Below are positions 1 through 64,000 of a stretch of DNA of 64,000 nucleotides, piece after piece. Source of the stretch: an uncultured archaeon (GTDB lineage: Archaea > Asgardarchaeota > Thorarchaeia > Thorarchaeales > Thorarchaeaceae); NCBI GenBank assembly GCA_964590575.1, contig CAZPWM010000002.1, positions 1-64,000 on the forward strand. The letters run 5' to 3'. The position numbers were made by a program, and so were the translations under genes. Numbering within the stretch: position 1 is the first letter of the stretch; the number at the start of each line of letters is the position of its first letter. The notes beneath the pieces are model-generated. The model had not been told where the DNA came from. It did not search any database and saw only the letters and a list, made by a program, of their open reading frames with translations.

Positions 1-2214
1 GCTATTGAGCAATTGATGTCCATCATTCGAATTTATGTTTCAGTTTTGAGAGATGGGGCGCAAGTAGAGATAGCATTAGACGATATTACACCCGGTGATA
101 TTATTGTTCTCAACGCTGGTGATATTGTTCCTGGCGATTGCAGAATAATCGAGTCAGAGGATCTATTCATAAACGAAGCAACTTTAACCGGTGAAACTTT
201 CGCTTCTGAGAAAAAAAGTGGAACGCTACCTGCTGAAACTCCCCTGAGTAAGCGAGCGAACTCTTTGTTCATGGGTACAAGTGTTGTCAGTGGAAATGCA
301 ACTGCAGTGGTCGTTCTTACTGGAATAGAAACTGAGTTTGGGCGAATCTCAGAGAGGCTCAAGATAAGACCCCCCTCCACTGAGTTTGAGCAGGGTATAT
401 CTAGATTCGGTTATCTTCTCATGGAACTCACATTTATTTTTGTAGTTGTCATTTTCCTTTTCAACGTCTATTTCTCACGTCCTGTGTTAGATTCTTTCAT
501 GTTCGCACTTGCGCTGGCTGTTGGTATAACACCTCAACTGTTACCAGCTGTGATAAGCGTCAATCTCGCACAGGGTGCTAGAAAGATGGCTAAAGGCCAG
601 GTGATAGTCAAACGGCTTAACTCGATAGAGAATTTTGGGACTATGGATCTTTTGTGTTCCGATAAGACTGGAACTGTGACAGAAGGTAGAGTTGTAGTGC
701 ATTCAGCTGTGGATACGAATCAAAACCCAAGTGAGCAAGTCCTATTGTATGCCTCTCTGAATGCCCATTTTCAGAGTGGATATACAAATCCTATTGATGT
801 CGCCATTAGTGCGACAATCGATAGTAGTTCTCTTCAAATAAGTAACTACTCAAAGATCGATGAAGTTCCGTATGACTTCATCAGAAAACGATTGAGTGTA
901 CTAGTTCATGACGGATTTGAGAACGTAATGATTACCAAGGGTGCAGTCCAAAATATCTTGAGCGTCTGTACCAACGCAGAGATTGCCTCGGATAAGATAG
1001 TTCAAATTGATAATGAAACAAGTTTAGCGATTCTAGATGCATATCGTAAGTTTAGCGCCCAAGGATATAGAACATTGGGCGTTGCGTATCGCAAATTTGG
1101 GAATAAAGAAACGATTGATAGGACCCAGGAAGCTGATATGACATTCTTAGGTCTCATCGTTCTCTATGATCCGCTAAAAGAGGGAGTTGATGATGTTCTC
1201 GCAGAACTTCGGAGAAGGAAGATAAACTTCAAGATGATCACGGGTGATAACGTATTTGTTGCAGGAAGTCTTGCTAAGGAGATTGGCTTAGATTCACAGA
1301 AAATTCTGACAGGTCCTAGTATTCGCCTAATTAGTGATGAGGCACTAATGGTCCAAGCTACTGAAATTGATATTTTTGCAGAGGTAGAACCAAACCAGAA
1401 GGAACGAATAATCCTGGCACTAAGAAAAGCAGGGCATGTCGTTGGATATATAGGTGATGGCATTAACGACGCTTCAGCACTTCACGCTGCAGATGTAGGC
1501 ATATCTGTGGAGGGTGCAGTGGATGTTGCTAAAGAGGCGGCTGATATAATTCTTCTTGAGAAAGACCTCAGAGTTCTCGTTGGTGGTATCGATGCTGGTC
1601 GAAAGACATTTGCTAATACTATGAAGTATATCTTTGTCACTATGAGTGGTAATTTTGGGAACATGATTAGTATGGCTATCGCATCATTAATACTCCCCTT
1701 TCTACCACTTCTACCCACGCAGATACTGTCAATAAATCTACTGACCGATTTTCCAGGAACCACGATATCGACCGATGAAGTCGACCCAGAACTTATTGAC
1801 TCTCCGAAGAGATGGAACATCAAGTTCATTGCAAAGTTTATGGCAGCTTTTGGTCTACAGAGCACTCTTTTTGATTTAATCACCTTTGCAGCACTACTCC
1901 TGTTCCTTCAAGTAACTGAATCAGTATTTCAAACAGGATGGTTTCTAGTTTCAGTCGTTACAGAACTTCTCATTATGCTTGTTATCAGGACACGAAAACT
2001 CTTCTATAAGAGTCGCCCAAGCAAGCAGCTTCTTGGCTCTACGTTCGCTATCCTTTTTGTAGCTCTTGTGCTGCCGTATTCACCAATTGCATTAGTTCTG
2101 GGTTTCTCACCTCTTCCGATGATCATTCTTGGTGGTCTTCTAGTAATTGTCATCTTCTATATTCTTACAACGGAACTGGTAAAGCATTTCTTTTACAAGC
2201 ATGTAGATTTCTGA
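1..2214 (+). CDS. mgtA: Magnesium-translocating P-type ATPase (MgtA-like), 5'-truncated by the window edge
   Basis: TGE actuator motif, DKTGT phosphorylation site, KGA, MITGD, GDGIND motifs and FQTGWF in the C-terminal TM region; frame is open from base 1. Confidence 0.85.
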   Translation, partial: AIEQLMSIIRIYVSVLRDGAQVEIALDDITPGDIIVLNAGDIVPGDCRIIESEDLFINEATLTGETFASEKKSGTLPAETPLSKRANSLFMGTSVVSGNATAVVVLTGIETEFGRISERLKIRPPSTEFEQGISRFGYLLMELTFIFVVVIFLFNVYFSRPVLDSFMFALALAVGITPQLLPAVISVNLAQGARKMAKGQVIVKRLNSIENFGTMDLLCSDKTGTVTEGRVVVHSAVDTNQNPSEQVLLYASLNAHFQSGYTNPIDVAISATIDSSSLQISNYSKIDEVPYDFIRKRLSVLVHDGFENVMITKGAVQNILSVCTNAEIASDKIVQIDNETSLAILDAYRKFSAQGYRTLGVAYRKFGNKETIDRTQEADMTFLGLIVLYDPLKEGVDDVLAELRRRKINFKMITGDNVFVAGSLAKEIGLDSQKILTGPSIRLISDEALMVQATEIDIFAEVEPNQKERIILALRKAGHVVGYIGDGINDASALHAADVGISVEGAVDVAKEAADIILLEKDLRVLVGGIDAGRKTFANTMKYIFVTMSGNFGNMISMAIASLILPFLPLLPTQILSINLLTDFPGTTISTDEVDPELIDSPKRWNIKFIAKFMAAFGLQSTLFDLITFAALLLFLQVTESVFQTGWFLVSVVTELLIMLVIRTRKLFYKSRPSKQLLGSTFAILFVALVLPYSPIALVLGFSPLPMIILGGLLVIVIFYILTTELVKHFFYKHVDF

Positions 2215-2283
2215 AAAAGAATGTAGGATTTTTACATGTATTATGTTTTGAACGATTGATTAGATTGTACATCCCTCTTTATA

Positions 2284-3315
2284 TTGACAATACAGATAAT
2301 CTCTCAATTGGTCAAATCCCTCATGACAAACCTAATCGATGGAGTATCTAGAATTGAGGTACCCACACCATTTCCTGTAGGCAACGTTAATTGCTACCTG
2401 ATAGAAGGCTCACCACTCACCCTGATTGACACTGGCCCAAGGACCCCCAAAAGTCTAACAACAATTCGAAACGAGCTTCAGAGCATATCGTATGATTTGT
2501 CTGAAATTGAGCAGATTCTGCTTACGCACAATCATATTGACCATATTGGACTAGCGGCCCAATTTGTCAGAGAACGAGCCCGTATTCATGACAATCCCAC
2601 AGAGGTTTGGATCCATCATAAAGATGCTAAGGCACTCATCAATTATGAGAAGCATGCAGACAACTACATTGAGTCTTTTGTAAAGTTGATTTCAATATCT
2701 GGTGTTCCCAAAAAGGAAACACTGAAACTGGATCCAAAAAGACTCGTAGAATATTATATGTCACTAAGAGAGTCTGTTCCAACAGCTCAGAGTTTCAGTG
2801 ATAACGCATCTTTTAAAACTGGTATTGGTGAAGTTACTGCTGTTTGGGTTCCAGGTCACTCTTCTGGATCAACATGTTTTGTCTGTGACGAACAACAAGT
2901 CATCTTCAGTGGAGATCATATTTTAGGAGATATCAGTTCAAACCCAAGCATTTCATTCGATAGCTCGGAAAAAATAGGCATGCTAACCTACCTTGAATCT
3001 TTGAATCGAATCTCATCCAGAGAAAGCTACATTGCATTTCCTGGTCACAGAGAACCAATACTTGACATTAAATCCAGAACTGAAACATTGCGTGCTGAAT
3101 ATGACGACAAAATCCAGAAAACTGCAGCTTCATTGACATCCAATCCCATAACAGTCTATGAGATATCACGATTACTCTATGGGGATTATAATACCAGTTC
3201 ACTTGTCCTTGCCTTAGCTGAGAGTCACGATATTGTTAGAATTTTAGAACGTAGGAATCAAGCTAAGCTATCCAATCAGGATGGAGTTATCCATGTGGTA
3301 AGACTTGATGCTTGA
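2284..3315 (+). CDS. Metallo-beta-lactamase-fold hydrolase
   Basis: THNHIDH, PGHS, SGDH and PGH motifs. Confidence 0.85.
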   Translation: MTIQIISQLVKSLMTNLIDGVSRIEVPTPFPVGNVNCYLIEGSPLTLIDTGPRTPKSLTTIRNELQSISYDLSEIEQILLTHNHIDHIGLAAQFVRERARIHDNPTEVWIHHKDAKALINYEKHADNYIESFVKLISISGVPKKETLKLDPKRLVEYYMSLRESVPTAQSFSDNASFKTGIGEVTAVWVPGHSSGSTCFVCDEQQVIFSGDHILGDISSNPSISFDSSEKIGMLTYLESLNRISSRESYIAFPGHREPILDIKSRTETLRAEYDDKIQKTAASLTSNPITVYEISRLLYGDYNTSSLVLALAESHDIVRILERRNQAKLSNQDGVIHVVRLDA

Positions 3316-3414
3316 GCATCCCCAACGCTTTCAGATTGAATTCCCTGCTATATCCATCCTAAAACAACAAATGATTGGTGAAACCTTTTATCAAAGATAG
3401 TCGCTCTGTATGCT

Positions 3415-3978
3415 ATGACTCTTGATAAAAACACAACAGTACAGTATTACCCAAATTGGGTTCGAGGTTTGGATGTAATCACCGGTATCGTGGCTTTGAT
3501 TGTAGGATTTTGGATTCTTCTGGACGTATCATTGGTTCAGCTTTCAATTCTATTCCTGTTCTCATTTGCTCTCCTTTTAATCGGCATTACTAGAATTGTA
3601 AAAGTAGCTACAACCTCTGATGAGGTCATGAAGAGTTCTAGTAGGGTCTTCAATGCAGTGGCTGGAGTAGTCGCGATTATTGCAGCTGCTTATGTCTTCC
3701 TGTTTCCATTGTTAACAATACTCGTATCAATCGCAATTTTAGGTGTGGCATTGATGGTTACTGGAACAGCTAGGCTGTATATGGGTGTTGTTGAGGAGGA
3801 CCTACCGACTTGGATGAGAGGTATCAATGTGATTGTAGGTCTTTTGACAATCGGTTTATCCCTCATTGCTATCGCATTGCCTGGATTTGGATTCCTAGTA
3901 CTAGCTGTATTCATCGCATTCACATTCATCTTTAATGCATTCGCTAGATTATCCAGTGGCATATCAGGACACTACTAG
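3415..3978 (+). CDS. HdeD/DUF308-like membrane protein
   Basis: About six TM helices with repeated G..R motifs; paralog of 5454-5996 (YPNWVRGLDV vs YPNWIRGIDV). Confidence 0.65.
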   Translation: MTLDKNTTVQYYPNWVRGLDVITGIVALIVGFWILLDVSLVQLSILFLFSFALLLIGITRIVKVATTSDEVMKSSSRVFNAVAGVVAIIAAAYVFLFPLLTILVSIAILGVALMVTGTARLYMGVVEEDLPTWMRGINVIVGLLTIGLSLIAIALPGFGFLVLAVFIAFTFIFNAFARLSSGISGHY

Positions 3979-3996
3979 TTACTAGTAAAAGAAAAG

Positions 3997-4031
3997 TGGT
4001 TACTGAGCTTGAAAAAAATGGTCAGTAACCA
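3997..4031. terminator. Inverted repeat after the DUF308 gene
   Basis: TGGTTACTGA...TCAGTAACCA 10-bp stem. Confidence 0.4.
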
Positions 4032-4184
4032 TCCAATCCATTTCATATGAAGATATTAATTACCCAGTTCTCCAATAATACTGAAGACACTCCTCATCAA
4101 ATCTCCCTATATCTACCAGAAAAGGCAATCTCACATGTCGTACGATTAATAAGATAGTTTCATGGTGCTTGTTATGGGGATATA

Positions 4185-4772
4185 TTGTCGGAAAACATCA
4201 ACCTTGAAGCAAGTATGGACATAATGTCGATAGCTTCCAAGTATATTGTACTCAGCGTCATTGCTGTTGCTGTGGGATCGGTGAGTATCGTATACTCAAT
4301 TCTGATATATTTGGTCTATGGATTGGAATTCTTAGTTGTTGTGGTTTTTGGAGCATTCTTTACAGGTGCGGCTTTCCTAATCATTGGGACTTTTTTGTCG
4401 TTCTGGGGTTTATTCTGGTTGAGAAATGAAGGTTCTAGACTGAGAAAAAGTATCGAAGGTGAAAAGGAATCAAAGAAGAAAACCACCAAGAAGCATAGCA
4501 AAGTGACCTGGGATACCATCGCTGAACACTCTTATGGTCGAATTGCATGGTACGCTTCGAGATTTTTGATATTCTCTTCGATAGGAATTGTGATTGGATT
4601 TATTGCTCTCGTTTATGGTGTTCTGAACATGTTCTTCTTTGCTGCACCACTACAGGACTTGAACGTGATTCTAGGCGTATTCATAGGAATCGGTTCGATT
4701 GTTGCATCGGTAGTTATTCTAGTGTGGGGCCTGTTCTGGAGACGTCAGGCTGAGAAAAAAAGGATATTCTAA
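4185..4772 (+). CDS. Hypothetical membrane protein with internal duplication
   Basis: Two similar 2-TM units, each ending in WGLFW. Confidence 0.65.
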   Translation: MSENINLEASMDIMSIASKYIVLSVIAVAVGSVSIVYSILIYLVYGLEFLVVVVFGAFFTGAAFLIIGTFLSFWGLFWLRNEGSRLRKSIEGEKESKKKTTKKHSKVTWDTIAEHSYGRIAWYASRFLIFSSIGIVIGFIALVYGVLNMFFFAAPLQDLNVILGVFIGIGSIVASVVILVWGLFWRRQAEKKRIF

Positions 4773-4843
4773 GAGTGAAAAATCCCTGATACTACATAAT
4801 CTGAGATGGTTCCCCTGCAGTTTGCTTTATGTGCCCAGTGACA

Positions 4844-5446
4844 TCAAATACCGACAGTCTTTGACTTGGTTTTATCCCATCCTAGTTTCTTGGCTTTCTT
4901 GTACGCATCACTTGCCTCTTCATAATTACCCAAAATCCAAAGAGTAAGGCGAAGTTGGTTCCACAACTCAGGATCTTTTGGATGCTTTTCAAGTTCATCA
5001 CGAATTCCTTTCTCAGTTCTTTTGTGGTGTGCCATCTCTCTCTCATTCTGAGTATGCATCGCTTGTAGCACTCCCTGTATAAAGGGTCCTTGTTTCTTGA
5101 GGACATATGACTGAAACTCAATTGGTGTTTCTTTGAGAAATGCATTGATAGCTTCGTTGGGAGTATCTTTCTCGCGTCTAAGTTCACCCTGAATGAGTCT
5201 TCGTTCATATGTGGCCTGCATGAAGTTCATAAGTTCCTCAAGATGAATAGTAACCTCGTCATTCTCACCAAGATCATCCAGTGCCTCCTTCCACTCATAA
5301 TAGAGAATTTCAGTTCCTACCGTATAGAGTGTGTTAGGAGTAAGTTTGAGCTTCTTGAGGTCACTAAGCAAACTCTTTACAGTGTATGCATCTCTTATAG
5401 GAAGTCGTGACATCTTTTTATCGACTACCACGTATTCACACTCCAA
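4844..5446 (-). CDS. Hypothetical protein with C-terminal TPR
   Basis: PKDPELWNQLRLTLWILGNYEEASDAYKKA fits the TPR consensus. Confidence 0.7.
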   Translation of the reverse strand: MECEYVVVDKKMSRLPIRDAYTVKSLLSDLKKLKLTPNTLYTVGTEILYYEWKEALDDLGENDEVTIHLEELMNFMQATYERRLIQGELRREKDTPNEAINAFLKETPIEFQSYVLKKQGPFIQGVLQAMHTQNEREMAHHKRTEKGIRDELEKHPKDPELWNQLRLTLWILGNYEEASDAYKKAKKLGWDKTKSKTVGI

Positions 5447-5453
5447 TCCTTTT

Positions 5454-5996
5454 CTAGGTCAATTCACCTTTCGATGCGGCTGCAATTCGAACTAATCCTA
5501 GAACAATGAAGACGACGGACAGCATCAGTCTGAGTGTTAAGAATCCCAGACCTGAAAAGATTGCCGCTAAGAATCCAAAGAAGAAGGCAATCCCACCCCC
5601 TATAATGTTTGACCATCTCACCCATGTTGCTTTTTCCTTCTCGTTGTAACCAACAACAATTCTTGATAATCCCACTAACATTATCGCGAAAGTTAGCATA
5701 GTGATCAGAAATATGACAGTCAAGCTACTGAAAACAAACGACAGAATCGAAAGGGTGATTGCGGCTACACCACTTATTATTTTTACCACACGACTGGTTA
5801 TTGTTAGACCACTCATGGTGATACCTTTTCCGAATCTTATCACTCCGATGAGGAATAGACCAATTGCCATCGTGACTACCAGTGTTGCCTCAACAAGGTC
5901 TGGACTAAAAAGAATCCACACCCCTATTAGGACTGTGACCAGTCCGACAAACACATCAATACCTCTAATCCAATTAGGATATTCTTCTAGCGCCAT
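5454..5996 (-). CDS. HdeD/DUF308-like membrane protein (paralog)
   Basis: Six TM segments; similar to 3415-3978. Confidence 0.65.
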   Translation of the reverse strand: MALEEYPNWIRGIDVFVGLVTVLIGVWILFSPDLVEATLVVTMAIGLFLIGVIRFGKGITMSGLTITSRVVKIISGVAAITLSILSFVFSSLTVIFLITMLTFAIMLVGLSRIVVGYNEKEKATWVRWSNIIGGGIAFFFGFLAAIFSGLGFLTLRLMLSVVFIVLGLVRIAAASKGELT

Positions 5997-6063
5997 AAGC
6001 CCGACGATTTACGTTCAATGATAATGAGTTTTTTGATTAATTACCCATCTGCAACAAAAAACG

Positions 6064-7347
6064 TTAGTTCTTCGTATATTCATTCTGAATTCTTTCTTTC
6101 ACTGGATCCTCAGCTTTTAGAAGTACAAAGAATGCTAGTATGAGAATTATCGAGGCTACAACAAACGGAAAAACTCCAATCAGGCCCGAGTGGGTTTCTC
6201 CTACTACAGGGGTGGCTGTTATGTCTGCCAAGAACCCAAGTAGAAGAGGTCCTATTACGAATCCAAGGTCGCTTATCATACGGTAGAGTCCCATTGATAT
6301 CTCGAGTTTGTCTTTCGGAGACACATCTGTGATATAGGCTGCACTTGGTCCAGATAGACCAATGACCGCTCCATAGATTGCTATAGCCATTGATAGAGTT
6401 AGTAAGTCGGTAGAAAATGGAATTGCTATTGTGATACCTGCAGTCAATAAAAGGCACAATGCAAGAGGAACCTTTCTCCCTATTCTATCTGAAATGCCTC
6501 CCATTGGTGTCATTGTAACAGCGGTCGTTATTCCTCCTATCGTAAGAATAAAACCAATGGCACCCGAATCCAATCCTAGATTGTTTGCTGCGAAAAGAGG
6601 GACTAATGTACTCCTCACACCAGTTCGTAGGAAGAACATAGTGAAGACTGCGAATGTCACAAGAAGAAAAGAGGGATTGGAAAAAACTTGACGCATGTCA
6701 CGAACGATTTCTCTAAAATTGAGAGAAGCCATATCTCCGGAGTTAGTTAAACTGGGGAGTGCAAGTGTTGGGACAACAGCCAGACCTGTTAATAAGGCAT
6801 AGATGAAAAAGGGTGCACGAATGCCATATAGGTCCGCGACAACTCCTCCAAATGTTGGTCCAAAAACAGACCCAAGAAGTAGCATCCCCATGTACAAACT
6901 CATCCATTGCCCTCTTTTCTCCTCTCCAGATATTTGAGCAAGAAACACCGTGGCTGTGGTGACGTAGAGTGCTGAACCTACACCTTCTATCATTCTAGCA
7001 ACTACTAGCGTGATGTAGTCAGGAGCGAGACCTGCTACCACAGATGAAGTTGAGAGAAGGATCAATCCGGAGATCATGATTTTCTTTTTGTCGTACCTCC
7101 TTGAGAGAAGCCCAGCAGGCATATCGAGAACCATTCGTGTTACAGCAAATGATGAAACTACGAAGCCAACAAGAGTATAGGAAACCTGAAAGCTCTCAGC
7201 GTAGGTGGGAAGGATAGGTGCAACCATGCTTAGACCTAGAAGGACCAAGAAAGTCACTAGCGAGAGGTTGAGGACAGTAATCACACTACCCTCATATTTC
7301 GAATTTGGTGTACTCTCTCCATCTAGTTCATAATGTTCTTCCGACAA
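6064..7347 (-). CDS. MFS transporter
   Basis: 12 TM segments; motif A variants GLLSRRYDKK and GGISDRIGRK. Confidence 0.9.
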   Translation of the reverse strand: MSEEHYELDGESTPNSKYEGSVITVLNLSLVTFLVLLGLSMVAPILPTYAESFQVSYTLVGFVVSSFAVTRMVLDMPAGLLSRRYDKKKIMISGLILLSTSSVVAGLAPDYITLVVARMIEGVGSALYVTTATVFLAQISGEEKRGQWMSLYMGMLLLGSVFGPTFGGVVADLYGIRAPFFIYALLTGLAVVPTLALPSLTNSGDMASLNFREIVRDMRQVFSNPSFLLVTFAVFTMFFLRTGVRSTLVPLFAANNLGLDSGAIGFILTIGGITTAVTMTPMGGISDRIGRKVPLALCLLLTAGITIAIPFSTDLLTLSMAIAIYGAVIGLSGPSAAYITDVSPKDKLEISMGLYRMISDLGFVIGPLLLGFLADITATPVVGETHSGLIGVFPFVVASIILILAFFVLLKAEDPVKERIQNEYTKN

Positions 7348-7454
7348 GACCAGTGACCGTCCTTGATGACTCGGACCATCAGCCTCTGGTTAAAGTACTT
7401 TCAGTTTGCACTGCGTTTCTCTAACTCATAAATGAATGCACAAACTCGACAGGA

Positions 7455-8588
7455 TTATTCCATTCTTTTCTTCAAATCTAGCTCATGGACACGGGCCCTT
7501 ACAGTTGCTTCAATTTTATCAATCTGTTTTCGGATGCTCTCAATATTTGCCAGTCTTCTCTCTACCTCGCCCTTCTTTTCTTTATCCAGCTCTACGTGTT
7601 CATCATAAGCATCCGCCCATTCTTGTCTGGTTTGAGTAAGCTGTTGTCTTAGATGCTCGTACATTATCTTCTTCACATGCACAGTGTTTCTAAGGTTGAG
7701 AAGCTTGGTTTCGATTTCTAATGAAAAATCACGGAACTCTTCCTCTGACTCCTTGAGTTTTGCGCGCAGCTCAATCAGCTCAGCCATGTCTTTTCCAATT
7801 TCAACCTCTTGAAGTGGGTGATAATCCTTAGCGACTGGTGTTTCTGTGACAGGTTCTGTCATTGCACCAGTAGTTACGCCACTTGCAACTGTAGGTGTAT
7901 TGGAGCTATATTCAGAGGGCTGACTTTGTTCCATGGCTCTCACTGATACTTCATGTATTGTAGTAATGGTCTGACGATCTTCAGGATTGATCATCATCCT
8001 AGTCAGTTTGTCAAATGCCATATCGATATTCTCACCGGTCAATGCTGAGGTTTCGATGAAGATTGTTGGAGTGTTCAGCTTGTCGCTAAATTTCTTGGTG
8101 AATTCAAGGCCTTCTTCGTATGAGATTATGTCCTCTTTCGGATGATATGACCGAAGGTCTATCTTGTTACCTACTATTATCAGGGCTGGGAATTTCTCCA
8201 TGAATCCTTTCGCCTCGACGAGCCACTTGGTGGCATCATCAAATGATTCTCTATCAACTACTGAATAGACAAGAATCAGCCCACTACACCCCTCGTAGTA
8301 TCGTCTGCGGAGACTCTGGAACTGAGGTTGTCCCGCGATGTCCCATATAACCAGACGGACAGTTTCGTCGTTGGAGAGCATCACTGTTTTTTGTGCAAAA
8401 TCAACACCCAGCGATGGGATATAATTTGACCTGAATCCCTGTCCAAGATACTTTCGACGGATGCTGGTCTTCCCAACATAACCATCACCAATTAGACAGA
8501 TTTTAAATTGCCAGATGCGAGATGCTGCCATACGATTTAGCTCCATTCCCTCAAGGGGCAGCGCAATTATTCTAAATCTAAAATTCAC
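7455..8588 (-). CDS. Rab-like small GTPase with C-terminal coiled coil (true start probably MAASRIW near 8531)
   Basis: G1 GDGYVGKTS, G3 WDIAGQ, G4 NKID, G5 ETSAL; S/T/P-rich linker followed by a heptad-rich tail. Confidence 0.9.
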   Translation of the reverse strand: MNFRFRIIALPLEGMELNRMAASRIWQFKICLIGDGYVGKTSIRRKYLGQGFRSNYIPSLGVDFAQKTVMLSNDETVRLVIWDIAGQPQFQSLRRRYYEGCSGLILVYSVVDRESFDDATKWLVEAKGFMEKFPALIIVGNKIDLRSYHPKEDIISYEEGLEFTKKFSDKLNTPTIFIETSALTGENIDMAFDKLTRMMINPEDRQTITTIHEVSVRAMEQSQPSEYSSNTPTVASGVTTGAMTEPVTETPVAKDYHPLQEVEIGKDMAELIELRAKLKESEEEFRDFSLEIETKLLNLRNTVHVKKIMYEHLRQQLTQTRQEWADAYDEHVELDKEKKGEVERRLANIESIRKQIDKIEATVRARVHELDLKKRME

Positions 8589-8656
8589 TTATAGTGATAT
8601 TTCGACTGTGTCAATGAATGAAAATTATCTGGTTTTGCAATTTTTGGGGTGCCTGC

Positions 8657-8773
8657 TTAGGTCTGTCTTCCCGTTAATCTGGCTATTGTTCTCATTTCTT
8701 CTACGACTTTCTTATAGTCGCTGTTTTTAGCCATAACCAGTGTTTGGTTCCGAATTTGTTGTACCGCAGCCAT
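8657..8773 (-). CDS. Possible small protein (38 aa, MAAVQQIRNQ...)
   Basis: ATG preceded by a GGTG SD-like motif; intergenic and co-oriented with its neighbours. Confidence 0.35.
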   Translation of the reverse strand: MAAVQQIRNQTLVMAKNSDYKKVVEEMRTIARLTGRQT

Positions 8774-8868
8774 CTCTCTCACACCACTAGATGTATACAT
8801 ATGGAATACATCAGTATACATAATGTATTCAAACAGATATAAACATATCCTCAAATCCAGAGAAATGA

Positions 8869-10446
8869 CTATTGTCCTTCGTCATATCTACCATCGTCAA
8901 GAATGGGTTGTTCCTTGATTTGATCCCTCTTCTTTCTTGTAGCTCTTTTCGTTGCTTTGACGGGAGCCTCGAAGGTATGTCGCAGACCATCGATTGTTGA
9001 AACAGTCCTTACATTTCGTCTGGTTTCTGCAATCAAAGCTTCAATCACAACCCTCTCATCTACATCTCCCGTTTCATTCACAAGTGTAATCCTATGTATG
9101 GCATATATCCCTATGATTGAAGATATGATAAATAAGAAATCAATACCAGACAAACGATATGTTGGGATTAACGTGAACAAAACTCCATCAATGAACCATG
9201 AAAGTGAGAACTCGATAGTGTGATGTGCAAACAAATCTGCTAATAATCCAGCCACTACAGGAGCAATTGACCCCGCTATAGCTATGACCGAGCCTCTTGC
9301 TGCAAGGTACGTGGCAGACTCACCACGAGGTGCTAATTTCAGACCAATATTGTTAGTACTCAAATTGACTCCTGCAGCAGAAAAACCATTGAGAATGTGT
9401 ATTGCGACAATCAAAGGAATGAGGACACCATAGTTTTTTGCAATAGAGCTAAAGGTCCATAGAAATGTGCCAATGGTGAACAAGGGTAGTGTTACTTGCA
9501 GGATAGATTTGTTGCTATATCGATCAGCAAGACGACCCCAGAGTCTTAAAAAAATCACACTCGTAAGTTGAGTCAAAGCCACAAGACCTGCAACAAATAC
9601 GACCTCTAATCCAAGTATGTTCACATCAAGTAGATAGACTGTGAAGAATGGGCTTGCGAAGGAAGTGCTTAGACTCCACACAGCAGAGAAAATCATCAGA
9701 TTCCTATAATTCTCACTTTGGAACGGTTCTGCTAATAATTGAGAGAAACTGAGTTCCTCATGTCTGGTGTGCATTGGCGGTTCAGGTGTGGTGTTTGTAT
9801 AATAGATAGCTATCATTCCAAAAAGAAATGCGATAAAGAAGAGAACTGAGTATGCAGATAATTGAGCAAAAGTATTGCCTGGGTCTGTGATTGCCAACCA
9901 ATTACTGATGAAGAAACCTCCTGAAAGAGAAGCGACAATAGCTACCAGACCCATTAGTGCCATCCTTGTTGAAAAGAACTGACCAAGACGATCTGGAGGA
10001 ATCACATCCCGCATCCAAGAGTTCCAGCTCGGTGAACCAATAGCAGTAAACACACTTTGGATAAACATTGCTCCAATTAGAAGCAATAGACCAATCTGGC
10101 CAACTGCTATGAATGGGATTAAAGCCATGAGGAGGATTCCTAATCGATTTCCCAACTGCGTGAATGAGTTTAATCTACGCCTGTTTCTGTACTTCTCAAT
10201 AAGGATTATTGATGGTATCTGTAAAAGCTGAGTGATTGCTGGAATTGCTGCTAGGATTCCAATAACTGTGTTCGGGGCTTGAAGGAGAAGAGCAAAACCA
10301 ACAAGGAAGACACTCTCTGTAAAGGTAGTCTTGACTTGAACGGTGACCCCTTGTTTCACCATCTTGCCAAGAGCCTTCTCTGTTTCCTCGGATGACAATG
10401 AAGGCTTTACTTCTTGAGTCAATTTATTGAATTTCTCCAATTTCAC
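8869..10446 (-). CDS. MFS transporter
   Basis: Multiple TM segments; WGRLADRYSNK motif. Confidence 0.85.
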   Translation of the reverse strand: MKLEKFNKLTQEVKPSLSSEETEKALGKMVKQGVTVQVKTTFTESVFLVGFALLLQAPNTVIGILAAIPAITQLLQIPSIILIEKYRNRRRLNSFTQLGNRLGILLMALIPFIAVGQIGLLLLIGAMFIQSVFTAIGSPSWNSWMRDVIPPDRLGQFFSTRMALMGLVAIVASLSGGFFISNWLAITDPGNTFAQLSAYSVLFFIAFLFGMIAIYYTNTTPEPPMHTRHEELSFSQLLAEPFQSENYRNLMIFSAVWSLSTSFASPFFTVYLLDVNILGLEVVFVAGLVALTQLTSVIFLRLWGRLADRYSNKSILQVTLPLFTIGTFLWTFSSIAKNYGVLIPLIVAIHILNGFSAAGVNLSTNNIGLKLAPRGESATYLAARGSVIAIAGSIAPVVAGLLADLFAHHTIEFSLSWFIDGVLFTLIPTYRLSGIDFLFIISSIIGIYAIHRITLVNETGDVDERVVIEALIAETRRNVRTVSTIDGLRHTFEAPVKATKRATRKKRDQIKEQPILDDGRYDEGQ

Positions 10447-10792
10447 CTGTGAGTTTCGGAATCAGTCTAAATCTCTAATGAAGATATGCGTTCAAATCAA
10501 TGAATCAATTGCAATAATGTGTGAACGTGCGCAGTAACAGAACTGTTTAACCTGAACGAGAAGTATGAAAAACGAAGCTGAAGGGAAAAACTGCTAATGT
10601 AACTGGAGTTGGTGTGGGTATTGACAAAGGAGTAGTAATCCTATGTGCTGATATCTCTGACACCGATTTCAGAATTGCCAGTACAAACCATGGCAATATA
10701 GTTCATTGAATTTTCGGATACATCTCTTGACTATTCTTCTACGAAACCGCGCAACCGGAATCCTTTTTGAATCTTAATTTGATATATTTCAT

Positions 10793-11212
10793 ATGCCTCG
10801 GCGTAAGCGACATCGGTTTGTTCACAGAGAACCAACAGTGTCAGTCTACAAACCTGCTGGTATACCAGCCAAGGATCTTGAAGAAATCCTTATTGCAATT
10901 GATGAGTTTGAAGCAATCCGTCTTGCTGATTATGAAGGATTGAATCAGAGAGAAGCATGCACTACTATGAAAATAAGTCAACCAACATTCAACAGAATTC
11001 TTGCTTCAGCCCGACATAAGATTGCACAAGGGATAGTAGAGGGGCAGGTGTTGCGTATTGAAGGTGGTCGCTATGTGCTGGGCGATGGTTCTGGTGGACT
11101 ACAGTGCATTGATTGTAACTATCGACTAGACATGGAAAAGGACAAACGCAACGTATGTCCAAAATGTGGATCGTCGAAACTTCGATGGCAGAGATGGGAT
11201 TCCCCACAGTAA
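10793..11212 (+). CDS. DUF134 (UPF0251) HTH protein with C-terminal Zn ribbon
   Basis: MPRR..R, DEFEAIRLADYEGLNQREA, ISQPTFNRILASARHKIA; CxxC...CPKC. Confidence 0.9.
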   Translation: MPRRKRHRFVHREPTVSVYKPAGIPAKDLEEILIAIDEFEAIRLADYEGLNQREACTTMKISQPTFNRILASARHKIAQGIVEGQVLRIEGGRYVLGDGSGGLQCIDCNYRLDMEKDKRNVCPKCGSSKLRWQRWDSPQ

Positions 11213-11218
11213 TCAGTA

Positions 11219-12091
11219 CTATTGACTCGATTTCACAATACTCTCAACCCTTTTCCACATCTTTTCCAGCATTTTTACTAATTCATGTTCAGGTGAAAAC
11301 TCTGGAAGTGTCGTTCCTGCAACCATAGACTTTGTCATTATTGGGTCGAATGGTAATTTTCCAAGAATCTCTGCATCATTTTCTCTACAGAATTTTTCTA
11401 TAGCCTTTGTATTTTCCAGGTTCAAATCAAACTTGTTGATTATCACGGTAGCTTTAACGCGGAACTTTCCAAGCAGTTCTAGGACTCGTCGCATGTCGTG
11501 AATACCAGACATTGTGGGCTCTGTGACGATAATGCCTAGTTTTATTCCGGTCACAGTGGCAATTACAGGACAGCCAATACCTGGAGATCCATCAATGAGA
11601 ACAGTGGATATTCCATTATCTGTAGCGATTTTTGTGCCTAATCTTCGAACTTCAGTAACTAGTCTTCCAGAATTTCCTTCGCCTGGTAGGAGTTTTGCAT
11701 GAGCCATTCGACCGATTCTAGTGTCCGAATCATAGAGATTACCAGATTGACGTTCTACCATCTGGATGGCATCCTCAGGACAAACATACTCACATACACC
11801 ACAACCCTCACACGAGATAGGATCTACTCTTGAATCAGTAATCGCACTGAATCTGCATGCTTCTTCACAAATTCCACATTCTGTACATAGGTCCTCATCA
11901 ATCACTGCAACTTTTGATGCCACAAATTCAGTTGCTGTCTTTATTGAAGGACTCAGGAGGATATGGAGATCCGGGGCATCAACATCACAATCAGCCATGA
12001 CTACATCCTCAGCAATCACACCTAAGGCTGCACATACAGTTGTTTTTCCAGTACCGCCCTTACCACTGATTACTGCTATCTCATTCACCAT
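11219..12091 (-). CDS. MinD/ParA-superfamily ATPase with inserted 4Fe-4S ferredoxin domain
   Basis: SGKGGTGKT, DCDVDAPDL, two CxxCxxCxxxC motifs. Confidence 0.9.
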   Translation of the reverse strand: MVNEIAVISGKGGTGKTTVCAALGVIAEDVVMADCDVDAPDLHILLSPSIKTATEFVASKVAVIDEDLCTECGICEEACRFSAITDSRVDPISCEGCGVCEYVCPEDAIQMVERQSGNLYDSDTRIGRMAHAKLLPGEGNSGRLVTEVRRLGTKIATDNGISTVLIDGSPGIGCPVIATVTGIKLGIIVTEPTMSGIHDMRRVLELLGKFRVKATVIINKFDLNLENTKAIEKFCRENDAEILGKLPFDPIMTKSMVAGTTLPEFSPEHELVKMLEKMWKRVESIVKSSQ

Positions 12092-12923
12092 TTTGTATCA
12101 ACTCCACAATATGATTAAACAAGTCCTTGAATTGTTGACGCCATTCAGGCATCTCTTCCACAAATGGAATCCCACGAGAATAGAGCTCAGCAATTTGTCT
12201 ATTGAATGGGATCTCTAATAGTAGAGGAACATCGTTCTTTTTGCAGAATTCAGTAACTCCCTCATCACCGATACCAGCCCTATTGATTACCACACCAAAT
12301 GGTATTTTCAGTTCGCGAACTACATCAATTGCCATGGACAAATCATGAAGGCCAAAGGGTGTTGGTTCAGTAACCAAAACTAGGTAGTCGCTCTCCCTCA
12401 TTGTTTCAATAACAGGACAAGCTGTTCCAGGAGGGGCATCAAGGATGTTGATTGCATCAGCCTTGACCTGCTCTTTTACAGCCTTTATTAGAGTAGTCGC
12501 AATTGGTTCCCCGATAGAAAGTTCTCCATAGACCAAATGAGTTTGCCCTATAGATGATTGGTGTATTTTTCCAATTGACCTCTCTACCTCAGTGATTGCA
12601 TCATCTGGACAAACCAATTTGCATCCGCCACAGGAATGACACATTTCTTCGTAGATCATTGTCTTTGTCTTACCCACAAAGATTGCATTGAACTGACAAA
12701 ATTCTGCACACTTGCCGCAAAGAGTACACTTGTCTTGATTGACCAACGGGGTTGGAACGGTCACTGAGGATGTCTGTAGTTTAGTGGGGTGAAGAAGAGT
12801 GTGTACATTTGGTTCTTCAACATCACAATCTAGCAGATTCGTAGCCCCAATTGATAGAGCCATATTCACAGCAACTGTAGTCTTGCCAGTACCACCTTTT
12901 CCAGATGCAACTGTAATAATCAA
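12081..12923 (-). CDS. MinD/ParA-superfamily ATPase with inserted 4Fe-4S ferredoxin domain
   Basis: SGKGGTGKT, DCDVEEPN, two ferredoxin motifs, DAPPGTACP. Confidence 0.9.
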   Translation of the reverse strand: MIITVASGKGGTGKTTVAVNMALSIGATNLLDCDVEEPNVHTLLHPTKLQTSSVTVPTPLVNQDKCTLCGKCAEFCQFNAIFVGKTKTMIYEEMCHSCGGCKLVCPDDAITEVERSIGKIHQSSIGQTHLVYGELSIGEPIATTLIKAVKEQVKADAINILDAPPGTACPVIETMRESDYLVLVTEPTPFGLHDLSMAIDVVRELKIPFGVVINRAGIGDEGVTEFCKKNDVPLLLEIPFNRQIAELYSRGIPFVEEMPEWRQQFKDLFNHIVELIQNGE

Positions 12924-12954
12924 TAAATCACACCCATAATATATTTACCCACAT

Positions 12955-13323
12955 TCATTTGTGGTGGGCGTCAGCACAGCCTTCAGTTAATTCCTCTAAC
13001 GCGTTTTGACGATAGGCTTGAATAATCTCCTGTATGGATTTACTGTTTGCTCTAAGAACTGCAATATTCAGGGCTTGAAAACTCATGATTCCACGAGGTC
13101 CCATTCCCTGGACAATTACAGCACGGGGTTGATACTTCTGGACGTTGATGTGCGCATGACCTCGGCCGCCCGAATGCTCACCTGTATTCGGGTGCACTTT
13201 CATCTCAATTGCAGTTCCATTGTCATCTAGATCAATCACTGCAAAGTAAGGAGCTCTTCCGAAATGTTCAGCGGCTTCAGTACCTTCCCTATCCTCGGTT
13301 GGAATAAGTATTCTAGTCGTCAC
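12955..13323 (-). CDS. NifB/NifX family (MTH1175-like) protein
   Basis: HFGRAPYF and GMGPRG motifs. Confidence 0.85.
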   Translation of the reverse strand: MTTRILIPTEDREGTEAAEHFGRAPYFAVIDLDDNGTAIEMKVHPNTGEHSGGRGHAHINVQKYQPRAVIVQGMGPRGIMSFQALNIAVLRANSKSIQEIIQAYRQNALEELTEGCADAHHK

Positions 13324-13805
13324 CAGTTTTGGCCCCCTCTACGACGGCCTCGTCCGCCACCGCCTCCCCGACCCATACCACGGCCCATTCCCATGCCACC
13401 GCCATAACCCATTCCAAGACCACGACCAGGACCACCTTGACCCTTTCCAACGTTAGCAGGACCAGGAGTAGCTAGCTCCTGGAATCCGTCCTTGCTATAG
13501 GTTTCTATTGCTGACTTGACTGTACCTGAAACGCCAGCAAGTATTCTAATCCCTGCATCCTGAAGTGCAGGAAACGCATTAGGGCCTACACTACCGGTGA
13601 GGACTGCTTCAACATTCTTGGAAGCCACAGTCTGAGCTGCCCTGATTCCTGCACCACCAGAGGCCATTGCAGCCTCATTTGACACAGCCTCAAAGTCATA
13701 TGTTTCAGGGTCTACAATTATGAAGTACGCACACCTACCAAATCGAGGGTCAACCATTGAATCCAATGTTGGCCCTGATGAAGTAACACAGATTCTTGTC
13801 ATCAT
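13320..13805 (-). CDS. NifB/NifX family protein with Gly/Arg-rich tail
   Basis: DPRFGRCAYF, GGAGIRAAQ, GSVGPNA; GMGRG repeats. Confidence 0.9.
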   Translation of the reverse strand: MMTRICVTSSGPTLDSMVDPRFGRCAYFIIVDPETYDFEAVSNEAAMASGGAGIRAAQTVASKNVEAVLTGSVGPNAFPALQDAGIRILAGVSGTVKSAIETYSKDGFQELATPGPANVGKGQGGPGRGLGMGYGGGMGMGRGMGRGGGGGRGRRRGGQNW

Positions 13806-13821
13806 TCACACCTTTTTTAAA

Positions 13822-13858
13822 TGAATCCTGATTCACTATAATATTGAATCTTGATTCA
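13822..13858. promoter_or_regulatory. Two palindromic operator-like sites TGAATC-NN-GATTCA
   Basis: 13822-13835 and 13845-13858, immediately upstream of the NifX operon start. Confidence 0.6.
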
Positions 13859-13913
13859 TATAAAGTCATCGATATATCATCAACTTAATGAGGACTAAAC
13901 TAGAGGTTTCTTT

Positions 13914-14075
13914 ATGACAAAGAGAGTGAATAGCCTGTTTCTGTGCGAAGAATGTGATCTATTGTATCACGAGGAAGAACTCGCACAGAAATGTGAAGAT
14001 TGGTGTAGGGCGAAGAAGTCTTGCAATCTTGAGATCACGAAACATGCAGTGAACAAGTCCAAACTATCTCTCTAA
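13914..14075 (+). CDS. Small Cys-rich protein (53 aa) absent from the ORF track
   Basis: MTKRVNSLFLCEECDLLYHEEELAQKCEDWCRAKKSCNLEITKHAV...; GAGGT SD upstream; C2H2-like CxxC-x12-C-x3-C pattern. Confidence 0.7.
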   Translation: MTKRVNSLFLCEECDLLYHEEELAQKCEDWCRAKKSCNLEITKHAVNKSKLSL

Positions 14076-14109
14076 CTTCCGAGTCTTACGAATCACTATC
14101 GTGAAATAG

Positions 14110-16125
14110 GTGATTTCACATCTTGGACGGGTTATAGTTTCAGGTTCTAAGCTGATAGGAGCGTGTCCTTTGAAAGAAACCTTTGAGTTTGGTGGCGAGA
14201 TTATCTGGCAGCCATCTTTAGAACAAATACAACAGGCTAACCTTACAAGATTCATGAAACTTTATGGGATAGAAACCTTTGATGAGCTCATGAAACGTTC
14301 AACAGAAGATGTAGCGTGGTTTACAGATGCTCTTCTAAAATATCTTAACATTGAATTTTATGAACCATATGAAAAAGTTGTGGACCTCTCCAAAGGAATT
14401 GCATGGCCACACTGGTGTGTTAACGGGAAGATGAACATTGTTCACAATTGTTTGGACAAATACATGAACACACCTACTGAGAACCAATCAGCATTGATCT
14501 GGGAGGGAGAGGATGGTACGACTCGCACAATGACATATAGTGAATTATACCGAGAGGCAAACAAGACTGCAAACGCGCTTCGTTCAATTGGTTTGGGAGT
14601 TGGAGACCCTATCGGAATCTACATGCCTATGGTTCCTGAAACTGTGGTCGCACTGTTAGCTATAGCCAAAATTGGTGGTATAATCCTTCCATTATTCTCA
14701 GGATTTGGAGTGAGTGCAATCGTTGACCGTTTGGGGGATGCTGATGCTAAGGCAATATTCACAGTTGATGGGTCTGCCCGCAGAGGTAAGATTATTCCAA
14801 TGAAACCAATTGCAGATGAGGTTGCCACTAGTATTCCATCACTGAAACATATGATTGTCTTGAATTTAACAGGAACATCAATTGAAATGAAACCCGGCCG
14901 GGACCATTGGTGGGACGAACTCATCTCTGGTCAATCAGAATCTGCAGAAACGGAGATCACCGATGCTGAATCACCAATGATGATAATCTATACATCTGGC
15001 ACCACTGGACTTGCTAAGGGCGCTGTTCACACTCACTGTGGATTTCCTATCAAGGCAGCTCAGGACATGTCATTTGGTACTGACTTACATCCTGGTGAAA
15101 TAATATGGTGGAATTCTGACCTAGGCTGGATGATGGGCCCGTGGTTAATATTTGGAGCATTGATTCTAGGAGGTACTTTCTTTATTTTAGATGGCGCCCC
15201 TGATTATCCTGGACCCGGCCGTCTATGGGAGATAGTTGAGAAACACAAGGTGTCGATATTGGGTGTATCACCTACTCTAATTCGACTCCTGATGACCCAT
15301 GGCGAAGGCCCGGTCAAACCACATGATTTGTCTTCACTCCGTTACTTTGCTTCAACGGGTGAGCCATGGAATCCTGATCCTTGGATGTGGCTTTTTGAAA
15401 AAGTTGGGAAGAAAAGGGTCCCAATCATTAACTATTCAGGTGGGACAGAAATCTCAGGAGGCATTGTCATGGGCAATCCTCTATTACCCCTCAAGGCTTG
15501 TGCATTCTCTGGTCCATGTCCAGGAATCGATGCTGATGTGTTCGATGAGGATGGCAAACCTATTCGAAATAAGGTAGGAGAACTGGTCATCAAATCTCCG
15601 TGGATAGGGATGACACGGGGATTTTGGAAAAACTCCGAACGATATGAAAATACATACTGGTCTCGTTGGAAGAATACGTGGGTCCACGGTGACTTTGCAG
15701 CGATTGACTCGGATGGACTCTGGTATATACTCGGTCGCTCTGATGACATCATTAAGGTCGCAGGCAAGCGATTCGGACCTGCGGAAGCAGAATCAGTCCT
15801 AGTCAGCCATCCTGCAGTTGCTGAAGCTGCAACAATAGGTGTTCCGCACAAGATAAAGCTCAATGAACTAGTTGTTTTCTGTGTACTTGTCCCAGGGGTT
15901 GAACCATCAGAGCTATTGAGAGAAGAACTGAAACAGTCAGTAGCCACGGCAATGGGAAAACCACTAACACCTAGAGCAGTCCTGTTCGTTTCTGACTTGC
16001 CTAAAACTAGGAATGCAAAGGTGATGCGTAGAATGATTCGTGCAGCTTACTTAGGAGAAGACCCGGGGGATACTTCCTCATTGGTCAACCCTGAGGCAGT
16101 AGATGAGATAAAAAATGCAAAATAG
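14110..16125 (+). CDS. AMP-forming acyl-CoA (acetyl-CoA) synthetase; start probably near TTG 14170
   Basis: YTSGTTGLAKG, GEPWNP, GRSDD, LPKTRNAK motifs. Confidence 0.9.
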   Translation: MISHLGRVIVSGSKLIGACPLKETFEFGGEIIWQPSLEQIQQANLTRFMKLYGIETFDELMKRSTEDVAWFTDALLKYLNIEFYEPYEKVVDLSKGIAWPHWCVNGKMNIVHNCLDKYMNTPTENQSALIWEGEDGTTRTMTYSELYREANKTANALRSIGLGVGDPIGIYMPMVPETVVALLAIAKIGGIILPLFSGFGVSAIVDRLGDADAKAIFTVDGSARRGKIIPMKPIADEVATSIPSLKHMIVLNLTGTSIEMKPGRDHWWDELISGQSESAETEITDAESPMMIIYTSGTTGLAKGAVHTHCGFPIKAAQDMSFGTDLHPGEIIWWNSDLGWMMGPWLIFGALILGGTFFILDGAPDYPGPGRLWEIVEKHKVSILGVSPTLIRLLMTHGEGPVKPHDLSSLRYFASTGEPWNPDPWMWLFEKVGKKRVPIINYSGGTEISGGIVMGNPLLPLKACAFSGPCPGIDADVFDEDGKPIRNKVGELVIKSPWIGMTRGFWKNSERYENTYWSRWKNTWVHGDFAAIDSDGLWYILGRSDDIIKVAGKRFGPAEAESVLVSHPAVAEAATIGVPHKIKLNELVVFCVLVPGVEPSELLREELKQSVATAMGKPLTPRAVLFVSDLPKTRNAKVMRRMIRAAYLGEDPGDTSSLVNPEAVDEIKNAK

Positions 16126-16150
16126 AGCTTATGATAAAAAGAAAGAAGAA

Positions 16151-16182
16151 GACCGGGGAGTCCCGAAAGACTTCTCCCGATC
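16151..16182. terminator. Hairpin between convergent genes
   Basis: GACCGGGGAGTC-CCGAAA-GACTTCTCCCGATC, with a T-rich run following on the minus strand. Confidence 0.5.
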
Positions 16183-16190
16183 TTTTGATA

Positions 16191-16256
16191 TTATTTCTTC
16201 TTTTTCTTAGCTGGTGCTTCAGTCTTTGTTTTCTTTGCTGGTTTCTTCTTTGCCAT
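16191..16256 (-). CDS. Lys-rich micropeptide MAKKKPAKKTKTEAPAKKKKK (21 aa)
   Basis: ATG...TAA on the minus strand followed by hairpin and T-tract; composition strongly non-random. Confidence 0.55.
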   Translation of the reverse strand: MAKKKPAKKTKTEAPAKKKKK

Positions 16257-16323
16257 AGCAATCATATCCTGTTTGGGGTCGGATTGAACGAATTGCTATC
16301 AAGAAAGATTAAACGACTTGGAC

Positions 16324-16404
16324 TCACCAATCGTCACTATCGTCGTCGTCTTCCCAGTCATCGTCGCCATCTTCAGCCCATACATCGTCATCATCGAAGT
16401 GCAT
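16324..16404 (-). CDS. Acidic Trp-containing micropeptide MHFDDDDVWAEDGDDDWEDDDDSDDW (26 aa)
   Basis: GAGGTG SD upstream; paralog at 21441-21518. Confidence 0.7.
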   Translation of the reverse strand: MHFDDDDVWAEDGDDDWEDDDDSDDW

Positions 16405-16670
16405 TGATGCCACCTCACGCTCGTGTCACACGAATCAAGTGTAAAAGATGTCTAATATTTTTTATAACACTCATATTACTTTAAATACTCTAAAAGGGCC
16501 TATTAATCCTTTAAAAAATAAATATGATTATATCAAAAGAAAATACATTGATATGGGTATTTAAATACGCTAGACAAAGATATTAACGAATATGATAGTC
16601 GCGTAGATGTGTCACCTATGACATTGGAATTAATTCTGCCGCTGTATAAAGGACAATTGTGTAGCTCACG

Positions 16671-17510
16671 ATGACCGAAGCAAGTATAGATGAAATCGCT
16701 CTGGCAAAACCCAAACTCAAGAGTGATTCCAGACTAGTCATTTTACTCGGGTTACCTGAGGGTATCAAGGATACCTCTAAGAAACTAATGTCTCTCGCTG
16801 GTGTTGAGAAGGTTCGAAGAGGTCTGTTTATCGTTCAAGGATATTCAGAGAGTCATGAAGCGATTCTTCAATCCCAATCGTTTGTTTCATTCATCAAGAC
16901 TCGCGAGATACCCAAAACTCGGAAAAGACTTGAGGATGAATATTCGGATCGAGTATTTTCAGTAGTTTCATTCTCCTATAGCAACCCAACGGCACAACAA
17001 AAGAAGCGTGTTGAACGACTTATCAAGAAAACAACAGGCATCAGATTAAGACCTGGATTGATTCTCTTTCCACTTCTCAGGGCTAAGGAACAAAGAAGAG
17101 TTCTGGGATCAGAAGATGAACGAATATTGATTGATTCAAATGATTTCAGCAGACTGATTCGTGAGAATGGAGGCATTGCTTTACGCTGGACACGTCTTAG
17201 GATTATTAACTTGGATGGCGCCAATCATCTCAAACATGCATTTGAGCAGACACTTTCTAGAGACCTGACTCCGTTAGAGGAAAAGATACGTGTCCTTCGT
17301 GAGATGAGTAGAGACGTTGCTATTCCACTTATGAATGTGAAGAAGAACTATACAGTATTATCACATAGTTTTAGAGAATTGAAAACCAAATGGATGACAG
17401 CCAGACAACTATGGTTCTATGATGCAGAAAAAGATCTCAAGCGGACCTATAATATGCTGATTAATACCAGACGTGCAATTGTTTCTGAAGAGATTCGAAG
17501 GGGACAATGA
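16671..17510 (+). CDS. Hypothetical basic protein, possibly with ChrB-N/PaaX-like ferredoxin-fold domains
   Basis: 279-aa ORF; VVSFSYSNPTAQQKKRVERLIKKTTGIRLRPGLILFP resembles the ChrB_N pattern (weak). Confidence 0.5.
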   Translation: MTEASIDEIALAKPKLKSDSRLVILLGLPEGIKDTSKKLMSLAGVEKVRRGLFIVQGYSESHEAILQSQSFVSFIKTREIPKTRKRLEDEYSDRVFSVVSFSYSNPTAQQKKRVERLIKKTTGIRLRPGLILFPLLRAKEQRRVLGSEDERILIDSNDFSRLIRENGGIALRWTRLRIINLDGANHLKHAFEQTLSRDLTPLEEKIRVLREMSRDVAIPLMNVKKNYTVLSHSFRELKTKWMTARQLWFYDAEKDLKRTYNMLINTRRAIVSEEIRRGQ

Positions 17511-17532
17511 ACTCCTTATTTCTGATATTCAC

Positions 17533-19542
17533 CTATGAATCACAGTTATAGCATCCTGTATACAGGACCTGAACTCCGCCTAGACACCCATCCCTGAACA
17601 CAGTCGTTCCCTTGAGTTGAAGCTTATCGGCCAACAAGAATATTTGTTCAACATCCTCAGTTGTGGCACTATTAGGTAGATTTGTGGTCTTACTGACTGC
17701 ATTGTCAGTATGTTTCTGAAAGGCGGCCTGCATCCTAAGATGCCACTCGGGATCTATCTCTTGTGCTGCTTTGAATACCTGTTTGACATCATCGGGTACT
17801 CCATCTATATGTTGCACTGAACCTGTTCTTGCTACTTCATGCTCAATATTATCATTCCAGAATCCTCTCTCCACGGCTACCTTCTCAAAAAGCGGACTAA
17901 CCTCACTAAGATGGATTCCTTCGGCAAGCATCCTGCTATGGGCTATTGCAAAAAGTGGTTCGATACCACTGCTGGTCTGCGCGATTAGACTGATGCTGCC
18001 CGTTGGTGCAATAGTGATTAGAGACGCATTTCGTTTCCATTTGTTTCGTTTCTTCAACAAAGCAAAATTCTCAAAATTCCCTCTGATTTTTGCTAGGTCA
18101 GCTGATGCACGTTCAGCTTTCCGTCGAATGAATGCAATAACCTCTTCAGCCTTTTCCAGTCCCTTGACAGAGTCATAGGCGATTCCTAGTTCTATTAGGA
18201 ACTCCGCAAAACCCATGATACCGAGTCCAATCTTCCTATTAGCCTTGGTTCCGTATTCAATCTCCTTGACCGGATACACATTGAGGTCTATGATATTATC
18301 TAGAAAACGAACTGCGAGTCTGACAACCTCTTCGAGCCTAGGCCAATTGATATCACCATCGAGAACCATTTTTGAGAGGTTGATGCTTCCCAATACGCAT
18401 GATTCATAGGGCAACAAGGGCATTTCGCCACACGGGTTAGTTGATTCTATAAGATCTCCATTCAGCGGATGTTCCTCATTCATTCGGTCAATGAATACAA
18501 GACCTGGATCTCCAGTACTCCATGCGTTGTGCACGATTGCATCAAAAACTGCTCTTGCACTTATATTTTGAATCAACTCATTGGTGTGAGGTGCTATCAA
18601 ACCAATTTCCTTCTCCTGGTACAAAGCCTCAAGAAACGGCTTTGTAATGGCGACTGAGATGTTGAAGTTCCTGAAAGACGCTTTGTCAGATTTGCACGAA
18701 ATGAACTCCATAATGTCTGGATGATCGCAACGAAGGATGGCCATACTCGCCCCACGCCTCCTGCCTCCTTGTTTAATAATTTCTGTGGCAGTATCATACA
18801 CCTTCATGAATGAAATTGGGCCGCTAGCCACTCCTCCAGTAGTCCCAACTGTGGATCCCGCAGGTCTCAATCTAGAAAAAGAGAATCCTGTACCTCCACC
18901 TGATTTCTGAACAATCGCCATGTGATGGAGTGATGTGAATATTGAATTCATATTATCCTCAATCGGAAGTACAAAGCATGCGCTACACTGGCCAATCTCA
19001 GTTCCTGCATTGAAGAGGGTTGGACTGTTGGGTAGAAACTCGAGGTTTGCCATCATGTAATAGAAGAGGTCATCATATTCTTTCACATCCGCACTCTTGT
19101 CATACTTCTTCTCAATGCTGGCTACTGCTCCAGACACTCTACGAAATAGTTGTGATGGAGTTTCAGTTGGATTACCCTCCTCATCCTTCAGAAGGTATCT
19201 TGATAGCACAGTTGCTGCGTTTGGACCAAACTTGAGATCATCTACAACCCCCATCATCTGGAGAATTCTACGAGCCTCATGGTGTTTCTCACGATGCTTC
19301 ATATAGCGTCGAGCAATATCTGTGAAACCACGTAGCATTAGCGTGTCTTCAACAATGTCCTGAATCTCCTCGATGTGGATGACGTTTCGTTCTTGTTCAC
19401 GAATTATTTGAACAACTTCTTTTGTCAGTCCTCGGACAGGACCTGTATCTGCACTGATTGATTCGAATGCTTTCGTGATAGCAGCCTCTATCTTGGAATC
19501 ATCAAAATCCACTACTCTCTTATCTCGCTTCTCAACTTTCAA
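17533..19542 (-). CDS. nrdJ: Class II (adenosylcobalamin) ribonucleotide reductase with N-terminal ATP cone
   Basis: ATP cone VEKRD; PNSPTLFNAG, SACFV, NPCGE, IAPTGSIS, C-terminal CxxC. Confidence 0.92.
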   Translation of the reverse strand: MKVEKRDKRVVDFDDSKIEAAITKAFESISADTGPVRGLTKEVVQIIREQERNVIHIEEIQDIVEDTLMLRGFTDIARRYMKHREKHHEARRILQMMGVVDDLKFGPNAATVLSRYLLKDEEGNPTETPSQLFRRVSGAVASIEKKYDKSADVKEYDDLFYYMMANLEFLPNSPTLFNAGTEIGQCSACFVLPIEDNMNSIFTSLHHMAIVQKSGGGTGFSFSRLRPAGSTVGTTGGVASGPISFMKVYDTATEIIKQGGRRRGASMAILRCDHPDIMEFISCKSDKASFRNFNISVAITKPFLEALYQEKEIGLIAPHTNELIQNISARAVFDAIVHNAWSTGDPGLVFIDRMNEEHPLNGDLIESTNPCGEMPLLPYESCVLGSINLSKMVLDGDINWPRLEEVVRLAVRFLDNIIDLNVYPVKEIEYGTKANRKIGLGIMGFAEFLIELGIAYDSVKGLEKAEEVIAFIRRKAERASADLAKIRGNFENFALLKKRNKWKRNASLITIAPTGSISLIAQTSSGIEPLFAIAHSRMLAEGIHLSEVSPLFEKVAVERGFWNDNIEHEVARTGSVQHIDGVPDDVKQVFKAAQEIDPEWHLRMQAAFQKHTDNAVSKTTNLPNSATTEDVEQIFLLADKLQLKGTTVFRDGCLGGVQVLYTGCYNCDS

Positions 19543-19615
19543 CGTAGTTTCTCCTCACTGGCGGACTCTCTCACAAGTTGAAATGACTAATAGGCTATAA
19601 GCACCCCTTCTATAT

Positions 19616-20035
19616 TTGACTTTACCAATGAGATTATGGAGTATTCATCCGAAGTATCTTGACACAAAGGGCTTAGTAGCCCTATGGAGAGAGTCCCTGC
19701 TTGCCCAGAAGGTGCTTCAAGGTAAAACTAAGGGATATAGATACCATCCTCAATTGGATCGGTTCAAGAAGACAGAGAATCCGATTGCATCAATTGGAAT
19801 GTACTTGTATCACGTTTATCTAGAGAGTAAGGAGAGGAATTACCATTTCCAGTTCTCAAAGATTGATACCATCGAGGATGTTCCTAGAATTAAAATATCG
19901 AATAATCTATTAAAATCTGAATTCCAACATCTTCTAAGAAAATTGGAATTGCGAAACATAGAGAGATACAAACGGTATCTCGTGATTGACAAAATAATTC
20001 CTCATCCATCTTTTGAAGTATCCTCTAGTAAGTAG
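19616..20035 (+). CDS. Pyrimidine dimer DNA glycosylase / T4 endonuclease V-like protein
   Basis: MRLWSIHPKYLDTKGLVALWRESLLAQKVLQGKTKGYRYHPQLDRF signature. Confidence 0.85.
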   Translation: MTLPMRLWSIHPKYLDTKGLVALWRESLLAQKVLQGKTKGYRYHPQLDRFKKTENPIASIGMYLYHVYLESKERNYHFQFSKIDTIEDVPRIKISNNLLKSEFQHLLRKLELRNIERYKRYLVIDKIIPHPSFEVSSSK

Positions 20036-20074
20036 TTGTTGTGCTACTGATTCTTTCTGTATCTACTCATTTTA

Positions 20075-20872
20075 TTACCCTGTACATGTTGCTTGAACAA
20101 AATAAACTGGATCTGCTTTTGAATACTCAAATCCCATGTTCTCGTATAGTTTCTGGGCTGGAGTGTTTTCCGCAAAATAATGTAGAATTACTTGTTCCGA
20201 ATTCTCAAGAACTTCTTCCACAACTGCTTTCAAGCATGCTGCAGCGTACCCCTTTCTTCTATGCTTTGGATGTGTAGCGATATTTCCTATCTCTGTACCG
20301 TAAGGAGTGACATAATGCACTCCCGCGACAGCCATTATTGATTGGTCATCCTCTATAATTCCATAGAATGGTCCAAGGTTCATAGCATTAGGGGTCCATG
20401 CTGGCGTACCACTTAGTCGGTATAGCTCTTTGAGCTGTTCAACATCCTTCATAGAAAGCCTGACCGGCTTTGTCTTGCAATCACATTGAAGTTGCGTTGT
20501 TCTGTCAGCAATCATCTGTCTTTCTTCAATTGGTTTCAGAATTACACAAGCTTCGCCAAATTGATCAAGTTGTTCTTTCGTACAGATTGCTATGAACTCT
20601 TTTCCAACCAACCTTTCTGAATAATCTTCCATTATTTGTCGTAGTGACTCCACATTCCTGCACCAAAATGCTGTTGCCAAGAAATCCAAATCACTGTAGA
20701 GTGAAAACATAGCATCAATTCTGCCATTTTCCACTAATACCCGAACATCGCACCAATCTTTCAGTTGTGTACAATCAGCAATCAACACGATATTGGATAG
20801 TGAATCCTCTGATAGAATACTGAGCACATCATCAATTAGGTCATCTGAGAGTGTTTGGATTTGTGCGACCAT
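20075..20872 (-). CDS. GNAT family N-acetyltransferase
   Basis: IATHPKHRRKGYA and NTPAQKLYENMGF motifs. Confidence 0.85.
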   Translation of the reverse strand: MVAQIQTLSDDLIDDVLSILSEDSLSNIVLIADCTQLKDWCDVRVLVENGRIDAMFSLYSDLDFLATAFWCRNVESLRQIMEDYSERLVGKEFIAICTKEQLDQFGEACVILKPIEERQMIADRTTQLQCDCKTKPVRLSMKDVEQLKELYRLSGTPAWTPNAMNLGPFYGIIEDDQSIMAVAGVHYVTPYGTEIGNIATHPKHRRKGYAAACLKAVVEEVLENSEQVILHYFAENTPAQKLYENMGFEYSKADPVYFVQATCTG

Positions 20873-20937
20873 AAGTCAATTTAGAACCCTTCTCCTTTTA
20901 TCAATGGCTATCCAAATAAGAACTACAGGTGTGAATC

Positions 20938-21420
20938 ATGTGTCTAGAGATTAACCCAATTGGTGTGATTAGAACACCATTCAAATCTAGTGATAAAATT
21001 CCAATCCAATCAAGCAAGTCTGACACAATTGCTGAAGTTGAAGTGTTCCCAGAATTCTCTGAGGGACTTGATTCATTGGATGGATTCTCGCACGTCATCT
21101 TATTGTACTGGTTTCATAAAGTCCGACCTCACAAATTGAAAATCATACCATATCTGGAAACAAAGGAAAGAGGTCTTTTCTCCACGCGCGCACCATCGCG
21201 TCCTAATCCTATAGGACTCTCTATTGGCAAGATAATCCAAATCAAAGAGAATATTGTGATATTTAAGGGGGCCGACATGCTGAATGACACTCCACTCATC
21301 GATATCAAACCCTTTGTTCCTGAGTTTGACAATCGATTAGATGCTACTTCCGGGTGGCTTACTGACTCGTTCTGTTCTGAAAAGCACGATTATCTCGGTG
21401 ATGATAGATTTCTAGATTGA
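20938..21420 (+). CDS. trmO: tRNA t6A37 N6-methyltransferase TrmO/TsaA family
   Basis: GLFSTRAPSRPNPIGLS and DTPLIDIKPF motifs. Confidence 0.88.
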   Translation: MCLEINPIGVIRTPFKSSDKIPIQSSKSDTIAEVEVFPEFSEGLDSLDGFSHVILLYWFHKVRPHKLKIIPYLETKERGLFSTRAPSRPNPIGLSIGKIIQIKENIVIFKGADMLNDTPLIDIKPFVPEFDNRLDATSGWLTDSFCSEKHDYLGDDRFLD

Positions 21421-21440
21421 GAATCCACAAAAGTTGAATA

Positions 21441-21518
21441 TTACCAATCGTCATCATCATTCCACTCATCGTCATCCCAATCTTCTTCTTCCCATAGATC
21501 ATCATCATCGAAGTGCAT
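21441..21518 (-). CDS. Acidic Trp-containing micropeptide MHFDDDDLWEEEDWDDDEWNDDDDW (25 aa)
   Basis: GGTGA SD upstream; same MHFDDDDxW start and DDW end as 16324-16404. Confidence 0.7.
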   Translation of the reverse strand: MHFDDDDLWEEEDWDDDEWNDDDDW

Positions 21519-21583
21519 TCTTTCACCACAGCAATGTGCCATCAACTAGAATAATGCACAATGGAACTTTAATGGATCTCTGA

Positions 21584-22396
21584 TTAAAACACATCCAAAT
21601 CATGCCCCGACACGACTTCTCCATTATATTGTTCTGACACTTCTGATATCAGGTCCTCTTCTGTTTGCCCCCATAGAAGTTGGTGATACATCACTAGCAA
21701 TCCCGGCTTAACCAGATTGGCTATCTCGGCTAATTCATGTGATGATGTATGAACTGTTGAATGGTACTTCTGCCAACCTTCTGGCCGACTCTCTAGTCCA
21801 ACCGCAGAATACACCTCATGAATCAGAACGTCACAGCCCTTCGCAATATCAACAAGATTCTGAGTAGGACTTGTATCTCCTGAAATTACAACTGTTCTAT
21901 CGGGAGCTTCAAACTTGTATCCATATGATTCCAATGAACCATGATCGACTTGGAATGCCTCAATCTCAATGAAATCGTCCTGGTAGATATGCCCCTCGGA
22001 TATCTCATGTGTATTCACAATATATGAAAATCTCTCAGCGGGTTCTAAGCCAAGAACACGTTCATTGATATCCACCTCATAAGCAGCCATGATGTGTCTA
22101 GTCATGTCAGTGAGACCCTTTGGCCCATACACTTCCAAAGGCTCAGTCCTTCCAGCAACCCCTGGAGTGAAGATGAGGTCTGGGTATCCGATAGTATGGT
22201 CTGAGTGTAGATGTGTTAGAAATGCTCTGGTGAGCTTAGTCACTTGGATGCCTGCTTTTGCTGCTCTTCTTACCACACCAGTTCCGAAATCTATGATGTA
22301 CACAGACTCGTCAACTGTTATTGCCACCGAGGGTCCGGACTTGTCTACCTCTGGATTTGGAGTTCCAGTCCCCAAGAGAATGACTTTACTCACCAA
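21584..22396 (-). CDS. RNase Z/AtsA-like MBL-fold hydrolase
   Basis: LLGTGTP, THLHSDH, SGDT, LIHEV, HTS motifs. Confidence 0.85.
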   Translation of the reverse strand: MVSKVILLGTGTPNPEVDKSGPSVAITVDESVYIIDFGTGVVRRAAKAGIQVTKLTRAFLTHLHSDHTIGYPDLIFTPGVAGRTEPLEVYGPKGLTDMTRHIMAAYEVDINERVLGLEPAERFSYIVNTHEISEGHIYQDDFIEIEAFQVDHGSLESYGYKFEAPDRTVVISGDTSPTQNLVDIAKGCDVLIHEVYSAVGLESRPEGWQKYHSTVHTSSHELAEIANLVKPGLLVMYHQLLWGQTEEDLISEVSEQYNGEVVSGHDLDVF

Positions 22397-22430
22397 TTAC
22401 ACAACCTCCTAGTACAGGGCTGCAGTTGGA

Positions 22431-22871
22431 TTATTGTTCCTCGTGTTTTACTAAGTTATCCAAAACTCGCTGAAGATACGTTTCAAACTGGTCCATCTCT
22501 TCAGGTTGAAAGCCTCTGTAGAAGATATTGGTCATCTTCTTTGAAACCTCAATGTATACGTTCAGCATTTGTCTAGTCTTCTCAGTCAACTCAATCAGAA
22601 CCTTACGACGGTCCTCCTCTGATTGTACACGTCTAACAAGTCTGGCACTCTCAAGACTGTCTAACAGCTCACTCAGCGTTGATTTTCGAAGAAGTGTCTT
22701 CTTGATTAGTTTGTTTATTGGCACTCCATCCTCTTGCCAAAGTGCAAACAGGATTCTCCCCTGTCCTGGACCGATGTCGAGACCGCGCTCCTTCAATAGT
22801 TCTGAGAAGACTCTCCTTCCAAGATGATGAATCTGCGTTACTAGAAAACCGCCTGATCTCTGAGACATCAT
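22431..22871 (-). CDS. MarR family transcriptional regulator
   Basis: Winged HTH with DRRKVLIELT. Confidence 0.9.
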   Translation of the reverse strand: MMSQRSGGFLVTQIHHLGRRVFSELLKERGLDIGPGQGRILFALWQEDGVPINKLIKKTLLRKSTLSELLDSLESARLVRRVQSEEDRRKVLIELTEKTRQMLNVYIEVSKKMTNIFYRGFQPEEMDQFETYLQRVLDNLVKHEEQ

Positions 22872-23356
22872 TGTACATCACCTAGTTCTAGTTTGAATGT
22901 ACTACTACCAGTCCAGCCCCTAGCTACCTTTGGTATGATTTTCAATACGGTATGGTCAGGGTCATCGTACCCCTTGGGGTAGTATCTTTCCCACCCCTCA
23001 TGCCACATTTTCTTCTTCAGGTCCGAATCTTCAACAACCTCAATCTCTCCTCCAAACATAACCCCTTGCCAGTCATCAGGATTACAGTAGTAGACCGAGG
23101 TTTTGGGTCTTAATCTAATATCCTCGATTTTTGTAGAGCTTGTATTGGTCGTAAAAATAATCAAGAAATCGTCCTTGTGCTCATCGAAAATCGATGTCAG
23201 TTTTGGGAATCGTTCCTTGTTTCGAAGATTGAACATCGCCCGGGTCTGAGGATATCCTTTCTCATCAACCGTTGTTAGATATGCTGGCCAGCCTGTATCC
23301 AACAGGTTCAGACACATCTCTCTGATATCTTTCTCATCCAACGGAAACAGCCTCAA
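22868..23356 (-). CDS. Pyridoxamine 5'-phosphate oxidase-like FMN-binding (general stress) protein
   Basis: LTTVDEKGYPQTRAM, TNTSSTK, YYPKGYDDPD. Confidence 0.8.
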   Translation of the reverse strand: MRLFPLDEKDIREMCLNLLDTGWPAYLTTVDEKGYPQTRAMFNLRNKERFPKLTSIFDEHKDDFLIIFTTNTSSTKIEDIRLRPKTSVYYCNPDDWQGVMFGGEIEVVEDSDLKKKMWHEGWERYYPKGYDDPDHTVLKIIPKVARGWTGSSTFKLELGDVQ

Positions 23357-23395
23357 CTAGTTCGGAACCTAATCAACTAGTTCGGAACCTAACTA
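23353..23395. promoter_or_regulatory. Tandem 20-bp repeat containing MarR-type palindromes
   Basis: TCAACTAGTTCGGAACCTAA x2; TAGTT-N8-AACTA inverted repeat at 23378-23395. Confidence 0.65.
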
Positions 23396-23482
23396 ATATA
23401 GCTTTTGGTCAATGAAATCTGCCGCCTTATATACAATACAAGAGCGATATTTTACCATCATCTTATATACTAACTAAGAAAG

Positions 23483-23797
23483 GTGCGTTTTATGACCGAA
23501 TTTAGATATGAAGAAACAAAACAATTAGCAAAGCAAGTTCTTACTGAACTGGACCTTCCGGAGCAGACCTACACAAGATGTCTGGCTATCTTGGATGATC
23601 GCAGAACAAAGGATATCCTAACGGAGCAAAATGCAGACGGAATCATCGCTGGAGCAATCTATATTGCTGGTATTCTGACCGACTATCGACTCACCCAACA
23701 ATCATTGGCTGATGTGATGGACATCTCCAAAGCTACTATCGGCAAGTACTATGCAATGCTTGTTAAAGTGTTAGAAATCAAGAAGAAAAAGAACTAG
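23483..23797 (+). CDS. Stand-alone TFB/TFIIB cyclin-fold repeat protein
   Basis: GIIAGAIYIAG...RLTQQSLADVMDISKATIGKYY matches the TFB C-terminal repeat/HTH. Confidence 0.75.
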   Translation: MRFMTEFRYEETKQLAKQVLTELDLPEQTYTRCLAILDDRRTKDILTEQNADGIIAGAIYIAGILTDYRLTQQSLADVMDISKATIGKYYAMLVKVLEIKKKKN

Positions 23798-23997
23798 GTG
23801 TCCTTCTCTTCGTTTCTCTGGTAAAAGTTGTCTAGTATACGGACGTCTTCGAATTCGTTGCTCATGTCTATCTAGGCCTCGTCCAAGTAGATTGTAGTAT
23901 GAAAGTGGCCCCGAGATCATTTCGAACTACTATTCATATATAATTAATCTCTAATATAATGATAATTTATTGAATTTAAGATTACAAAAAGAGGGGT

Positions 23998-24023
23998 GAG
24001 GAAGCAGACTAGTCTGCTTCCTC
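23998..24023 (-). terminator. Perfect 26-bp palindrome followed by T-tract
   Basis: GAGGAAGCAGACTAGTCTGCTTCCTC just after the stop of 24037-24984. Confidence 0.6.
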
Positions 24024-24036
24024 TGATGGTGTACTA

Positions 24037-24984
24037 CTAACGTTTCCTGAGCAGTACAACTGCCAGGATTACTATGACTGCGGCTCCAGCCACTATTCCA
24101 AGAGTCATCGGATCAAGCACAAGACCTGATTCGGAGGGAAGAATACCAAGAATTGGGTCATACTCAAGAGTTTCATTACCGAAGTTCTCGAAGGAGAGAA
24201 AGATAGCATTACCTGAATAGTCTCCTGAGGGTTCACCATAGCTGGCTTTCACCTGCAGACTGTTGTTTGCTGCAAGAGCTGTTTCATTATACTCAAAGTA
24301 CCCGTTCTCAAACTGGAACTTTGTACCATCTCGCTGGAATCCGGATGGGTCCGTATCACCTTGATTCTGTCCATGGGCACTCTCAGTCACTGTGAACATG
24401 AGAACAAGGAGAGAATCCTCGTAGGTCCAGCTCCAACCTTCAACAATAAGATCGAACTTGAACTCACCCGGTCTTTCAAGATACATGTGCACATTGACAC
24501 TCACATTCACATCGAAGGCTGGTAGACTGGGTAGGTTACCATAGTCCATCCCTGTGCCTTCTGGACGGGGATCAAAGGTTGCTTCTGTGGTGAAGTTGAA
24601 ATGCACTTCGGTAGTGTTTCCATCATCTTCCACAGTTTCAAAACCACTGAAGTCCCACCCTGCTGTAGGAAGTGCGAATGGAGCACCAATCATTGTGTCA
24701 ACGCCATTGTCGTAGACATCATTTGCGTTGGTGTCATTAGCCTCAAACATTCTGGCAAACATGACATGATAGTCTATAGTTGGAGTGTTAGGGTCCCACC
24801 AGTGAAAGTGTGGGGCTTGATCGTTTCCTGTGACCTTGATAGCAATATCATCTGTTTCTAGTGATACGATACCAGCGGAGTGTTGGTATAGAATTCCTGT
24901 GCCCTGCGCGGCAGCAAGCGGCACTCCCATCCCAATTATCATGAGAGCAAAGAGTGCAATTGATGTTTTTTTGTATGTGTTCAT
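24037..24984 (-). CDS. Secreted, C-terminally anchored surface glycoprotein
   Basis: Signal peptide (…PLAAA), several NxS/T sites, C-terminal TM followed by RKR. Confidence 0.8.
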   Translation of the reverse strand: MNTYKKTSIALFALMIIGMGVPLAAAQGTGILYQHSAGIVSLETDDIAIKVTGNDQAPHFHWWDPNTPTIDYHVMFARMFEANDTNANDVYDNGVDTMIGAPFALPTAGWDFSGFETVEDDGNTTEVHFNFTTEATFDPRPEGTGMDYGNLPSLPAFDVNVSVNVHMYLERPGEFKFDLIVEGWSWTYEDSLLVLMFTVTESAHGQNQGDTDPSGFQRDGTKFQFENGYFEYNETALAANNSLQVKASYGEPSGDYSGNAIFLSFENFGNETLEYDPILGILPSESGLVLDPMTLGIVAGAAVIVILAVVLLRKR

Positions 24985-25127
24985 TAAATCACCAAGATAA
25001 TCCGTGAATTATTACTATTAAAGGAGTGTTGAACAGCAAGGGTTCGACCTCATACGTAAAAGGCCTATAAATCCATAATATCACGTTTAAAGGTTTATGA
25101 ACACTTAAAATCCTTTGATGGACTCAA

Positions 25128-27131
25128 TCACTTACCAAGTAACCCTCGCGCCTTTTCGAGGACATTCTCCACAGTGAATCCATAGGCTTTGAAGACTGCC
25201 TCCGAGGGTGCAGATTTCCCGAATTTGTCTACTGCAATGATGTCGCCTATATCACCCACCCATTTCTTCCAACCCTGAGAAACTCCTGCCTCCACAACAA
25301 GACGAGTTTTAACATTGGGGAGAAGCACAGAATCACGATACTCTTGGCTCTGACTCTCAAACAATTCCCAGCTTGGGAATGAAACAAGCCGTACACTAAT
25401 TCCTTCTGCATGCAATTTCTCTCCAGCTTCCACAATCAATGAAACCTCAGAACCAGTAGCCATCAGAATAATCTCTGGCTTCTCTCCGAGATCCGCAAGC
25501 ACGTATGCACCTTTCCGTAGACCAGATGCAGGAGTAAATTTACTCCGGTCCAAGATAGGAATATTTTGTCTTGTGAGTGCCATGAGAGTTGGACCATGAA
25601 TTCGTTCTATAGCAATCTTCCATGCTTCGACCACCTCATTTGCATCTCCTGGTCTTATCACAACAAGTTCTGGAATAGCTCTCAATGATGCTATCTGTTC
25701 TACTGGTTGATGAGTAGGGCCATCTTCTCCAACACCGATGCTATCGTGTGTAAAGACCCAGATGCTTCTATATTTAGAAAGTGCTGACAAACGGATTGCA
25801 GGACGCATATAATCCGAGAATATGAGAAATGTCCCGCAGAATGGAATCAATCCCCCATGAGCTGCCATTCCATTCACGGTCGCACTCATTGCATGCTCGC
25901 GCACACCATAGTGAATATTTCGTCCAGTAGGTGAATCCGCTTGGAATGAGGGGCTATCATTAATCCATGTTTTGTTTGATGGAGTCAGATCGGCAGAACC
26001 GCCAATCATCTCTGGCAATTTGAGGGCGAGAGCGTTGATGACTTTTCCAGAAGCACCTCGTGTTGCGAGAGGGCCTTCCTTTGCACTAAAACTTGGTAAT
26101 TCACTGTCCCATCCCTCCGCGAGTTCACCTTTCATTCTTCGTTCTAGTTCAGCTGCTAGTTCGGGATACGACTTCTTGTATGCATCAAATTGCTTGTTCC
26201 ACTCATTCTCTTTTTCAGCTCCGCCTTTCCCTATCTTGTGATAATAATCTAGAACATCATCAGGGACATAGAACATTGGTTCTTGAGGCCAACCAAGTTT
26301 CTTCTTGGCACCTGCTAGTTCTTCTTCACCTGCAGGTTCACCATGTGCTTTTGCAGTGTCCTGTTTGTTGGGCATACCGTACCCAATATGTGTCCTACAG
26401 AGAATCAGCGATGGTCGAGGATCCTTCTTAGCGTTCTCGATGGCTTTGTCTACCGCATCTACATCATTCCCATCATTGATATGTTGAATGTGCCATCCAA
26501 ACGCTTCGAAACGTGCTCCTCTATCTTCAGAGAATGTCAGATTCGTACTTCCATCAATTGAGATGAGATTGTCATCATATAGGAGTATTAACTTACCAAG
26601 ACGAAGGTGTCCAGCAAGAGAAGCCGCCTCAGAAGAGAGCCCCTCCATCAGATCTCCATCTGTAACAATGGCATAGATATAGTGGTCCACTATCTTGTGG
26701 TCTGGTCTGTTGAAAATAGCTGCTAAATGAGCCTCTGCTATCGCCATACCTACTGAGTTTGCAAGACCTTGCCCAAGTGGTCCTGTGGTGACTTCAACTC
26801 CGGGAGTGCAGAAGTTCTCAGGATGACCTGGAGTCTTGCTGCCTAATTGCCTGAACTCCATAATATCTTCCTTACTGATTTTGTAACCAGTCAGATACAA
26901 TAAGGAATAGAGCAGCATTGATCCATGACCACCAGAGAGGATGAAACGATCTCGGTCCCACCAGTCTGGATTCTTTGGGTTAAAGCGAAGATGTCGAGTC
27001 CATAGGGTATATGCCAGTGCAGCTGCGCCCATTGGCATTCCTGGATGCCCTGAATTTGCACGTTGAACAGCATCTGCAGACAAGAAACGAATAGTATTGA
27101 TTGAACGATTTTCAAGAGTTGCATCAGGCAT
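25128..27131 (-). CDS. tkt: Transketolase, single-chain bacterial type
   Basis: [38 protein letters not shown]. Confidence 0.95.
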
Positions 27132-27222
27132 CAGGTCTGTCTCCTTGTACGATTCTGGATATAATTAGGCGACTTAACGTTTCGACTTCTTATTGATTGT
27201 TGTGCTTCACTCGTAGATTAAC

Positions 27223-27792
27223 TCAAGGTTTACCAACTTCAGTTCCAGGAGGATACTCTTTGAGAAACTCTTCTTTGAGTATGTCCATCATAATAAAGTC
27301 TTGAAACGCACCTTTTACGAAAGCCGCCTGACGATGAACTCCTACATTCTTGAAACCCGCCTTCTCATAGGCCCGTTGTCCACGCTCATTGATATCTAGT
27401 GTAATGAGAAAGACACTATTGAGCCCTAGAATATGGAACGCAATCCAGAGCATCACACGAGTTGAGTCTGTACCATAACCTTTCCCAAGATTCTCTGGAT
27501 TGTGAATCGCAATTCCCAACTCAGCTCGTTTGTGTTGCTTGGAGATATTGAAGAGACTCACTGTTCCAAGAAACTCACCAGTTTTCTTTTCCTCAATAGC
27601 CAGTGTCATTCCACCATCTCGCCAAGGATCCATCGTAGTAGCGCGCTCCAACCACTGGCGTTCTGCTTGTTTGGACATAGGTATCTGGTGGTTCAAATAC
27701 TGTCGCAACTCGAGGTTGTTCCAGTGTTTCAAAATGTCTTCAAGATCATCCATCTCAAGTGCCCTTAGACGGACCTTCTCACCATAATACAT
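27223..27792 (-). CDS. RimJ/RimL-type GNAT acetyltransferase
   Basis: AELGIAI, GKGYGT, NERGQRAYEKAGF. Confidence 0.85.
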   Translation of the reverse strand: MYYGEKVRLRALEMDDLEDILKHWNNLELRQYLNHQIPMSKQAERQWLERATTMDPWRDGGMTLAIEEKKTGEFLGTVSLFNISKQHKRAELGIAIHNPENLGKGYGTDSTRVMLWIAFHILGLNSVFLITLDINERGQRAYEKAGFKNVGVHRQAAFVKGAFQDFIMMDILKEEFLKEYPPGTEVGKP

Positions 27793-27882
27793 GGTCTTTA
27801 CCTAGAAGAGGTTGAAAATAAAGATGTCCCATAAACAGCACTGTTCGATACACTCTTTACACATCAAACCAAAAGATGAAAA

Positions 27883-28500
27883 ATGGAGGTCCAATTCGTG
27901 AGTCCTCGGAAAGAATTTTTTCATGAGCCACTTGTCAGGGTTGATTTTCTGAAGGCACGTTTTCCCAAGACCTGTCCAGTCTGTGGAGCTCCTGCAACTA
28001 AAGTTGTCCGTATGAAAATCGTCAAGGATGGGAAACAAGATCTACGACGCTCATGGGGGTATACTTACGGTCCTTACGTACGACATAGATATGACCAACA
28101 ACTTTCTGAGATTAAAGTACTCCCAATTCAAGTTTGCGAGGACCATGCCAATCCAGATGATGGTACTGATAGATACCAATCTCTGTGCCTGATTTTAGAT
28201 GGACTTCTCATGGCTTTTGTAGTCTTTAGTCTACTAATTATCGGTGATAGACTCGCAAGAGCTCGTCCAATCTCTTTCTGGCCTTTTTTCTTCATAGGTT
28301 TCTTCGGTTTCGCTTTGCTACTATCGAAAGTCGCATTTAGCCCAAATGTACTGGAAAAGGCAGTGCGTATAATCGGATTTGATCCCGGAATGCAGAATGT
28401 ATTGCTTGCTTTCAAACGGTCAGATTATCGGGACCAATTCTTGAATGAAAACCAGATGACTGCAGAATTAGTCACTTGGATTCTACGAACAGATAATTAG
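27883..28500 (+). CDS. Hypothetical membrane protein with putative Zn site
   Basis: FPKTCPVCG...VCEDH followed by two TM helices. Confidence 0.65.
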   Translation: MEVQFVSPRKEFFHEPLVRVDFLKARFPKTCPVCGAPATKVVRMKIVKDGKQDLRRSWGYTYGPYVRHRYDQQLSEIKVLPIQVCEDHANPDDGTDRYQSLCLILDGLLMAFVVFSLLIIGDRLARARPISFWPFFFIGFFGFALLLSKVAFSPNVLEKAVRIIGFDPGMQNVLLAFKRSDYRDQFLNENQMTAELVTWILRTDN

Positions 28501-28528
28501 GAGAAATTGCAGCAGAGGAAAAATCAGC

Positions 28529-28566
28529 ATGAAGTGCTTACTTTACTTCCATCATAAGCACTTCAT
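28529..28566. terminator. 12-bp perfect inverted repeat between convergent genes
   Basis: ATGAAGTGCTTA-N14-TAAGCACTTCAT. Confidence 0.5.
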
Positions 28567-28639
28567 CGAGTGTGTGGTAACGTCGTTTTGAATTGTCGTT
28601 GAGTGAACTGAACAATTCAATCTAATTCGTCAATGAACT

Positions 28640-29020
28640 TTAGAGCTTTAGTTCAGCTTCACTCTTCCAGAGACCGTGAATATTACAATAGGATGTTGCC
28701 ATCAAGGTACCTGGTTTACCGGTCTTGAAGACAAAATTGGCAACAGGTTCGCTATAGATTCCATTAGTATCAGGACCTTTTGCACTTTCTCCGTGGTGAT
28801 CAAAAGTTGCGTATCCGATCTCGCAAGGAAAGTTCTCTCCCTCTGGCCAGAAGAAAAGATCCAACCATTTTATGTGGTGATTTGTTGTGTTAGGATGTGC
28901 AATCTCCTTGCCAACAGAAACCATGACAGTGACTTTTCCATCTTCGACCTTCTTAATCTCAATCACAGGAACGTGTTTCTCGCTTTTCCAATCAGCAGTC
29001 TGTATCCATTTCTTTGACAT
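28640..29020 (-). CDS. sor: Superoxide reductase (1Fe, neelaredoxin-type)
   Basis: EKHVP, HPNTTNHHI, CNIHGLW. Confidence 0.9.
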   Translation of the reverse strand: MSKKWIQTADWKSEKHVPVIEIKKVEDGKVTVMVSVGKEIAHPNTTNHHIKWLDLFFWPEGENFPCEIGYATFDHHGESAKGPDTNGIYSEPVANFVFKTGKPGTLMATSYCNIHGLWKSEAELKL

Positions 29021-29217
29021 TGTTCCCTACCTCAATACTGATAGTGCAACAGCTGATTATTCAGACTGCGCACACTAGTTCTTATGTTTAGTCTGTTAAA
29101 AAAGTGTGGTTAAGACCGTTAACGGCTCACCACTAGTGTTACTCCACTCATAAGCTCAAGGTTATATACGTCCTCTTTTATCGGACAGGTGTTGGTACCG
29201 TGGAAGGTGTCTAAAAG

Positions 29218-29760
29218 ATGGAGATGGAGTATTTTCACCCATCAGGTAAGAATTCTGCAATCAATATAGCTCTGCTTGCCATAATGACTGCACTTGTAAC
29301 AATTATGACTCTTGTTATCCAGATTCCATATCCCGGAACAAGTGGTTACTTCAACTTTGGAGATACCATGGTGATGCTAGCTGGTCTTCTCCTCGGACCC
29401 GTTGGTGGTTTCTTTGCTGGTGGAATTGGGTCCGCGCTTGCCGATATGATTAGTGGCTACACGTTCTATGCACCAATCACCCTCATTGTCAAGGGTTTCG
29501 AAGGTATGGCTATTGGCGTTTTTAGCTTTAAAGTTAAGAAACAAGTCTGGCTTAGTAAATGGGACATTGTTGGTGTTCTAGTTGCAGCATTTATCATGTT
29601 GACCGGATACTTTGTTGCACAGGTCATTCTTTTTGGGGTAGCAGTCGCTATTGGAGAGCTTGTAACTGTAAACCTAGCTCAGGTTGCTATCGGTGGTGCA
29701 GTAGCTCTCTTGATTGGTCCACCCATCAGATCCTACCTCCGTACTGTGAACCCTCAATAA
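29218..29760 (+). CDS. ECF transporter S component
   Basis: GYFNFGD, GGIGSALAD, APITLIVKG. Confidence 0.85.
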   Translation: MEMEYFHPSGKNSAINIALLAIMTALVTIMTLVIQIPYPGTSGYFNFGDTMVMLAGLLLGPVGGFFAGGIGSALADMISGYTFYAPITLIVKGFEGMAIGVFSFKVKKQVWLSKWDIVGVLVAAFIMLTGYFVAQVILFGVAVAIGELVTVNLAQVAIGGAVALLIGPPIRSYLRTVNPQ

Positions 29761-29892
29761 CTCGCGCTTCTAGAGGAATATGTCAATAAGCCTATAGAAG
29801 TGTAGAGGAATTTTAATGTCGGAATCGTTTTTTAGGATGTAAAATCCTCCGAACCTGTGGTCGTTTAGGCCATATTTAATTGCTTAAATAAA

Positions 29893-31188
29893 TTGGATGC
29901 TCCTGATATGACTGACCGGCAAAAGTTGAAAATCGATAGTAATCGTTTGAAAGAAATCAACGAGTTTCTTCTTCGTGATGATAATCCACTTGTCAACGAT
30001 CTTCTCAAGGTGATTGAGAAATACGGTGGCGTGGATGAGATAAATAGGACTGCTGAGGAAGCAAGAAAACTTGAGAATCTTCTTTCTCAACTTGAAGCAA
30101 AAGACTCCGCTTATTTGAAGGACCTCACTTGGCTTCAGGAACAACGTGACGATGATGCATTCATTTCGATACCTGATTATCGACGGAAAATTCTTGGAGA
30201 CAAGGCTGACAGCACAAAGTTCGATGACAGTTTTGCAGTCACTCTTGAGATAAGTGCATGTCAATACTTCCCTTGGCTCATTGATGAGGCAAAGCAGTCA
30301 CTCGAGAAAGATGAACTCATGCCTGGTCGTTTCATTCGTGTTAGAAACATGGCCGAGCAGACCGCAGATGACCAAGTCATTGCGTTTGCTGCTGGAATGC
30401 AGATAGTCGGTGCATCCTATGTCGAAACACTAGATACGAAGGGAACTTATCCCGGTACAGATGGTGCTCCTGTCAATGTACATCTAGGTGGTCCAGATAC
30501 GATTACTGGATATTTTGGTGGTGTTGGGATGCCAAACAAGTTTCCACTGAAATGGGCTGATGAGTATCTCAACTACTACACAACATATGGTGTAAAACAG
30601 GTCCTAAACGTCAACCCTGGTACTGTGCTGTTAGGTTACATGATGCACAAGCTTGGGATTGACATGGAGTTCAAGATATCTGTCTACATGGGGAATGATA
30701 ATCCCTATGCTTGTTTCTGGACATTGTTGACTGCAAAACTATTCAGTCGAGATGATGGTACTAGTCCTTTGATTGGTTTCAATCTTTCAAATAGTGTAGA
30801 CAATAAGACAATCGAAATGGCTGCATATGTTCGGGAAGACTTTGGTTTTGAAGATGTGGTTAGAATCGAGCACCACATCACTGAAACCTACAAATCCATC
30901 GTTCGACAACCCTACGATAGACTTCCTGAGCTACTTGAGCTTGCTGACCATGTGAAGAACATAAGCGCTAAGCATGAAGGTGCAGTCCCTGAGATTGACG
31001 CTAAACGAGAATATCCTAGCGACATCCTCGATTACTTCAGACCAAAAGCTGACATCATTGAACAAGGTCACATGTCATTTAATCTACGGAATTATCTAGA
31101 CAAACATCATTCACTGAATCGAACTGCAGAGGAACTGACCAAACGTGGTCTGACATTCATTGCTGCACAGAAATTACACAAGACGTAG
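29893..31188 (+). CDS. Hypothetical soluble protein
   Basis: 431-aa ORF with enzyme-like segments (TLEISACQYFPW, PGRFIRVR, NVHLGG, RIEHH, SAKHEG); family not recognised. Confidence 0.7.
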   Translation: MDAPDMTDRQKLKIDSNRLKEINEFLLRDDNPLVNDLLKVIEKYGGVDEINRTAEEARKLENLLSQLEAKDSAYLKDLTWLQEQRDDDAFISIPDYRRKILGDKADSTKFDDSFAVTLEISACQYFPWLIDEAKQSLEKDELMPGRFIRVRNMAEQTADDQVIAFAAGMQIVGASYVETLDTKGTYPGTDGAPVNVHLGGPDTITGYFGGVGMPNKFPLKWADEYLNYYTTYGVKQVLNVNPGTVLLGYMMHKLGIDMEFKISVYMGNDNPYACFWTLLTAKLFSRDDGTSPLIGFNLSNSVDNKTIEMAAYVREDFGFEDVVRIEHHITETYKSIVRQPYDRLPELLELADHVKNISAKHEGAVPEIDAKREYPSDILDYFRPKADIIEQGHMSFNLRNYLDKHHSLNRTAEELTKRGLTFIAAQKLHKT

Positions 31189-31218
31189 GACTACTCGTGA
31201 AATGAGAATATACGGTGG

Positions 31219-31238
31219 GAGGGCCTTAGAAGGCCCTC
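31219..31238. terminator. Hairpin between convergent genes
   Basis: GAGGGCCTT-AG-AAGGCCCTC. Confidence 0.45.
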
Positions 31239-31706
31239 TCACATGTCTGGTTGGAATATATCATCATACATATTCTGCAGTTTAGTCTTGTGAGCTTCTT
31301 CTTCTTTTGCTAGAGTTTCAAAAACAGATCTGTGTGATGAATTACCTGTTAGCTCAGAGAGCGCCTTATAGAAACTATTAGCAGCGGCCTCTTTCTTTAT
31401 TGCCACAATCACTACATCTTGTGGTGCTGATGATGGTAGAAGTGGTATATCGACGAGATATTTATCCAAATCTAATTTTTCCACCTCTTCAACAGAGCTG
31501 CAAGTGAAAGTATCACAAACCCCTTCCTTGAGTGCTTCTTCCAATTTCTGCTTATGGATTACTTCTTGACTTGCAAGATCCTTGAGCAATTTGGCAGATG
31601 CTTTCAACTCTGAATCTTCAGCGGCTTTCATGTAGAAATCGTGAGCTTCCTCCTCCCTTTTGATAGCAAGGGAGACTAATTTTTCAAAAGTCTGTTGAAC
31701 CGACAA
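31239..31706 (-). CDS. Rubrerythrin/ferritin-like di-iron protein
   Basis: AIKREEEA..FY, LASQEVIH, LAKEEEAH. Confidence 0.85.
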   Translation of the reverse strand: MSVQQTFEKLVSLAIKREEEAHDFYMKAAEDSELKASAKLLKDLASQEVIHKQKLEEALKEGVCDTFTCSSVEEVEKLDLDKYLVDIPLLPSSAPQDVVIVAIKKEAAANSFYKALSELTGNSSHRSVFETLAKEEEAHKTKLQNMYDDIFQPDM

Positions 31707-31824
31707 TGATGTTCCCCAGATTTGGCATTAAGAAAGCCCGTATTAAGCTTGATGTTAGGATAAGATACAACAAAGCAATGCTTTTGAAGTGGTTCAGTTT
31801 CGGCCGATGCTGGAGTAACAAACC

Positions 31825-32271
31825 TTGGAACAGAACAATGGACGTTCATTCAACTGTGCAGAAAGTGTAATTATGAGAGTGAATCGTGAATCATCCTTGC
31901 CAGGATTCAATGACTCTTGTATGCGTGTTGCATCAGTCTTGGGGGGCGGTTTTGCTGGGTGTGGTGAAGTCTGTGGAGCTGCTAGTGGTGCAGTCCTCGC
32001 TCTTGCCCTTCTAACTGGGACTACCGGTGATGAACCAGTAATGGACTTCAAAGAAAGACGGAGTTTTGCACGTACCGTGATAAGTGACTTCATGAACAAC
32101 TTCACCGATAACTGGGGATCAGTTGAGTGCAAATTCCTACGCGCAATGGATTCAGGTGGGGTTCCACCAAAAGGTAAACTCCGTAGTGGACCTGCTAAGA
32201 AACTCTGCGACGAGTATGTGGATTGGAGCACTGAGAAGGTGTTGAGTATCAGAGAGAATCTCAATATGTAA
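31825..32271 (+). CDS. C-GCAxxG-C-C family putative redox protein
   Basis: FNCAESV, GEVCGAASG, GSVEC, C-terminal Cys. Confidence 0.85.
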   Translation: MEQNNGRSFNCAESVIMRVNRESSLPGFNDSCMRVASVLGGGFAGCGEVCGAASGAVLALALLTGTTGDEPVMDFKERRSFARTVISDFMNNFTDNWGSVECKFLRAMDSGGVPPKGKLRSGPAKKLCDEYVDWSTEKVLSIRENLNM

Positions 32272-32275
32272 CTGA

Positions 32276-33571
32276 TTACTTCTTCTGAAACACTATCTCT
32301 TTCATTCCAGATGGTAGATACTTGTGCAATGCCTTGGGAATTTCCACACTTCCATCTTCTTTCTGATAATTCTCAATGATTGCCACCATTGTCCGCGGAT
32401 TTGCCATCATTGTGCTGTTCAAAGTGTGAAGGAATGCCTTCTCAGTACCTCCCTTCTTCAGACGGTATTTGATGTTGAGCCTGGTTGCTTGATAGGACGT
32501 GCAGTTACTGCATGAACCGCCCTCTCTATACTTTTGTTGTCCTGGAAACCAGAACTCGAGGTCCAGCTTCTTTGCAGCTACTATCCCAATATCTCCTGTA
32601 CAAACATTCACCACACGGTATGGCAATTTTAATGCTTGAATAAAGGTTTCTTCATTCTTGATTAGTTCTTCATGGATATTCCATGATTCTTCAGGCAGAC
32701 TGAACACAAACTGTTCAACTTTATTGAATTGATGCACTCTGAATATCCCCTTTGTGTCCTTACCATGAGAACCTGCCTCCTTTCTGAAACAAGTACTCAC
32801 CCCGGCAAGTTTGAGAGGAAGATCCGTTGGTTCAAATATCTCCCCCATATACATTCCTGCCATTGGATGCTCTGAGGTTGCAATCAAGTAAAGGTCCTCT
32901 CCTTCAATCTTATACATGACATTTTCAAAATCTGCAAGATCTGTTACACCCTCGTAGGGCTCCCGTCGCATCATGAATGGTGGATAGATTGGAGTGTATC
33001 CTTGCTTCAAGAGCATCTCTAGTGCCATCTGTTGCATAGCAATATCAAGCAAGACTAGTTCGTTTTTCAAATAGTAAAACCTTGAACCTGAAAGTCTTGC
33101 AGCTCTTGGGATGTCCCCTATATCTAATAATTCAAGCAAGTCTACATGGCTCCGACACTCAAAGTCGAACTCAGGTCTACCACCCCATTCTTTCACAACT
33201 TCATTATCTTCCTCATCTACACCATATGGAACACTTTCATGGAGGATATTTGGGATGCTCATTTGGATACCCCTGAGCTCTTGTTCAATCTCATCTGTTT
33301 CAGACTCTATTGTCTTGATCTTCTCATTTACCGCGTTTACCTTCTTGACAATCTTGGAATCATCCTTTCCCGATTTCTTCAGCTCACCAATCTCTCTTGA
33401 GAGTCTGTTGCGTTGAGTCCTGAGGACCTGAATTTCCTTCTTCAACGCTTTTACCTTCTCATCGAGCTTGAGAAGATACTCAAACTGTTTCAATTTTTCA
33501 TCATCCTGTCGCCGTTTCAGGTTATCACGGATTAGGTCGATGTTTTCACGAATGAATCGGATGTCTAACAT
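32276..33571 (-). CDS. serS: Serine--tRNA ligase
   Basis: MLDIRFIREN, coiled-coil arm, TSEHP, FRKEAG, FRVHQF, HTLN. Confidence 0.96.
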   Translation of the reverse strand: MLDIRFIRENIDLIRDNLKRRQDDEKLKQFEYLLKLDEKVKALKKEIQVLRTQRNRLSREIGELKKSGKDDSKIVKKVNAVNEKIKTIESETDEIEQELRGIQMSIPNILHESVPYGVDEEDNEVVKEWGGRPEFDFECRSHVDLLELLDIGDIPRAARLSGSRFYYLKNELVLLDIAMQQMALEMLLKQGYTPIYPPFMMRREPYEGVTDLADFENVMYKIEGEDLYLIATSEHPMAGMYMGEIFEPTDLPLKLAGVSTCFRKEAGSHGKDTKGIFRVHQFNKVEQFVFSLPEESWNIHEELIKNEETFIQALKLPYRVVNVCTGDIGIVAAKKLDLEFWFPGQQKYREGGSCSNCTSYQATRLNIKYRLKKGGTEKAFLHTLNSTMMANPRTMVAIIENYQKEDGSVEIPKALHKYLPSGMKEIVFQKK

Positions 33572-33654
33572 AGAACGATTTCACCTGTCAAGGTTATGTA
33601 TTCTTGAGTGATTTCAGAAGCCAGATAAGTCGTTTCCTAGTCAGCCATTGGAAA

Positions 33655-34302
33655 TCATTTCTCATCTAACTCAGCAGAAGGACACAGATCATTGAGTGAA
33701 CAATCGATGCAATTTGGCTTCCGCGACTTGCACGTTCTCCTTCCATGAGCTCCAATCAGTTTAGCGTAATCGCTCCACAGCTTTTTTGGAAGCAATTCCA
33801 TCAAGTCTCTCTCGATTTTTTGCGCATTCTTATCATGTTTACTTAAACCAAGGCGAACAGTCACACGCATAACATGCGTGTCTACTACAACTCCCACACT
33901 GAGCCCAAACACAACTGAAAGGACTACATTTGCTGTTTTCCTACTTACGCCTGGGAATGAGGTAAGTTCCTCCATAGTTTTAGGAACCTTATTGGCAAAC
34001 CTCTCGATTAGCTGGCGAGATGTTTCAGTGATGTATCCTGCTTTTTTGTTAAAAGCACCAAGTGGTCTTATGATCTGACCTATTTCATCAAGGTTTGCCT
34101 TTGCCATCTTCTCAGGAGTGGGATATTCTTTGAATAGTATTGGAGATATCTTATTCACGCCCGCATCTGTAGCGCGTGCTGAGAGAATTGTTACTATCAA
34201 CATCTCAAATGGATTCTGATAGTTCAGATACGTCTTAGGAGCATCAGGGTAGGTTTTATCCAGCATTTTGACTATCTCTACTGCTTTGCTACTCATGCTC
34301 AT
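33655..34302 (-). CDS. nth: Endonuclease III
   Basis: HhH GVSRKTANVVL, VDTHV, C-x6-C-x2-C-x5-C Fe-S motif. Confidence 0.92.
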   Translation of the reverse strand: MSMSSKAVEIVKMLDKTYPDAPKTYLNYQNPFEMLIVTILSARATDAGVNKISPILFKEYPTPEKMAKANLDEIGQIIRPLGAFNKKAGYITETSRQLIERFANKVPKTMEELTSFPGVSRKTANVVLSVVFGLSVGVVVDTHVMRVTVRLGLSKHDKNAQKIERDLMELLPKKLWSDYAKLIGAHGRRTCKSRKPNCIDCSLNDLCPSAELDEK

Positions 34303-35911
34303 CTATCTCACCATCATTGACAATCTTGGTTTCTTTTTCAGTTTTCACAAGTCCCTTGGTTGCAATCCATCCGAGTATTATGAGATTAAGACAGAAGATG
34401 ATAATGAAGAGATAGGCCTGAGGGAAATAATGGAAGATGACTCCTCCAAAATATGGGCCTATTGATGCAAATAGATAAACAATGAACCAAAACACACTGA
34501 GGATCTTCGATGTATCTCGTCTCGGGAGATTCTTTTGGATAATTGTCAGCAACAACAAATTCCACACAGCATCATTAACGGACTTCATTACTATGGCCAG
34601 AAAGGGGGTCGAAAACACAGCTCCGAGTCCAGCGAATAATGACTCGGCTTGATTAATTACTGATTGTGGAGCCCAATAGGGAAATATTGGAGCTATATAA
34701 AGAAGAAGAGCACAAATTGGCATTATGCTATAAACAATCAGTGAAGTTTTCCTCTCACCACGTCTATCAGACAACCGTCCGGTTCCCAATAGCAAAGGTA
34801 CTGATACTAGAATAGTGACGAGACTCATCAGAATTATTCCTGGAATTTCGATATGTACTTCTTCGTAGATATAGATGTAAGCACCGAATTTGAACAGTGA
34901 ATCGCTTAAGGAGTCGAAAATAGCAATAGTAATCATCCCAGGAACTGCTTTGAGGAGCAAACCTGCAGCTCTTTTGTTATCTTGGATGAAGAATCTTACG
35001 AGCGAAACACCTTCTCGTTTCACTTCTGGAGCTTTCCCCTCAAGGAAAACAGCTCTCACTATGGAAGCACCAACGAGAAATAGACCGCCAGTTAGGAACA
35101 TCAATCGAAGGCTCGGTCCAAATTCCATCATTGGAGTCAGGACGATAAAAACACCGAGAGTTATTATTCCGAAAACTCTTCCAGCACTGAAGAATGAAAT
35201 CCCCAGTCCACTGTGCTCTTTGGGGATGTTGTCCATTATGTACGCGGTTGAGCCACCTTTGAAAACATCCATTGTCGAGAAGAATATGAGCGCAATAATA
35301 ATCCATGAGAACTCTACGAAGATACCCATTATTAGATTGTATACTGCCATCATGAACATGGCTACAACTGAGAGATGCTTCCTGTTGGACACATCTCCAA
35401 CATACCCCCCAATCAGACGTGACGTTGCAGATATTGCACTCATGATGGATAATACAGTGCCAATTAACACATATTCCCAGTCCAACTTAAGTAGATAGAG
35501 ATTGAAGAATAATCCTAAGTAGCTAAAAGCAGTGAATATCCATGAAGTTACAAGGTATATAGAATAATTACGCCATGAAAAAACTGTTCGAAGAGAATCT
35601 AGGAGACTTGGGTCTTCCTTTTTTGTTTCATGGAGTCTTCCTTCAATTTCCTTGAGTCTCTCTCTGATTTTATGGAGTTTTTCCTTCTCCTCTTTTATTT
35701 CATCGAGTCTTTTTCTGTCTTCTCTCTCAGATTTCATCAAGGCTTCCTGAGCAAGAAGATCCCATTCCATCTTAGAGGGGTCATCATCCAAGTTGTTTTT
35801 GCTCCTTTCGTTAGAATGATGGATGAGTTTCACTACTCTCTTGTCTCCAAACTGGTTGAAATGTGTACTGCCGTTCCAACTGGGACCCATCCGAACTAAC
35901 TTCGGATTCAA
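34289..35911 (-). CDS. MFS transporter with N-terminal coiled coil (start probably MEWDLL near 35770)
   Basis: GGYVGDVSNRK and GRLSDRRGER motifs; about 12 TM segments. Confidence 0.8.
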   Translation of the reverse strand: MNPKLVRMGPSWNGSTHFNQFGDKRVVKLIHHSNERSKNNLDDDPSKMEWDLLAQEALMKSEREDRKRLDEIKEEKEKLHKIRERLKEIEGRLHETKKEDPSLLDSLRTVFSWRNYSIYLVTSWIFTAFSYLGLFFNLYLLKLDWEYVLIGTVLSIMSAISATSRLIGGYVGDVSNRKHLSVVAMFMMAVYNLIMGIFVEFSWIIIALIFFSTMDVFKGGSTAYIMDNIPKEHSGLGISFFSAGRVFGIITLGVFIVLTPMMEFGPSLRLMFLTGGLFLVGASIVRAVFLEGKAPEVKREGVSLVRFFIQDNKRAAGLLLKAVPGMITIAIFDSLSDSLFKFGAYIYIYEEVHIEIPGIILMSLVTILVSVPLLLGTGRLSDRRGERKTSLIVYSIMPICALLLYIAPIFPYWAPQSVINQAESLFAGLGAVFSTPFLAIVMKSVNDAVWNLLLLTIIQKNLPRRDTSKILSVFWFIVYLFASIGPYFGGVIFHYFPQAYLFIIIFCLNLIILGWIATKGLVKTEKETKIVNDGEIDEHE

Positions 35912-36056
35912 TATGAACGGCGTGAGAATAAGTAGGTGTACTGAATGAAGCTATATAGATGCCTCACTTTTCATACATACTGTACTAACTGTACTTCTCC
36001 GGGGTGACCGAAGTGACCCCGGTTATACGCCGGGTCCATTGCATTCACCGTGGCTA

Positions 36057-36326
36057 CTATTCGAACACTAGCACCTTGATGTCACCATCCGCTGTCGGGA
36101 TGGCCATGATTTTCTGTGTGCCGATGTCCGCTGTAACCACAAGACTCTCTGGTGGTGCATTTGCACTGATCAGATTCCTTACTGCAAGCTCGAGGTTGAT
36201 AGCAATGAGTCTAACAGTTTCTGAATCAGTGAATGAGTCCACCTCACGTCCATTCTCGGGCGTGGTGATGTCTCCGAATACTGGTTCGATTCTTTGTGTT
36301 CGTATCATTTTCTTTTTTTCCTCCAT
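36057..36326 (-). CDS. Hypothetical protein (89 aa)
   Basis: Globular-looking ORF followed by a GC hairpin at 35999-36022. Confidence 0.6.
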   Translation of the reverse strand: MEEKKKMIRTQRIEPVFGDITTPENGREVDSFTDSETVRLIAINLELAVRNLISANAPPESLVVTADIGTQKIMAIPTADGDIKVLVFE

Positions 36327-36354
36327 AACGGGTTAACCGTATGTTTTTCGTTTT

Positions 36355-36561
36355 TTACCAAGGCTCATAACATGGGGCGTCTGGTTTTCCATCCATCATT
36401 TTTTGTTTTCTCTCCTCGTATACTTCATTGTTCTCCAATCTCTCGTAAGGTCGGTTTTGGACTCTCTCCCGGATCCAAGGGAGTGGGTCCGGAATCCAAT
36501 TCTCCTTCGTTGTAGATTCTCTCTTTGAACTCTCACACTGCAGAGAATGACAAGAATCCAT
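36355..36561 (-). CDS. Possible small protein (68 aa)
   Basis: Co-oriented with and tightly packed between neighbours; contains IPDPLPW and ends APCYEPW. Confidence 0.4.
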   Translation of the reverse strand: MDSCHSLQCESSKRESTTKENWIPDPLPWIRERVQNRPYERLENNEVYEERKQKMMDGKPDAPCYEPW

Positions 36562-36643
36562 ACCAACCGTGCCAGCAACGATTCATTCCAACTGATGTAC
36601 TGCCTGTGTTCACCTATTTCCTAGTCGTCGTACATGACGATGA

Positions 36644-36841
36644 CTAGAAGGGACTAGGATCTTCACATGGCGGCTGCACAACAGTAGAAATGCCGCGCAC
36701 AACTCCGATTGATAACAACTCCAATGCTGCACGATTCTTAGTCATGCTCTCGTAAAGAGTTCTCATCCGGTCAGTGCTTATCGTTTTCACCTCCGTCGCT
36801 GGTTGTTGATATGGCGGATTCACTTGATTTTCTATGGTCAA
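36644..36841 (-). CDS. Possible small protein (65 aa)
   Basis: Co-oriented small ORF ending PPCEDPSPF. Confidence 0.4.
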   Translation of the reverse strand: MTIENQVNPPYQQPATEVKTISTDRMRTLYESMTKNRAALELLSIGVVRGISTVVQPPCEDPSPF

Positions 36842-37143
36842 TGCGGTCTATGTTTCTCTTGTTCATAGCTTACGCCTACCTTAGACTAACTTGGAAGCTA
36901 GATACAACTGACATAGTCAGAATTACCTATCTTCTGAGCTCAGTCTGCAGTGTGAATCCAAGTAAGATACTAGGAAACGAGTATAATAAGGGAGTGTCGC
37001 ACAAAGAACCACTTCTAGTAAGCCTCTTAGCGCTTTTTCAGGCCTGTTTTACAAAATTCATTGAAAATTATGTCAAACTCAACTTATTGTTTCAACAAAT
37101 ACGACTGACATCACATTCATAACTAAACAATTGGCCATAATAC

Positions 37144-38253
37144 GTGGGTATTTTCTTGACAATATCGCGGTCTCTTAGTCGTAGCGAGTTACATCTACTC
37201 AATAGACTTGCTCTCGATCCGTCGATGAAACGGGCTAATCTTGCACGTGAACTTGGCGTGACGAGATCGGCAATAAGCCAACTATGGACTAAACTTGAAA
37301 AAGAATACGAATTAGTCGTTCGCAGCAACATTGATTATGGACAGCTTGGTTTGCGTCTTTTGTTTGGCTGGGCAAAAGCCTCTGAAACCTCAGATGTTTT
37401 AATGAAATTCTCTCAATGGTTGAAATCAAATTCCCTTGTTACGAGACTTACCAATTCTGTGATGTCGTCAACCTTGGGTGAGATAATATATTTCGAAGTA
37501 ATATCTCCACTTGGTGAAAGGCACTCGTGGTTTCAAAAACAGATTGATCGATTTAGGAAGCGGCCATATAGCTTGAATATCGAGCTAGGTGAAGCATCAA
37601 ACATTTCGTACAACATGAACCTTGCTCTCTTCAATGGAACCACTTGGTCATTCAGCAACGATTTTCGGCTTCTTGCATCTATTGATGCCGCGAAGGGGTA
37701 TGTTGATGTGCTACCATCTGTTGGTAATGTCGAACAAACCGAAGGTGCGACTATCTCACTCGAAGATTTGGTTATTGCATCTGCAGTCGAGTCTAACTAT
37801 CATGTGACTGCGGCTGAGCTTGCGAATAAATTTACAGATCTGCAAATGAAACCTAGTGCAGGAAGAACACTCCGACGCAAGATTGCCAATATGAGGATGA
37901 AAGTATCTATTCCTTATGCAGACCTTCAGAATATCGGACTCTCTCAAAAGCTCATTGTCTGTATTAAAACAGAATCCGAGGAGTCGTCTTTCTCGCGGGT
38001 TCTTCATGCACAAGCCAGTACATTCCCTAAAGCGAGGGTTATTTCGAGTCAATCAATGACCGTGCTCGATTTAGAGGCGCCAAAAGCAGTGGATTGGCTG
38101 ACCGTGTCACAAATACTCACCAATCTCGCAGGTAACACTTCAGAGATATGTACATTTATAGCAGACCGTAATGAGATTAGTAAACGACTTGAGAGTGTGG
38201 TTTCAGCAATTGCATCACGTATGCCCTCTGGAGATCATCAAGTTCGGCGTTGA
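37144..38253 (+). CDS. Multi-domain winged-HTH (Lrp/AsnC-like) regulator
   Basis: N-terminal HTH RANLARELGVTRSAISQ followed by IDYGQLGL; a second HTH-like segment. Confidence 0.65.
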   Translation: MGIFLTISRSLSRSELHLLNRLALDPSMKRANLARELGVTRSAISQLWTKLEKEYELVVRSNIDYGQLGLRLLFGWAKASETSDVLMKFSQWLKSNSLVTRLTNSVMSSTLGEIIYFEVISPLGERHSWFQKQIDRFRKRPYSLNIELGEASNISYNMNLALFNGTTWSFSNDFRLLASIDAAKGYVDVLPSVGNVEQTEGATISLEDLVIASAVESNYHVTAAELANKFTDLQMKPSAGRTLRRKIANMRMKVSIPYADLQNIGLSQKLIVCIKTESEESSFSRVLHAQASTFPKARVISSQSMTVLDLEAPKAVDWLTVSQILTNLAGNTSEICTFIADRNEISKRLESVVSAIASRMPSGDHQVRR

Positions 38254-39722
38254 AAAAATTGGATAATGCTCGTACACCATCTGGAAAATCCTTTCAAGAT
38301 ATCCCATCACGTAAGAGCATTTCAATTGATATTGAAACTCCATACGACGACCTTTTCCCAAGCGTCAACGATTCATCAGTGCAATTCTATCTTGATGCGA
38401 TGCGTATCTATCTAGGAATTTGTGCTGGCACTGTTTCAATAGATAGCGCATTGAAAGCAGTTGAACGGTTGAAAGGAAATCCAGAGTATGTCGCTTATCC
38501 TACTAATCCTACGCTGGTCCCAATTAATAATATGTTCAAGAATAAAGTCTTAGAGAATCTAAAGACATTGAGCAAGTTTAATTTGCTTACAAGAGACTCC
38601 GTTAGATCCGCTTATACGTTTGCGTTTCTAACTGAAGAAGTTCCAATTACAAAGACTGACTATGACGTACTCAGTCTCCTGACAATTGACCCAACAATCA
38701 CTCTTGTTAGGGCTGCTGAAGTATTAAAAATGGCTCCTCGAACGGTTGCCAGATCATTGGATCGTATTCGTGAACGTCATTATGTGAGATTTAGTGCACT
38801 ACTTGATTACTCAGCATTCAACATCCAATCTATAATGCTCTTCTTCACACTTCAGGACAATGTCGATTGGACTGAAGTAGAAAGAGGGTTATCGGAGTAT
38901 CCATTTACAAAAAGTCTCCTTAAGACCACAATGACCGATCTTGGCTATGTCACATTCATGATACCGAACCATGAGAAAAATCTCCCAGCATTCCATGATT
39001 CGCTTAGATCAGTTTCTAGAACCTACTTCGACTACGCAAGCCTTCATCATCAGACCGGATCTGGCGCAAAATCAAATCTAGCACTTTTCAAAGATGGTCG
39101 TTGGGCTCTTGCGCGAGCTGTAGATTCTCCCTTTGAAGATGCAAAGCTAGACGTGGCTGGTTTGCCTCTTTTACTGCTGTGTAAAGGTGTAAAGAACGAT
39201 TTTGGTCAGACCGATTTAGCTGTGGGTTCACAACTTCAATTAGATGTCCGTGCCCCACCAAGTAAAATCAGTAAGAGTTTGGCTACCCATGGGTGGGAGA
39301 TTGATCCCCGGCGTATATCTCAGGTCATCCAAAAACTTCATAGCAGGGCATTAATCCATCCCTATGTAACAGTGCAAGGTCTTGGACTATCATCGAATTT
39401 TTGTTTTGAAATAGTCTGTAACGAATCTTGGAGAGACCGTATTCTCTCCACAATCGTCACATTTCCTTGGACTATGTATTATCTCTCAGCCAGAGGAATT
39501 ATAGTTTGGACAAGCGTGCCAGCTTATCATCAGGTAGAATACTATCAGGTATTTCGAGCTCTTCAACAAATGAGTGGCGTTGAAATCGTTCAACCCATCA
39601 TGACAATTAGTCAGAGCGGGTCAAGATCAACCATTGACCTCACTCGAAACTGGGAGTATGAAAATGGAGTCTGGTCTGTTACACCGGAAGAAGTTGACCT
39701 TCGTCAATACCTTCTCTCCTAA
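38250..39722 (+). CDS. Multi-domain winged-HTH (Lrp/AsnC-like) regulator
   Basis: HTH LVRAAEVLKMAPRTVARSL followed by LDYSAFNI; 4-bp overlap with the upstream gene. Confidence 0.6.
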   Translation: MKKLDNARTPSGKSFQDIPSRKSISIDIETPYDDLFPSVNDSSVQFYLDAMRIYLGICAGTVSIDSALKAVERLKGNPEYVAYPTNPTLVPINNMFKNKVLENLKTLSKFNLLTRDSVRSAYTFAFLTEEVPITKTDYDVLSLLTIDPTITLVRAAEVLKMAPRTVARSLDRIRERHYVRFSALLDYSAFNIQSIMLFFTLQDNVDWTEVERGLSEYPFTKSLLKTTMTDLGYVTFMIPNHEKNLPAFHDSLRSVSRTYFDYASLHHQTGSGAKSNLALFKDGRWALARAVDSPFEDAKLDVAGLPLLLLCKGVKNDFGQTDLAVGSQLQLDVRAPPSKISKSLATHGWEIDPRRISQVIQKLHSRALIHPYVTVQGLGLSSNFCFEIVCNESWRDRILSTIVTFPWTMYYLSARGIIVWTSVPAYHQVEYYQVFRALQQMSGVEIVQPIMTISQSGSRSTIDLTRNWEYENGVWSVTPEEVDLRQYLLS

Positions 39723-40639
39723 TCTGCGTAATAGATTGATTTTGCATTCACTAGAATTTCCACACCATGCTGTCTAATTCCCTGAGGCGGACCAAAAACA
39801 ATTGATGTAAAACCCATCTTCTCTAAAGCTTTCATATAAACATGGAGTTGTTCACTAGTCCCGCAAAATGCAAATCTTTGCAAGAACTCGCTTCCCAACG
39901 AATTTACAACATCCATTCTCATTTGCCCATGTTCCTTCATCAAGCCTCTAGCCGTCTGTAGACGATTCTGGAATCCAAAGGAATTACTGACTACACGACT
40001 TAGACCAATAGCGACCATTGCAGCTGAGTATGAAATTGATTCATTTGATAAGAAATCTTGACAATCTCCAACATATGTAGGTGGAAAAAGGCCAAGTTGA
40101 AAACCTGCAGGAATTTCGTTCTTGATCTGGTTCAGAGCCCATTCTATCATCTCAAGATCTGAGTAGTTGAGTAGGACACCATCTGCCTTTAGTGCTGCCT
40201 TGATCATCACTGGTCCTTGAGCTCCAAGGAATACAGAACAACTATGTCCTGCTTCTGATATCCGCTGCTTTATCTCCATAAGTGCACTTGTAGTCTTTTC
40301 GACCATGATTTTAGATGAGTATGATATACCCACTCTAGCTAGAGCAAGTTTGTCCCCAGGACCTAATAAGAGGTCAAATCTTTCTCCATAGCTATCAGCC
40401 AGAGTCGACATGAACTGCACAATCTGTGTTGAGGAGTATAGAAGCGGACTCACAAGACCTACTCCAATTCTGCATGATTTGGTTCTCTCAGCAATCGCTG
40501 CTGCTACAGTTGGAGCGTATCTTAGGGCTGGAAAATCTGTAATCCATACTTGGTCGATTCCACCTCGGTCAGCATGCTCTGCCTTTTGCAAGGTTTCAGT
40601 AATTGTTTCTCTGACATTGAGAGCAACTCCCCATCTCAT
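39719..40639 (-). CDS. Luciferase-like (LLM) / Mer-like oxidoreductase
   Basis: VWITD, RIGVG, LGPGD, GAQGPVMI, ADGVLLN. Confidence 0.85.
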   Translation of the reverse strand: MRWGVALNVRETITETLQKAEHADRGGIDQVWITDFPALRYAPTVAAAIAERTKSCRIGVGLVSPLLYSSTQIVQFMSTLADSYGERFDLLLGPGDKLALARVGISYSSKIMVEKTTSALMEIKQRISEAGHSCSVFLGAQGPVMIKAALKADGVLLNYSDLEMIEWALNQIKNEIPAGFQLGLFPPTYVGDCQDFLSNESISYSAAMVAIGLSRVVSNSFGFQNRLQTARGLMKEHGQMRMDVVNSLGSEFLQRFAFCGTSEQLHVYMKALEKMGFTSIVFGPPQGIRQHGVEILVNAKSIYYAD

Positions 40640-41718
40640 CGCCCACCCCTCCTAGAGTCAACCTCTGCAAATATATCGATTAGAGCCTCCCTCCAATCTC
40701 CTGAGAAAGGTGGACCAAGTACAATTTCGGTAGCACCAATTCCAGCTATATCCTCAAATCGATTAACCATATGCTCCTTTGTACCACTTATCGAAAAGAC
40801 ATCCAACAGCTCGTCATCAACGAATTTTCCTCCTTCTTTAGGACTAGACGCCGCAACAGTTTCGCGAATTTTATTCACTTTGTTTCTGTCTACCGTAAGC
40901 ATATCCAGCACTGCATCTGGTGTATCTGCAATCACCAATGCAACAACTCTCCGAGCAACCTTTTCCTGGATGCCCTTGAAGGTCGGAATTGTCGGGACCC
41001 AAACCACTTTCTCAATATCATCCTTATTTCTTCCGGCTTGGTTAGCAGCAGCATCAACCATCTTGATTGCATTTCTTAGATAGTCAAAAGGTCCGGACAA
41101 AATCACTCCATCAGCTATCGTACCTACAAGTTTCAACATCTGAGGCCCTCTGACCCCTAAAAAGACTGGAATATTGACTGGACTTGATTGACCCAAACCA
41201 AAGCCACGCAAAGAGAATAGTTCACTACTGGAATCTACTGTCTCTCCTGCCCATAACCGTCTGAGAATCTTCACTGATTCCCTAAGTTCTGATACAGGTT
41301 TTTTGATGTGGATTCCATGCTTCTCGAGGTCTTGGATGCCTCCAATTCCAAAACCAAATGCGAACCGTCCAGCACCAATCTCATCCAGAGTGACACCTAC
41401 ACGAGCAAGAGTTGAAATATTGTGAACAGTTACAGGTATAATACCAGTTCCAACTCGTGTTTTCTTTGACTGGAGCAGGGTCGCTGCTGTGAGCACAAAG
41501 GTTTCTTGTCCAAGTGCGATATCTTCACCAATCCAGACACTCTTTGCACCAAGCGAGTCTGAGTTCTGTGCAATCCAATCCGTTGCATTTACACCCATGT
41601 GCGTGGTGATACCAATACTGACTTCGTACGAGCCACTCATATCAATCAAATCATTCCATTCAAATATAACCCCTCTCAAATATCCAGCTTTTGTAAGGGG
41701 ATATGTATTTCTGGGCAC
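40636..41718 (-). CDS. Luciferase-like (LLM) / Mer-like oxidoreductase (start probably MSGSYE near 41640)
   Basis: VWIGED, VGTGI, GRFAFGFGIG, GVRGPQML, ADGVIL. Confidence 0.85.
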   Translation of the reverse strand: MPRNTYPLTKAGYLRGVIFEWNDLIDMSGSYEVSIGITTHMGVNATDWIAQNSDSLGAKSVWIGEDIALGQETFVLTAATLLQSKKTRVGTGIIPVTVHNISTLARVGVTLDEIGAGRFAFGFGIGGIQDLEKHGIHIKKPVSELRESVKILRRLWAGETVDSSSELFSLRGFGLGQSSPVNIPVFLGVRGPQMLKLVGTIADGVILSGPFDYLRNAIKMVDAAANQAGRNKDDIEKVVWVPTIPTFKGIQEKVARRVVALVIADTPDAVLDMLTVDRNKVNKIRETVAASSPKEGGKFVDDELLDVFSISGTKEHMVNRFEDIAGIGATEIVLGPPFSGDWREALIDIFAEVDSRRGGR

Positions 41719-41732
41719 GTTCCTAAGTCAAA

Positions 41733-42293
41733 ATGATTACATTGGCACGAATAGTCTGGGGGATCACTGGTTCTGGTGACCTAATACATGAGATACTCAC
41801 AACAATGAAAAAGTTAGAGGATAATACAGACATTCGCCTTACCGTTATCGTTTCCAGAGCAGGTGAGCAGATGCTTAGACTTTACGGTCTTTGGGATGAA
41901 CTGAATGGATCATTCTCAAAGGTCCTGAAAGAAACCAATGCAAATGTTCCGTTCATTGCCGGGCCTCTTCAGATAGGCAAGTATGATGCTTTCGTCGTAG
42001 CTCCCTTGACAGCAAATTCAACCGCTAAAATTGCACATGGTATAGCTGATACATTAATCACAAATGCCATCGCTCAGACTCTGAAGGGAAGTACACCAGT
42101 AATATTGTACCCTGTAGACCAAGTTGATGAAGAAGTACAAACAGTAGGTCCCAAAGGCGAGAAGTTCTCAATCAAACCTCGTGGGATTGATTTAGACAAT
42201 GTGAGGCGACTTCGAGAGATGGAACGAGTCATCGTTGTAGATTCGCCTCTTGTGATTCCTAATCTTATTGCAGACCTCCTCAAGAAAGTGTGA
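41733..42293 (+). CDS. Archaeal flavoprotein (AfpA-like, HFCD family)
   Basis: WGITGSG and APLTANSTAKIAHGIADTLITNA motifs. Confidence 0.85.
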   Translation: MITLARIVWGITGSGDLIHEILTTMKKLEDNTDIRLTVIVSRAGEQMLRLYGLWDELNGSFSKVLKETNANVPFIAGPLQIGKYDAFVVAPLTANSTAKIAHGIADTLITNAIAQTLKGSTPVILYPVDQVDEEVQTVGPKGEKFSIKPRGIDLDNVRRLREMERVIVVDSPLVIPNLIADLLKKV

Positions 42294-42302
42294 GGAATCT
42301 AA

Positions 42303-42962
42303 ATGGGTGGTAATGCTCGTAGAGAAGCTCTTGTAAGAAAGAGAGTGATTAATTGGTATGACAAACATGGTCGTGATTATCCGTGGAGGAACACGACTGA
42401 TCCTTTTCTCATTTTGATTGCAGAGATACTACTACGTCGAACAACAGCTTCTGCAGTATCACGAGTCTTCCCTGACTTCATACAAAGATTTGGCACACCT
42501 ATGTGTATAACACAGGCGCAAGAATCTACTATTACACAAGCTTTGTCTTCTTTGGGTTTACAATTACTCAGAGCAAAGCAACTCAAGGAAACCGCTTCTA
42601 TTATAGTAGAAGAACACGACGGGGAAGTTCCTCGATCTAATGAGAGGCTTCAATCTCTCCCCGGCGTTGGTGTCTATATTGCTTCTGCTGTGAGAAATTT
42701 TGCTTATGGTGAATCTGTTCCACTAATCGATGGGAATGTAGTTCATTTTATCTCACGAGTTTTTGGAATCCAATTTACTGGACCCAGTGATGCAAAAGCA
42801 GAGGAATTCGTAGCCCAGTTTGGAGGCGTACATGAAGCCAAACTGTATTGGGGGATTATTGACCTCGTCGCCACTGTCTGCCTAAGGCGGAATCCAAGGT
42901 GTGGAGTTTGTACTCTATCTAATGTTTGTAATTACAGAAAGGTCAGTCTAGATCTGGGATAG
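42303..42962 (+). CDS. HhH-GPD mismatch DNA glycosylase (Mig/TDG-like or MutY-like)
   Basis: RDYPWRNTTDPFLILIAEILLRRTTA, LPGVGVY, IDGN, Fe-S Cys cluster; LLRRT and HhH Tyr as recalled for Mig.MthI. Confidence 0.8.
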   Translation: MGGNARREALVRKRVINWYDKHGRDYPWRNTTDPFLILIAEILLRRTTASAVSRVFPDFIQRFGTPMCITQAQESTITQALSSLGLQLLRAKQLKETASIIVEEHDGEVPRSNERLQSLPGVGVYIASAVRNFAYGESVPLIDGNVVHFISRVFGIQFTGPSDAKAEEFVAQFGGVHEAKLYWGIIDLVATVCLRRNPRCGVCTLSNVCNYRKVSLDLG

Positions 42963-43314
42963 GTATATCGATTGCTATCTTCTCGCCACATGGACAAGTT
43001 GCATTTATTGGGTATGTACTAGGTGTGTCAATACTGACTGAAGCTCCCTGTACTGCCGCTTTATCTATTAACGCTTGCATATTGTGGACCATATATCTGG
43101 CAAACCCCACTACGAGGTCTGGAATACACATATCATTAATCCAATACACGTAGCGGGAACAACTAGGACAATGACTAACGAGAATGTGTGTCCCATCACC
43201 ACACTTCGTACAAGTGAGGTCAGTATGGTGATATTCAGGGGCATTTGGCATGGGGAGATCTAGTTGATTTTCTTCACCACAGCGGTAGCAAAAATAGCTG
43301 AATTCTTTATTCAT
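42943..43314 (-). CDS. Cys-rich putative Zn-binding protein
   Basis: CYRC, CTKC, CPSC, CPC. Confidence 0.7.
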   Translation of the reverse strand: MNKEFSYFCYRCGEENQLDLPMPNAPEYHHTDLTCTKCGDGTHILVSHCPSCSRYVYWINDMCIPDLVVGFARYMVHNMQALIDKAAVQGASVSIDTPSTYPINATCPCGEKIAIDIPIPDLD

Positions 43315-43439
43315 TGATTGTTAGCCTCTCTTATTGGGTTCCTAGGAGTCTGTTATTGGGAAGAAATAAATCAACGCTATTAGAAAATTGTCCTGTGGTT
43401 CTAATAAGGCATTATTCACACAATACTGAGGAAGTGAAT

Positions 43440-43643
43440 ATGATGTTAATGCAACAACAGAACACGAAATTGATGTCCTTGTTACTCGTGTTCCTCACCG
43501 AGAATTACACAGCTGAACTACGACGCTGTAACGTCTGCGACACAACTACGCCACGATTCGAAAGAAGTTTTCTAATTAGCGGAGAGTGGGTATGTGTTGA
43601 TTGTATTCTCTCACGAATAAATGGCATTCCGCGCCCCTGTTAG
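43440..43643 (+). CDS. Small putative Zn-finger protein
   Basis: CNVC...WVCVDC; ATG 43440 is in frame with track ORF 43314-43643. Confidence 0.5.
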   Translation: MMLMQQQNTKLMSLLLVFLTENYTAELRRCNVCDTTTPRFERSFLISGEWVCVDCILSRINGIPRPC

Positions 43644-43676
43644 CATCTGCTAAACCGAACAGTGTAAAAGTAAGTA

Positions 43677-44474
43677 GTGGACCCTGAATCTAGTCAGGTG
43701 AATCCATTGAAGACACGAATTCAACCTCATCTTAGAGTTGGAGAAGGCGATGTAGAGAAACATGTCATTATTACGGGCAATCCCGATCGTGTACCTGTGA
43801 TTGCCTCCAGGATGAAAGATTCAGAGGAAGTATCACGCTATCGTGGACTTGTCACTTATCGTGCTTATACACCAAAAGGTACGCCAGTAACTATCTCTGG
43901 TACTGGTATGGGTGCTGCATCAACTCATATTTGCATTGAAGAGTTGGCGAAACTTGACTGCGAAGTTATCATTCGTCTTGGTAGCTGTGGTGGCATTGAT
44001 CCCTCTGTTAAGACCGGTGATGTTGTGGTACCTACTGCTGCTGTACGCGATGAGCGTGCAAGCCTCAATTATGCACCAATAGAGTATCCCGCCGTAGCTT
44101 CTCCTGAGTGGTATCTTGCGCTCTATGAGAGCATTTCACAACTGCTACCCCCGGATCGTGTGCATTCAGGTATCAATTGGACCTCTGATATTTATTATGT
44201 GAATCCAGCACTCAATCAACTTGATCTGTGGACCCGAGCTAAAGTGAAGTGCGTCGAGATGGAGGCGTCGCTTCTTTTCACATTTGCCCAGACTCGCGGG
44301 TTGAAAGCAGCTGCAATTCTCTCATGCGATGGCAATCTTCATGGAGCACAGAAAACCGAACAAGCTCATGAAGGAGAGGAAACAGGGGAACAAAACCCAT
44401 TGTTGGTGGAGGCTATAGCAAAGTCACTTGATGCCCTAGTTATGGCAATCGATAAGATGGAAGAATCAAAGTAG
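43677..44474 (+). CDS. Uridine/purine nucleoside phosphorylase (NP-I family)
   Basis: HLRV, GNPDRV, GTGMG, IRLGSCG, VEMEAS. Confidence 0.88.
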   Translation: MDPESSQVNPLKTRIQPHLRVGEGDVEKHVIITGNPDRVPVIASRMKDSEEVSRYRGLVTYRAYTPKGTPVTISGTGMGAASTHICIEELAKLDCEVIIRLGSCGGIDPSVKTGDVVVPTAAVRDERASLNYAPIEYPAVASPEWYLALYESISQLLPPDRVHSGINWTSDIYYVNPALNQLDLWTRAKVKCVEMEASLLFTFAQTRGLKAAAILSCDGNLHGAQKTEQAHEGEETGEQNPLLVEAIAKSLDALVMAIDKMEESK

Positions 44475-44503
44475 TCTCTTCTGAACAACTGGGCAGGTTT
44501 TTA

Positions 44504-45637
44504 GTGGAGTGCTGCACTGGAAGAAGTATCATGCAGGAATCAGGGGTTCGCAGCGGCGTAATCTGTGATTCAGGTCAACAAATCACGTTGCGCTACTTTG
44601 ACAAGGTGAGCAACCCTAAATCGATTCATGGAATCTATCCTTATCGTGGAAAGATGTCAGCATTAGATGCAGCACATGTCATCTCACAATTATCCACATC
44701 TGCCGTTCTCTTAGACCCATTCTGTGGGACAGGTACGATAGTCTATGAAGCACAAGCTCATGGCATGAGATCAATCGGTATCGATAACAATCCACTAGCT
44801 TGTGTAATTGCACGGGGAAAGACTGAACCCGTTGAACCGGAGTCCGTCATCAGAAATCTATCATCTGCGATTTCAGAAGCACAATCTCAAGAAGATGCTC
44901 CAAAAATGCCTGCAACTCCTGCGAAGTATTTTCATCCTGAAACAGCAAATCAAATCATGAGAATCATACAAGTTTCAACTACATTCTCTTCTTATCTTCT
45001 CTCAGCGCTTTATGGGTCGATTTGTGTGGCAGCTCGAGCCTGTAACGGTTGGTTGTGGACATCTACGTCAACAGGCCGTATCAATGACCCGCTGCGTAGG
45101 ATTGACTTCTACTCGACATTTCAGCGAAAAACAAAGAAGCATATAGAATTCGTTGGCAAGGGTCACCCTGCATCGATTCTTACTCATGACACACGTCAGA
45201 TTCATGAGATTATTGACGAAGAATCAGTAGATGTTGTGTACACAAGTCCTCCCTACTTTGACGCATTGGACTACACTAATTATTACTCCAAGATTGTCCT
45301 TGAGATACTTGGTATGGATAGAGCCTCTGTCCGTAAAGGTCTCATTCAGCGATACTCAACCTATAGAGAAGATATGAAAAAAGCATTAGAGGCGATTAGT
45401 AGAGTAGTCCATGATGAATCAATCATAATCTTTGTAGTTGGGGACCGTAAGGTTCGTGGAAAATTGATTCGGGGGTGTGATTTCTTCACTGAAATTGCTC
45501 CTTGGGACCATTCATACATTGTTGAGCGAGAGTATACAAGCACAGCAAGTGGTCTCTGGGATAAAATCAACAGAACTCAGAGAAAAGAGCAGATGATTGT
45601 CTGGGATCTTGGTAATGGAGGTAAGAAGCCAGAATGA
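44504..45637 (+). CDS. Amino (N4C/N6A) DNA methyltransferase, motif I before motif IV
   Basis: YPYRGK, DPFCGTGT then TSPPY. Confidence 0.8.
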   Translation: MECCTGRSIMQESGVRSGVICDSGQQITLRYFDKVSNPKSIHGIYPYRGKMSALDAAHVISQLSTSAVLLDPFCGTGTIVYEAQAHGMRSIGIDNNPLACVIARGKTEPVEPESVIRNLSSAISEAQSQEDAPKMPATPAKYFHPETANQIMRIIQVSTTFSSYLLSALYGSICVAARACNGWLWTSTSTGRINDPLRRIDFYSTFQRKTKKHIEFVGKGHPASILTHDTRQIHEIIDEESVDVVYTSPPYFDALDYTNYYSKIVLEILGMDRASVRKGLIQRYSTYREDMKKALEAISRVVHDESIIIFVVGDRKVRGKLIRGCDFFTEIAPWDHSYIVEREYTSTASGLWDKINRTQRKEQMIVWDLGNGGKKPE

Positions 45638-46464
45638 CTCATCACTTGGTTGTGATTGGTGATAGTACATGCATGGATGAGGTACAGGACGCGTCTGTCC
45701 ACCTTGTCGTCACTTCCCCGCCCTATTGGAACCTGAAGAACTACGGTGAGGATAGAGGGATTGGACAGACTGCCACAACCTATGAGGACTATTTCAAGTC
45801 CATCTGCGATGTCTTTCGCGAGTGCGTTAAGAAGCTTGTTCCAGATGGTAAGCTCATCATCAATATCATGCCCATTCTTCTAACCGGAAAGAACACTAAA
45901 TTTCATCGTAGGGTTACAAAAACAGTCTTGCCAGATCTTGAGGAATATATGACCTCGCTTGGCAATATGTACTTCCAATCATTGTATATCTGGGATAAAC
46001 GAAAGGCAGTCAGATTCAGTTCTTGGGGCTCTTATCCATATCCACCAAATCTTCTCTCAACCTATCCCTATGAATGGATTATCGTCTTCTCAAAGAGTGG
46101 AAGGAGGCCTCCGATTGACAAAGAAATCAAAGAAGCATCGTCTATAACGCACAACGAATTTACAGACTGGGTTCAGAACTCAATTTGGGATTTCCAGACA
46201 GCTTCAGCTAAACAAGAAAATCATCCTGCACCATTTCCTGAGGAACTTCCCCGAAGATGCATACGTTTGTATTCCTTTGTTGGTGACACTGTGCTGGACC
46301 CATTTGCTGGTAGTGGCACAACACTCAAAGTCGCTCGAGAGCTAGGAAGAAATTCTATTGGATATGAAATCAATCCTGATTACGAGATTTTGATTCGTGA
46401 AAAGATTGGGTCTACAGCACAGGATACTGAGGACAGCTTCGAGTTCATATCGAATAAAGGCTAA
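45634..46464 (+). CDS. Beta-class N4C/N6A DNA methyltransferase
   Basis: TSPPY...HPAPFPEEL...DPFAGSGTT; ATGA overlap with the upstream MTase. Confidence 0.88.
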   Translation: MTHHLVVIGDSTCMDEVQDASVHLVVTSPPYWNLKNYGEDRGIGQTATTYEDYFKSICDVFRECVKKLVPDGKLIINIMPILLTGKNTKFHRRVTKTVLPDLEEYMTSLGNMYFQSLYIWDKRKAVRFSSWGSYPYPPNLLSTYPYEWIIVFSKSGRRPPIDKEIKEASSITHNEFTDWVQNSIWDFQTASAKQENHPAPFPEELPRRCIRLYSFVGDTVLDPFAGSGTTLKVARELGRNSIGYEINPDYEILIREKIGSTAQDTEDSFEFISNKG

Positions 46465-46559
46465 ACCTAAATAGTTCACAAGTCAATGGGAGATTATCGA
46501 GCAGAAGAATTGGTATTCTGCATACAAACGCAATTTTCTAAGGGAGGTCCACAGAAGTT

Positions 46560-47780
46560 TTGACATATGATGTCATTGTAGTTGGAGCTGGTCCTGCAGG
46601 TTCAACTGCAGCATATGATTGTGCCAAGCAAGGCCTCAAGACATTGTTACTGGAAAAGTACAAACTTCCACGTGAGAAACCATGTGGTGGAGCAGTAATG
46701 TATCGGGCCCTCCGGATAATTGGCGAAAAAATACCTCGAGAACTGGTTGAGCAACGGATTTACGGTCTCAGATTTCTTCTACCGGATGGCAGAGGAACTG
46801 AATTTATTTCAGACAAGTTGATTGGAATCACCGTTTTTCGAGACCGCTTTGATGAGTTTCTTGCACGGCGTGCAAGTAATGTAGGGGCTGAGCTCATTGA
46901 TGGTGCTCCAGCTGTAGATGCATCTGTATCATCACAAGCAGCTAACGTTCGTCTTGCTGACGGAAGAGAGTTCAGTGCAAAATATCTCATTGGAGCTGAT
47001 GGAGTGAACTCTGTTGTGAGTCGAAAACTTGGACTCCGTCCTAAGAGGAAGGACTTGACTAAGGTAGGTCTCGGAATGGAGGCTGATTTCCACGTTGGTG
47101 AGGCTGGAGTTTTAGAGGCAACTGGTGGAAATCCGTCAATCCTAGAAATGTGCCCAGTTGAGGGTCGAGTTAGTTATGGTTGGGTCTTCCCAAAAAGGGA
47201 ACACCTTGCTATTGGGATTGCAGGAGCCGGTGTTCATATGCGTGCTCTGAGGACTCAATTTGACTCATTTTACAAACATGCGGAGAAACGGTTAGGTATT
47301 AGTCTCAACTTGGAGAAGAGAAGAACATTCTTTCTTGGTGGAGATGGGCTCGGCAGTAAGAACGTAACTCGACGTGCAATCTTAATAGGCGATGCAGCAG
47401 GTTTTGTCGATCCCCTGATGGGCGAAGGGATTGCCTATGCAATGCAATCCGGCGTTTTTGCAGCTTCAGTCATCTGCAATGCGTATGATGAAGACCGCTA
47501 TGATGAAGATACACTCTCTAAATATCAGGATCTCTGCCACGGGGCGTTTTCAGCTAATTTTGGTTTAGCAACTCAAATTGGAATTAGAGGACCTATGTTA
47601 GCAGAGATTATACTCCCTAAAGCGAATGGACACAAGCTAGCTTCGAACGTAATGACAATGGTGGCTCGTGGTGAGATTGGCTATGCCGACATACCCTATG
47701 TTGTACTCAAGAAACTCCCAAGAGAACTACCCGCTATAATCAAACAAGTAGTGCTTTCTCATCTTACCACACTAAACTGA
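46560..47780 (+). CDS. Geranylgeranyl reductase family flavoprotein
   Basis: GAGPAG, REKPCGG, GADG, YGWVFPK, GDAAGFVDPLMGEGI. Confidence 0.9.
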   Translation: MTYDVIVVGAGPAGSTAAYDCAKQGLKTLLLEKYKLPREKPCGGAVMYRALRIIGEKIPRELVEQRIYGLRFLLPDGRGTEFISDKLIGITVFRDRFDEFLARRASNVGAELIDGAPAVDASVSSQAANVRLADGREFSAKYLIGADGVNSVVSRKLGLRPKRKDLTKVGLGMEADFHVGEAGVLEATGGNPSILEMCPVEGRVSYGWVFPKREHLAIGIAGAGVHMRALRTQFDSFYKHAEKRLGISLNLEKRRTFFLGGDGLGSKNVTRRAILIGDAAGFVDPLMGEGIAYAMQSGVFAASVICNAYDEDRYDEDTLSKYQDLCHGAFSANFGLATQIGIRGPMLAEIILPKANGHKLASNVMTMVARGEIGYADIPYVVLKKLPRELPAIIKQVVLSHLTTLN

Positions 47781-47818
47781 AAACCTTCATAGGCACGAAG
47801 TCATCGGTTAATTCACTA

Positions 47819-48808
47819 ATGAAAATCCCGTGGACTGGACTGATTGTAGTCTTGCTTATCACTTTGGCAACAAGTCCAATCAGAATGCAGCAGACATCTC
47901 ATGTTCCTATTTTCAGTGGAGCCAATGCGTATGAGTATCTTGTAGATCAATGTGATTTCGGCCCTCGTCCACCAGGTACCGAGAATCTCAGTCTCTGCAG
48001 AACAATGATTGCGGAAACATTCGAATCTTTCGGATGGAATGTCACATTTCAAAATTTCACCTACAAAGAAGTTGAGTGTGCAAATGTCATAGCTAGTTGT
48101 AACTCGCAGAATAATTCACCAATCATTCTTGGAGCTCACTACGACACGCGCCCACCAGGAACATCCGACCCCGGATCGGGCCTAGGAGCTAATGATGGTG
48201 CAAGTGGAGTTGCAGTTCTGTTGGAACTAGCTAACATCCTTCCGGCGGAAATCCGTTCCAATATAGAAATAGTCCTTTTCGATGCCGAAGACTCAGGGGG
48301 GATCACAGGCTGGGATTGGATTCAAGGATCGACATACTACGTTTCTCATCTCAGTACAGAACGCAGAGATTCAATACACGCTATGATATTACTGGATATG
48401 GTCGGTGATATTAATCTCGAGTTACCTCGCGAACGAAGTTCAACAACCTCACTTCAGAACTCTATCTGGAATATTGCTAAAGATCTAGGTTGCAATGACA
48501 CATTCATTGATTCCTACCGTGGTCCAATTATTGATGATCACAAACCCTTTCTAGACGCTGGTATCCCTGCAGTCGATTTGATTCAAGTGCCGTTTCCATC
48601 ATATTGGCACACGCTGGAGGACACGCCAGACAAGTGCAGTGCTCAAAGTCTTGAGATAGTCGGTAAAGTCATAGAGGTTTTCGTCGTAGAGGAATCTGAT
48701 AGAACCACAAATTTTCCACTTGATTCATCCCCAATCATTTTCATTGTAGCTATTGTGGTTGTGGCTCTTGTAATCCCAGTACTCATTGCCCAACAAAAAA
48801 GAAAGTAG
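47819..48808 (+). CDS. M28 peptidase / glutaminyl cyclase-like membrane-anchored protein
   Basis: GAHYD, GANDGASG, DAED, DMVG, DDH.PF, WHT; signal peptide and C-terminal TM. Confidence 0.85.
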   Translation: MKIPWTGLIVVLLITLATSPIRMQQTSHVPIFSGANAYEYLVDQCDFGPRPPGTENLSLCRTMIAETFESFGWNVTFQNFTYKEVECANVIASCNSQNNSPIILGAHYDTRPPGTSDPGSGLGANDGASGVAVLLELANILPAEIRSNIEIVLFDAEDSGGITGWDWIQGSTYYVSHLSTERRDSIHAMILLDMVGDINLELPRERSSTTSLQNSIWNIAKDLGCNDTFIDSYRGPIIDDHKPFLDAGIPAVDLIQVPFPSYWHTLEDTPDKCSAQSLEIVGKVIEVFVVEESDRTTNFPLDSSPIIFIVAIVVVALVIPVLIAQQKRK

Positions 48809-48875
48809 AATGTTACACACTTTTAAACCGAAATTCCTCGACGATTGATTGGTACTTATCCTGTGGTGAAGCAGT

Positions 48876-49772
48876 TTGGAGAAAATAGACCTGTACAAAC
48901 CAACTGATAGTTTTCCCTCTCCACTGACAAGTATCGCAATTACTCCAAAAGGCCATCTGTTAGCATGTGGGACAATGGATTCCCAGATTCTATTGATTGA
49001 TTCCAAGTCTGGAAAAACAAAACGTGGGATTCTGGGTCATAATGGTGCAGTGTCCGATGTGTCCTTCGTTGGAACTGCGAACTCAATCCTCTCATGTAGT
49101 TGGGATAAGACAACCCGATTATGGAATCGGAAGAACATTGACGAGTCACTTGTTCTCGAAGCCCCTTCAGAGGTGAAGGCTCTTACCATCTCACTAATGC
49201 ATGGAAAGGGTGCTTCTGGTTCCCGCGATGGTATGGTGAAGATATTCTCATTGCGCCATCTCAAAACAATACGAAACCTTCAAGCTCATCGTTCAGATAT
49301 CTCAGGTATTGCATTTATTGATGAAGAAAAAAAGATTGTAACTGCATCATATGATGGAACTTGCAGACTGTGGGATCTCTCGTCGTATGATGCGGAAAAG
49401 ACCTTGGTCAAGCAGAAACAACGTATCCGGTCAATGGTTACATCACCAGATGGATTAATGGTTTTCTTAGGTTCTCAGAACGGCACAATATCTCAAGTTA
49501 GTATCGATGATACCAAGAAGAAATCAGAAATTACAGGACACACCGACCTTGTTAGTGCATTATCTATGGATCCCACAGGACAATACCTTGCATCTGCGAG
49601 TTGGGACCGTACAATTAGAATCTGGTCCTTAAAGGACAGAATACAAGTGGCCAAGGGCCAACTTATGTCAGGAATATCATCGACTACCTGGTCCCCAGAC
49701 GGGACTATTGTTTATACTGCTGATCTCTCGGGATCAATAGTGTCATGGATGCCTTCACTGCGAACTAGTTGA
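48876..49772 (+). CDS. WD40-repeat beta-propeller protein
   Basis: About seven GH...SxDxT.RxW repeats. Confidence 0.9.
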   Translation: MEKIDLYKPTDSFPSPLTSIAITPKGHLLACGTMDSQILLIDSKSGKTKRGILGHNGAVSDVSFVGTANSILSCSWDKTTRLWNRKNIDESLVLEAPSEVKALTISLMHGKGASGSRDGMVKIFSLRHLKTIRNLQAHRSDISGIAFIDEEKKIVTASYDGTCRLWDLSSYDAEKTLVKQKQRIRSMVTSPDGLMVFLGSQNGTISQVSIDDTKKKSEITGHTDLVSALSMDPTGQYLASASWDRTIRIWSLKDRIQVAKGQLMSGISSTTWSPDGTIVYTADLSGSIVSWMPSLRTS

Positions 49773-50343
49773 GCATTGACTCTTGTTTTAAGGCTCGAAT
49801 GTCAATATCTGCAAACCCCTCTTTGTTCCAAGTTATTCTGATACGACCATATTTCTTGTTGATTTCTCCTTCTTTTGAACCTCTAAGAATCTCTACTAAT
49901 TTTTCGGAAAGTCGATTTCTGCTACGTTTGTCAAATGGAATTGGAAGCAAGCTATTATCAGCGAGAGTGAGTGTGACCGTTTTTTCATCCAGCCTTGCAA
50001 TGGGTTGTGAAAGAATGAGTCGACCCGGTTTGAAAAATGGCGTCTTATCCCTCATACTCCGAATGGTTTCTGCTAACTGACGGTGTTTGGTAATCTCTAC
50101 ACTCGCAGTCTTCACCACATCTTCTAGATATTTACGTCTCTTGTCATACTTGGCCACAAAGTCTTCTTGAAGAACCTCCATTGTTTTTGTTCGGGATGAG
50201 AGACGTTGTTTGAGTATCTGTTTTATTGTCCAATTGGTTGCTGCTCCATATCTCTGAAGCTCTTCTTCAAGAATATCCTGCTTCTCTCTCGTCAGAGTGA
50301 CGCTTAGTAATTTCAATATTTCAATATCCTTCATGGACAACAC
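49765..50343 (-). CDS. Hypothetical protein resembling the N-terminal (WED/REC) half of TnpB, without RuvC
   Basis: Helical start, KTPFFK, LLPIPF and GRIRITW strands; ends before any IDLG motif. Confidence 0.45.
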   Translation of the reverse strand: MLSMKDIEILKLLSVTLTREKQDILEEELQRYGAATNWTIKQILKQRLSSRTKTMEVLQEDFVAKYDKRRKYLEDVVKTASVEITKHRQLAETIRSMRDKTPFFKPGRLILSQPIARLDEKTVTLTLADNSLLPIPFDKRSRNRLSEKLVEILRGSKEGEINKKYGRIRITWNKEGFADIDIRALKQESMLN

Positions 50344-50498
50344 AGTCTTTGGAAAACCTAAACAGGTCTAATCAATTTTATCTCTTGACGCGATTCGCTT
50401 CTCCCGTTCCTCTGGCAAGAAAAAGATGGCACAGATAGTTTTCTTGCTGTTACTATTCGCGCTCAGATTAAGTAGCAACAGGTTGCAATCATTTGAGT

Positions 50499-51548
50499 CT
50501 AGAGGCGTTGTAAAATGTACTGAGCTTCTCCAATAATCCTCAGTATCTCCTTTGGGAGAATGTCGTAAGCACCATATTCTACCAATATCTCTTCATAGAA
50601 TCCAGGTTCGATTTCACTGATTTGATCCATGAAGACTCCATCTACCATGCTGGAGAATTCCTTGAGGATGATGAGAGTTCTACCCAGGGAGCAGGCAGCC
50701 TGTCGCATTTCAAAGACAGCCATTTCATAGTCACCATTATAGGTCAATCCTCGAGCCCCATTATACTCTCTCTGGGCACTCGCCAAGAAACCAGTAGCAA
50801 GTATGGCCTGCTCATCGACTATTGCACTACTTATTCGTGACTCGGCTATGTCTAGCCATTGCTGCAAATCTTTGAGCGCTGTCAATAGTTTTGGCTCATC
50901 CATTCCCTTGAGCTTGAATGCCCTTAACAATATAGAATAGGTCATAGGGTCAAGCATTCTTAGCTCGGTCAAGACCTCCGCTGGTTTGAGTATCAAGAAG
51001 GTGTTGTTCAGCATTAGGACGACACGTCCAAGATTGAACAGGCCTTGACGCAGCTCAAAGATTGCACTCGGTCCCTCATCCTCTTCAGCGAGTTTTTTAG
51101 CTCTGGTTAAGTACTCCAATGTTGAACTCTTGACCTGTGAGATGGACTCTTCAGACCATACATAGTCCTTGGTCTTCTTCTGCCATTCACCCGCCTTTCC
51201 ATCGGTGTCATGCATTACAAGTGAATTTCTTAAACGATTGATGACTTCGGATATCTTGGTAACATCGCTCGTGACCCTATCAAATACATTCTCAACCTCT
51301 TTAACGGTCATAAAAACCATGTCCACAAGCACCTCTTTATGCGAGGACATCAATCTCACTGGAGCCTCATCTGCATCCCAAACGATGCATATGTCCAAGT
51401 CCGAGTTTGCTGTGGCAGTTCCCCTTACATACGATCCATACACGAAAATACCTTTGACATTCTTATGTCTCTTCCATTCATTCACAGTGTCTTTCAGTGC
51501 TTCTGTAAAACGTTTACGAACGTCAGCCATCTTCTCCTTCGACTCCAA
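50499..51548 (-). CDS. Minimal nucleotidyltransferase fused to HEPN-like helical domains
   Basis: YGSYVRG...SDLD motif followed by two similar helical bundles. Confidence 0.75.
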   Translation of the reverse strand: MESKEKMADVRKRFTEALKDTVNEWKRHKNVKGIFVYGSYVRGTATANSDLDICIVWDADEAPVRLMSSHKEVLVDMVFMTVKEVENVFDRVTSDVTKISEVINRLRNSLVMHDTDGKAGEWQKKTKDYVWSEESISQVKSSTLEYLTRAKKLAEEDEGPSAIFELRQGLFNLGRVVLMLNNTFLILKPAEVLTELRMLDPMTYSILLRAFKLKGMDEPKLLTALKDLQQWLDIAESRISSAIVDEQAILATGFLASAQREYNGARGLTYNGDYEMAVFEMRQAACSLGRTLIILKEFSSMVDGVFMDQISEIEPGFYEEILVEYGAYDILPKEILRIIGEAQYILQRL

Positions 51549-51656
51549 TGTTCACTAACAATGTGCTACCAGTGTTTCTCAAAGGGCCTCATGTCAATAA
51601 AGCTATCTGATACGGGTCCCGACACTAATTAATAGTCGATTTACGAATGCTTTGTT

Positions 51657-52364
51657 ATGTCCCGAATAGATGGCAGAGCCAATGATGCGATAAGAGCTGT
51701 AGAATTCACACGTAATTTTCTCAAACATCCCGAAGGTTCTGTTCTAGTTGCAACTGGAGAAACCAAAGTTATCTGCACTGCAACCGTAGAGGAAGGAGTT
51801 CCTGGTTGGCTGAATGGCAAGGGACAGGGGTGGGTAACAGCTGAGTATGGCATGCTGCCTCGGTCTACAGACGACCGAATGAACAGGTACAAAGTCAGTG
51901 GAAGAACTCAAGAAATTCAACGACTAATTGGACGGTCCCTCAGGGCAGCTGTAGATATGACCAAAATTGGAGAAAACACGGTTCGGATTGACTGCGATGT
52001 CATTCAGGCTGATGGTGGAACACGTACCGCATCCATAACAGGTGCCTATGTTGCTCTATGTGATGCAATCCAATACATGATTGAAATGGACATGATCTCC
52101 GAGAGTCCAATCATTGGTAACGTGGCTGCTGTAAGTGTTGGAATAATCACTGGTGAAACATTACTTGATCTCTGCTATTTTGAGGACTCTCAAGCAGATG
52201 TTGACATGAATATTGTCATGCGTGGGACTGATTTTGTTGAGGTTCAAGGAACTGCAGAAGGAGCAACCTTTGGTCGTGAGGCAATGAATGAGATGGTGGA
52301 TTATGCAATAAAAGGCATCTCAGAACTTATTGAGTTTCAAAATAAGACGTTGTTAGTGAAATAG
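51657..52364 (+). CDS. rph: Ribonuclease PH, bacterial type
   Basis: [56 protein letters not shown]. Confidence 0.93.
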
Positions 52365-52387
52365 AGCTCAATAATACGGCCTCTGGC

Positions 52388-52402
52388 AAAAGCTTTATAC
52401 GT
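52388..52402 (+). promoter_or_regulatory. BRE/TATA-like promoter
   Basis: AAAAGCTTTATAC about 25 nt before the start of the structured segment. Confidence 0.55.
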
Positions 52403-52422
52403 GAATTCTGAGAATTTAATAT

Positions 52423-52741
52423 GCTCTCGTCGAAGAGAGGGTCTTATGCGACGTAAACGTCGTGAGGCTTTTCTGGTGGCCCCGGTGACGGAAACTACCC
52501 TCGACGGATAGCAAGCTTTAAATCGCCAGCAAATTAGGCTGGCGGAGCGCTCACTGAAATAGTGATGTGCTAGCGTTTGGTCCGGAGTTCAGAGTTTTCG
52601 AACAATGAACAAAGGTTCATCGGGACCAGGTCATGAGTGAGGTACCATTCCCGATGGAGGACCGTCAACGTGTACGGCTCTGTGAAATGTGTCATGGAGA
52701 GTCAGACGCGTGGACTGCAGAGGATGGAGGTACACTGATTC
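52423..52741 (+). ncRNA. Unidentified structured RNA or long 5' leader of the 23S precursor
   Basis: No ORF of 60 aa or more; stems CGTCGA/TCGACG, GCGACG/CGTCGT, CGCCAGC/GCTGGCG, TGGTCC/GGACCA, GTACC/GGTAC. Confidence 0.55.
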
Positions 52742-52823
52742 AAAATGAATTGTAGGGTAAAAAAATTAAGTTACTACAATAACTCCTTGGCATGATTAGA
52801 GATAATCATGTTCACATTGAGTG

Positions 52824-52842
52824 GACAACAGGTAATACTGTG
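52824..52842 (+). other. 5' arm of the pre-23S bulge-helix-bulge processing stem
   Basis: GACAAC-AGGT-AAT-ACTGTG pairs with 55954-55972 to give a 3-4-3 BHB. Confidence 0.85.
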
Positions 52843-52865
52843 TCAATACATAAGTAGATTTGCGA

Positions 52866-55932
<3,067 letters not shown>

Positions 55933-55953
55933 GCAGATCAAAAGTGTACTTCG

Positions 55954-55972
55954 CACAGTACCTAGGGTTGTC
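55954..55972 (+). other. 3' arm of the pre-23S bulge-helix-bulge processing stem
   Basis: CACAGT-ACCT-AGG-GTTGTC. Confidence 0.85.
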
Positions 55973-56171
55973 AAGAAGAGTTCATTGTAGTAGCGAAGTA
56001 GTATCTCCATCCTCTAGTCTTACCTATCATTTTAATCCATTCCACAATTTCAAACCCAGTGGAAGTTTTACTTGGCTTTTAGGCATAGGTTCTACGAAAG
56101 GGGTGGCCTTGTGGGGTCAGAAAAAGGAAACAATAAGTAAATATGAATCTAAGTAAAGTGGTGTATCCATT

Positions 56172-56873
56172 ATGAGAGGGGAATCACATCTGACAGCTTC
56201 ATTCATGATTAGCCTGCCTACTCTCATGGTTCTGTATAATATGGCACCAGATACAATGATTGACGTGATGGGTTATGTCCTTGGAGGGGTATTACTGGGT
56301 TGCTTACTACCTGATGTAGATGCTTCGGATGCCAAGGTGATGCATGGATATTGGAGGCCAATCGGTCTTTTTGGAAAATACCTATTCTATAAACCAATGA
56401 CATGGATTTTGAGAACTCGCTCTGACGCATATCGAGAGCAACACCGCGGATATTTACACTCATTTATTGGTTGTTTTCTCGCAACGATTTTCTTTGCAAT
56501 CCCGATAGCTATCATATTTCTACATTCAACATATGTACTGCTTCTTCCCTTAGAAACGACTATTTGGGTTTGGTTTGCATGGATTGGATTACCCTTTGGT
56601 TTTCTAATGCATTTGGTTGAAGACAGCTTCACAAAATCAGGAGTACGATGGATTTTTCCTGGCGGTAAAACCTATTCAAGTCAGACAACCACTGGAAAAA
56701 AGAGTGAGTATAATCTTCTATCAGCATTCGTCGTCACATATGGCATTCTCACAGTTATTGTATACATGGCGCCTCCCTCGTTTATTGTTCTATTTGGGGC
56801 TATTCTTGGATCCCTGGTTTTGTTGGGTGCGCTTTATGCGGCTAATCCGATAATTAGTAGACTTTCAAAGTAG
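56172..56873 (+). CDS. YdjM/DUF457-like membrane metal-dependent hydrolase
   Basis: H near the N-terminus, LLPDVD, HRGYLHS, HLVEDSFT. Confidence 0.85.
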   Translation: MRGESHLTASFMISLPTLMVLYNMAPDTMIDVMGYVLGGVLLGCLLPDVDASDAKVMHGYWRPIGLFGKYLFYKPMTWILRTRSDAYREQHRGYLHSFIGCFLATIFFAIPIAIIFLHSTYVLLLPLETTIWVWFAWIGLPFGFLMHLVEDSFTKSGVRWIFPGGKTYSSQTTTGKKSEYNLLSAFVVTYGILTVIVYMAPPSFIVLFGAILGSLVLLGALYAANPIISRLSK

Positions 56874-56891
56874 ACTGGTGCCAAGTAAAAA

Positions 56892-56934
56892 TGACCGGAA
56901 ATAGAACTGTAGAAAGTGCTACTTTTCCGGGTCA
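56892..56934. terminator. Imperfect hairpin
   Basis: TGACCGGAAA...TTTCCGGGTCA. Confidence 0.4.
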
Positions 56935-57219
56935 GTAAGGGTTGTGGGAACAGATTAGTACTGTCAGTGTTCCAATGTCGCAAAATCATCTGGAAAGACC
57001 GGTTGGAAATGGGTGCGGTGCGAGAGCAACTTGCCCTGTTGGAGAGAGCCTGATTCGTATTTGAATGGTCGGAAGTGCAGTCACCTCACTTGCATCCTCT
57101 TTGTCACAGTCCACCTCACGGATCGAACCCACTGGCAGGTCATGCTCCTGCAACTTTTCTCTCCACAAGCCTTGAGTATAGTATAAAAGAGCTTGCTGGA
57201 AAGATGATATCGGAGGGAA

Positions 57220-58194
57220 GTGACGTTCAAACCAGACAAACTCAGTAAGGATGCTATATCCGCAGTGAAGCAGATAATAGGTTATAGAAGCACTCCGATG
57301 GAAGACAGACCACAAGTAGAAGATATGTTTCAGACATCATTTGGAAAAACACTTGGTAGCCAAGTTGGTGAAATTCTAGATTTTGCAAAGAGAGGACAAA
57401 TTCTCCTAATAATACTTCCACTCACTAAAATCATGGAGAAATTACAGAGATTCATTCAAGATGGAAGTTATCTTAGGGCTGAGGAAAGCTCTCTATCACC
57501 CAAAGATATTGATAAGATGAAGGCCTTTGAGGTTGTCATGCAGGATGTCGATGTTGAGGACACTGTAGAAACTGTGGAAGATGTGATAGACCAGGACGAT
57601 GAGCTCTGGTACCTGTCATTGATAACATTTACAGTGTATGCGTATGTGGATGTTTACTCGAAGAGTCTAATCAAAAGTTTGACATCAAATCCATTACTGA
57701 TGGAGAAATTAGAAACATATCTTGAAAGAGAAGCGCTTCAAAATAAAGACGATATAGAGAGAAAATATGTCACATCAGTTACAGATCTCTCGCAGTACGG
57801 AGTTAGTCGGAGGCTTTGGACCATAGAAAGAGGTCTGTCAATAGACCAGATTTTATCTAAGATCACAAATCCAGATGTTCTTAGCATAATTAGAAGCAGC
57901 TTTATCAAAATCATAAAAACAAGACATAAAATTGCACATAGAAATCCAAAGTTGAAAAGAGATGACTACACATATGAGATGTTTGAGGGTGTTTCAAACA
58001 CTGTCGAAGAATTGGATTTCACTTTTAATGAAATAGAAGAAACATTCGGATTTCTGAAGCCAATATTTGGCACAATCAAAAATCTGGGAAAGCAGACAAT
58101 GGATAGAATTAAGAGAACTATGAATATTGCCTACATGACAATGCTGTATCCAGCATTAATTGATGTAGTAGTTCACGATTTGATGGAAGATTAG
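57220..58194 (+). CDS. Predicted HEPN-domain protein
   Basis: All-helical acidic protein with an R-x4-H motif (RHKIAH, codons 57922-57939). Confidence 0.65.
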   Translation: MTFKPDKLSKDAISAVKQIIGYRSTPMEDRPQVEDMFQTSFGKTLGSQVGEILDFAKRGQILLIILPLTKIMEKLQRFIQDGSYLRAEESSLSPKDIDKMKAFEVVMQDVDVEDTVETVEDVIDQDDELWYLSLITFTVYAYVDVYSKSLIKSLTSNPLLMEKLETYLEREALQNKDDIERKYVTSVTDLSQYGVSRRLWTIERGLSIDQILSKITNPDVLSIIRSSFIKIIKTRHKIAHRNPKLKRDDYTYEMFEGVSNTVEELDFTFNEIEETFGFLKPIFGTIKNLGKQTMDRIKRTMNIAYMTMLYPALIDVVVHDLMED

Positions 58195-58484
58195 TAATAG
58201 TGATAATGATAAGTCATTTCTAATTATGAGTAAGAATCTCTCAAAAAGGATGGTAATCGTTTCTTAGTGCACAGGGAGTGATGACTTCATAACATCGTAG
58301 GTACCCAGACTAGAAATGTGAGGTTACCATTGATCTTGAAATCGAAAACAAGACAGGACATACACTCGCACCTAATAATATGGCAATTAGCACAATGGAT
58401 GGATGGTTTAAGGGCATCCACCCACAAGTATCAGGACTACCCCAATGAAGCACCGCACCGGATACAGACACTTCGGGTGAAGTG

Positions 58485-58517
58485 AAAAAAGAGGGGGCGG
58501 CAAATTAGCACCGCCCC
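58485..58517 (-). terminator. GC hairpin followed by T-tract
   Basis: Minus strand GGGGCGG-TGCTAATTTG-CCGCCCC-CTCTTTTTT after the 42-aa gene. Confidence 0.6.
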
Positions 58518-58537
58518 ATTGAACTGAGAATTAGTGA

Positions 58538-58666
58538 TTACTTCTTTGATCCACCTCGATCGGCTGCACTCTGTGCACGTCTAGCAAAACCTTGATTTCG
58601 ACCAGACTTGGCTGAATGACTCTGGATTCTGGATGCTGAACTCTTGGACATTCCTTTTTTTCCCAA
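58538..58666 (-). CDS. Small basic SMP/LEA-like protein (42 aa, MGKKGMSKSSASRIQSHSAKSGRNQGFARRAQSAADRGGSKK)
   Basis: GGAGGTGA SD before TTG; ASRIQS...FA.RAQSAA motif. Confidence 0.7.
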   Translation of the reverse strand: MGKKGMSKSSASRIQSHSAKSGRNQGFARRAQSAADRGGSKK

Positions 58667-58780
58667 TGATTCACCTCCGTATTCATCATGAGGAATACTT
58701 GGCAGAATCAGAATATCAGACTTTGATGATGTGCATTGCATACGAATATTGTGCAAATCAGATTCACAGTACCTAGAGTT

Positions 58781-60588
58781 AAAACCTGTATCTTACAATT
58801 GTGAGTGAACTGCAAGAGACTCCTGTGTTCCACCTTTCTCACGACTACTGTCACCAGCTTCTGAATGTCTGGGGTCTTTCAGAGTGTCGCAAGCTTTGCC
58901 CCTCTTCACTGGAACATCGTTCCTCTGATGGGACCTGGCTTCTGTCCGCTGCATTGATTCACACTCACCAGTTGGTGCGATTGCAGTCGGTGTTTCCACA
59001 GCATTTGCCATGGCAAGGTCTTTGCCCCTCACAAACTCCACAAGTGAAGTCTGGTCATAGGAGCCAGCCACGGACTCCCCTTTCGAGTCTGGTGTCCCCT
59101 GGGGGAGTGCGGACTTCCCTACAGAAGAAGACTTCTTCCTCCGGGCTTTCAGTATGGCCCTATCCTTAGAGGTGAGCCACATCCCTAGTCCGTTCTCATC
59201 TCTCAGTGAGGGGATGAGCATGATGAGGCGCTTCCCAATGTTGAGAGCGCCATTCAGGTCGGCGTTCAGCTTTAGTCCACAAGTGGTACAGATGAAGAGA
59301 TTCTGCTTCGGTCTCGCTCCCTTATGTCCGCATTTGTGACACATGATGGAGGTCCATTGCTCTGGAACTGCTTTGAACCTCTTGGGATCGAAACCAATTG
59401 ATGCGAGCTTGTGCTCCAGCATCCCACTGATTCTTGCAAAGGCCCATCGGTGAATCTTTCCCCTGTACTCTCTTCCCCTGCTGTTCCCCTTGCGGGCTAT
59501 GTTCCTGATTCCCTTCAGCCGACCGATTGAGACATAGAGGTCATTTTGGTTTGTCATCTCTCTGATGTGGTCAGAGATGTCCCTAATCAGTTTCTTGTCA
59601 TACTCTATACTGATTCGTTCTCTCTTTCCACTCAGACTCCTGAGCTGTGCAGTCACTCGATCAGTGTTCTGACCTTTGGAAACAAGGAGCTCTTTCTCTT
59701 TCTGGAGTGAAGCAACCCTCTCATCCAAAGACCTTATGCGTCGGAGCTTGTCCTCTTGTTTCCAATATCTGACGTGCTTGTATCCCTTCTTGGTTAGAAG
59801 GACTGAACACGCAGCCTTGTTTATTCCAAGGTCGATGGAGAGAACAGCAAGGGGCTTTCTAGCGGTATCAATCCTGTCAACAGCAAGAGTGACGGTGAAG
59901 ATAGCCCACCACTTGCGACGAGAATCCTTGAAGATTCGAACTGTCTTCACATCTCCCTCCTTCATCCTGTTTAGATGAAATGATGAGATGGAGAGGGGAA
60001 TCATGAGTCTATCATGCTGATAACGCCCCTCATTCACAGAGTCCAGCGAGTCCCGTAGTTTCAACCAGTGTCTAATCTCCAGCTCTGGTGAGTATACAAG
60101 CTCAAAACGTTGGATGAATGCAAAGCGTGGGATCTTTCGAGTAGAATATCCTATTCTCCTAAGGGGTTTGGAACCACCTTTTTCAAGATAGCTCTGCCAC
60201 ATGGCAACTGCAGTACCCCTACACTCCTGAAACTCGTTCACTGAAATGTTTGGAAATCGAACCTTGAAGTCATGGGGTACCGAACTTCGGTTGGCTTTGC
60301 CTCGGGATGCTGTCAGGGTGAGTTCATCTAGTTTATTTGCGTCAAGTTTACTTCGTCTACGACCTATCAGCAACTCGTCTTCGTGACATTCAATCACTCC
60401 AAGATACGCCCTGATGACTCTTGTGTCTCTTCCAGTAATTCGGTTGAGCCGAGTCTTCTGCTTGTCAGTCATAGAGTCCCAACGTATTGGGACCTTCACA
60501 CTGATTATTGTACCCTTGGAGCGACCCATTCATTTCACCTGAGGATTTAAACTTCTGACCTGTCTCTTTCGAGTTCACTCCCTTTCTC
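58781..60588 (-). mobile_element. Non-autonomous tnpB-only IS200/IS605- or IS607-like element (boundaries inferred)
   Basis: Contains only tnpB; left flank ends TTGAC on the minus strand; joined flanks resemble the 23S 3' spacer. Confidence 0.5.
58793..60529 (-). CDS. tnpB: RNA-guided endonuclease TnpB (Cas12f-like) with long C-terminal extension
   Basis: RuvC-I SIDLG, bridge helix, RW.F, PEQWTSIMCHKC...FICTTC Zn finger, NADLNGALNI. Confidence 0.92.
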   Translation of the reverse strand: MGRSKGTIISVKVPIRWDSMTDKQKTRLNRITGRDTRVIRAYLGVIECHEDELLIGRRRSKLDANKLDELTLTASRGKANRSSVPHDFKVRFPNISVNEFQECRGTAVAMWQSYLEKGGSKPLRRIGYSTRKIPRFAFIQRFELVYSPELEIRHWLKLRDSLDSVNEGRYQHDRLMIPLSISSFHLNRMKEGDVKTVRIFKDSRRKWWAIFTVTLAVDRIDTARKPLAVLSIDLGINKAACSVLLTKKGYKHVRYWKQEDKLRRIRSLDERVASLQKEKELLVSKGQNTDRVTAQLRSLSGKRERISIEYDKKLIRDISDHIREMTNQNDLYVSIGRLKGIRNIARKGNSRGREYRGKIHRWAFARISGMLEHKLASIGFDPKRFKAVPEQWTSIMCHKCGHKGARPKQNLFICTTCGLKLNADLNGALNIGKRLIMLIPSLRDENGLGMWLTSKDRAILKARRKKSSSVGKSALPQGTPDSKGESVAGSYDQTSLVEFVRGKDLAMANAVETPTAIAPTGECESMQRTEARSHQRNDVPVKRGKACDTLKDPRHSEAGDSSREKGGTQESLAVHSQL

Positions 60589-60778
60589 GTCAAGATGAAA
60601 GGTTTTGAACTCCTACTATTTTCTGTTACATAAGGGGATTTAAACTTATTAAGCCGTTTATGAAATAAGGCATTATGAGGCACTATTATTTAAAATAAGA
60701 CATTATCAATCCTTATTTGACTCACCAATAAGAACGGATATCTTATAAATTAAAATATAAGGAAGATACTGATTTGAT

Positions 60779-63700
60779 ATGGGTCGCAAGCCTAGGGAGA
60801 TACATCCGAATGCAATACTGACTGTCTCGATCTATACAGGACTTGCTGCATTGGTCAGGCTTGCGAGAAAGCGAGTTGACAAGAAGACACGGAAATACCT
60901 TGAGAGCATTCTAACACATTGGAGCAAAGCTCGAGAAGAACACAAGAAGAATCGAGAGAGTGTTGGAAGACAACGACTTGACTTCTCCTCAATCAAGAAC
61001 GCAGAGTCCAACATGCGAAAATTCTTCCTCAAGATTCTCTGGCACAGTACGCGACGTTATGGGAACAAGGAATTCAAGCGGGTATACAGCTGGGAAGAGG
61101 GAACTGTTGGACCACTTAATGCATTACTCAACTACCTTGGAGCCCGACTGAGAGACCTAGCAATGACCAGATATCCATTTCCAGAACCCGAGAAATTCCA
61201 GATCAGGGTATATCCAGATGAGACAAGATTGACGGTTCAAAAGAAACACGTGTCTAATTATGCACAGGATAATGCTGAAGACACATACTGGAAGGCAGGA
61301 TACAAGGGAAACAGGAAACATCCCACAGTGTTGTTGACACACCCCTCACTACCAGGATTGGACTTTGTTGATATGATACGTGCCCATGGTGTTGAGCTTG
61401 TCCGTCAGTGTTTCATCCACAATGTTCCACGGTCTGAAGCTCACAGGTACATCAGATTGTTGCTCCATAGACTCACTCCGTTCTTGGACCATGTCTATAC
61501 TCAAGGAAAGTGTGGTAGAAACTACTTCGAGCCAGATGCCGACAAGGAGCTCAGAAGACTGGTTCTGGAGATCCGTAGTCGATACAGTGGGCGTGTGGGG
61601 AAGAAACAGTCCATATCCAGAGGTCTGGACCTGGACATCCCGGAACCCGATGTGGACATCTTGTGGAAGAAAGTGAGTGAGCTGGTTGAAAACACTCAGG
61701 ACAAGAAGACAAGAAAGAGATACGGAAAGATTCTGGATAATATTGACCAAGGACTAATTGTAGACAGGGACATCCAGAAGCTCTATGACCAGGTCTTTGC
61801 CCTTGGACAGAAGGAGGGAAATGACTGGCACAGAGTCCTCCTGTCGGACCTTCACCACCCCGTGTCGTTGAGGTCTGTGATCTTTGCTGGGGACAGGATG
61901 CTTGACAAGCCCACATCGGTCCTGATTGTAGCCGAACTCCCAGTGAAAGGACTCGAAGGGATTGGACGCATAGATTTGACCGTGTTCATCAGGCTAAACA
62001 TCAAGGGGCGCGTGTTCTGGAGTCCTGTGATGGTCATTGAGGTCAAGTCAAAGACCTCTTTCGACTTCAATCTCTATGCTGTGAAGACTGGTAAGAAGAA
62101 AGAGTGGCCCCCAGTACTATACGTATGGAAGAGAATTCTGACACAGGAGGAATGGGACAGGACCATAGAGTCAGACCCTGATGACCGGGTCTTAAAGCAA
62201 CTCGAGGCCTACGAAAAGGCATTGTTGGAGGAGAGCAGGACTCTGATTCCCAATGGTGTCGAACTCCCAAAGAGGCTCCTGAAGGGAGTTATTGTGCTTG
62301 ACACAGATCAGGACTACTCGGAGGTATTCAATGCTTTCCACACTCTTCTCGATGAACTGACCACTGAGATTCTCAAAGGCGGACTTGATGTGAGAGCAAC
62401 TCAGACACTGTCTCTCAAGTCAGATGATGTTGGTGTTACCATTCCACGAGTTGCACTGATGCTTCTAGAGAGCGAGAACATAGACACATTCCTCAGGGAG
62501 CAGTCAGCTACTTTGTCACTCTCTGTTGAGAATCCCTTCAAGGAGAGAGTGTCTGATGACCGTCTGCTGACACACTATGTTTCAATTTCTTCTTCAACAT
62601 CTTTCGGGAACGCAGCAGCATGGGTTTCTAGAAACTGGCACCTTTTGAACCACATCGAGGAGGTCGCTGAAGGATTGAGTGAGGACCTACAAGTCTACTG
62701 GCTCGATCTCTTGGGTGACTATCCATCCAAACAACTCATCAAGAGAAGGTTTGGTCTTGACACTCTATTGAAGCACAAGCAGATTGCCAAGAAGAGGCAT
62801 GAAGCACTGACCTCTCTCCTTGAGAGTATCACCTTTGTCAACCTGAGAAACAATGTTGAGTCTATTATCTCTGGGGAATCTGCCGAACTCCAAGAGATCA
62901 AGATGAAAGGCCCTCATGACATGGAGAGAATCATCATTGTTGATGGATGGGTTCAAATCAGAGAGATGGTTTCTCCAGGTGAAGCGGACATTCTGAGAAA
63001 CTTTGAAAACCACCTCTTAGATGTTCTACCCACCCAGAATGTGAATGTGATTTGGATTGACAGTGGAGTCACCCACACAAAGATGAACAAGCACTATCAG
63101 AGGGCCTGTATAAGACCTCTACGTCACGACTCCCCTCGCCGGTTTCACATAGACGAAATTATCTACAATGTACCAACTGCACCACGGTTGTTTGGTTGGA
63201 GGGTTCCAAGAAATGAGGACACGAGGTTCATCATCCAAGACACTCCAACCTCCGCAGATCCCTGGATACGACCCATAAGAGTGCCGCAACTGAGGGGATG
63301 GGCCCGAAAGTATCGAGGAGTCACAAAAAGGGATGGATTCGTCGACCCAGCAGATGTCTATGGGATTGACTTCGAGGGAGTACCTATGTATGGTCGTTCT
63401 GTGACACTCAATGAGGTCCACTCATCGATTGCACCCCTGACATCTGAAACTGTAAAACATCTGCAAGGAATTGGAAAGACCCTCATCCCAAGTCTATCAA
63501 GGCGAGAGGAATCAGCTCCAGACAGACAGTCAACAGAGAAACAATGGAGGGGGGTTCCGTTGCCCGTCACCAGAAAGGACTCTCCTTCACTCACCGACAG
63601 AATGACTTTCACACCTGGGAGACCTCCTCCACAGCATCACAAGAATAGGGGATTGTATGTTGATTTCTTGAAAATCAAGAGGGGCTGGTACTATGACAGA

Positions 63701-64000
63701 ATCCCCATTGATATCAATGACGAGGAGTATGAGGTGGGAGTTTCCCGAAGACCACCAATATATCGAAGGACTGGACTGGATGAGGTGGATTCACAAAAAG
63801 TCCGCAGGAGAGAGGTCAAACGAGTCATGAGCGCAGCGAGATTCCTGAGAAGACAGCTTGACAAAGACAAGAATAGTCGCCTTCACTCATGCTGCGGCGA
63901 CATTATCAGAGTGTGCGCAGATGTGCTCTCAGACACCCATGATGAAGAGGCCTTGTTGGTCGTTCTATCGGAGGTTAGAGGCATCATTCTCCGTGATTCT
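60779..64000 (+). CDS. Large protein (at least 1074 aa, 3'-truncated) with central PD-(D/E)xK nuclease domain; absent from the ORF track
   Basis: Manual translation from ATG 60779 (MGRKPREIHPNAIL...) shows no stop up to base 64000; AELPV...GRIDL...MVIEVKSK...QLEAY motifs. Confidence 0.8.
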   Translation, partial: MGRKPREIHPNAILTVSIYTGLAALVRLARKRVDKKTRKYLESILTHWSKAREEHKKNRESVGRQRLDFSSIKNAESNMRKFFLKILWHSTRRYGNKEFKRVYSWEEGTVGPLNALLNYLGARLRDLAMTRYPFPEPEKFQIRVYPDETRLTVQKKHVSNYAQDNAEDTYWKAGYKGNRKHPTVLLTHPSLPGLDFVDMIRAHGVELVRQCFIHNVPRSEAHRYIRLLLHRLTPFLDHVYTQGKCGRNYFEPDADKELRRLVLEIRSRYSGRVGKKQSISRGLDLDIPEPDVDILWKKVSELVENTQDKKTRKRYGKILDNIDQGLIVDRDIQKLYDQVFALGQKEGNDWHRVLLSDLHHPVSLRSVIFAGDRMLDKPTSVLIVAELPVKGLEGIGRIDLTVFIRLNIKGRVFWSPVMVIEVKSKTSFDFNLYAVKTGKKKEWPPVLYVWKRILTQEEWDRTIESDPDDRVLKQLEAYEKALLEESRTLIPNGVELPKRLLKGVIVLDTDQDYSEVFNAFHTLLDELTTEILKGGLDVRATQTLSLKSDDVGVTIPRVALMLLESENIDTFLREQSATLSLSVENPFKERVSDDRLLTHYVSISSSTSFGNAAAWVSRNWHLLNHIEEVAEGLSEDLQVYWLDLLGDYPSKQLIKRRFGLDTLLKHKQIAKKRHEALTSLLESITFVNLRNNVESIISGESAELQEIKMKGPHDMERIIIVDGWVQIREMVSPGEADILRNFENHLLDVLPTQNVNVIWIDSGVTHTKMNKHYQRACIRPLRHDSPRRFHIDEIIYNVPTAPRLFGWRVPRNEDTRFIIQDTPTSADPWIRPIRVPQLRGWARKYRGVTKRDGFVDPADVYGIDFEGVPMYGRSVTLNEVHSSIAPLTSETVKHLQGIGKTLIPSLSRREESAPDRQSTEKQWRGVPLPVTRKDSPSLTDRMTFTPGRPPPQHHKNRGLYVDFLKIKRGWYYDRIPIDINDEEYEVGVSRRPPIYRRTGLDEVDSQKVRRREVKRVMSAARFLRRQLDKDKNSRLHSCCGDIIRVCADVLSDTHDEEALLVVLSEVRGIILRDS

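Follow-up and report, generated by a model that had tools for sequence, protein, structure and literature searches.

We report a TnpB-like element downstream of the 23S rRNA gene of an uncultured Thorarchaeota genome, whose predicted guide resembles the processing arm of the host pre-23S rRNA. The most probable reading, to which we give a probability of about 0.68, is a non-autonomous Asgard TnpB element whose right end directly adjoins a decayed paralogue of the 23S end and its BHB half, the guide likeness having arisen by descent. A TnpB guide is whatever adjoins the right end, so the guide here would be related to the processing arm by descent, and a spare copy of the 23S end is found at 58751-58780 because the genus stacks variable genes between 23S and ubiA. 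On this reading, the likeness to host rRNA would be a by-product of element location, which calls for caution in scans for "reprogrammed" guides.

The window is the whole stretch of DNA analysed, 64,000 nt of one contig (C2) of the genome under study (G000; 3.4 Mb, 91% complete). C11, C64 and C141 are other G000 contigs, while G001, G002 etc. are Thorarchaeota genomes of the same genus. RNA evidence consists of assembled contigs of runs X6 and X7 from two studies, in which strand and RNA ends are not visible. The features are collected in Table 1.

Table 1. Features of the 23S-downstream region and of the TnpB-like element (window positions)
Feature	Position	Strand	Basis or remark
BHB 5' half in 23S leader	52824..52843	+	cofold pairing and inspection; leader-like RNA contig ends
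23S rRNA gene (archaeal LSU)	52860..55939	+	Rfam RF02540, 2494.9 bits, model positions 1-2987
BHB 3' half, resident (guide target in the preliminary description)	55953..55972	+	cofold, inspection, RNA contigs
23S processing helix, distal 3' strand	55973..56021	+	cofold; inverted repeat; pairs with 52713-52736; T-rich stretch after
Cassette gene, YdjM-like membrane hydrolase	56172..56873	+	Pfam PF04307, E 5.9e-16
Cassette gene, weak HEPN (RiboL-PSP) likeness	57220..58194	+	Pfam PF18735, E 1.4e-4, below cut-off
Decayed extra copy, 23S last bases and BHB 3' half to ..ACCTAGAGTT	58751..58780	+	9/10 plus 15/16 identity to 55931-55969
Predicted 16-nt guide	58765..58780	-	right-end boundary and family rule; antisense to BHB 3' half
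Omega-RNA module and right end, 415 nt	58781..59195	-	identity pattern, mini-elements, RNAalifold covariation
tnpB-like gene, 578 aa	58793..60529	-	Pfam PF07282 TNB domain, E 1.4e-13
Left inverted-repeat arm	60562..60606	-	counterpart of 58781-58820; contains GTCAAGATGA (60589-60598)
Further conserved left-end sequence (GTAGGAGTTC..., then TATA-like TAATAAGTTTAAAT)	60607..60651	-	shared among copies
Cargo gene (start), 1879 aa	60779..64000	+	ends at contig base 66418, past the window

No 16S gene was found in the 64-kb window. Leader and trailer of the 23S gene together show the layout of an archaeal pre-23S BHB, i.e. helix, 3-nt bulge, 4-bp helix, 3-nt bulge and helix. The 5' half is made up of GACAAC (outer helix), AGGT (central 4 bp), AAT (bulge) and ACTGTGT (inner helix), with the leader cut between 52835 and 52836, and the resident 3' half of GCACAGT, ACCT, the bulge AGG and GTTGTC. 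RNA contigs place the trailer cut at 55965|55966, within the core of the repeat described below. The preliminary description had located the BHB 3' arm in 55954-55979, and contigs from both studies agree with it: two in X6 and three in X7 run from 55965 into leader-like sequence from 52836, as a circular junction would. These contigs stem from close relatives (2-6 differences), and the junction end is absent from the two DNA runs. They are direct RNA evidence for a BHB cut and a circular pre-23S junction in an uncultured lineage. BHB processing and circular pre-rRNA intermediates are known in archaea (PMC7038931, PMC10351888, PMC7714728), and as far as the available sections of these sources go, the resident site is no different, sharing the bulged-helix layout and the trailer-leader RNA junction. 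What is unusual is that its 3' half is repeated several times downstream. In the window, as in the loci of three relatives, the motif AGGT-AAT-ACTGTG occurs once per locus, namely at the true leader, and all remaining matches carry 3 mismatches; no 5' BHB halves, which would permit self-excision at the RNA level, were thus detected in the cassettes.

Judged from its sequence, the region between 23S and ubiA/ubiE in this genus is an array of variable genes, each bounded by a repeat that consists of the 23S 3' end, a BHB half and a trailer. One option in the preliminary description, an island that integrated at the 23S 3' spacer and duplicated it, was thus essentially right, and extends to a whole array of insertions in several species. 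The 23S 3' end was found in 14 of 18 other same-genus genomes, six of which hold more than one copy (G001, 6; G002, 5; G013, 3; G010, G014 and G017, 2 each, that of G014 including one 28-nt match elsewhere). Altogether 27 distinct copies in 15 genomes have ..CAGTACCTAGRGTT in common; 25 continue into a trailer starting with GT or GC, one is a contig end, and one, in the window, meets the right end of the element. The genes between copies vary by genome (YdjM, HepT, LRR proteins, esterase), and the last copy is followed by ubiA or ubiE. In G011 there is no array, and ubiA begins 146 nt past the single copy.

In the window, 55941-56942 is 94.6% identical to the second-position cassette of G013, and the resident BHB 3' half itself opens the trailer carried along by the YdjM cassette. 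The HEPN-like gene has a counterpart of 94% identity downstream of 23S in G001. The copy at 58751-58780 lacks 9 nt and is cut off by the right end of the element, while 66422-66485 of the contig, directly past the stop of the cargo gene, aligns with 55960-56021 (score 52; shuffle maximum 25). At 56913-56945, which corresponds to a complete repeat in G013, a possible decayed repeat was rejected, having position only in its favour (score 18 versus 17.1 +/- 2.0 in shuffles).

Integrative elements in tRNA genes duplicate part of the gene on integration (att duplication), and integrons form cassette arrays. The array resembles both in that a repeated attachment sequence bounds variable inserts at one conserved site: the end of a conserved RNA gene serves as recurrent insertion point, and partial direct repeats of it bound each insert. 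Small, variable and mostly single-gene units also accumulate in tandem and differ among species. In contrast to those systems, the repeat here combines the 23S 3' end with the BHB 3' half, the exchange point lies at most 6 nt from an RNA cut, the cassettes bring their own trailer and T-run, and no integrase or other recombinase family was found among the 23 ORFs scanned with Pfam in G000, G002 and G013. Full-text literature searches touching on the subject showed no description of such an array, with its variable genes set between copies of the 23S 3' end and BHB half; the available part of PMC8813620 describes a Heimdallarchaeal element that lies between a 16S gene and a tRNA gene as an insertion. 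In our view, an array with exchange points beside an RNA cut site is worth more than the original guide claim.

That claim started from a string match. CACAGTACCTAGAGTT (58765-58780) joined to GTCAAGATGA (60589-60598) had been said to reconstitute CACAGTACCTAGGGTTGTCAAGAAGA (55954-55979). The positions and the match of 24/26 are correct, and the weight is carried by the 16-nt half only. For this half the window has two occurrences at no more than one mismatch, a number reached by 0 of 100 shuffles, and in the whole 3.4-Mb genome the sole other place is the 23S trailer. The 10-mer alone matches 14 times in the window at the same threshold; the expectation is 8.6, and at least 14 matches were obtained in 8 of 100 shuffles. 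The echo of GTGCAGATCA (55931-55940) in GTGCAAATCA (58751-58760) also holds, at 9/10 identity. Judging by these matches, the right-flank half is a true paralogue of the 23S 3' trailer. Chance could be invoked for the 10-mer, which stands at chance level; as an explanation of the likeness it is barely credible, being refuted for the 16-mer by the shuffles and by the single genome match, and opposed by the adjacent 9/10 match to the 23S terminus and by the rest of the same trailer on the far side of the unit.

The right end of the element was fixed by several lines of evidence. A structured omega-RNA overlaps the last 134 codons, i.e. the 3' end, of tnpB, carries GTTCACTCA in the loop of its final hairpin and ends with ..GGTTTT at 58781, the right end, as in OMEGA systems. 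It is 85-89% identical to the copies in relatives (75-80% for the rest of the element), and it occurs by itself in 14 mini-elements, 13 of which share the same start base. For 24 copies, RNAalifold predicts 116 pairs, and compensatory changes occur in 42 of them. All 24 aligned copies are conserved to ..GGTYTT and unrelated beyond, in three sister copies from G000 the likeness ends at 58780/58781, and contigs of other copies, from DNA as well as RNA, stop at 58779-58781. Conservation extends about 21 nt beyond the GTTCAC that had been considered as a rival right end, in 24/24 copies, so that this rival is rejected. According to the available parts of PMC8612924 and 10.1101/2023.03.14.532601, TnpB guides derive from the flank past the right end. 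With the right end at 58781, the segment 58765-58780 is the flank that would supply a TnpB guide, as had been proposed. The predicted guide matches the resident site at 15/16, with one mismatch at guide position 4, and the genus consensus at 16/16. The G at 55966 is also present with a GTCAAG-type trailer in G013, G002 and G014; it travels with the trailers in these genomes, which lack this guide, so the mismatch is not an escape mutation.

The left end had been placed at 60588|60589, with the 10-mer as flank and TTGAC as TAM. The 10-mer sits within the element, in the left inverted-repeat arm (alignment score of the inverted repeat 40, versus 19.8 +/- 3.4 and a maximum of 37 in 500 shuffles), and since it is element sequence, joining it to the 16-mer does not recreate an empty site. 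Sequence upstream of the proposed boundary is common to 10 of 11 copies: GTAGGAGTTCAWAAC lies 20-35 nt past it in 10/11, and the TATA-like block about 70 nt past it in 9/11. These shared blocks show that the left end lies beyond 60651. At the position of the 10-mer the copies vary, and in run X4 a variant of it forms a loose end at 60587. In G000, the left-end motif plus core is present only beside family copies (C2, C11, C64, C141), with no "empty" copies of the left-end sequence. With the left end not at 60588|60589, TTGAC as TAM is unsupported; it also lacks a basis in the empty sites of two sister copies, which read ..GTCGTATA| and ..ATGAGAA|. Full-length copies are T-rich just outside the shared block in 6 of 10, the boundary not being sharp. 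Two further candidates were dropped. A TAM could not be derived from the mini-elements, which sit in a larger, variably deleted repeat that makes the left boundary unreadable, and 60589-60650 is no decayed trailer (best score 18 against 30 distinct trailers; shuffles 18.3 +/- 2.4).

The protein scores 51.2 bits with PF07282 (cut-off 26.3) and 94.4 bits with the NCBIfam model guided_TnpB, just under its cut-off of 100. Its best PDB sequence matches are TnpB/Cas12f chains (E 1.6e-7 to 1e-6), in the C-terminal part only. Among 23 relatives there is no variation at D233 (IDLG), D424 (NADLN) and the CxxC..CxxC zinc finger, and an invariant Gly336 occupies the canonical RuvC-II Glu position; the invariant E390 could be the relocated RuvC-II Glu. 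Clades with such a rearranged RuvC-II (Glu to Gly) are held to be active in the available text of PMC10691335. A TldR-like nuclease-dead regulator was considered and rejected: the zinc finger and two of the three RuvC residues are retained, a genome can contain as many as 23 matches, whose flanks are unrelated, and 60 of 60 other loci have no rRNA flank.

The element moves with a partner. TnpB and the 1879-aa gene form a unit of 7.6 kb, from 58781 to contig base 66421. The 1879-aa protein belongs to no Pfam or NCBIfam family (sub-threshold TPR match only) and has 78 homologues, none of them a named relative; the given source names are nearly all Thorarchaeota, with one Lokiarchaeota and one Promethearchaeati. 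C2:58780-66398 is 74.7% identical to C64:8501-883, whereas at their far ends the two units show no likeness. In seven relatives the C64 site is present but lacks the unit, and their left flank recurs at C64:34-558 and 781-800; the alignments show the C64 sister unit as an insertion relative to these seven. TATAG is shared at both of its junctions. At a second empty site (L071) the right junction only can be read, and in G015 the left flank is on another contig and diverges 42 nt early. In the window, ACCTAGAGTT stands on both sides of the unit (58771-58780 and contig 66422-66431). Departing from the IS200/IS605 pattern, the two empty sites have unequal motifs 5' of the target, and sequence is shared across the junctions. 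Y1 TnpA (Pfam PF01797) was not found in G000; among 28 genus genomes one had it, on a contig of 513 nt, in a search whose controls matched in 6 of 14 genomes. No transposase having been found, rules borrowed from IS200/IS605 may not hold. A TnpA-less Asgard TnpB family whose insertion is readable against empty sites in seven relatives makes a tractable case for studying the movement of TnpB elements that lack TnpA.

For the history by descent we propose that the omega-RNA would end about 16 nt beyond 58781, that the nuclease may be active through its relocated Glu, and that the unit probably inserted itself, anchored by its right end, at a repeat-rich site where insertions are tolerated. Such an insertion would leave ACCTAGAGTT on both sides, as with TATAG at C64, and the resident site would stay uncut. 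Cleavage of the resident site, with its single mismatch, may nevertheless occur.

One observation counts against the main reading: the ACCTAGAGTT repeat around the unit has its start at precisely the base where an unrelated cassette junction starts in G002, which suits core-specific recombination and transposition equally well. Entry of the unit as a further cassette, by the recombination at the ACCTAG core to which the rest of the array would be due, the right end merely coinciding with one cassette end and the likeness still being by descent, is somewhat unlikely and the leading alternative. That G002 junction (L050:6515) comes after an unrelated esterase cassette and begins its 23S likeness at the same base, with the same GTTCAAGG-type trailer; together with the ACCTAGAGTT copies flanking the unit it suits this alternative. 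Moreover, the core G/A variant stays with the right-hand trailer in four genomes, which places the exchanges within ACCTAG. However, other cassettes start with trailer and T-run and the window unit with its right end, and the 23 scanned ORFs offer no integrase or recombinase. The C64 unit also lies at a non-rRNA site where the junctions share only TATAG, so a unit can move without the core.

A guide aimed on purpose is quite unlikely. TnpB would then cut unoccupied 23S trailers (tRNA genes for the C11 type) and thereby drive homing or integration, with conserved RNA-gene ends, identical in all strains, as targets. Several findings that speak against mere descent point this way. A second TnpB (52% identical), again accompanied by the giant gene, occurs in the 23S-downstream region of G001, where its right end borders a 23S-end copy of 200 nt, with position and orientation differing from those in G000, so that two diverged units adjoin 23S-end copies. 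Two such junctions among about 62 loci examined is more than random insertion predicts. The C11 guide repeats a tRNA-like 5' end that lies about 330 nt upstream of the left end of the element, and in three genomes the C11-type copies have duplicated tRNA-like 5' ends on either side. This segment is called tRNA-like solely by its likeness to real tRNA 5' ends: ARAGORN found no tRNA genes beside nine family loci, and Rfam gave one tRNA 1.4 kb away in C11 and no match at the duplicated segment. In G000, the right-end flanks of 2 of 7 copies match structured-RNA genes. The 16/16 match to the genus consensus trailer, the invariant RuvC-I/RuvC-III Asp and zinc finger, and the presumed activity of Glu-to-Gly clades (available text of PMC10691335) are also compatible with an aimed guide. 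Against it, the 60 other family loci examined are all without an rRNA-like flank, right-end flanks are unique in 5 of 7 G000 copies, and the element is absent from the other 25 copies with readable downstream sequence (15 genomes). The 5' motifs of the empty sites given above differ from TTGAC, TGAAC, TAGAC and TGGAC in the trailers. TnpB is expected to cut 15-21 nt from the TAM, and such a cut would fall away from the ACCTAG core. The preliminary description, which had offered a programmed guide as one option, named three outcomes that would count against it (ends elsewhere, another TAM, homologous loci without an rRNA match), and two of the three were found.

Regulation of processing is very unlikely. 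Here, a 3' extension of the omega-RNA would act as antisense on the pre-23S trailer, mask the BHB 3' half and modulate processing. The transcript strand past 58781 is complementary to 55954-55969 with one mismatch and spans the mapped cut site, and the omega-RNA module is present in RNA libraries of two studies. On the other hand, the flank exists in one copy of one genome only, 16 nt are weak against a very abundant, intramolecularly paired target, and the contigs tell neither strand nor ends. No RNA contigs cover 58636-58780 of the window copy, with depth 0 in X6 and 0.3 in X7, the latter derived from the contig of another copy, so RNA cover is uninformative either way.

More speculatively, and with less confidence than for the aimed guide, the 23S BHB 3' half may anchor a gene-capture platform in Thorarchaeota, with RNA-guided, rRNA-anchored insertion in place of passive landing. 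The exchange of cassettes would take place a few bases at most from the RNA cut point of the splicing endonuclease, and TnpB units would take part with guides that start with the core antisense; for example, unoccupied cores would be cut and circular units would integrate. In a weaker variant, RNA cleavage and ligation at repeated BHB halves would feed back into DNA.

Returning to the element itself, its closest known counterparts are the TnpB-omega-RNA (OMEGA) nucleases of IS200/IS605 (ISDra2), which have a homing role (PMC8612924; 10.1101/2023.03.14.532601; PMC10690162). Relative to the available accounts in these sources, the window element shares the TNB/RuvC protein, the RNA over the gene 3' end and right end, and the predicted guide position in the right-end flank, and its family shares the many copies with unrelated flanks and the mini-elements with the RNA module only. 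It differs in its inverted-repeat ends, 415-nt scaffold and RuvC-II Gly, in the Y1 TnpA counts given above, in the 5.6-kb cargo gene that moves along, and in having 5-10 nt common to both junctions where a clean TAM|element|guide order would be seen.

Asgard TnpB groups with a conserved GTTCACTCA downstream of tnpB, and Glu-to-Gly clades with NADXN in RuvC-III, are described in the available text of PMC10691335. The window element shares with them the Asgard host, NADLN, the RuvC-II Gly, repeat-flanked loci and, close to the 3' end, the exact GTTCACTCA, a likeness in motifs and residues. Those groups are tied to an Asgard Cas1 homologue in the same text, whereas the Pfam Cas1 model, which could miss a diverged aCas1, finds none in G000 and one among 28 genus genomes. 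The variable stretch before GTTCACTCA, proposed there as a possible guide, here forms the 5' arm of a hairpin that shows covariation, and about 21 nt past the motif are conserved as well.

The preliminary description joined 58765-58780, beyond the tnpB stop, to 60589-60598, upstream of tnpB, and matched them to 55954-55979 behind the 23S rRNA gene. The quoted strings lie at the positions it gave and the count of 24/26 is right, but only the 16-mer half of the match exceeds chance. This half occurs twice at <=1 mismatch in the window, which none of 100 shuffles reached, and at the same threshold its sole other place in the whole genome (3.4 Mb, 194 contigs; the window covers the initial 64 kb of the 84-kb contig C2) is the 23S trailer. 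With 14 matches in the window versus 8.6 expected, the 10-mer half does not rise above chance. Candidatus Thorarchaeota is the name of the best relatives for two window proteins.

The leader-trailer pairing of the pre-23S RNA spans ~130 nt, and its bulge-helix-bulge (BHB) motif has the helices GACAAC/GTTGTC, AGGT/ACCT and ACTGTGT/GCACAGT and the bulges AGG (55964-55966) and AAT (52834-52836). In two metatranscriptome studies, RNA contigs (two in X6 and three in X7) reach 55965 and then continue with leader-like sequence from 52836, a junction that was not seen in the two DNA runs. This is the junction of a circular pre-23S RNA in which each bulge is cut after its second base, and it locates the BHB cut sites of this Thorarchaeota lineage between 55965 and 55966 and between 52835 and 52836. 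The pairing and the RNA junction at 55965 thus support the earlier naming of this segment as the BHB 3' arm. The same BHB 3' half is the repeat core (ACCTAG) of an array behind the 23S gene; the 5' half occurs once per locus.

Immediately upstream of the 23S leader lies an RNase PH gene (51657-52364); its one Thorarchaeota relative is 78% identical, and the remaining relatives among the best 80 loci are nearly all bacterial (55-63% identity), which suggests a bacterial-type enzyme acquired by this lineage. At another copy of the element (L071, G015:C189, ~2406-2425), the right-end flank has ACCTAGGTAATACT, in which the leader bulge and the two strands of the central BHB helix are adjacent; this is a host feature because empty alleles in three genomes read identically, and it possibly belongs to another BHB-bearing RNA.

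The genomes of the genus are fragmented, with contigs broken by repeats; in these, the 23S 3' end is present in 14 of 18 other genomes and in more than one copy in six. Between 23S and ubiA or ubiE there are variable, mostly single-gene inserts. Each is bounded by repeats (modules) that combine the final 6-90 nt of 23S with the BHB 3' half and continue as a variable trailer with a T-run. In the relatives G002, G013 and G001, module copies lie behind the 23S gene at distances of 1-2.5 kb from one another. The sequence ..CAGTACCTAGRGTT is common to 27 distinct copies from 15 genomes, and 25 of these 27 continue into a variable trailer ending in ..TCCATCCTYTG and then a T-run. The cassettes between modules carry YdjM and HEPN-like genes in the present genome (G000), HepT and YdjM in G013, and LRR proteins and an esterase in G002. 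Together with its trailer, the YdjM piece stands in first place in G000 and in second place in G013 (94.6% identical), and the HEPN-like gene of G000 shares 94% identity with one in G001. The last module leads to ubiA or ubiE; in G011 (L023) a sole module, with the ubiA start 146 nt after it, represents the insert-free state.

In the modules, the left part is specific to the genome and the right part to the cassette, in four genomes a G/A variant of the core stays with the right part, and two junctions (contig 66422; G002 L050:6515) begin their 23S-end similarity at ACCTAG. Exchange points therefore lie within or just before ACCTAG, adjoining the RNA cut site. Directly after the YdjM gene, 56913-56945 is a possible decayed remnant of the 23S end and core, where G013 has a full copy; its score is within that of shuffles.

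Coordinates of the array, the TnpB element and related loci (G, genomes; C, contigs, with C2 containing the window; L, loci)
Feature	Location	Strand	Remarks
23S gene, archaeal	52860-55939		only one in window
Array loci	window 55953-58780 and C2 to 66485; L050 (G002:C33) 1-7455
Array loci	L051 (G013:C34) 3003-5094; L052 (G001:C32) 4277-8291
tnpB-like ORF	58793-60529	minus	578 aa; Cas12f1-like TNB domain; near-threshold NCBI guided_TnpB match
omega-RNA module	59195-58781	minus	last 415 nt; 85-89% conserved vs 75-80% elsewhere in element
Giant gene, 1879 aa	60779 to contig 66418		C2/C64 similarity stops at its stop codon
Giant-gene loci	window 60779-64000 on to 66418; L084 (C64) 883-6400; L083 (G012:C270); L053 2233-7941
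G001 second tnpB	L053 (G001:C17) 1-2000		23S-end copy starts ~170 nt before 23S terminus, sense; contig ends at ACCTAG
Sister-subfamily loci with tRNA-like flank	contig C11 27480-29700 (L013, L085); L058; L082

Straight after the stop of the giant gene, contig 66422-66485 repeats 55960-56021 (score 52; shuffle maximum 25), which makes it one part of a second 23S-end/trailer module whose other part is 58751-58780; ACCTAGAGTT is found at either side of the 7.6-kb unit of tnpB and giant gene. This unit recurs on contig C64 (C2:58780-66398 vs C64:8501-883, 74.7% identity), and it also resembles a locus in G012, where the comparison covered the part from 60369 on. As the C64 site is free of the unit in seven relatives, the ~7.7 kb there is a single insertion; it comprises tnpB, the giant gene and ~75 nt more, with TATAG at each junction, and the left flank of those relatives recurs at C64:34-558 and 781-800. 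The giant gene and tnpB move as one unit. At their far ends, the C2 and C64 units differ from one another. The giant gene is divergently oriented to the adjoining family tnpB in four loci of three genomes. Searches of Pfam and NCBIfam with the giant protein (78 homologues) gave no known domain, and nearly all source names given for the homologues are Thorarchaeota.

Besides the window copy, G000 contains three further full copies of the element, 67-80% identical, on contigs C64, C111 and C11, as well as several partial ones, and the TnpB protein is found at E <= 1e-50 in 16 of 28 genus genomes, with up to 23 matches per genome. Similarity to sister copies breaks off at 58780/58781, an alignment of 24 copies is conserved as far as ..GGTYTT and not beyond, and contigs of other copies (two DNA runs, one RNA run) stop at 58779-58781; the right end is thereby placed exactly by sequence comparison. 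The 415-nt module at this end occurs alone in 14 mini-elements of five genomes, with the same start base in 13, and compensatory changes support 42 of the 116 pairs in its consensus fold; it is the omega-RNA of the element. GTTCAC, proposed earlier as an alternative right end, is discarded: it belongs to the loop of the final covarying hairpin, with ~21 conserved bases beyond it. PMC10691335 suggests the variable stretch before GTTCACTCA as a possible guide of Asgard TnpBs; the covarying hairpin and the ~21 conserved bases after the motif speak against this here. The mini-elements (L086-L099; G015, G012, G008, G034, G031) have only the module and ~55 nt of left-end sequence, those of G015 sitting within a longer repeat with variable deletions, and run X4 contains an internal-deletion form of the element (59015 joined to 60544).

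On the left, an end between 60588 and 60589 does not hold: GTAGGAGTTCAWAAC is found 20-35 nt further out in 10 of 11 copies, and TATA-like TAATAAGTTTAAAT ~70 nt beyond that point in 9 of 11. In G000, the left-end sequence is found beside family copies only. The inverted repeat of 60562-60606 and 58781-58820 scores 40 (shuffles 19.8 +/- 3.4, maximum 37 in 500), and GTCAAGATGA, formerly read as left flank, is the left-arm counterpart of GTAAGATACA at the right end; sister copies differ there. The sequence beyond GTCAAGATGA resembles none of 30 trailers and was rejected as a trailer. At 60566-60577 the left end has GGGAGTGAACTC, in whose transcript 9 nt would be complementary to the GTTCACTCA loop at 58806-58814 in the last hairpin of the omega-RNA. 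It may serve as a transposase site (inverted repeat), or alternatively in an RNA-RNA contact of tnpB leader and omega-RNA.

All 23 relatives of the protein keep D233 (RuvC-I), D424 in NADLN (RuvC-III), the CxxC..CxxC finger and E390, and all have a Gly at the canonical RuvC-II Glu position. Large TnpB clades with a Glu-to-Gly change and an alternative Glu are described in PMC10691335 and considered active there, and the RuvC-II change described there is exactly that of the G000 TnpB. Pfam searches for Y1 TnpA and for Cas1 each found none in G000 and one positive among 28 genus genomes.

The two explanations offered in the preliminary description, an rRNA-targeted guide and an island duplicating the 23S spacer, fare differently: the duplication is borne out by the array, and a guide directed at the rRNA processing site is unlikely. 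A directed guide would fit G001, where a 52%-identical TnpB lies behind the 23S gene, again with a giant gene and a HEPN-like gene, and abuts a 200-nt 23S-end copy with its right end, in another position and orientation than in G000; however, an rRNA-like flank is absent from all 60 other family loci, right-end flanks are unique in five of seven cases in G000, and the element is absent from every other trailer seen. At two empty sites (..GTCGTATA and ..ATGAGAA), the sequence 5' of the target is also unlike that at trailers, and the single mismatch to the resident site arrived with the YdjM-type trailer rather than as an escape change. The array is more likely a tolerated, repeat-rich landing zone for the TnpB unit. 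Further in favour of directed insertion, duplicated tRNA-like 5' ends flank C11-type copies on both sides in three genomes.

Members of this sister subfamily have, as their right-end flank, a repeat of 22 nt from the start of a tRNA-like sequence; this sequence, with its TATA-like upstream region, lies ~330 nt upstream of the left end. Neither ARAGORN nor Rfam called a tRNA at the tRNA-like segment. The element seems to have split a tRNA-like gene and to have supplied a replacement 5' part.
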